DNA of 32,000 nucleotides. It comes from Cognatilysobacter bugurensis. GTDB taxonomy: Bacteria; Pseudomonadota; Gammaproteobacteria; Xanthomonadales; Xanthomonadaceae. Shown one piece after another: positions 1 to 32,000 of this stretch (positions are counted from its first letter, which is position 1; each line of letters opens with the position of its first letter). The translations under genes were made by a program, and so were the position numbers. The stretch lies in contig NZ_BMYD01000001.1 in the NCBI RefSeq assembly GCF_014652095.1, positions 268,633-300,632 on the forward strand, read 5' to 3'. The notes under the pieces are model-generated. The model searched no databases, had not been told where the DNA came from, and was given only the letters and a program-made list of their open reading frames with translations.

Positions 1-376
1 CTGAGTTGGCGGAGGCGGCAGCGGCCGGCGCAGTCGTCCGACGGGGCCCGAGCAATTCGACCGAGACCACGCCGTCGTCGATCGTTTCCTCCCGAGGCGG
101 CGGCCGGTCGACCGGCCGCAACTGCCACGCAGTGCCGATTGCGATCGCGAATGCCGCCGCGGTGCCGACCGCGGTGATGGCGCCGCCGGACCACCGGGCG
201 GCACGTCGCGCCTCCCGCTTGGCATGGCCCGCCGCCGGTCCTGCCGCCGCGCGCGCCGCGGCAAGAATGCGCGCGTCGACCGCGGCTGACGGGCCCGCGG
301 CACCGGCCACACGCTCCAAGCGGGCGGCCAAATCGCGCTCGTCGGGGCTCAGCGGGTCGCGGTCTGAAGCACTCAT
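1..376 (-). CDS. putative anti-sigma factor / single-pass membrane protein (3' end outside window)
   Basis: Not in the ORF track because it is open at the window edge. Hand translation from the ATG (complement of 374-376) gives MSASDRDPLSPDERDLAARLERVAGAAG...RWSGGAITAVGTAAAFAIAIGTAWQLRPV, with one hydrophobic helix. It lies downstream of the ECF sigma gene on the same strand. The 153-nt gap and weak RBS lower confidence. Confidence 0.4.
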   Translation of the reverse strand, partial: MSASDRDPLSPDERDLAARLERVAGAAGPSAAVDARILAAARAAAGPAAGHAKREARRAARWSGGAITAVGTAAAFAIAIGTAWQLRPVDRPPPREETIDDGVVSVELLGPRRTTAPAAAASANS

Positions 377-529
377 TTGGGACGGTCCGGAAACGTGTGA
401 CAAAGGCGGAGCAGGCGCGGCAACGTGCCACGTGCAGCGTGGAAATCCGGGGAAGCGCCAAACCGTGGAGCCCACACGGCCGCGCGAGCGCTGCGCGCAC
501 TGTCAGCGCCGAACGCGAACATGTGCAGG

Positions 530-1087
530 TCACTCACTGCCGAGCCCCGCACGCAGCTTGTCCATCGCGTACCGCAGCCGCGACTTCACCGTCTCACGTC
601 CAGCGCCCGTCACCTCGGCGATCGCCTCCAGGCTCAGCTCGTGCTCAAGGCGTAGCAGCACGACCGTGCGCTGCTCGTCGGGCAAGGCTTCGATCGCGCG
701 CTGGAGACGCCGCCGCTCTTCGAAGTCGGACAGCGCGTGCTCGGGCGTCGACCCATCGGTGGCCGCGGCAAGCCGCGCCTCGCCGTCGGCGGGCGCCGCG
801 GGGCGGTGCTTCTGCGCGCGCCAGTGGTCGCCCAGGCGGTTGTGCGCGATGCGGAACAGCCAAGTCCGAAACGCCGCGTCCGGCCGCCAGCTCGCGCGCG
901 CGGCGATGACGCGCTGCCAGACGTCCTGGAACAACTCATCGGCAAGCGCGGGATCGCGCACGTGCCGCAGCACGAACCGGTACAGCGGACCGCGATGCCG
1001 GGCATAGAGGCGCTCGAACGCCCCGGCATCGCCCCCGGCCCAGGCGAGCATCAACACGTCGTCGCTGGGATCGGCGCCCGAATTCAT
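530..1087 (-). CDS. ECF-type RNA polymerase sigma-70 family factor (185 aa)
   Basis: This is the inner part of ORF 530..1630(-). ATG is the complement of 1085-1087 (MNSGADPSDDVLMLAWAGGDAGAFERLYARH...). Region 2 reads DELFQDVWQRV and FRTWLFRIAHNRLGDHWR. Region 4 HTH reads LPDEQRTVVLLRLEHELSLEAIAEVTGAGRETVKSRLRYAMDKLR. Confidence 0.9.
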   Translation of the reverse strand: MNSGADPSDDVLMLAWAGGDAGAFERLYARHRGPLYRFVLRHVRDPALADELFQDVWQRVIAARASWRPDAAFRTWLFRIAHNRLGDHWRAQKHRPAAPADGEARLAAATDGSTPEHALSDFEERRRLQRAIEALPDEQRTVVLLRLEHELSLEAIAEVTGAGRETVKSRLRYAMDKLRAGLGSE

Positions 1088-1226
1088 CCGGCGCAGCGTA
1101 CGGTCTTGCGCGGATGAGGCATAGCGGACTGCCCGCGGCCTGCGTGAAGACGATGTCGGCGCCACGATTTGAGACGCCGCGCTATGCTCGCCCGGCCACA
1201 GGGGGTGGCGGGGTGGGAGACGGCAC

Positions 1227-4199
1227 GTGCAGAAGGCGGTCTTTACGACGCGGCCGGCGGGGGACCATGGCGTATGCGCACTGGTGTCGCTCGCAGCGTC
1301 GCTGCGGCACACGCTGCCGCGCAGCGCGGAAGTCGCGGTGTGCTGGCGCAATCCGGACGGTACGTCGGGATGCTCGCTGAGCGACGGGGCGGCCGGGCTG
1401 GCGCCACTCGCCGAGAAGATCCTGTTTTCCGACGACCCACTGCCCCGCGCGGCCCAGCTGCTGATCGATGCGTGGGACGAGCAGGACGGCACGCGCGCGG
1501 TGGTCGTCGCCTCGATGCCGGATCCGATGATTCCCGCCGCAAGCACGGCATGGGCGGGGCTGACGCGCCGCGTGGTGTGGGCGAGCCTCGTGGCAGCGCG
1601 CGCGCAGGCGCACGTCGAGCTGCTCCGCAAATCCGAGCGGCTGCAGCAGGCGCTGTACGAGATCGCCGACCTCGCGGGCGCCGACCTTGAGTTCAGCGTG
1701 ATGCTCGGCCGGGTGCACGCAGTCGTCGCGCGGCTGATGTTCGCTGAGAACTTCTACATCGTCGCCTACGACGACGAGCGTGAGCGGATGCGGTTCCTGT
1801 ACTTCGCCGACCAGCGCGACCCGTACGTGGCCGATCCCGAGCGCGAGATCGGCGCCGAGGATCTTCCGCACAGCCTCACGCTTGCATTGTTGCGACACGG
1901 CGCGCCGCTTCGCGGGTCGATCGACGCGATCCGCCAGCAGACCGGCCTGCTGCTCGAAGACAGCGACCCGCGCGCGGATGCCGCCGCCGCCGCCGGCCCG
2001 GAGAGCCTCGACTGGCTCGGCGTTCCGATCGTGCGCGACGACCATGTGTGCGGTGCGGTCGTCGTGCAGAGCTACGACCGCGCCGACTGCTACAGCGACG
2101 AGGACCGCGCGCTGCTCGCGTTCGTGGCGCAGCACATCCAGACGGCACTCGAGCGGCACTGGGCGCGTGAGGAACTCGAGCGGCGCGTCGACCAGCGCAC
2201 CGAAGCGCTGTGGAAGAGCAATCGCGACCTGCAGGCCGAAATCATCGAGCGCCAGCGCGCCGAGCGCCTGCAGCGAGCGCTGTTCCGGATTGCGGAACTG
2301 TCGATCACCGCCGACACGCTCGAGCGTTTCTACGCGCAGGTGCATGACGTCGTCGGCGAACTTCTGTACGCGCGCAACTTCTACATCGCGCTGCTGTCGG
2401 CCGACGGCACGATGCTCGAGTTCCCGTACTCGATCGACGAGCGCGACATGAAGCGCGTTGCGCGCAAGCGGGCCAGTGGCTTGACCGAGTACGTCATCGC
2501 CACCGGGCGCGCGCTTCTCGTCGACCGCTCGCGCATCCTCGATCTCGAAGCCGACGGCGTGGTGCGCAGCGTCGGTGCGCTCTCGCACTGCTGGCTTGGC
2601 GTGCCGCTGCGTCGCGACGACGCCGTCGTCGGTTGCATCGCCGTGCAGAGCTATTCGCCCGAGACGATCTTCACCGTGCGTGATCAGGAGTTGCTGACGT
2701 TCGTCGCGTACCACATCGGTATCGGCCTGGCACGCAAGCAGACCCAGGACCGGCTCGTGGCGGCGCATGCCGAGCTCGAGCAGCGCGTGGCGGCGCGCAC
2801 CTTCGAACTCGCGCAGTCGAACTCGCGCCTCATCGCGCAGATCGGCGAGCGCGTGAAGGCCGAGAAGCAGCTCACGCACCAGGCGCTTCACGACCCCCTG
2901 ACCCAGCTGCCGAATCGCACGCAGCTGCTGCAGCGGCTCGCGCGCGCGATCGATCGTGCGCGGGAGGGCGAGGGCCACCAGTTCGCCGTGCTGTTCCTCG
3001 ATCTCGATCGCTTCAAGCTCATCAACGACAGTGCGGGCCATGCGGCCGGCGACAAGCTGCTCGTAGAAGTCAGCCGGCGCATCGTCGACACCGTGCGTGC
3101 GGAGGACACCGTCGCACGCCTGGGCGGCGACGAGTTCGCCGTGGTCATCGAAGACATCGAAAGCGGCCAGGTCGCGGAAGACCTGGCCGGGCGCATGCTC
3201 GGCGCGCTGGGCACACCGTGCTGGGTGGCCGGTCGCGAGCTGTTCCCGTCGGCGAGCATCGGCATCGCGTTGTGGCACCCGCGCTACAACGACGGCGCCG
3301 AGATGCTGCGCGACGCGGACGCGGCGATGTATCGCGCGAAGGCCGCCGGTCGCAGCGACTGGGCGGTGTTCGACGAGGCAATGCGCGAGGACGCGATGCG
3401 CATCCTCGACCTCGAGGCCGACCTGCGCCGCGCGATCAACGGCAGCGGGTTCGTGGCGTTCTACCAACCAATCGTGCGCCTGTCCGACGGTCAGGTCATC
3501 GGCCACGAGGCACTGCTGCGCTGGCGACACGAGCGCCGCGGCCTGCTGATGCCGGGCGAGTTCATCGGCCTGGGCGAAGACACCGGGCTCATCGAGGAGG
3601 TCGACTGGCTGGTCTACGAACAGGTGGCGCACCGTTTGGCGCGCACCGAAGATGGCTACATCTCGGTCAACGTCTCACCGCGGCATTTCCGCAGCGAGGA
3701 GTTCGCCGATCGCCTGCTCGACCTGCTCGCCTACGCCGGCGCCGACCCGCGACGGCTGCGCATCGAGATCACGGAAGTCGCGCTGCTCGACGACGCGCCG
3801 CGCGCGCTGCGCATGCTGGAGCAGCTGCGCGATGTCGGCGTGCTCGCGCAGCTCGACGACTTCGGCACAGGCTATTCCGCGCTGTCGTACCTGCACCGTT
3901 TCCCGATCGAGTGCCTGAAGATCGACCGCAGCTTCGTGGCCGGGCTGGTCGGCGAGTCGTGCGCAGAGAGCATCGCCGTCGTGCGTGCGATCCAGGCGCT
4001 CGCGAACGCGCTCGGCATCCACACGGTGGGCGAGGGCATCGAGACGGAGGCGCAGCGCGAGATCCTCGAGGGGCTGGGCTGCAGCCACGGACAGGGATTC
4101 CTGTTCGGGCATTCGAGCGAGCATCCGGGGCCGAGGGTCGATGTGCTCGACGCGCCGCGTCCGGAGCTTGTGCACCCCGTGGCCGCTGTCGCGCAGTAG
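1227..4199 (+). CDS. GAF-GAF-GGDEF-EAL signalling protein (diguanylate cyclase/phosphodiesterase)
   Basis: ORF of 990 aa. There are two GAF-like blocks (MFAENFYIVAYDDERERMRFLYF..., LYARNFYIALLSADGTMLEFPY...). The GGDEF motif is intact (RLGGDEFAV), with an RxxD I-site (RAED) 5 residues upstream. EAL-domain motifs are EALLRW, DDFGTGYSALSYL, EGIETE and QGFLFG. The GTG start at 1227 is uncertain. Confidence 0.9.
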   Translation: MQKAVFTTRPAGDHGVCALVSLAASLRHTLPRSAEVAVCWRNPDGTSGCSLSDGAAGLAPLAEKILFSDDPLPRAAQLLIDAWDEQDGTRAVVVASMPDPMIPAASTAWAGLTRRVVWASLVAARAQAHVELLRKSERLQQALYEIADLAGADLEFSVMLGRVHAVVARLMFAENFYIVAYDDERERMRFLYFADQRDPYVADPEREIGAEDLPHSLTLALLRHGAPLRGSIDAIRQQTGLLLEDSDPRADAAAAAGPESLDWLGVPIVRDDHVCGAVVVQSYDRADCYSDEDRALLAFVAQHIQTALERHWAREELERRVDQRTEALWKSNRDLQAEIIERQRAERLQRALFRIAELSITADTLERFYAQVHDVVGELLYARNFYIALLSADGTMLEFPYSIDERDMKRVARKRASGLTEYVIATGRALLVDRSRILDLEADGVVRSVGALSHCWLGVPLRRDDAVVGCIAVQSYSPETIFTVRDQELLTFVAYHIGIGLARKQTQDRLVAAHAELEQRVAARTFELAQSNSRLIAQIGERVKAEKQLTHQALHDPLTQLPNRTQLLQRLARAIDRAREGEGHQFAVLFLDLDRFKLINDSAGHAAGDKLLVEVSRRIVDTVRAEDTVARLGGDEFAVVIEDIESGQVAEDLAGRMLGALGTPCWVAGRELFPSASIGIALWHPRYNDGAEMLRDADAAMYRAKAAGRSDWAVFDEAMREDAMRILDLEADLRRAINGSGFVAFYQPIVRLSDGQVIGHEALLRWRHERRGLLMPGEFIGLGEDTGLIEEVDWLVYEQVAHRLARTEDGYISVNVSPRHFRSEEFADRLLDLLAYAGADPRRLRIEITEVALLDDAPRALRMLEQLRDVGVLAQLDDFGTGYSALSYLHRFPIECLKIDRSFVAGLVGESCAESIAVVRAIQALANALGIHTVGEGIETEAQREILEGLGCSHGQGFLFGHSSEHPGPRVDVLDAPRPELVHPVAAVAQ

Positions 4200-4211
4200 C
4201 GCACCGGCCGC

Positions 4212-5642
4212 TCAGGGGTCGCGGATCACGAGCAGCCGCGATTCGGTCATGTCCTCGATCGCGTAGCGCACGCCTTCGCGGCCGAGGCCCGACGCTTTGA
4301 CTCCGCCGTAGGGCATCGTGTCGACGCGGAAGCTCGGCACGTCGCCGACGATCACGCCGCCCACCACGAGCCGGTCCCACGCGCGCATCGCGTGCTCGAG
4401 CCGGCCGGTGAACACGCCGGCCTGCAGGCCGAACGCGCTGTCGTTGACCGCATTGAGCGCGGCGTCGAACTCGTTGAACGGTTCGAGCACCGCGACCGGT
4501 CCGAACGCCTCGCACCGCTGCAGCTTTGCTTCATGGGGCACGTTCTCGAGCAGGGCGGGCGGCAGCAGGTGGCGGTCGCGCGGGCCGCCGACGAGACGCG
4601 TCGCGCCGCCCGCGCAGGCCTCGTCGATCCACGATTCCACGCGCTGGGCTGCGGCCTCGTCGATCATCGGGCCGACGAAGGTCGCCTCGTCGCGCGGATC
4701 GCCCATGCACAGGGTCGACACCGCTTCGACGAGGCGCGGACGCAGCTCGTCGATCAGGCTGCGATGCACGAGGATGCGCTGCACGCTGATGCAGCTCTGG
4801 CCGCTCTGGTAGTACGCGCCGAGCACGAGCCGCTCGACGACGCGATCCAGCGGCACGCCGGGGTCCGCATCCACGATGCAGGCGGCATTGCCGCCCAGTT
4901 CGAGCACGACCTTCTTGCGGCCGGCGCGCGCCTTGAGGTCCCAACCGACGGGGCCACCGGTGAAGCTCAGCAGTGCGATCCGGTCATCCTCGACGATTGC
5001 GGACGCTTCATCGGGCGTGCAGGGCAGCACGGAGAACGCGCCGGTCGGCAGGTCCGTTTCGGCGAGCACCTCGGCGATCAGCAGCGCGCCCAGCGGCGTC
5101 TTCTCGGCCGGCTTCAGCACGAACGGGCAGCCGGCGGCGATCGCCGGGGCGACCTTGTGCGCGACCAGGTTGAGCGGGAAGTTGAACGGCGTGATCAGGC
5201 CGCACACGCCCACCGGCACGCGCTTGGTCATGCCGCGATAGCCGCGCGTGCGCGGGGAAATCTGGAGTTCGAGCACCTCGCCGCCGATGCGCGTGGCTTC
5301 CGCGGCGGCCTCGCGGAAGGTGTCGATCAGGCGCGTGACTTCGCCGCGCGCGTCGCGGATCGGCTTGCCGGCTTCCGCGCACAGCAGCTGCGCGAGTTCT
5401 TCCTCCCGCTCGCGGAACCGGCCGACGCAATGCTCAAGGACGTCGCGCCGCGCGTCGGGCGGCAGCGCCTGCATTGGCCCCCGTGCGGCGTGCGCGGCGG
5501 CAATCGCCTGGTCGACTGCGGCGGCATCGGCGAGCGCCACGCGCGCGATCGGCTCGCGCGTGTATTTGTCGTGCACGGTGAGGTCGCCGTTCGGGGCGAC
5601 GGGTCGGTTCGCGAGCCAGTACGGGCGGGGATCAGCGGTCAC
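4212..5642 (-). CDS. NAD(P)-dependent aldehyde dehydrogenase family protein
   Basis: ORF of 476 aa with ALDH motifs: FNFPLNLVAHKVAPAIAAGCPFVLKPAEKTP, ELGGNAA and a catalytic Cys context (GQSCISVQR). GTG start with AGGAG 8 nt upstream. Confidence 0.85.
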   Translation of the reverse strand: MTADPRPYWLANRPVAPNGDLTVHDKYTREPIARVALADAAAVDQAIAAAHAARGPMQALPPDARRDVLEHCVGRFREREEELAQLLCAEAGKPIRDARGEVTRLIDTFREAAAEATRIGGEVLELQISPRTRGYRGMTKRVPVGVCGLITPFNFPLNLVAHKVAPAIAAGCPFVLKPAEKTPLGALLIAEVLAETDLPTGAFSVLPCTPDEASAIVEDDRIALLSFTGGPVGWDLKARAGRKKVVLELGGNAACIVDADPGVPLDRVVERLVLGAYYQSGQSCISVQRILVHRSLIDELRPRLVEAVSTLCMGDPRDEATFVGPMIDEAAAQRVESWIDEACAGGATRLVGGPRDRHLLPPALLENVPHEAKLQRCEAFGPVAVLEPFNEFDAALNAVNDSAFGLQAGVFTGRLEHAMRAWDRLVVGGVIVGDVPSFRVDTMPYGGVKASGLGREGVRYAIEDMTESRLLVIRDP

Positions 5643-5782
5643 GGTGCGGACTCCTGTTGGGCGTGCGGCATGCGGATGACGTGTGTGGCGAACGTCGACG
5701 CTGCGCGCTGCGGCAATGCATCGAGCATCTGGCGGGTTGAGCTGCGCAAGCGCGCCGCCGGCGCCAGCTGGTGGCCGCCCTG

Positions 5783-7150
5783 CTACGGCGTCGAGTCGTC
5801 CGCGGGCGGGCTGCGCGTCTCGATGACGCGCACGTGCAGGCCGCCGTCGGACAGGTGCACATCAAGCGCTGCGCCCGGCTGCGTGTCCGACGCGCTGCGC
5901 ACGACTCCGCCGTCGGCGTCGCGCACGATCGCGTAGCCGCGGGCGAGTGTCGCGATCGGGCTCACCGCGGCGAGCGAGCGCACGAGTCCGCGCAGGCGCA
6001 TCGCATCGTTCGACAGCCGCCGCGCCATCGCGCTTTGCGGCCGGTGGCCGATTGCCGCAAGCCGCTCGCGCAGCCGCGCGAGCCGGCGCTGCGGGTGGTG
6101 GGCGCGCAGCACTGCGTCGGCGTGGCGCACGCGGGCGCGCTCGCGGTCGAGCCGGCGATGCCACGCGGATTCCAGACGCCGCAGCGCTTCGGCCTGGCGG
6201 CGGCGGAGCAATTCGACGCGGGCCTGGGGCCGCAGCGCATTGAGCCGCAGCGACGCGCGGTCCGTGCGCTGCATGGCCTGGCGCAGCCGCTGCAGCTGCG
6301 TTGCGCGCAGACGTGACGCGAGCGCACGCAGCTGGCGGGCGAGGTCGTCCGTGCTCGGCACCACGAGCTCGGCCGCGACGGACGGCGTCGGCGCACGCAG
6401 GTCGGCCGCGAACTCGGCGAGGCTGAAGTCGGTCTCGTGGCCCACGGCGCAGACCACCGGCGTGCCGGAAGCGGCGACCGCGCGCGTGAGGTGCTCGTCA
6501 TTGAACGACCACAGGTCCTCGAGCGATCCGCCGCCGCGCGTGAGCAGGAGCACGTCATAGCGGCCCGATGCGTCCGCGCTCTGCAGCATCGAGGTGATCT
6601 GCGCGGCCGCCGCGGCGCCCTGCACCGGTACCGGCAGTACGTCGACCTCGACGAGCGGAAAACGCCGCGCGAACACGCTCAGCACGTCGCGTATCGCGGC
6701 GCCGGTTGGCGAGGTAATCACCCCGATGCGGCGCGCGTACGCGGGCAGAGGCCGCTTGCGTGCGTCGTCGAACACGCCCTCCGCGGCGAGCCGCGCCTTG
6801 AGCTCGTCGAACGCGCGTCGCAGTGCGCCTTCGCCGGCCTCTTCCATGTGGTCGAGCACGAGCTGGTATTCGCCGCGCGCCTCGTAGAGCGTGGCGCGGC
6901 CGCGCGCGAGCACGCGCAGGCCCTCACGCGGCTGGAAGCGCAGCCACGTGCTCTTGGGCTTGAACATCGCGCAGCGCACCTGCGCGCGCGCGTCCTTGAG
7001 GTTGAAGTACAGGTGCCCGGACGACGGTCGGGCCACGTTGCCGAGCTCGCCTTCGACCCAGATCGACGGGAACGCGCCTTCGAGCATGTCGCGGGCCAGC
7101 GTGTTGAGCTGGCTCGGCGTGAACACGTTCTGCGGAGTGCTCGGTTCCAT
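5783..7150 (-). CDS. xseA: exodeoxyribonuclease VII large subunit
   Basis: ORF of 455 aa. The N-terminal OB-fold signature reads [54 protein letters not shown]. The central catalytic region reads [20 protein letters not shown]...[23 protein letters not shown]. The C-terminus is a coiled helical tail. Confidence 0.93.
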
Positions 7151-7268
7151 CGGAGGAGGCGGCTCGGAAGGGCGGCTACCTTAACGCAGCGGCCGTCGAC
7201 GACCCGGCATGCCCCGGGCGGGTCGCCCGTTTGGCAGCCGCGCAGCAGGGCTGGCTTACAATCGGCGG

Positions 7269-8517
<1,249 letters not shown>

Positions 8518-8540
<23 letters not shown>

Positions 8541-9249
8541 GCACGCCATCCGCGCCGCCGGGGTCGCCCTCTGGCACAGCGCGCACTTCGCCTACGGCTT
8601 CCTGCGCCGCCGCGGCTGGCGGCTGGTGCTGCTGTTCGTCGGCCTGCTGCTGCCGATGTGGGGCTTCAGCGAGCTGGCCGACGAGATCCACGACCAGGAA
8701 GCGATCGACTTCGACGAGCCGATCCTGCGTTACGCACGTGCGATGGCGTCCGATGCGCTCGATCCCGCAATCTTGCTGATCACGCGGCTGGGCTTTGCGC
8801 ACGGCGTGATTCCGTTCGATATCGCGCTGATCCTGGCGCTCGCCCTGCGTCGCTGGTACCGCGAGGCGACGTTCGCGACGATCGCGTTGGCCGGCTCCGG
8901 CCTGCTCAACACCGCGGCCAAGTACTCGTTCGCGCGCGAGCGGCCGACCTTATGGGAGTCGATCGCGCCCGAGGTGACCTACAGCTTCCCGAGCGGCCAC
9001 GCGATGGGATCGGCCACGCTGGCCTGTGTGCTGGTGCTGCTCGCCTGGCGCACGCGCTGGCGGTGGCCGGTGCTCTTGGCGACGCTCGCGTTCACCGTCG
9101 CCGTCGGCTTCTCACGCGTGTACCTCGGTGTGCATTACCCCTCCGACATCCTCGCGGGCTGGGCCGCGGCGAGCGCGTGGACGGCGGCGGTGTTTCTCGT
9201 CGCGTTCCGGGGGCGCCGCCGGCCCTGGCAGCACCACGGCGCCGCCTGA
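8518..9249 (+). CDS. PAP2-superfamily phosphatase (membrane protein)
   Basis: ORF of 243 aa with several TM helices. PAP2 motifs are [16 protein letters not shown] and [16 protein letters not shown]. The putative GTG start overlaps the ispG end by 23 nt, so the start is uncertain. Confidence 0.85.
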
Positions 9250-9252
9250 GGC

Positions 9253-10158
9253 CTACTCGCCGGGCTTCGCGGCGGCGCTTGGGGCCGCGGTCGCGGCTCG
9301 CCGTGCCAGCTGCGCTTCGCGGTGCGCGATGTACGCATTCGCGCCGAAGATGATGGCCGCGCCCGCGACGGTCCATCGGTCGACCGCCTCGTCGAACAGC
9401 AGGTAGCCGAGCACGGCGACGATCGGCAGCTGCATGAAGCTGATCGGCGTGAGCGCCGAGACGTCGCCGAGCTTGAGCGCTCGGGTCCAGAGCATGTGGC
9501 CGAGCGTGCCCAGCGTGCCCGCGGCCGCGACCCACAGCCACGTGATGCCCTGCGGCCATTCCCACACGAACAGCGCCGGGCCAAGTGACATCGGCACCCA
9601 CAGCATCGTCGTCCACAGCACGATGCGGTCGGCCGGCTCGGTGGCGGACAGCTGCTTGATCTGGATCGACACGAGCCCGCTGAGCACCGCGGCGGTCAGC
9701 GCGACGAGCGTGCCCGCCGTGAAGCTGTCGGTGCCGGGGCGGACGATCACCATCACGCCGATAAACCCGACGACGACCGCCGCCCAGCGCCGCGCCCGCA
9801 CCTGCTCGTGCAGGATCCACACCGCCGCAATCGTGACGAACAGCGGGGTCGAGTACGACAACGAGACGGCCTGCGCGAGCGGCAGATTCCCGATGGCCCA
9901 GAACCCGCAGAACATCGACACGATGCCGACGAGGCAGCGCACGAAATACTTCGACAGTCGGTCGGTTTTCAGCAGCCCCGGGCCGTGGTGGACCAACAAC
10001 GGCAGCGCGGCGATCACGCCGAAGAAGTTGCGGAAGAACGCGATCTCGAACGTGTGCAGCGTTTCCGCCGCCAGCTTGATCGCGACCGCCATGAGCGCGA
10101 AGAACGCGGTGCTGCACAGCATGAGCCACACGGCGCGACCGTGCGTCGTCAGCGGCAT
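9253..10158 (-). CDS. DMT-superfamily (EamA-like) transporter
   Basis: ORF of 301 aa with about 10 hydrophobic helices and an EamA-like N-terminus (AVWLMLCSTAFFALMAVAIKLAAETLHTFEIAFFRNFFG). ATG is the complement of 10156-10158. Confidence 0.8.
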   Translation of the reverse strand: MPLTTHGRAVWLMLCSTAFFALMAVAIKLAAETLHTFEIAFFRNFFGVIAALPLLVHHGPGLLKTDRLSKYFVRCLVGIVSMFCGFWAIGNLPLAQAVSLSYSTPLFVTIAAVWILHEQVRARRWAAVVVGFIGVMVIVRPGTDSFTAGTLVALTAAVLSGLVSIQIKQLSATEPADRIVLWTTMLWVPMSLGPALFVWEWPQGITWLWVAAAGTLGTLGHMLWTRALKLGDVSALTPISFMQLPIVAVLGYLLFDEAVDRWTVAGAAIIFGANAYIAHREAQLARRAATAAPSAAAKPGE

Positions 10159-10281
10159 CGGGGCGTCTCCAGCGGGCGCGTCGGGGCGTGCAGGATAGGC
10201 GCAGTCGCGTGCAGGACGTTTTGCCGCTGTGGGCAGGCGACGCGGGCCGGGCGCGGGACCGCGTGGCCGGTCACGCCTGAA

Positions 10282-11322
10282 TCACCATGCGGCCCCGATG
10301 ACGCGCGGCTCGGGCTCCAGCCTCACGCCGAAGCGGGCGTGCACGCTGTCGGCAATGCGACGGGCGAGGTCGAGCAAGTCGCGCCCGCTCGCGCTGCCGT
10401 AGTTGACGAGCACCAGCGCATGCGAAGGCGCGACGCCGGCATCGCCGTCGCGTTGGCCTTTCCAGCCGGCGCGGTCGATGAGCCAAGCCGCGGAGAGCTT
10501 GCGCAGCTCGGGCGACCCGGCGCGGAACACCGGCAGCGTCGGGTGCTCGGCGAGCAGCGCCTCAGCCTGCTCGACCGGCACGATCGGATTCTTGAAGAAG
10601 CTGCCCGCATTGCCGAGCACAGCGGGGTCGGGCAGCTTGCTGCGTCGGATGTCGATGACGGCATCCGCGACGTCGCGTGCCGTCGGCGACTCGATGCCGC
10701 GCGTGGCCAGCGCTTCGCGCAGCCCCGCGTAATCGAGCGTCAGCGACGGTGTGCGCAATAGGTCGAACTCGACCGCGGTCACGACGAAGCGGTCCGGCGC
10801 GTGCTTGAACACGCTGTCGCGGTACCCGAATGCGCAGGCATCGCGGTCGAGCCGATGCATCGTGCCCGTTCCAGGCTCGAACGCCTCGACCGCATGGATG
10901 AGTTCGCCGACCTCCACGCCGTACGCGCCGATGTTCTGGATCGGCGCGGCGCCGGTCGTGCCCGGAATCAGCGCAAGGTTCTCCAGCCCGGCGAAGCCAC
11001 GGCCCAGCGTGTCCATCACGAGAGCGTGCCACTCCACGCCCGCGTCGGCGCGCACGATCGCGCGCTCGCCGTCGTCGCTGACGATCGAGACGCCGCGGCC
11101 GGTCAACGCGAGCACCGGACCCGGCGCGTCGCCTGCGAACAGCAGATTGCTCCCGCCGCCGAGCACGAGCGGCCGCGCGCCTTGTAACTGAGGAAGTGCG
11201 AACACCTCGGGCAAGCGCGCCGCATCGGCGACCTCGACAAGCCACGGCGCCCGCGCGGCAACGCCGAACGTGTTGCGCCCGGTGAGGTCGGCGTCGCGCG
11301 TGAGACTTACGGCGTCGGTCAT
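10282..11322 (-). CDS. murB: UDP-N-acetylenolpyruvoylglucosamine reductase
   Basis: Inner ATG (complement of 11320-11322) of ORF 10282..11385. Motifs: [52 protein letters not shown] and [14 protein letters not shown]. The start overlaps the pyrD stop (ATGA). Confidence 0.92.
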
Positions 11323-12386
11323 TGCTCGGGCGGGACGTTGCCGCGGCTCGGGGCTTCCTTGCGCCGCCGCATCGCCTCGACACACTCGTCAATCAGCGCA
11401 GGCCCGCGGTACACGAGGCCGGAGTAGCACTGCACGAGGCTCGCCCCGGCGGCCATCTTCGTCACCGCGTCGGCCCCGGACAGGATGCCGCCGACGCCGA
11501 TCAACGGGATCGTCTCGGGCAGGCGGGTGCGCATCATGCGCAGCACGGTCGTTGCCTGCGCCATCACCGGTCGGCCGGACAAGCCGCCGGCCTCGTCGGC
11601 CACGGGCAGGTGTTCGACGTCCGGCCGGCCTATCGTCGTGTTCGTCGCGATGACGCCGTCGACCTGGAGGTCGCTGAGCACCCGCGCGGCGGCCTCGATA
11701 TCGCTGTCGCTCAGATCAGGCGCGATCTTCACCAGCATCGGAACGCGCTTGCCATGCCGCGCGCCAAGACGCTCCTGCGCCTCGCGCAGCGCGCCGACCA
11801 GCCGACGCAGCGCCTGTTCTTCCTGCAGCTCGCGCAGGCCCGCGGTGTTCGGCGAAGAGATATTGACCGTCACGTAGTCCGCGAGCGGGTACACGCGCTC
11901 CAGGCAATGCAAGTAGTCGGCTTCAGCCAGTTCGTTCGGTGTGTCTTTGTTCTTGCCGATGTTGATGCCGAGCACGCCGCGGCGCGTGCGCATGCGTTCG
12001 ACGTTGTGCGCGAGCGCGTCGACGCCGTCGTTGTTGAACCCGAGCCGGTTGATGATCGCGCTGTGCTCCGCGATGCGAAACATGCGCGGCTTCGGGTTGC
12101 CCGCCTGCGGCCGGGGCGTGACCGTGCCCACCTCGACGAAGCCGAAGCCGAGCGCGAACAGGGCTTCGGCGTGCAGCGCGTTCTTGTCGAGCCCGGCAGC
12201 GAGGCCGACCGGGTTCGGGAACGTGAGCCCGAACACGCGCGTCGGGAACGGCTTTGGCGGGCGCGGCAGCAGCAGTCTGCCGCTGATCGCGTGCAGCGTG
12301 TCGAGCGCGCGCAGCGTCAGGCCGTGCGCGGTTTCGGCATCCAGACGGAACAGCAGCGGGCGGGCGAGGGCGTAGGCGGGGCGCAT
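11319..12386 (-). CDS. pyrD: dihydroorotate dehydrogenase (quinone), class 2
   Basis: Inner ATG (complement of 12384-12386) of ORF 11319..12425. Motifs: [68 protein letters not shown] and GVGGI. Confidence 0.93.
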
Positions 12387-12390
12387 CGTC

Positions 12391-12678
12391 TCAGTGCATC
12401 TCCGACAACCAGGCGAGTCCGCCAAAGAACACGATGGCCGCGACCACCATCAGCACGGCGGCAACTGCCATGCCGATGCCGAGCCAACCGAGCACGAGCC
12501 CGGCGACCGCGAGCCCGTCGCCCTCAAGGCCGCTCGCGCGCCGGATCTCGGCGCGCGCCATGTGGCCGGTGACGACCGCGACGAGGCAGCCGATCAGCGG
12601 CAGCAAGGTCCAGCCGAGCACGCCCGACACGAGGCTCGCGATCGCGAGCGATGAAGTCGTGCGGGCGGGTTCGTTCAT
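12391..12678 (-). CDS. small membrane protein (DUF4190-like, 95 aa)
   Basis: ORF of 95 aa with two or three TM helices ([36 protein letters not shown]...[16 protein letters not shown]), a pattern typical of DUF4190-type proteins. GGAGGG RBS upstream. The stop is 4 nt before the pyrD start. Confidence 0.6.
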
Positions 12679-12729
12679 CGCGGCGCCCTCCGGGCGTCGT
12701 GGGCCACGTGTCAGACGTCAGGCTTCGGA

Positions 12730-14262
12730 TCAGAGATCGAACTTGATGCCCTGCGCGAGCGGCATCGAGTCGGAGTAGTTGATCGTGTTCGTCTGGCGGC
12801 GCATGTAGGCCTTCCAGGCGTCCGAACCCGACTCACGACCGCCGCCGGTCTCCTTTTCACCGCCGAACGCACCGCCGATCTCCGCGCCCGAGGTGCCGAT
12901 GTTGACGTTCGCGATGCCGCAGTCCGAACCCCACGCCGTGAGGAACTGCTCGGCGTTCTTGAGGTTCGTGGTGAAGATCGACGACGACAGCCCCTGCGGC
13001 ACGGCGTTCTGCAGTTCGATCGCTTCTTCGAGCGTCGAGTACTTCATGACGTACAGGATCGGCGCGAATGTCTCGGTCTGCACGACTTCCGCGTCGTTCG
13101 TCAGGCCGGTGACGATCGCCGGCAGCACGAAGTTGCCCGGGCGATCGATCGCTTCGCCGCCGGTCTCGATCGTGCCGCCCTGCGCCTTCGCGCGGGCGAT
13201 CGCATCGAGGTAGCCCTTCACCGCGTCCTGGCTGTTCAGCGGACCCATGAGGTTGGCCGCGTCGGTCGGGTCGCCGATCTTGCCTTCGACCTGCTTGTAC
13301 GCGGTCTTGAGCTTGCCGAGCACCTCGTCGTAGATCGACTCGTGCACGAACAGGCGGCGCGTCGTCGTGCAGCGCTGGCCGGCCGTGCCGACCGCGCCGA
13401 ACACGATCGCCGGAATCGCGAGGTTCAGGTCGGCCGACGGGTCGACGATGATCGCGTTGTTGCCGCCGAGTTCGAGCAGGGAGCGGCCCATGCGGCGCGC
13501 GACGCATTCGCCGACGTGGCGGCCGACCTTGGTCGAGCCGGTGAAGCTGATCAGCGGGACGCGCTTGTCGTCGACGAAGCGCTGCGCGAGCTCGTTACCC
13601 GCGTCGTTGAACAGGAAGAAGATGTCCGGGAAGCCACCGGCCTTCAGCGCTTCGTTGCAGATCTTCATCGACGCGATCGCCGAGAGCGGGGTCTTCGGCG
13701 ACGGCTTCCAGATCGAGATATCGCCGCATACAGCCGCGACGAACGAGTTCCACGCCCACACCGCGACCGGGAAGTTGAACGCCGAGATGATTCCGACCAG
13801 GCCGATCGGGTGCCACTGCTCGTACATGCGGTGGCCCGGGCGCTCGGAATGCATCGTCAGGCCGTAGAGCTGGCGCGACAGACCGACGGCGAACTCGCCG
13901 ATGTCGATCATCTCCTGCACTTCGCCGTCGCCCTCGGGCTTGGACTTGCCCATCTCGAGCGCGACCAGCGAGCCGAGCGCGTCCTTATGGGTGCGCAGCG
14001 CATCGGCGCACAGGCGGATCGCCTCGCCACGGCGCGGGGCCGGCGTCTGGCGCCACACCTTGAAGGCGGCCTGGGCGCGCTCGACGATCGTCTCGTACTC
14101 GGCCTGCGTCGTCGCGTTCACGCGCGCGAGCACCTGGCCGTCGGTCGGGCTGACGGACTCGACGAGGCCGGCGCCGCCGGTGGTCGACCATTCCCCGCCG
14201 CCAAGATAGGTGCCCGATTCGAGTTCGGTGAGGCCGAGGGCGGTAAGGACGGAATGGGTCAT
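12730..14262 (-). CDS. ALDH7-type aldehyde dehydrogenase (alpha-aminoadipic semialdehyde / piperideine-6-carboxylate dehydrogenase-like)
   Basis: Inner ATG (complement of 14260-14262) of ORF 12730..14403, with AGGAG 7 nt upstream. ALDH7/AmaB-like signatures are [40 protein letters not shown] and GQRCTTTRR. Confidence 0.85.
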
Positions 14263-14346
14263 TTGAAACTCCTGAGTCGAAAGCGGCCGGGTCATCCGGC
14301 ACGGAAGGCCGCGCGCGAAAGCGCGCCGCCGAAGCCCCGTACGAAA

Positions 14347-14370
14347 AGCCCGCACAGGGACGTGCGGGCT
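14347..14370 (-). terminator. putative rho-independent terminator downstream of tRNA-Arg
   Basis: Perfect 9-bp inverted repeat agcccgcac/gtgcgggct with a 6-nt loop. On the minus strand it is followed by TTTCGT, a short U tract. Confidence 0.55.
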
Positions 14371-14388
14371 CATGCAGAGGGACCTGCT

Positions 14389-14465
14389 TGGCGGCCCCGA
14401 CACGATTCGAACGTGCGACCTGTCCCTTAGGAGGGGACCGCTCTATCCAGCTGAGCTACGGGGCC
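14389..14465 (-). tRNA. tRNA-Arg (anticodon CCT), 77 nt with encoded CCA
   Basis: Hand-folded cloverleaf: GGCCCCG-UA-GCUC-AGCUGGAUA-GAGC-G-GUCCC-CUCCUAA-GGGAC-AGGUC-GCACG-UUCGAAU-CGUGU-CGGGGCC-G-CCA. The acceptor, D, anticodon and T stems all pair. Confidence 0.92.
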
Positions 14466-14701
14466 AAGCGGGGCATTTTTGCACGAACGGGCCGAGGGCC
14501 GGAATCGGCCCCTGGACGGGCGGCCTCCGGCGCTGCTCGCGGCGCGCTCACCCGCGAGGCGCGGGAGCCTTTCCATGAGAGCGCCGCGGCCCCACCATAG
14601 GCGCAGTAGCAGCACAGCCATGGACGGCGGCGCTTCCCAGCCTTGTCGTGCCATGCAAACCGCCGCGGATGCGGTGATGGCCCACCGTCTGGAGATGCAG
14701 C

Positions 14702-16972
14702 GTGTACGGATACACCCCTGAAAGCCTCGCCCGCGTTGCCCGCCTCAATCAGGACACCCGGCTGATCCGGGTGGCGTCGCCGCTCGAGGCCGACGCATTC
14801 ATCGTCCATCGGGTGCACGGCACCGAGGCGCTGTCGCGCCCCTTCCAGTTCTCCGTGGACCTGCTGTCGCCGGACGCGCAGCTGGAACTCAAACAGCTGG
14901 TCGGCCATCCGATGCGCCTGAGCCTGCACACGCCGGACGGCGACCGCCATTTCCACGGCTACGTGCAGGAGTTCGCCCGCATCGGGACCGACGGAGACCT
15001 GGCGACCTACCGCGCCGAGCTCGCGCCGTGGTTCGCGTTTCTCGATCACTCGAGCGATTGCCGGATCTTCCAGGACCGCACGGTCGTGGAGATCGTCGAA
15101 GAGGTGTTTGCGCCGTACGCCGAGCTCGCCGCCTGCCGCTACGACCTCGACGCGGCGCGTTACTCGAAGCTCCCGTACTGCGTGCAGTACAACGAGTCCG
15201 ACTTTGCATTCGTGTCGCGGCTGCTCGAGGACGAGGGCATCCACTACCGGTTCGACCACGCCGCTGACGGCCACACGATGGTGCTGTCGGACGACTCGAC
15301 GCGTGCGCCCGCGATCGATGGTCGGGTGCGGGTGAGTTACCACGCGGACGACGGCGTGCGAAACGAGCATGGGCTCGACAGCTGGATCTCGCGCCGGCGC
15401 ATCGGTTCCAACGCGCAGGCCGTGAAGAGCTTCGACTTCAAGCAGCCCAAGAGCGCGCTGATGGTGGATCTGCCGTTGAGCATTCCCCACGGGCGGCTCC
15501 CACGACTGGAGACCTACCGATACGACGGCGCGGCCCGCTTCGCGGACTGCCGCGTGGGCGACGCGCTGGCGCTGCTGCGCGCCGAGGAGGCTGCCTGGCC
15601 GACGAAGCGGTTCGAGGCGACGGGCGATCACCGCGGGCTGCAGGCGGGGCGGCACTTCGTGTTGCACGGACACTTCGAGCATCTCGAAACGGACGAGGAG
15701 GCCCGGCAGTTCCTCGTTGTCGAGACCGTCCACGACATCCGCAACAACTTCAGCGACGGGTACACCGAAGCCGAGGGCGCGACCTACCGCTGCGCCGCGA
15801 CGTGCCTGCGCCACAAGATTCCATTCCGCCCCCAGCGGCTGACGCCCATGCCGCGCATGGCCGGCCCGCAGACGGCAACGGTCGTAGGCCCGCCCGGCGA
15901 GGAGATCCACGCCGACCGCTACGGGCGGGTCAAAGTGCAGTTCCACTGGGATCGGCTCGGCCGGTTTGACGATGCGAGCTCATGCTGGGTGCGCGTCGCA
16001 AGCCCGTGGGCGGGCGCGGGTATGGGCGGTGTCTCCGCGCCACGCGTCGGGCAAGAAGTCGTCGTGGATTTCCTCGACGGAAACCCAGACCGTCCGCTCA
16101 TCACCGGCCGGGTCTACAACGAGGACAACCTGCCGCCGTTCGGCCTCGAGGTCAGCGGCATCAAGTCCAGGACCGTCAAGGGCGAGGGCTACAACGAGGT
16201 CAGCATGCATGACGGGGCCGGCCAGCAGTTGCTGAACCTGCACGCGCAGAAGGACATGGCGACGACGGTCCTCAACGACCAGAACGCCACGGTCAACAAC
16301 AACAAGACCACCAGCGTTGCAAGCAACCACACGATGAGTGTCGGCGCGAACCAGGCGATCTCCGTCGGTGGCACGCGCGGCATCAGCGTCACCGGCGACG
16401 ACTCGTTGAGCGTGACCGGTGGGCGTACGACCGACGTCAAGGGCACAGCCACGACGACGGTGAAGGGCGCGGTCACAGAGACGTTCGAGACGGGGCAGAC
16501 CTTGTCGATCCCGGCCGTCGGATATTCGGAGACCATCACCGGCAAGTTCGACAGCGCGCTCACGGGCCCATTCAAGAGCCTGCGCGATGGCCCGTGGGAC
16601 GAGACGATCACCGGCCCGGCGAGCTGGACCGTCAATGCCGCAGTGACCGAAACCGTGACCGCAGGCGGGCGAACCGTCTCGATCACCGGCGGTGACAGCC
16701 GGTCGGTTGTCGGCGCGGTCGAGGACTCCAATCAGGGCGAGCGCACGGTGAGCGTGGTCGGCAGCAGCAGCCATCAGGTCCAGGGCCCCCACACGAGCTT
16801 CTCCACCGCGGACATGACCGTGGCATCGAGCGCGAAGGTCGTTCTTGCGGTCGGCGGCGCTTCGGTCGTCATCGACGCGGGCTCGATCACGATCAGCGCA
16901 GGCGGGTCGACGATCAAGGTCGACGCGAGCGGCGTGAGCGTCGACGGTGCCACCATCAACCTCAACTGCTGA
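14702..16972 (+). CDS. vgrG: type VI secretion system spike protein VgrG (no C-terminal effector extension)
   Basis: ORF of 756 aa. The N-terminus is gp27-like (HGTEALSRPFQFSVDLLS, YCVQYNESDFAFVSRLLEDEGIHYRF). The gp5-like OB region reads RVASPWAGAGMGGVSAPRVGQEVVVDFLDGNPDRPLITGRVYN. The C-terminus is beta-helix repeats. GTG start with GGAG 7 nt upstream. Confidence 0.93.
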   Translation: MYGYTPESLARVARLNQDTRLIRVASPLEADAFIVHRVHGTEALSRPFQFSVDLLSPDAQLELKQLVGHPMRLSLHTPDGDRHFHGYVQEFARIGTDGDLATYRAELAPWFAFLDHSSDCRIFQDRTVVEIVEEVFAPYAELAACRYDLDAARYSKLPYCVQYNESDFAFVSRLLEDEGIHYRFDHAADGHTMVLSDDSTRAPAIDGRVRVSYHADDGVRNEHGLDSWISRRRIGSNAQAVKSFDFKQPKSALMVDLPLSIPHGRLPRLETYRYDGAARFADCRVGDALALLRAEEAAWPTKRFEATGDHRGLQAGRHFVLHGHFEHLETDEEARQFLVVETVHDIRNNFSDGYTEAEGATYRCAATCLRHKIPFRPQRLTPMPRMAGPQTATVVGPPGEEIHADRYGRVKVQFHWDRLGRFDDASSCWVRVASPWAGAGMGGVSAPRVGQEVVVDFLDGNPDRPLITGRVYNEDNLPPFGLEVSGIKSRTVKGEGYNEVSMHDGAGQQLLNLHAQKDMATTVLNDQNATVNNNKTTSVASNHTMSVGANQAISVGGTRGISVTGDDSLSVTGGRTTDVKGTATTTVKGAVTETFETGQTLSIPAVGYSETITGKFDSALTGPFKSLRDGPWDETITGPASWTVNAAVTETVTAGGRTVSITGGDSRSVVGAVEDSNQGERTVSVVGSSSHQVQGPHTSFSTADMTVASSAKVVLAVGGASVVIDAGSITISAGGSTIKVDASGVSVDGATINLNC

Positions 16973-16974
16973 GC

Positions 16975-18603
16975 GTGCACATGACGAGGCAGAAGAACGC
17001 CGTTGAACGGCGTATCGACGTGCTGTGCGAGCAATGGCTGCGCGCAACTGAGGCACCGGATGTGCGAGCGGTGATCTGGCGCGTGCCCGATAACGCCGAT
17101 CGCATGATGGCGGCATTCTTCGAGGCGCAGGCGCACCCCGAACTGGCGGGCACGCCCGACTTCTTCCTGCGGCTGTCGACGCCGTTCGAGACCGGGTTCG
17201 GGTACAGCCGGGCGCTGAAGGAAGATCTGCGGCGTCGCTATCTGGACAGCCGCGACAACATGGCAGAGGAGGGCGTCGCGCAGGACTGGCTCGATGCCTA
17301 CCGCCAACAGCCGGACACCGCGGCGGGCACGCTGGCGCAGTGGGCCTCGTTTGCGACGCACCACCGGGAGCGGATGCGCTACTTCGCGGCGGTGCTCTCG
17401 CCCGAACAGGTCGCATCGCCGGCGGCGTTCGAGCGCTGGCTGGACGCGGCACTCGCGACGCCCGCCCCGGCCAATGTCCGCCTCGTCCTCGTCGACTACG
17501 CGTCCACACGGCAGTGGCAGCCGTTGGTTGAGCGCCACGGATCGTCGGTGACCGTCATCGACGCGCCCGTGGACATGTTCGACATCGCGCGCGACATCGC
17601 CGCTCAATCCGGTGGGGCAGGCCCGCAGACGGCATTCCGGCAGATGCTCGCCGATGTCATGACGCTGCTCGACAAGGGCAGTGCATCCCAGGTGGTCGCA
17701 CGCGGCGAGCGGGCTATCGCGCTTGCACAGCGCGCTGATTGGCCCGATCAGCAGGTCGTGGTGCACATGGCAGTCGCCGGTGCGTACATGAAGGAGCAGC
17801 AGTTTCCCGAGGCGATTGCCCGCTACCGCACCGCCCGCGAGCGGGCACTCGACGCCGAGCGCGCATCCCACCCGGCCGGGCTCCAGCTCGTCATGCAAAC
17901 GTGGTTCGGCGAAGCCGGCGTGTGGCTCGTGGCCGGTCAGCCGGAACGAGCGGCGGCGGCATATGCCGAAGGCGCGGAGGTGGCCCGGCGCATGCCGAAC
18001 GCGATGTTCGTGATCGAAGGCCTGCGCATGGCCGGCTTCTGTCTCGCGCAAGCCGGGCGTCGCGAACCGGCGCGGGATTACGGGCTGCAAGCGCTTGCAG
18101 CAGCGCGCGATGTGCCTGCGTCGGACCGTCCAATGACCACACTGCCGCTTCTACTGCAGGATCTGTTACGCCTGCAGGACGCGCCGCGCACCGAAAAGAT
18201 CGAGCGCGCCGCGGAGCAGTATCGCGTGGCCGTTGAATCGGCGCGCGACGCCGCGGAGATGCGCGCTGCCCGACTCGGCGCCGATCCAACGTGCCTGGAG
18301 CTGGAGCGCATCGAAGCGGAGCTGCAAGGGCGGTACGAGACGGCATTCGCCAATGCCGCCCGCGAGCGCGAGCGGCAGATCGCGGGTGGCGACGCGTTCT
18401 TCCGCCGCGTGGTCGCCGTGGGCCGCGACTTTCTGCATCCGAGATGGAGCGGCCTGCCCGACATTCGGCATCCGCTCGACAAGGCGATTGTGGAGTGGAG
18501 CGAGCCTCCGCAGTTCGCGGTGCTGCCCGACCCGGAGCCGCTGTTTACGCCTGAGTCGGCGACCGTGGCGCGCGCACCCGCTGCCGAGGAAACCGTTGCA
18601 TGA
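16975..18603 (+). CDS. hypothetical protein, alpha-helical/TPR-like repeats; candidate T6SS adaptor or cargo (family not recognised)
   Basis: ORF of 542 aa starting 2 nt (GTG) or 8 nt (ATG 16981) after the vgrG stop. No signal peptide or TM helix. The central region looks like helical hairpin repeats (AIALAQRADWPDQQVVVHMAVAGAYMKEQQFPEAIARYRTARERAL...AAAAYAEGAEVARRM...). I did not recognise catalytic motifs or the known adaptor families. Confidence 0.6.
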   Translation: MHMTRQKNAVERRIDVLCEQWLRATEAPDVRAVIWRVPDNADRMMAAFFEAQAHPELAGTPDFFLRLSTPFETGFGYSRALKEDLRRRYLDSRDNMAEEGVAQDWLDAYRQQPDTAAGTLAQWASFATHHRERMRYFAAVLSPEQVASPAAFERWLDAALATPAPANVRLVLVDYASTRQWQPLVERHGSSVTVIDAPVDMFDIARDIAAQSGGAGPQTAFRQMLADVMTLLDKGSASQVVARGERAIALAQRADWPDQQVVVHMAVAGAYMKEQQFPEAIARYRTARERALDAERASHPAGLQLVMQTWFGEAGVWLVAGQPERAAAAYAEGAEVARRMPNAMFVIEGLRMAGFCLAQAGRREPARDYGLQALAAARDVPASDRPMTTLPLLLQDLLRLQDAPRTEKIERAAEQYRVAVESARDAAEMRAARLGADPTCLELERIEAELQGRYETAFANAARERERQIAGGDAFFRRVVAVGRDFLHPRWSGLPDIRHPLDKAIVEWSEPPQFAVLPDPEPLFTPESATVARAPAAEETVA

Positions 18604-18728
18604 CGCCCCGCCGTTTGTTCGTGCTCGCCGGTGTCACTGCGCTCGTGATCGGCCTCGTTTGGATGCTCGGCGACGAGTACGGCAACGAAGCGCGCGCCCT
18701 GCTGCGCGCCGTGGCCCGCGCGCTCTAG
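18600..18728 (+). CDS. 42-aa single-pass membrane micro-protein (unannotated small ORF)
   Basis: Hand translation: MTPRRLFVLAGVTALVIGLVWMLGDEYGNEARALLRAVARAL*. The ATG overlaps the TGA of the upstream gene (gcATGAcg), with GAGGA 9 nt upstream. It has an N-terminal RR, an 18-residue hydrophobic helix, and an amphipathic tail. It is below the track's size cutoff. Confidence 0.5.
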   Translation: MTPRRLFVLAGVTALVIGLVWMLGDEYGNEARALLRAVARAL

Positions 18729-18760
18729 CGCATCAACCCGCATCGACGCAAAGGATTGCC

Positions 18761-21700
18761 GTGACCCTCGCCGCCAAGCATTTCGACCCGCAACTCGGGA
18801 TCGACATCCATCAGTACCTCGCTCCGCCCGCGCCGCTGCCGACGCCGCATATCGGCATGGTGCTGGACCCGTTCGACTATCTGCCGATCATCGGCGGCAC
18901 CGTGCACGTCAGTGGAGTGAAGCGCGCGACGGCCGGTACGGGCGGACTGTGCATCCACATCCCGCTCGGCGCGTGGGTACCGCCCATGAAGGCACCGATG
19001 GGCCCGCAGTTCGAGGACGAGTTGTTCATGGGCAGCCGCACCGTGCTTGCCGATGGCGAGCCGTTTTCGCGCCTCGGCATGCCGGTGCTCGATTGCAACC
19101 TCGTGGGCATGATCCCGCCCGTGCGGCCGAAGAGCCCGCCGAAGCCAAAGATGTCGCTGACGCTGCCGACCGCGATCAACGTGGCGATCCCGACCACCGT
19201 GAACGTCGGTGGCCCCCCGACGATCTCAATGACCGCCATGGCGTTCAAGGGCGCGTTCTGGCTGCTCAAGAAGAGCGGTGTCGCACGGCGTGCGGCCGAC
19301 GCGTTCGCGAACATGCGCCGTCGGGCGTGCAAGAACATGAACCCGGGGCTCCTCAAGTGCAAGGTGTTGCGCGCTGAGCCGGTCGATATCCGCGACGGCA
19401 GCGTCGTCGTGACGCACGAGGATTTCTCCATCCCCGGGCGCCTGCCGCTTGCATGGACGCGGCACTACCGCTCCTCCGAAACGTATGCCGGTGCGTCCGG
19501 CCATGGCTGGCAGACGCCCGCCGACATCCGGCTGGTCATCGAGCCGGACGGTGCGGTGCTGTTCGTGGATGTGCAGAGCACGGCGGTGTTCCCACATCTG
19601 CCGGCAGGGGAGGGCACTGAACACGCGGTGCTCGAGTTCGTCGACGGTGCCCGTCTCATGCGCGAGGCCGATGCCTGCGGCGTGCGGTACGTCGTCCGGA
19701 CGAAGGACGGCCTGCGGTACGTCTTCGTCCCGCCCTCGAACGGCCCGTCGAGCATGCCGATCGAACGCATCGAGGACCTGTGCGGCAACCACTGGCAGTT
19801 CGAACGGGTCGACGGGCACCTCGTGCGTATTGTCGAGAGTGGCATCATCGACGAGGAAACCGGCCAACCGTTGCAGGGGCGCTTTCTCGAAATCGATTCA
19901 CGGCAGGGCCGCGTCGAGCGCATCGCGCTGCACGACCCCGGCACGGGCCTGAACTATCCGCTCGTTCGCTATCGATACGATGCGGCGGGCGACCTCATCG
20001 CCGCGCACGATGCACTGGACGCGCCAAGGACGTTCGAATATCGCGAGCACCGGATGGTGCGGCATACCGACCGTCTGGGTCTGTCGTTCCACTATGCGTT
20101 TGACGACCAATGGCGCGTCATTCGCAGCTGGGGCGACGGTGGGCTCTACCGTTATACGTTCGAGTACGACGCGCTGCTGCGCGAGACGCAGGTCACCGAC
20201 TCGCTCGGCCACACGTCGCTGGTGAAGTTCGACGAGAACGGGCTGCCGCTGTGCGAGATCGACCCGCTCGACGGTGTGGCCGTGTTCGAGTACGACGACG
20301 TCGGCCGCACGACCGCTGTGGTCGATCCGATGGGGTTGCGGACCGCGTTCGACTATGACGAGCGCGGGAATCTGCTGAAGCTGACGCGGGCGGACGGAAG
20401 CGTACTGGAAACGTCGTATGACGCCGGCGACCGGCCTGTCGATGTCATAGATCCGGGCGGCGCGATATGGTCGCAACGATGGGACGACCGTGGACTGCTG
20501 CTCGAGCAGAGCACGCCGCTCGGTGCGATATCGCGCTTCGGCTACAACGCTTACGGCCAGTTGCGTACGCACGCGGATCCACTCGGCGCTGTGACGCGGC
20601 TGCAGTTCGACCGCCATGGCCAATTGCAGCAAGTTGTCGATCCGTTGGCTGTCACAAGTCACTACCAGCACGATGCGCTTGGAAGTCTGCAGGCACAGAC
20701 CGGTCCCGCGGGGCAGGTGACACGTTACCGGCATGACGGCAAAGGCCGCCTGCTGGAAATGATCCAGCCGGATGGTGGCCGTATCCACTGCGAATACGAT
20801 GCCGAGGACCAGTTGCTGAGGCATCGTGATGAGGCAGGCCATGTCACGAGGCTCGAGTACGTGGGCATCGGCCAGATTGCGCGGCGCCTGCAGGCCGACG
20901 GCCACAGTGTGTGCTACGAGTACGACACCGAAGAGCAACTGACGGCCGTCATCAACCAGCGTGGCGAGCGCTACGAACTCAGGCGCGATGCGCTGGGCCG
21001 CATCATCGAGGAGGTCGACTACTGGGGGCAGGCCCGCCTCTATCGGTACGATGCGTGCGGGCGGCTCCTCGCGACCGAGGATGCGCTCGGCCATACGGTT
21101 AGCTATACCACCGACAAACTCGGCCGCGTCTTGGGCAAAGCGCTTCCAGATCCGGACCGGACGGGCCATCTCGTCCAGGAAACCTTCCGATACGACGACG
21201 GAGGGCGCCTGGTCGAGCTCCGCAATCCGCACCGCCATGTCACGTGCCGGTTCGACCCGGAGGGCCGCCTCGTCGAGGAGGTGCAGGACGGTTTCCGCAT
21301 CACGAGCCGGTTCGATGCACTCGGTCGGCGCGTCGCTCGCGAGACCAGCGCCGGCAATCGCGTGCTGCATACGTTCGATGCTCGTGGCCAGGTCGGCACC
21401 GTGCGGATTAACAACGATGTGCCGATCGTGATCGAGCGCGACCTTCTCGGGCGAGCGGTCAACGAGAAGCTGGGTGAGCATCTGCAGCGCAGGCTGCACT
21501 ACGACGGACGGGGCCTGATGACCGTGCAATCCGTTCTGCGCGACGAGTTGCCGCTGTTCGAAACCTCGTACGGCTATGACGGCAGTGGCAACCTGACGGA
21601 GCGCAGGGACAGCGAACACGGCAGCGATTGCTACACGCATGACCCGCTGGGACGGGTCATGAGCCACGCCGACCCGACGGGCCGCATCGCGCATTTTCTC

Positions 21701-23437
21701 AACGATGCAGCTGGCGACCGCCTCCAGACGCGCGTGCGGCCGGCGCGGATGAAGCGCGTCTCCGGTGGTGATGCCATGCCCGACCTGTGGACGCGAGAGG
21801 GTGTCCACGAGGGGGTCCGCTACGTCTTCGATCGCACCGGCACGCTGGTGCTCCGTAGCACCGATCAAACATGTGCCGGCCTGGCGGACCGGTCGGAGGA
21901 GCTGCACCTCCGCTGGGACGCCAGCCAGCGCCTAGTCGAAAGCCGGAAGGGCACGGAAATCACCCGGTACGGATACGACGCGGTGGGCCGTCGGGTATTC
22001 AAGCGCAACGCGACGCACACCACGTGGTTCTTCTGGGACGGCGACACCCTCGCCGCTGAAGTCGTGCAGGATGACGCGTCGCGCGCGCCGTGCGCCGCGA
22101 CGGGCAGCAACGTCCTCGAGTTGACCGAGTTCCAAGAGAAGAAGCGGCGCACTGCGGCGCTTCACGCACGTGCCCGTGAGTACGTGTATCACCCCGGTAC
22201 GTTCGTACCGCTGGCGCTGATCGAGCGGCAGCCGATCGACTCTGCCCTACATGTTCGACCACGGTCGGCCTGCGAGGTGACTGCCCGCTCGGACGTGGAC
22301 AACACATCCGAGCCGTCGGCGCCTGCCGCGCGCGCCCTGTCGCGCAACCGGTTTCGTCCTGATCCAGGCGATCCGACCGGGGTATTGCTGGCAAGCCTGT
22401 CGGAAGATCCAGGATGGGCCGTTCTCGGCCACACCGCCGGCCTATCCGGGGCGATGCGCAGCAGAGGCCTCGGGTCACTGTCACTGGGCGGCGCCCCGGC
22501 TGACCGCCCGGGCGCGGGAGCGCTGGGCCGAACGGCGCTGCTGGGCGGAATCGTGCGCGAGCCGGCGCCTGCACGCCCCGCCAGGCCTTCGGAGACGGAC
22601 CAGTCGCGAGTAAGGAAGCGGCCGGCGGACCCAGCTCGAATTCCACCCGAAGATTCCGGCGCGGCGGAGGTGTACTACTACCACGTCGATCCGAACGGAT
22701 GCCCCACCCGCCTGACCGACCCGCAGGGAAACGTCGTCTGGTCGGCGAGCTACACGGCGTGGGGGGCAACGACTCGGCAGTCCGGCAGCATCCAGAACCA
22801 CCTGCGGTTGCAAGGACAATATCTGGATATGGAGACCGGGCTCCACTACAACCGGTTCCGCTATTACGACGTCCGCACGGGCGCCTACATCTCGCAGGAT
22901 CCGGTAGGGATCGCTGCCGGCCCGAACATTTACGAGTATGGCCCGAACACCGGCATGTTCGTCGATCCGTTGGGTCTGAGCCGCTACCGGCGCGTCACCG
23001 CCAGCGACGGCCGCACCGTATATCAGCGCGACGACCTATTCGATCCGCAACGCAAGAGTGCCTGGAAGGACCCCGTCACCGGGCAATGGAAGCGCGGTTC
23101 GAACCTAGATCGCATGGGTGACGGGCTCGCGCCGATCGGCACGGATGGGAAATCGGTACAGCTGCACCACCTGACGCAGACCGAGATCAACACATTCACC
23201 GGGCAGCGCGGTTCACTGGTCGAGATACTGACCGACACGCATCAGAATCATTCCAGGATCCTCCACTATCCGTTCCCGCGTGATCCCAACCGTCCGAAGC
23301 AGACGCTGCCCCGCTACCCGAGTTTCCGTAAGAATGCTGACGGAACGGCATCCGCACTCGACAAGCAGTTCAACGACTTCAGAACCGCTTACTGGAAACG
23401 GCGCGCGGCCGATCTCCTTTCCGGCTGCAGGTCATAG
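18761..23437 (+). CDS. rhs: PAAR-like Rhs-family T6SS toxin with C-terminal HNH/EndoVII-like nuclease domain (1558 aa)
   Basis: In-frame GTG at 18761 with AAGGA 5 nt upstream. The track ORF starts at 18233, but that part overlaps the upstream genes. The N-terminal PAAR-like region reads KHFDPQLGIDIH...MGSRTVLADGEPFSRLGMPVLDC. A plug-like motif follows (AEPVDIRDGSVVVTHEDFSIPGRLPLAWTRHYRS). There are many YD/RHS repeats (YRYDAAGDL, FEYDALLRE, FEYDDVGR, FDYDERGN...). The core end reads YYYHVDPNGCPTRLTDPQGNVVWSASYTAWG...QGQYLDMETGLHYNRFRYYDVRTGAYISQDPVGI...PNTGMFVDPLGL. Confidence 0.93.
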   Translation: MTLAAKHFDPQLGIDIHQYLAPPAPLPTPHIGMVLDPFDYLPIIGGTVHVSGVKRATAGTGGLCIHIPLGAWVPPMKAPMGPQFEDELFMGSRTVLADGEPFSRLGMPVLDCNLVGMIPPVRPKSPPKPKMSLTLPTAINVAIPTTVNVGGPPTISMTAMAFKGAFWLLKKSGVARRAADAFANMRRRACKNMNPGLLKCKVLRAEPVDIRDGSVVVTHEDFSIPGRLPLAWTRHYRSSETYAGASGHGWQTPADIRLVIEPDGAVLFVDVQSTAVFPHLPAGEGTEHAVLEFVDGARLMREADACGVRYVVRTKDGLRYVFVPPSNGPSSMPIERIEDLCGNHWQFERVDGHLVRIVESGIIDEETGQPLQGRFLEIDSRQGRVERIALHDPGTGLNYPLVRYRYDAAGDLIAAHDALDAPRTFEYREHRMVRHTDRLGLSFHYAFDDQWRVIRSWGDGGLYRYTFEYDALLRETQVTDSLGHTSLVKFDENGLPLCEIDPLDGVAVFEYDDVGRTTAVVDPMGLRTAFDYDERGNLLKLTRADGSVLETSYDAGDRPVDVIDPGGAIWSQRWDDRGLLLEQSTPLGAISRFGYNAYGQLRTHADPLGAVTRLQFDRHGQLQQVVDPLAVTSHYQHDALGSLQAQTGPAGQVTRYRHDGKGRLLEMIQPDGGRIHCEYDAEDQLLRHRDEAGHVTRLEYVGIGQIARRLQADGHSVCYEYDTEEQLTAVINQRGERYELRRDALGRIIEEVDYWGQARLYRYDACGRLLATEDALGHTVSYTTDKLGRVLGKALPDPDRTGHLVQETFRYDDGGRLVELRNPHRHVTCRFDPEGRLVEEVQDGFRITSRFDALGRRVARETSAGNRVLHTFDARGQVGTVRINNDVPIVIERDLLGRAVNEKLGEHLQRRLHYDGRGLMTVQSVLRDELPLFETSYGYDGSGNLTERRDSEHGSDCYTHDPLGRVMSHADPTGRIAHFLNDAAGDRLQTRVRPARMKRVSGGDAMPDLWTREGVHEGVRYVFDRTGTLVLRSTDQTCAGLADRSEELHLRWDASQRLVESRKGTEITRYGYDAVGRRVFKRNATHTTWFFWDGDTLAAEVVQDDASRAPCAATGSNVLELTEFQEKKRRTAALHARAREYVYHPGTFVPLALIERQPIDSALHVRPRSACEVTARSDVDNTSEPSAPAARALSRNRFRPDPGDPTGVLLASLSEDPGWAVLGHTAGLSGAMRSRGLGSLSLGGAPADRPGAGALGRTALLGGIVREPAPARPARPSETDQSRVRKRPADPARIPPEDSGAAEVYYYHVDPNGCPTRLTDPQGNVVWSASYTAWGATTRQSGSIQNHLRLQGQYLDMETGLHYNRFRYYDVRTGAYISQDPVGIAAGPNIYEYGPNTGMFVDPLGLSRYRRVTASDGRTVYQRDDLFDPQRKSAWKDPVTGQWKRGSNLDRMGDGLAPIGTDGKSVQLHHLTQTEINTFTGQRGSLVEILTDTHQNHSRILHYPFPRDPNRPKQTLPRYPSFRKNADGTASALDKQFNDFRTAYWKRRAADLLSGCRS
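22979..23434 (+). other. Rhs C-terminal polymorphic toxin domain (152 aa after DPLGL)
   Basis: Sequence: SRYRRVTASDGRTVYQRDDLFDP...IGTDGKSVQLHHLTQTEINTFTGQRGSLVEILTDTHQNHSRILHYPF... The G-x4-LHH-x2-Q...G-x-L-x-E-I...H-x2-H pattern fits treble-clef HNH/EndoVII toxins (LHH/GH-E-type signatures). The subfamily is not certain. Confidence 0.55.
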
Positions 23438-23445
23438 GACCCCAT

Positions 23446-23895
23446 ATGTACGAGCAACTTCAGGAAAAAATCTCCAGCACCGATGTGATCCGCTGGCACC
23501 CGGGGCAGGAGGTCGAGGACGAGTGGATTGCCGACGCCGAGCAGGAACTCGGGGTTCGGCTGCCGCCGTCATACAAGTGGTGGTTGAAAACGTTCGGCAG
23601 TGGCGCCGTAGGCGGCTCGGAGATTCTGACGCTGGCGCCGCCCGAATTCCGTGACGACGCCGACGCCGATCTCGTGTACATCCATCGCCTGAACAGGGCG
23701 AACCCCAACTGGCCGGAGGGCCGCATCTTCATCCTCCAAACCAGTCCGGAAGAGGTGTTTTACTTCGATCTAGGCGACGTATCGGCCAACGGTGAATACG
23801 CGGTATTTCGCGAGGATGTGTTCGGAGCCAAGCCGGAACGCTACGCCGATTCCTTCTCGCAGTTTCTCGAGCGCCTGATCGACGAGTACGCCTAG
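23446..23895 (+). CDS. SMI1/KNR4 (SUKH-1) family immunity protein
   Basis: ORF of 149 aa starting 8 nt after the rhs stop. SUKH-like signature: AEQELGVRLPPSYKWWLKTFGSG...EILTL...VFYFDL...SFSQFLERLIDE. G+C is lower than in the flanking genes. Confidence 0.8.
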   Translation: MYEQLQEKISSTDVIRWHPGQEVEDEWIADAEQELGVRLPPSYKWWLKTFGSGAVGGSEILTLAPPEFRDDADADLVYIHRLNRANPNWPEGRIFILQTSPEEVFYFDLGDVSANGEYAVFREDVFGAKPERYADSFSQFLERLIDEYA

Positions 23896-23914
23896 GGCGG
23901 GGCAGCCGGATCCG

Positions 23915-25318
23915 TCAGACCAACCCCGTCGCATAGAACACCGCGATCACCACGAACACTGCGGCGGTCTTGATCAGCGTGATCGCGAAGATGTCCTTGT
24001 AAGCCTGGCGGTGGGTAAGACCGGTCACCGCCAGCAGGGTGATCACCGCGCCGTTGTGCGGAAGCGTGTCCATGCCGCCGGACGCCATCGAGGCGACGCG
24101 GTGCAACACTTCCATGGGGATGCCGGCCGCCTGCGCGTTCGCGATGAAGCTCTCGGCCATCGCCGCGAGTGCGATGCTCATGCCGCCCGAGGCCGAGCCG
24201 GTGATGCCGGCCAGCGCGGTCACGGTGACCGCCTCGTTGACCAGCGGGTTCGGGATCGAACCGAGCGCGTTCGCGACGACGAGGAAGCCGGGCAGCGCGG
24301 CGATGACAGCGCCAAAGCCGTACTCGCTCGCAGTGTTCATCGACGCGAGCAGCGCACCGCCGATCGCGGTCTTCGTGCCGTCGGCAAAGCTCGAGAACAC
24401 CTGCTTCCACGCGAACAGCAGCACGGTCGCGATGCCGACGAGCAACGCGCCCTCAACGGCCCAGATCGCAGCGACCTTGGTGACGTCCTGCACCACCGGC
24501 GTCGCGGTGCCCATCACCGCCGGCATGAACTCGTGGCTCGTGCCGTACACGCGTGGGATCAGCGCGGTGAACAGCTTGTTCGACACGCCGACCATTACCA
24601 GCGGCAGGATCGCGACCAGTGGATTTGCGAGCGCGCCGCCTGCATACGGCGCGGGCTCGTTGAGGAGGGTGGCCGGGTCGCCGTAGCCCTCGCCGCGTGC
24701 AGCCGCGGTGCGCCGACGCCATTCGAGGTAGGCGAGGCCGACGATCGCGATGAAGATCGCGCCGATCGTGCCGAGCACCGGCGCGGCCCATGACGTGGTG
24801 CCGAAGAACGCGGTCGGGATGATGTTCTGGATCTGCGGCGTGCCCGGCAGCGCGTCCATCGTGAACGTGAATGCGCCGAGCGCGATCGTGCCCGGAATCA
24901 GGCGCTTGGGGATGTCACTCTGGCGGAACAGCTCGGCCGCGAACGGATAGACCGCGAACACGACGACGAATAGCGATACACCGCCGTAGGTCAGCAGTGC
25001 GCAGACCGCGACGATGGAAAGCATCGCGCGGCCCGCGCCGAACAGGCGGATCGTCGCGGCCACGATCGCCTTCGAGAATCCCGAGATCTCGATGAGCTTG
25101 CCGAAGATCGCGCCGAGCAGGAACACCGGGAAATACAGCTTCAGGAAGCCGACCATCTTGTCCATGAACAAGCCGGTGAACATCGGCGCGACGAGCGACG
25201 GGTCGGTCAGCAGCACGGCGCCGAGCGCGGCGACCGGCGCGAACAGGATCACGCTGTAGCCGCGGTACGCGACGAACATCAGAAACAGCAGCGCGGCCAG
25301 CACGATCAGAAAGGACAT
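23915..25318 (-). CDS. GntP-family (gluconate/organic-acid:H+) permease
   Basis: Inner ATG (complement of 25316-25318, GGGAG RBS) of ORF 23915..25858; 467 aa and polytopic. GntP-like segments are LLGAIFGKLIEISGFSKAIV, ALPGTPQIQNIIP and GGMDTLPHNGAVITLLAVTGLTH. Confidence 0.75.
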   Translation of the reverse strand: MSFLIVLAALLFLMFVAYRGYSVILFAPVAALGAVLLTDPSLVAPMFTGLFMDKMVGFLKLYFPVFLLGAIFGKLIEISGFSKAIVAATIRLFGAGRAMLSIVAVCALLTYGGVSLFVVVFAVYPFAAELFRQSDIPKRLIPGTIALGAFTFTMDALPGTPQIQNIIPTAFFGTTSWAAPVLGTIGAIFIAIVGLAYLEWRRRTAAARGEGYGDPATLLNEPAPYAGGALANPLVAILPLVMVGVSNKLFTALIPRVYGTSHEFMPAVMGTATPVVQDVTKVAAIWAVEGALLVGIATVLLFAWKQVFSSFADGTKTAIGGALLASMNTASEYGFGAVIAALPGFLVVANALGSIPNPLVNEAVTVTALAGITGSASGGMSIALAAMAESFIANAQAAGIPMEVLHRVASMASGGMDTLPHNGAVITLLAVTGLTHRQAYKDIFAITLIKTAAVFVVIAVFYATGLV

Positions 25319-25565
25319 CGGGGCTCCCGGAGGGCTGGGGCCGGCGCGACGCGCGCGGCGATCGGACATCGCACCTGCGCGGCATGCGCGGTTCGACGCG
25401 TCGCAGTGTCCGCAGCTAGCCGCGGCCGAGGCATTGTCCGAAGGTACAGCTGCTGCTCGGCGGTGCCGGCTCCTAGGCTTGCGGGCAAGGTGGCGAGCGC
25501 CGCCAGACCGAATCGCGCCGGACGACCTGTCCGGCACATCGACATGCATCCGGGGAGAAGTACCG

Positions 25566-27821
25566 ATGGGCCGCACCGCCACCAGCCGCAAACGCCTCAC
25601 CGTCGCCATCGCCTGCGCGCTGCTTGCGCCGGCCGCCTGGGCGCAGGACACAACGCCCGCCTTGCAGGCGGAGCGCGCGGAAGAGTCCCGTCCGGACCCG
25701 GGCATTACCAGCCTCGGCGGCGTCAAGGTCACCGCGCGCAAGCGTGAGGAAACCCTGCAGGACGTGCCCGTCGCGGTCACCGCGTTCACCGCCGACGCGC
25801 TGGACAAGCTCGCGGTCGACGACCTGTCCGACCTCGACGCGCAGGTGCCGAACCTCACCGTCTACGCCGCGCGCGGCTCGACGAGCACGGTCACCGCGTA
25901 TATCCGCGGCGTTGGCCAGTCCGATCCGCTGTGGGGCGTGGACCCGGGCGTCGGCATCTACCTCGACGACGTCTACATCGCGCGTCCCCAGGGCGCGTTA
26001 CTCGATGTGTTCGACGTCGAGCGCGTGGAGGTGCTGCGCGGGCCGCAGGGCACGCTGTATGGAAAGAACACGATCGGCGGTGCGATCAAGTACATCTCAC
26101 GCGGCTTGCCGACCTCGCTGGATGGCTTCGCATCCGTCACGGTCGGCAACTACAACCAGCTCGACGTGAAGGCCGCGGTCGGCGGTCCGATCGGCGGCGA
26201 GAACAGCGGCCTGCGCGCCAGGGTGGCCGTCGCCAGCCTCAACCGCGGCGGCTTCGGTGAGAACCTGTTCACCGGTCAGGACGTCAGCGACAAGGAAATC
26301 ACGGCGGCGCGCTTCAACCTCGGCGCGTACTCCGGAGGCGACCTCGACATCCAGTTCGCGTTCGACTGGGTCGACGACCAGTCCGGCGTGCGCGGCGCGC
26401 AGATGCTGTCCCCGAATCCGTTCGCACCGGCATTCCCGCCGCTCACCGACCGCTACGACATCCGCAGCGGCATGCGCAACGTCAACGACACCGAGATCAA
26501 GGGTGCGTCCGCGACCGTCAACTGGCGCGCGAACGAGGACTGGACGCTCAAGTACGTGATCGCCAAGCGCGAGAGCGACAGCGCGACGAACATCGACTTC
26601 GACACCACGCCGCTCGAGATCGTCGACGTGTTTGCGCGTTACTACGACGAGCAGGTCAGCCACGAGCTGCAGGCGAACTATGACGCCGGCGGCCGTGCGC
26701 GCGGCGTGGTCGGCCTCTATGCGTTCGACGGCGACGCCGGCGGCGTGGTGCAGAACATCTTCGGGCGTCCGGGCCAGCCGGTGTCGATCGTGAACCCGAT
26801 CTTCGGCGACACGCGTGGCGAAGTGGGCACCGAGAGCATCGCCGTCTACGCGGACTGGTCGTTCGATATCAGCAACCGCATGGAGTTGAACCTCGGCGCG
26901 CGCTACACCGACGAGGACAAGAGCGCGTTCGCGCTCAACCGCTTCTACACCGACCGCACCTACACCGTCGTCGGGCCGCTGGGCACCGCGGCGAACTTCG
27001 ACAAGACGGTCAACTTCCAGAATGTCTCGCCGAAGGTCGCGCTCAACTACGAGATCACGCCGGACATCATGGTCTATGGCCTCGCGACGCGCGGCTTCAA
27101 GTCGGGCGGCTACAACATCCGCGCGAACACCACGGCCGTGCCGCGCTCGGGTGAGCCGTTCGATGACGAGGTGGTCGACAGCTTCGAGGTCGGCAGCAAG
27201 ATGGCACTGCTCGACAGCCGCCTGTTCCTGAACCTCGCGGCGTTCCACAACAAGTACGAAGACATCCAGCTGTCGGTGTTCACCGCTTTCACGCTTCCCA
27301 ACGGCCAGCAGAGCTTCTTCGGCGACTTCACGAACGCCGGCGCCGGCACGGTGAACGGCGTCGAGGTCGAATACCAGTACCTGCCGACGCCGAACTGGGC
27401 GATCAGCGGCAACCTCGCGTGGCTCGACGCGAAGTACGACGAGTTCATCACCGGTGGTGTCAACGTCGCCGACAGCCAGTTCTTCACGAACGCACCCGAG
27501 TTCTCGGGCGCGCTCAATGTCGAATACCGCACGGAACTGGCGGGCGGTGGCAACCTCTCGGCGCGTGTGGGCTACGCCTACCAGAGCGAGGTCTGGCCGA
27601 CGACTGACCTGAGCCCGCTGATCCGCCAGGACGGCTACGGCGTGGTCAACGCGACGGTGAGCCTGCGTCTCAATGACGCCTGGTCGATCCAGCTGCAAGG
27701 TACGAACCTGGCCGACGAGGAGTATCGCACCACGGGCTACAACATCGCTTCCTACGGGATCGTCACCGGCTTCTACGGCGCGCCGCGCCAGGTCTCGCTG
27801 TCCGCGCGTTACGACTTCTGA
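25566..27821 (+). CDS. TonB-dependent outer-membrane receptor
   Basis: Inner ATG at 25566 (GGGGAGAAG upstream) of ORF 25434..27821. Signal peptide ...ALLAPAAWA/QD. The plug reads LGGVKVTARKREETLQDVPVAVTAF...RGSTSTVTAYIRGVGQSDP...VERVEVLRGPQGTLYGKNTIGGAI. The beta-barrel ends in ...SARYDF. Confidence 0.92.
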   Translation: MGRTATSRKRLTVAIACALLAPAAWAQDTTPALQAERAEESRPDPGITSLGGVKVTARKREETLQDVPVAVTAFTADALDKLAVDDLSDLDAQVPNLTVYAARGSTSTVTAYIRGVGQSDPLWGVDPGVGIYLDDVYIARPQGALLDVFDVERVEVLRGPQGTLYGKNTIGGAIKYISRGLPTSLDGFASVTVGNYNQLDVKAAVGGPIGGENSGLRARVAVASLNRGGFGENLFTGQDVSDKEITAARFNLGAYSGGDLDIQFAFDWVDDQSGVRGAQMLSPNPFAPAFPPLTDRYDIRSGMRNVNDTEIKGASATVNWRANEDWTLKYVIAKRESDSATNIDFDTTPLEIVDVFARYYDEQVSHELQANYDAGGRARGVVGLYAFDGDAGGVVQNIFGRPGQPVSIVNPIFGDTRGEVGTESIAVYADWSFDISNRMELNLGARYTDEDKSAFALNRFYTDRTYTVVGPLGTAANFDKTVNFQNVSPKVALNYEITPDIMVYGLATRGFKSGGYNIRANTTAVPRSGEPFDDEVVDSFEVGSKMALLDSRLFLNLAAFHNKYEDIQLSVFTAFTLPNGQQSFFGDFTNAGAGTVNGVEVEYQYLPTPNWAISGNLAWLDAKYDEFITGGVNVADSQFFTNAPEFSGALNVEYRTELAGGGNLSARVGYAYQSEVWPTTDLSPLIRQDGYGVVNATVSLRLNDAWSIQLQGTNLADEEYRTTGYNIASYGIVTGFYGAPRQVSLSARYDF

Positions 27822-27851
27822 CCGATCCGGCCGCTCCCGAAGACGGCGCGG

Positions 27852-27890
27852 ACGCAGCGGCGGGCTTCGGCTCGCCGCTGCGTTATTCTG
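27852..27890 (+). terminator. rho-independent terminator after the TonB-dependent receptor gene
   Basis: Perfect 11-bp stem acgcagcggcg/cgccgctgcgt. It extends inward by a G-U pair and two G-C pairs to a ttcg tetraloop, and is followed by tattctg. Confidence 0.65.
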
Positions 27891-27968
27891 CGGGCGATCG
27901 GCTCCGGACGGGCGGCACACTGATCCACCGGCATCGAGGGGGCGCGGCGACGGCCGCGGCGTGACGGG

Positions 27969-30900
27969 ATGATCTGGGGCGGATCGGTGCTGAGCGTCGG
28001 GGTCGTGGTGCTGGCCGCGCTGGCGTGGCTGGGCGTGCTGTTCGCCGTCGCGCTCCATGCCGAGCGTCGTCCGCGGCTGCTCGCGCCGCACTGGCCGCTC
28101 GTCTACGCGCTCTCGCTCGCGGTCTACTGCACGTCGTGGACGTTCTACGGCACGGTGACGCAGGCCGCGCGCTACGGCTGGCCGCTGCCGCCGACGTTCG
28201 TGGGCACCATTCTTCTCTACGTATTCGCCGCGGCCGCGATGACGCGGCTCGTGCGGCTTGCGCGCGACTCGGGCGCAACCTCGCTCGCCGATCTCATCGC
28301 CACGCGGCTCGGCAAGGACACGCGCATCGCGGCGACGGTCACGGCGGTTGCTGCGCTCGGCCTGGTGCCGTACATCGCACTGCAGCTGAAGGCGGTCGCG
28401 ATGAGCTACGCGATGCTGACAGGCACGTCGCCGGCCGTCGCACCCGAGCCCTGGCGCGACGGCGCGTTGTACGTCGCGCTGACGATGGCATCGTTCGCGA
28501 TGCTGTTCGGCACACGGCGCGTGAGCGCGGCCGAGCACAACCGCGGGCTCGTGCTCGCCGTCGCGTTCGAGTCGGTGTTCAAGCTCGTCGCAATGCTCTC
28601 GATCGGTGCGTTCGTCGTGTTCGGCATCGACCTGCCGCCGGAAGCGACACGTGCGGCTGCGGCCGAGCGCCCGGACGCGGACGGTTTCATGCCGCTCGTG
28701 CTGCTCGGCGTGCTTGCGATGTTCACGCTGCCGCACCAGTTCCACGTCGGCGTCGTCGAGTGCCGCGACGAATCGCACCTGCGCACCGCGCGCTGGCTGT
28801 TCCCGCTGTACCTGCTGCTCATCGCGCTGCCGCTGCTGCCGCTCGCGCATGCGGGCGACGCGCTGCTCGCCGGCACCGGCCTGTCGCCGGACCTGTACGT
28901 GCTCGCGCTTCCGCTCTCGCAGGGCCACGAGGCGCTCGCGCTGTTCGGCTTCCTCGGCGGACTCAGCGCCGCGACCGGCATGGTCGTGGTGAGCACGCTC
29001 ACGCTGAGTCTGATGATCGGCAACCACTGGTTGGCGCCGGGTCTGCTGCGCGGTGCATGGTCCACGCCCGGAGGTGACCTGCGTGCCAGTGTGCTGCGTC
29101 TGCGTCGCGTCGGCATCGTCGCGATCATGCTTTGCGCCTGGGCCTATCACCGGCTCATCGGCGACAACGCGGCGCTCGCCGACGTGGGTGCCGTGTCGTT
29201 CTCCGCACTCGCGACGCTCGCGCCTGCGCTCGGCTTCGCGGTGTGGCGGCCGCAGACGCCACCGCGCGCGGTCGTCGCAGGCATTGCAGCGGGATTCGCG
29301 ATCTGGTGCTGGGCGCTGCTGCTGCCGCTGATGGCACAGGCACAGGGCGCGTCGCCGGCGTGGCTGGCGCGCGGCTTTTTCGGCATCGACTGGCTTGCGC
29401 CTGACGCGCTCTTTGGGCTCACCGGATGGAGCAGGCTCGGCCGCGCGGTCGGCGCAAGCCTGTGCGTCGGCACCGCAGTGACCTTCGCGATCGCCGCCCG
29501 GGGACATGGCCCCCGACCGGAGGAGCGCGGATTCGATGAGCGCACGCTGCGCAACGCGGGCCGGCGCTTCATCACCGAGGCGCGGCTCGACGAATTGCTC
29601 CGCGACGCGCCGACTCACGGCGCCGTTCCGGCCGCGATGCAAACGCGCGTGGAGCAGGAGCTCGCGACCGTGCTCGGCAGCGCATCGGCGCGGCTGCTGC
29701 TCGATGCCGCTCACCGGCAGGCGGGCGCCGACTTCGATACCGTCGCCGCGATCGTCGGCGAGGCCTCGCAGGCGTTGCGATTCAACCAGCGCGTGCTCGA
29801 AGCCGCGCTCGAAAACATGACGCAGGGCATCAGCGTCGTCGATGCGCATCTGAGGCTCGTCGCGTGGAACCGGCGTTACGTCGAGTTGTTCGGCTTTCCG
29901 GACGAGCTCGTGCGCGTGGGGCAGCCGATCGCCGTGCTTTCGACCTGGGCGCTCGAGCGCGTGTCGCACCAGGGCAGCGCGGGCGATGCGCTCGAGCGGC
30001 GGCTCGCGCACATGCGTGCGGGCACCGAGCACTTGTCCGAGCGCGTGTTTCCCGATGGCAGCATCGTCGAGATCCGCGGCAACCCAATGCCCGGTGGTGG
30101 ATTCGTCGCGACGTTTACCGACGTCACCGCATTCCGTCGCACCGAGGCCGCGCTGATCATGGCGAACGAAACACTCGAGCAGCGCGTCGCCGAGCGCACG
30201 GCACTGCTCGAAAGCGCGAAGCGCGAGGCCGAGCGCGCGAACGATGCGAAGAGCCGATTTCTTGCGGCGATCGGCCACGACCTGCTGCAGCCGCTGCATG
30301 CCGCACATCTGTTCACCGACGCGCTCGCGCAGCAGCTCACCGTCGCCGCGCAGCGCGACCTGGCCGCGCAGACTCGCGGCGCCCTGGAGTCGACGACGAG
30401 CCTGCTCGGCGGGCTGCTCGACATGTCACGCCTCGAAGCGGGCGGCCTCGCGCCGCAGCCGCGTGACTTCCCGCTTGCCGAAGTGCTCGATCCGCTCGCG
30501 TCCGAGTTCCGCGCACTTGCGGCAGAGCGTGGGCTGGAGTTCCGCTGCATGCCGACGCGCGCGTGGGTTCACAGCGATCCGCAGTTGCTGCGCCGGGTGC
30601 TGCAGAACTTCCTGGCGAACGCGGTGCGCTACACCGACCGCGGCCGCATTGTGCTCGGGGTGCGGCGCATGGCGCGTTCGGTGCGCATCGAGGTGCACGA
30701 CACCGGCCCCGGCATCGCGCTGGAGCAGCAACGTGTGATCTTCGAGGAATTCCGCCGCGGCGAAGGTGCGGGCGGGCAGGGGCTCGGCCTCGGGCTCGCA
30801 ATCGCAGACCGCATGGCGCAGCTGTTGCACGCGCCGTTGTCCTTGCGCAGTAAGCCCGGCCGCGGCACCGCGTTCGCGATCGAAGTGCGATGCGCACGTG

Positions 30901-31361
30901 CGCAGGCACGTGTCGCGCTGCCCCAAGCCGACACCCGCGTCCGCCTGCCGGGCACGCGCGTGCTGATCCTCGACAACGAGCCCGTTGCATTGTCGGCTCT
31001 GCAGCACCTGCTCATCGGATGGGGCTGTCGGGTGAGCGCCGTGCGCAACCGAGCCGAAGCTCGCGCCGCGCTCGCGCACGAGGCCGCCGACGTGTGGCTG
31101 TTCGACTACCACCTCGACGACGATGACACCGGCCAGGCCGTATGCGCGGCGCTCGGCGAGGAATTCGGCGTGCGGCCCGCCGTCATCCTCAGCGCCGATC
31201 ACACCCCCGAGGTGCGTCGTGCCGTGCACGAGGCGGGCCTGCCGCTGCTCACCAAGCCGCTCAAGCCGCTGGCGCTGAAGTCGGTACTCGACCGCGTGCT
31301 AGCAGCGCGCACGGTGCAGGCTATTCCTGCGATGGCAAACGCCGAGCTCGGCGACGCGTAG
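27969..31361 (+). CDS. hybrid sensor histidine kinase with N-terminal SLC5/sodium-solute-symporter-like domain (CrbS/MxtR/CbrA-like)
   Basis: ORF of 1130 aa. The N-terminus is polytopic with SSF-sensor signatures (YCTSWTFYGTVTQAARYGW, SLADLIATRLGKD, PYIALQLKAVAMSY). PAS domain: LENMTQGISVVDAHLRLVAWNRRYVELFGFP. H-box: SRFLAAIGHDLLQPL (His codon 30276-30278). HATPase: GLGLGLAIADRMAQLL...GRGTAF. C-terminal receiver: RVLILDNEP...VWLFDYHLDD...TKPLK. Confidence 0.88.
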   Translation: MIWGGSVLSVGVVVLAALAWLGVLFAVALHAERRPRLLAPHWPLVYALSLAVYCTSWTFYGTVTQAARYGWPLPPTFVGTILLYVFAAAAMTRLVRLARDSGATSLADLIATRLGKDTRIAATVTAVAALGLVPYIALQLKAVAMSYAMLTGTSPAVAPEPWRDGALYVALTMASFAMLFGTRRVSAAEHNRGLVLAVAFESVFKLVAMLSIGAFVVFGIDLPPEATRAAAAERPDADGFMPLVLLGVLAMFTLPHQFHVGVVECRDESHLRTARWLFPLYLLLIALPLLPLAHAGDALLAGTGLSPDLYVLALPLSQGHEALALFGFLGGLSAATGMVVVSTLTLSLMIGNHWLAPGLLRGAWSTPGGDLRASVLRLRRVGIVAIMLCAWAYHRLIGDNAALADVGAVSFSALATLAPALGFAVWRPQTPPRAVVAGIAAGFAIWCWALLLPLMAQAQGASPAWLARGFFGIDWLAPDALFGLTGWSRLGRAVGASLCVGTAVTFAIAARGHGPRPEERGFDERTLRNAGRRFITEARLDELLRDAPTHGAVPAAMQTRVEQELATVLGSASARLLLDAAHRQAGADFDTVAAIVGEASQALRFNQRVLEAALENMTQGISVVDAHLRLVAWNRRYVELFGFPDELVRVGQPIAVLSTWALERVSHQGSAGDALERRLAHMRAGTEHLSERVFPDGSIVEIRGNPMPGGGFVATFTDVTAFRRTEAALIMANETLEQRVAERTALLESAKREAERANDAKSRFLAAIGHDLLQPLHAAHLFTDALAQQLTVAAQRDLAAQTRGALESTTSLLGGLLDMSRLEAGGLAPQPRDFPLAEVLDPLASEFRALAAERGLEFRCMPTRAWVHSDPQLLRRVLQNFLANAVRYTDRGRIVLGVRRMARSVRIEVHDTGPGIALEQQRVIFEEFRRGEGAGGQGLGLGLAIADRMAQLLHAPLSLRSKPGRGTAFAIEVRCARAQARVALPQADTRVRLPGTRVLILDNEPVALSALQHLLIGWGCRVSAVRNRAEARAALAHEAADVWLFDYHLDDDDTGQAVCAALGEEFGVRPAVILSADHTPEVRRAVHEAGLPLLTKPLKPLALKSVLDRVLAARTVQAIPAMANAELGDA

Positions 31362-31801
31362 CCCCACGCCAACCTCTGGGCCGATTAGCCCAAGTCGGCA
31401 AGGCTCGCAGCGTGTCGCCTCAAGTGCATTCGTCTGGGTAGCTGCGCCCAAGCGAACTACACCGTCACCCTGACTCCTGCTGATCCCTGACAGCGAGAAT
31501 GCGCCGAAATGCCGGTCGCTGCGTCGCTGCCATTCCGTTGTAGGCCTAGCAGGCGAAGCGCACTGCGCCGCTCCATCCGGCGGGTGCGCGGCGTCGAGAT
31601 CGCGCCACAGCGTGTGGCTATCCGGCTGCCTCTTTGTGGCGTTCCGAGTCAGCGAAGCGCACGCGGTCGGGCATGCACCGTCAAGCCGGAGTTGCCGCAC
31701 CTGTCGGGGCTGCCGAGACCCGCGGCGTCCGCCATCCCGGTCGTGTTCACGCCGGAAATGGAAGCGCAACTCGGCTACTTCCGAGCCGCCTGCGGCCGCC
31801 C

Positions 31802-32000
31802 TCAGGCCTCGATCTGCCGCGACGGGTCGCTGAGTTCGAGTTCGCGCAGCACCACGCCCGCCTGCGTGCGGTTGCGCACGCCAAGCCGCTCGAAGATCGC
31901 AGTGAGATGCGCCTTGACCGTGCGTTCCTGCACATCGAGCCGATCGGCAATCTGCTTGTTGAGCAGACCCTGCGCGACAAGCACGAGCACGCGGAACTGC
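31802..32000 (-). CDS. LuxR/FixJ-family response regulator, C-terminal HTH part (5' end outside window)
   Basis: The reading frame continues to the window edge: ...FRVLVLVAQGLLNKQIADRLDVQERTVKAHLTAIFERLGVRNRTQAGV... This is a classic GerE/LuxR HTH. It is convergent with the hybrid kinase. Confidence 0.8.
   Translation of the reverse strand, partial: QFRVLVLVAQGLLNKQIADRLDVQERTVKAHLTAIFERLGVRNRTQAGVVLRELELSDPSRQIEA

Follow-up and report, generated by a model that had tools for sequence, protein, structure and literature searches.

The vgrG-rhs island

The 32,000-nucleotide window of Cognatilysobacter bugurensis DNA analyzed here contains a 9.2-kb orphan island made up of a vgrG gene, a gene that we call X, a gene for a 42-aa membrane peptide, an rhs gene whose product begins with a PAAR-like domain and ends in an LHH nuclease, and a SUKH immunity gene (Table 1). 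The neighbors of X agree with a preliminary description of the same DNA, which had proposed that X might be a new adaptor class or, alternatively, a cargo effector carried by VgrG. A scan of the island for promoters and terminators returned nothing that exceeded shuffled sequences.

Table 1. Features of the island, numbered from the first nucleotide of the window
Feature	Position	Strand	Description
tRNA-Arg(CCT)	14389..14465	-	Flanks the island, 237 nt 5' of vgrG (ARAGORN)
vgrG	14702..16972	+	756 aa, spike protein; Phage_GPD 1.2e-87, Gp5_trimer_C, Phage_base_V; TIGR03361 2.7e-171
X	16981..18603	+	540 aa, 60 kDa, pI 5.4, 0 TM segments
X, alternative GTG start	16975	+	Same frame, stop at 18603
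X residues 1-212	16981..17616	+	Predicted alpha/beta domain, P-loop-NTPase (AAA+/STAND)-like fold
X residues 213-400	17617..18180	+	Predicted TPR-like solenoid, ~9 helices (DSSP of model)
X residues 401-540	18181..18600	+	Predicted helical hairpin (401-484), extended conserved tail (485-525), disordered end
42-aa small membrane protein	18600..18728	+	ATG overlaps X stop (ATGA); one TM helix, conserved C-terminal motif
rhs	18761..23437	+	GTG start
Rhs residues 1-145 (RhsN)	18761..19195	+	PAAR-like domain; invariant H7, H17, H30, H66, C112 (alignment A2)
Rhs residues 146-205	19196..19375	+	Moderately hydrophobic helix (ISMTAMAFKGAFWLL), then basic linker, pI 11.7
Rest of Rhs	19376..23437	+	DUF6531 7.9e-19, RHS_repeat 7.3e-63 (YD-repeat cage), RHS 1.7e-13; TIGR03696
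LHH (HNH/EndoVII) nuclease, C-terminal in Rhs	~23102-23410	+	Pfam LHH 1.2e-15
SUKH/SMI1-KNR4 immunity gene	23446..23895	+	149 aa; SUKH_6 1.7e-18, SMI1_KNR4 1.2e-16 (Pfam)

On the + strand, the reading frame of X is open without a break from either start codon (GTG at 16975 or ATG at 16981) to 18603. The gap of 2 to 8 nt behind vgrG that had been described is confirmed, with 2 nt separating the vgrG stop at 16972 from the GTG and 8 nt separating it from the ATG. The ORF scan and the homologs bear out a real, uninterrupted gene between vgrG and rhs, and the existence of 107 homologs at E<=1e-68 and of 1187 representative clusters at E<=1e-3 means that this ORF is not an artifact of high G+C content. 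The length of 542 aa originally given for the product is less secure. The 540-aa translation is 100% identical over its full length to P0001, which NCBI lists as a hypothetical protein from Cognatilysobacter (Lysobacter) bugurensis, and therefore the ATG start is the likelier one.

As read from its sequence, the beta-helix of VgrG reaches the very C-terminus of the protein, which ends in GATINLNC. No C-terminal extension of the DUF2345/TTR or helix-turn-helix type scored above threshold, and the last 166 aa yield only a weak DUF2345 beta-helix-like match (E 0.0064).

Orthologs of the 42-aa peptide occupy the same position in 27 loci, all from Xanthomonadales. In loci outside this group the small gene is absent and X overlaps the Rhs start directly. 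For the ORF itself, dN/dS is 0.68 over the whole length and 0.40 when only the C-terminal half is considered, which gives moderate support only.

The Rhs protein opens directly with its PAAR-like domain, and no transmembrane domains precede it. RhsN of this protein matched no model in Pfam or NCBIfam (PF05488, PF13665, NF033420). A RhsN profile does find the PAAR structure 4jiv_D in the PDB, at a weak E of 0.095, and RhsN homologs give sub-threshold matches to PAAR_motif (0.0031), Tox-PAAR-like (0.13), and NF033420 (6e-4), with some of them carrying the source name “PAAR domain-containing.” The helix that follows RhsN reaches a maximum 15-residue hydropathy of 1.35 and lies in a region that is conserved in the same alignment.

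A large family outside the known adaptor models

Searches with X recovered the 107 close homologs mentioned above, which are of similar length, and a wider family of clusters formed at 50% identity that spans at least five phyla (Pseudomonadota, Myxococcota, Planctomycetota, Bacteroidota, and Nitrospirota). In vgrG-rhs loci, the possibility that X belongs to an established adaptor family had to be considered, as such a match would undo its novelty. However, X itself produced only sub-threshold TPR matches in Pfam, NCBIfam, and PADLOC, and no match to a defense or toxin model. DUF4123 (PF13503) did not match X at E<=1 or any sequence in an alignment of X with 57 relatives (58 in all, scanned against Pfam at E<=0.1), and the models for DUF1795 (Eag), DUF2169 (PF09937), and DUF2875 (the Tla3-type adaptor) likewise matched neither X nor the 57 relatives. 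The impression that X lacks Eag, Tap, or DUF2169 hallmarks is thus upheld by the Pfam and NCBIfam scans of X and by the Pfam scan of the 58 members. A weak match to LcrH/SycD (E 0.36) was discounted as noise. When the family profile was searched against PDB sequences, it returned only coiled-coil noise (E>=0.13) and no sequence relative.

A literature search for a characterized TPR adaptor of T6SS Rhs effectors found none. The TPR proteins that are mentioned in the T6SS literature retrieved are immunity proteins, FAN1, or uncharacterized candidates, and no TPR accessory protein is mentioned in a 2026 T6SS review (PMC13584744). Among the candidate effectors of a 2019 survey are TPR-repeat proteins encoded close to orphan vgrGs (PMC6653060), which lends some support to the idea that X could be cargo. 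The X family is thus large and uncatalogued, and its ortholog from Stenotrophomonas rhizophila has been labeled “Tap6 adaptor.”

A predicted NTPase-like domain joined to a TPR-like solenoid

The AlphaFold2 model of X is confident (pLDDT 92.3, pTM 0.86). Its first 212 residues form a domain with five strands, which reaches a pLDDT of 91.8 when modeled alone and is predicted to have an NTPase-like fold. Foldseek scores for this assignment are weak. The best PDB match is MalT (8bob_C, E 1e-3, TMq 0.43), and further matches include ORC/Cdc6, RFC, NSF, CED-4, and Avs4 (TM 0.4-0.56 overall). A Walker A motif (GxxxxGK[ST]) was sought after beta1 and not found, the sequence at this place being WRVPDNADRMM. 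The motif is absent from all family members examined, whose consensus, RLLVWRxPxNAxRML, has no Gly-Lys motif. A Walker-B-like sequence, RLVLVD172, has been retained in X.

The central solenoid resembles the TPR domains of LGN, Rap/NprR, and KLC in Foldseek searches (E ~1e-4). At the sequence level this resemblance stays below family thresholds, with X scoring 15.8 bits against Pfam TPR_12 (gathering cut-off 30.1) and sub-threshold TPR_12 and TPR_2 matches occurring in 26 and 23 of the 58 family members, respectively (E<=0.1). X had been described as a soluble, all-helical, TPR-like scaffold. The model does show a TPR-like part, and X has no TM segment, but with its five-strand alpha/beta domain the protein is not all-helical.

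The C-terminal region, whose conserved tail includes an invariant W489, is missing from a subfamily of short forms of ~430 aa that match profile positions 2-400 only. Invariant residues in X are mostly aromatic or structural, and no invariant set of His, Cys, Ser, or Asp was found in the family alignment, which speaks against X being an effector.

Pairing with one class of Rhs N-terminus

Genetic context was first evaluated for 53 X genes in 52 loci. The end of a VgrG coding region lies 7-86 nt 5' of X for 52 of these genes (tblastn), and in locus L051 the beta-helix ORF that precedes X resembles, on visual inspection, the C-terminus of a VgrG. Directly 3' of X, an RhsN-type Rhs is present in all 52 cases that the contig does not truncate, and the X stop overlaps or abuts the Rhs start in 17 of 52, usually by a 4-nt overlap (15). 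In 12 of 12 extra loci, four of them reached from the Rhs side, X again lies directly 5' of an RhsN-type Rhs. These four come from a reverse test, which started from RhsN homologs and revealed an X-like sequence directly 5' in 4/4 loci, including one in a Bacteroidota MAG. Short-form X genes are followed by the same type of Rhs in Alphaproteobacteria, Gammaproteobacteria, and Planctomycete genomes, as well as in unassigned metagenome contigs. Partner Rhs proteins thus share a PAAR-like N-terminus of ~210 aa in every complete locus examined.

The association with vgrG is looser. Some X-Rhs loci have no adjoining vgrG, and this indicates that the invariant partner of X is the Rhs N-terminus rather than VgrG. 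It had been asked whether homologs always co-occur with vgrG and with this Rhs N-terminus; the second association holds in every complete locus examined, whereas vgrG does not always adjoin X. Where VgrG is present, its last 166 aa are conserved together with X (30-56% identity).

X and its partner have also merged in two loci from two lineages. The protein P0199 (1812 aa, found in two samples) reads X-linker-RhsN-Rhs, and an ORF of Cystobacter fuscus carries X and RhsN in one frame. Such fusions, although difficult to reconcile with X being a toxin in its own right, imply that at least one lineage has an X able to accompany its effector. In locus L055, where X is fused, a separate DUF2169 gene is located 5' of vgrG, and X is therefore not simply a DUF2169 substitute.

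The toxin ends vary while X is conserved, and just one of 52 loci has the LHH end again. Together with the restriction of the 42-aa peptide to Xanthomonadales, this variation makes it unlikely that X is a cargo effector. Five loci (L001, L014, L030, L031, and L044) carry second RhsN copies that have no X of their own.

The closest named relative, Tap6

On sequence, X is a member of the Tap6 orthologous group. Tap6 of S. rhizophila CFBP13503 (WP_181406191.1) shares 50% identity with X over 380 aa (E 8e-117). Its locus has the same order, vgrG6-tap6-gene 310-paar-rhs, in which gene 310 (WP_258223862.1) is the ortholog of the 42-aa peptide, and the N-terminus of its Rhs is the same as that of the Rhs in the window (VSIAAKHFDPQLGIDIH...).

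Two 2026 papers name this ortholog “Tap6, effector adaptor” (PMC13340143; bioRxiv 10.64898/2026.07.13.738213), which reduces the novelty of X. The adaptor label derives from gene position and one AlphaFold3 ipTM value only (PMC13340143). This value is 0.82 with “V6,” and the table is silent on which part of PAAR-Rhs-Tse6 was modeled (PMC13340143 Table S4). Table 1 of the S. rhizophila work lists tap6 as a “hypothetical protein” with no domain, while tap7 and Tap3 are listed as DUF4123. These papers do not describe a fold, how widely the group occurs outside Stenotrophomonas, or how strictly it is paired with a PAAR-like domain, and Tap6 is not treated there as a distinct family.

Published S. 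rhizophila proteomics also bear on whether the protein is secreted. Spectral counts for Tap6 were 13, 13, 12, and 13 in cells. In supernatants they were 1, 5, 0, and 1 for the wild type and 0, 0, 0, and 0 for delta-hcp. The presence of Tap6 peptides in wild-type supernatants only (7 vs 0) would be expected of a cargo effector, and low-level co-export may occur. However, the same table shows Tap6 far lower in supernatants than cytoplasmic proteins that are about as abundant in cells.

A proposed dedicated chaperone or loader

We propose that X is probably a non-secreted cytoplasmic chaperone or loader dedicated to a T6SS Rhs class whose members have a PAAR-like N-terminus followed by a hydrophobic and basic helix. 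X would be made from the Rhs operon, often by coupled translation, as the gene arrangement indicates. The acidic NTPase-like domain of X, together with its TPR groove, would then bind and stabilize the Rhs N-terminal module, so that this module could cap its cognate VgrG at the blunt tip of the beta-helix. The opposite charges of X (pI 5.4) and the Rhs linker (pI 11.7), as well as the TPR groove displayed by the confident AlphaFold2 model, suggest which surface of X and which Rhs segment might meet, and Rhs residues 146-205 are proposed as a second contact. X would probably be left behind in the producer cell, as the proteomics of its ortholog hint.

What X recognizes would be the conserved Rhs N-terminus and not the toxin, and one X could thus act for several Rhs proteins whose C-terminal toxins have been swapped. 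This suggestion is based on the variety of toxin ends and on the extra Rhs copies that lack a second X. Loss of the P-loop motif can be read directly from the sequence, and the NTPase-like domain is presumably a binding platform rather than an enzyme.

Two known systems offer partial parallels. DUF2169/TvpA, which acts with a DUF4150 (PIPY) PAAR-like protein, is also encoded by a dedicated accessory gene that adjoins vgrG, and it is described as stabilizing a non-canonical PAAR-like tip protein to give a secretion-competent spike (PMC13373197; PMC13584744). X differs from DUF2169 in its NTPase-like and TPR fold, and its client PAAR-like domain fails the Pfam Tox-PAAR-like model.

The second parallel is provided by Eag proteins (DUF1795), although these are ~150 aa long and have a different fold from the 540-aa X. 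Work by Ahmad et al. in 2020 is said to have found that Eag proteins shield hydrophobic N-terminal helices. This activity would parallel a shielding of the hydrophobic helix after RhsN. Eag clients carry a prePAAR and transmembrane helices before PAAR, whereas the sole hydrophobic helix of the Rhs in the window comes after the PAAR-like domain. EagT2, which serves RhsB of Acidovorax citrulli, is like X encoded between vgrG and a PAAR-Rhs gene, and secretion of the Rhs depends on Eag, which binds the N-terminal part of the effector (PMC10989746). Acidovorax RhsB/VgrG3, to which the S. rhizophila authors drew a comparison, was considered as another user of an X-type protein and rejected because its helper is the DUF1795 Eag protein instead.

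Alternative roles for X

The original proposal of a new adaptor class that links VgrG to a PAAR-like Rhs survives as far as the accessory class is concerned. A true bridge in the DUF4123/Tap sense, in which X would hold the VgrG C-terminus with one surface and Rhs with another and loading would depend on the two together, we consider unlikely. Such a bridge would be in keeping with the placement of vgrG just 5' of X throughout the first set (in L051, as judged by eye) and in most short-form loci, and with the conservation of the VgrG C-terminus. The Rhs protein has its own PAAR-like domain, however, and PAAR domains dock on the VgrG tip without a bridge. Tap/Tec proteins do share with X a position after vgrG and a two-part architecture, and they are portrayed as two-lobed, one of the parts being the proposed holder of the effector (PMC11582642). 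According to the same paper, Tap binds a C-terminal helix-turn-helix of its VgrG, whereas the VgrG at the X locus, judged from its sequence, continues as beta-repeat to the last residue. Tap clients are also cargo effectors that have no PAAR of their own. Finally, X-Rhs pairs persist where no vgrG adjoins them, and for this reason a chaperone or loader of the PAAR-like domain fits better than a bridge to VgrG.

It is very unlikely that X is a STAND-like regulatory switch, in which the TPR region senses a signal and gates Rhs loading or some other activity, rather than a passive chaperone. The layout of an NTPase-like domain followed by TPR resembles that of MalT-type STAND NTPases (PDB 8bob), which are matched by the full X model as well as by its N-domain. 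Short-form members also give sub-threshold Pfam matches to TPR_MalT, and the conserved extended tail of long forms could fill the groove. All MalT scores fall below family thresholds, and they therefore reflect fold resemblance or distant descent, not membership. In contrast to MalT, X has neither Walker A nor a LuxR DNA-binding domain, and no effector domain is evident either. Its fold similarity to STAND proteins is weak, and it is chaperones that typically show such strict pairing, gene by gene, with a single effector N-terminus.

The proposal that X is a cargo effector loaded on VgrG, with the 42-aa membrane peptide as its immunity protein, draws on a gene position that is typical of such effectors and on the small ORF translationally coupled 3' of X, but the absence of the peptide from all loci outside Xanthomonadales, the X-Rhs fusions, and the near absence of Tap6 from supernatants lead us to reject it as highly improbable.

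Implications for effector discovery and loading

A more ambitious version of the chaperone or loader reading is distinctly unlikely but merits mention. X could represent a phylum-spanning, uncatalogued class that arose from a MalT-like STAND NTPase by loss of its P-loop, and that serves as a gated loader, not a passive chaperone, obligatorily paired with an uncatalogued PAAR-like class. The tail of long forms, or a partner such as possibly the 42-aa peptide in Xanthomonadales, may fill the TPR groove and be displaced when Rhs is handed over to VgrG. If this were true, effector loading would be under regulation, and some of X might even leave with the spike.

If X is a chaperone or loader, an NTPase-TPR scaffold would have been reused as a secretion helper. 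T6SS effectors are now found with the markers DUF4123, DUF1795, DUF2169, and DUF2875, and the X family would be a fifth marker. Its members indicate, with near-perfect specificity, Rhs toxins that have a PAAR-like tip missed by Pfam. X and the first ~210 residues of Rhs also constitute a testable partner pair, for which suitable organisms are strains of Xanthomonas, Stenotrophomonas, and Lysobacter that are associated with plants and investigated for biocontrol.

Genomic setting of the gene between vgrG and rhs

The protein examined here, X, is encoded between vgrG and rhs. Because the genes on both sides are housekeeping genes (tRNA-Arg and an aldehyde dehydrogenase gene on one flank, a minus-strand permease-like ORF and a TonB-dependent receptor gene on the other), the 9.2 kb between them constitute an orphan vgrG island. 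This island, which runs from vgrG to the immunity gene, abuts the tRNA gene. The G+C content of the window is ~69%, and it falls from ~0.68 to 0.58-0.62 over the LHH toxin end of Rhs and the SUKH gene (22800-24000), as expected of a recently swapped toxin/immunity cassette.

The preliminary description gave an accurate account of this neighborhood, with vgrG upstream of X across a gap of 2-8 nt and the 42-aa ORF and a PAAR-like Rhs downstream. Its ORF for X is real, but the start required correction. The GTG at 16975 follows the vgrG stop by 2 nt and the ATG at 16981 by 8 nt, and we place the start at the ATG because a hypothetical protein of Cognatilysobacter (Lysobacter) bugurensis agrees with the resulting 540-aa product at every position along its length.

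Features of the island and predicted domains of X
Feature	Position	Strand	Remarks
tRNA-Arg(CCT)	14389-14465	-	237 nt upstream of vgrG
vgrG	14702-16972	+	TIGR03361, E 2.7e-171
X	16975 (GTG) or 16981 (ATG) to 18603	+	genuine ORF
42-aa ORF	18600-18728	+	ATG overlaps stop of X
rhs	18761 (GTG)-23437	+	DUF6531, YD repeats, RHS core, C-terminal LHH nuclease
SUKH/SMI1 immunity gene	23446-23895	+	
Alpha/beta domain, five strands	X residues 1-212		AlphaFold2
TPR-like solenoid	X residues 213-400		AlphaFold2
Long helical hairpin	X residues 401-484		AlphaFold2
Conserved extended tail	X residues 485-525		AlphaFold2
Disordered end	final 15 residues of X		AlphaFold2

A widespread family outside the known adaptor classes

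A word-indexed search recovered 107 homologs of X (505-550 aa) from Lysobacter, Xanthomonas (translucens, oryzae pv. oryzicola, maliensis), Stenotrophomonas, Collimonas, Luteimonas, Caldimonas, Roseateles, and other hosts. An exhaustive profile search matched 1187 representative clusters at E<=1e-3, 446 of them at E<=1e-30, including a large subfamily of ~430 aa (the short forms) that covers profile positions 2-400 and is without the hairpin and tail.

One Stenotrophomonas MAG contig (L038) carries two complete vgrG-X-Rhs modules in tandem, whose divergent X copies (1695-3302 and 10001-11605) are 39% and 48% identical to X of the window. The X gene of an S. maltophilia MAG (L037:10001-11626) has a premature stop at 11188 and continues in another frame, reflecting pseudogenization or else misassembly. 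A contig labeled Bacillus subtilis SK7B5 (L021; JAHREJ010000013.1) holds a Stenotrophomonas-type vgrG-X-peptide-Rhs module with a 41-aa peptide identical to the product of S. rhizophila gene 310, and is almost certainly a contaminant or mislabeled.

No Pfam or NCBIfam model matches X significantly (the best match, TPR_12 with E 0.016, reaches 15.8 bits where the cut-off is 30.1), and PADLOC yields nothing. When 58 aligned family members were scanned singly against Pfam, TPR models alone matched; DUF4123, DUF1795, DUF2169, and DUF2875, the adaptor classes named in the literature, matched none of the 58. The family profile found nothing meaningful among PDB sequences. As the preliminary description had suspected on seeing no adaptor hallmarks, X stands, by sequence, outside every known adaptor family.

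The AlphaFold2 model of X, made with a 58-sequence alignment, is confident (pLDDT 92.3, pTM 0.86). With this model Foldseek returned generic TPR proteins (LGN, Rap/NprR, kinesin light chain) at E ~1e-4. The idea, first proposed, of an all-helical scaffold fails because the N-terminal domain contains a five-stranded alpha/beta fold. Modeled separately (pLDDT 91.8), this domain found its best match in MalT's nucleotide-binding domain (8bob_C, E 1e-3, TMq 0.43), followed by ORC/Cdc6, RFC, NSF, CED-4, and Avs4, and it is predicted to fold as a P-loop NTPase of the AAA+/STAND type. With a pI of 5.4, X is acidic, and it has no membrane segment.

The Rhs N-terminus as the constant partner

Rhs partners of X share an N-terminal domain of ~210 aa, RhsN, for which the window representative has no Pfam or NCBIfam match. 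In an alignment of 17 sequences, H7, H17, H30, H66, and C112 are invariant, and the motifs KRATAGT and FMGSxTVxADGxPFS resemble PAAR strands. The RhsN profile matches the PAAR protein 4jiv_D weakly (E 0.095), and relatives score below threshold with PAAR_motif (0.0031), Tox-PAAR-like/DUF4150 (0.13), and NF033420 (6e-4). Several relatives are named PAAR or ‘Zn-binding protein involved in type VI secretion’ by NCBI or JGI. The N-terminal AAKH(F/G)DP is, we presume, akin to the prePAAR consensus. RhsN is thus best regarded as a putative divergent PAAR-like domain, and the window example (18761-19195), missed by all three models, appears to belong to an uncatalogued PAAR-like subfamily. After it come a helix of moderate hydrophobicity and a linker that is strongly basic (Rhs residues 145-205, pI 11.7).

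The X family is real. Its pairing with RhsN is strict and often involves coupled translation. We mapped the window proteins onto 52 genomic loci containing 53 X genes. In each of the 52 cases that escape truncation by a contig end, an RhsN-bearing protein lies directly downstream of X. Among beta-proteobacterial and other loci from outside the Xanthomonadales, 15 cases show a 4-nt overlap of the X stop with the Rhs start, and in two more the stop and start overlap or abut by 1-6 nt; the gap in Collimonas is 13-22 nt. Upstream, VgrG ends 7-86 nt before X in 52 of the 53 cases, and in the other (L051) a beta-helix-repeat ORF that by eye resembles a divergent VgrG C-terminus ends just before X.

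Short forms extend this pattern. The order VgrG, X, Rhs recurs in a Reyranella-like contig (X of 433 aa), a gammaproteobacterial MAG (431 aa), and an unassigned metagenome contig (X of 443 aa), where TssF, TssG, and ClpV precede VgrG. In two cases, the Planctomycete Kolteria and another contig, X and then Rhs occur with no adjacent vgrG. Approached from the Rhs side, by an RhsN profile search and a profile scan of the context of four matches, X-like sequence lay directly upstream in all four; these include a Bacteroidota MAG (X of 328 aa, TssD nearby), Cystobacter fuscus, and a degraded Rhs array that retains a remnant of X. The co-occurrence with this Rhs N-terminus raised in the preliminary description held wherever the locus was complete, and that with vgrG held in the 52-locus set but not everywhere. 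From the pairs without vgrG and the Rhs-side loci it follows that what pairs with X invariably is the Rhs N-terminus, VgrG being a frequent, non-obligatory third member.

Natural fusions of X to the Rhs N-terminus exist and, with the independence from toxin type described below, point further to a physical connection between the two proteins. Protein P0199 (1812 aa), present in two metagenome samples (L055:6091-11529, L056:3672-9110), consists of X (residues 17-409), a 65-residue low-complexity linker, RhsN (from 475), DUF6531, and RHS repeats. A C. fuscus ORF (L061:5803-7158) joins X positions 143-397 to RhsN positions 2-105 in one frame, at a locus that is also frameshifted. In the L055 fusion locus a DUF2169 gene (1976-3847) lies directly upstream of vgrG, so both accessory types can coexist.

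X is independent of toxin type. The toxin end of Rhs is polymorphic, the LHH domain recurring in 1 of the 52 loci, and in five loci another full Rhs of the RhsN type lies a few kb downstream, unaccompanied by an additional X (L001:18517, L014:16744, L030:16521, L031:17041, L044:17045). Both observations suggest that X recognizes the constant Rhs N-terminus rather than the toxin.

Published work on an ortholog

The vgrG6 cluster of S. rhizophila CFBP13503, hns-vgrG6-tap6-310-paar-rhs-tse6-tsi6, is the subject of two 2026 papers by a single group, which call Tap6 an adaptor on position (PMC13340143; bioRxiv 10.64898/2026.07.13.738213). Tap6 (WP_181406191.1), a 59.5-kDa ‘hypothetical protein’ that lacks DUF4123, shares 50% identity with X (E 8e-117). 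The authors suggest a contact between Tap6 and the PAAR domain, and report an AlphaFold3 ipTM of 0.82 with ‘V6’, the modeled part of which is unspecified (PMC13340143). Tap6 is mainly cellular, with a supernatant trace in the wild type only: spectral counts were 13, 13, 12, and 13 in cells, 1, 5, 0, and 1 in wild-type supernatants, and 0, 0, 0, and 0 in delta-hcp (PMC13340143 Table S8). Those for VgrG6 were 37, 24, 29, and 34; 10, 12, 7, and 14; and 4, 8, 3, and 1, respectively (PMC13340143). The supernatant counts of Tap6 are too small to interpret, though low-level co-export may occur.

The other sources consulted give no account of the X family: a 2019 survey of Xanthomonadales goes no further than listing ‘TPR-repeat proteins’ close to orphan vgrGs (PMC6653060), and a 2026 review of T6SS accessory factors mentions neither TPR nor tetratricopeptide (PMC13584744). 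The nearest functional parallel is DUF2169/TvpA, which stabilizes DUF4150 PAAR-like proteins (PMC13373197; PMC13584744). Acidovorax RhsB, which the S. rhizophila authors compared with their system, differs in using a DUF1795 Eag protein (PMC10989746).

Probable function of X

The reading best supported, with reasonable likelihood, is that X acts in the cytoplasm as a chaperone or loader dedicated to the PAAR-like module at the N-terminus of RhsN-class Rhs proteins. Its TPR groove and acidic N-domain would bind the PAAR-like domain, the basic hydrophobic helix, or both, and X would be released once the Rhs tip docks on the VgrG tip. The preliminary description envisaged a new adaptor class linking VgrG and Rhs, and this idea finds support in a modified form. 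The helper paired with RhsN and belonging to no known family survives from that proposal; a true bridge between VgrG and effector, compatible with the usual proximity of vgrG, is unlikely given that VgrG is dispensable to the pairing. Less probable still is a STAND-like gate, which the predicted N-terminal fold might suggest; in the loader we favor, the NTPase-like domain would be catalytically dead.

The 42-aa ORF bears on the last alternative. Orthologs overlapping the X stop occur in 27 loci (e.g., L001:11629-11757, L011:11620-11748), all in Xanthomonadales bar one MAG labeled Rhizobacter; most are 41-43 aa, and starts called further upstream give two a length of 50 aa and one a length of 77 aa. 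The peptide, counterpart of S. rhizophila gene 310 (annotated unknown), contains a single TM helix, and its C-terminal motif, EYRDEVKAFLRALxRAL, is conserved; dN/dS is 0.40 over the C-terminal half and ~1 over the half that holds the TM helix. Within the 52-locus set it is missing wherever X overlaps Rhs directly, and therefore cannot be the immunity protein of a conserved toxic X, which leaves the earlier suggestion of a cargo effector with this peptide as its immunity factor very improbable.

The proposed function, that of an effector-specific T6SS helper, is familiar, and one ortholog has recently been given a positional label. No earlier description exists of the X family itself, its predicted fold, the extent of its distribution, or its apparently obligate pairing with an unrecognized PAAR-like domain.
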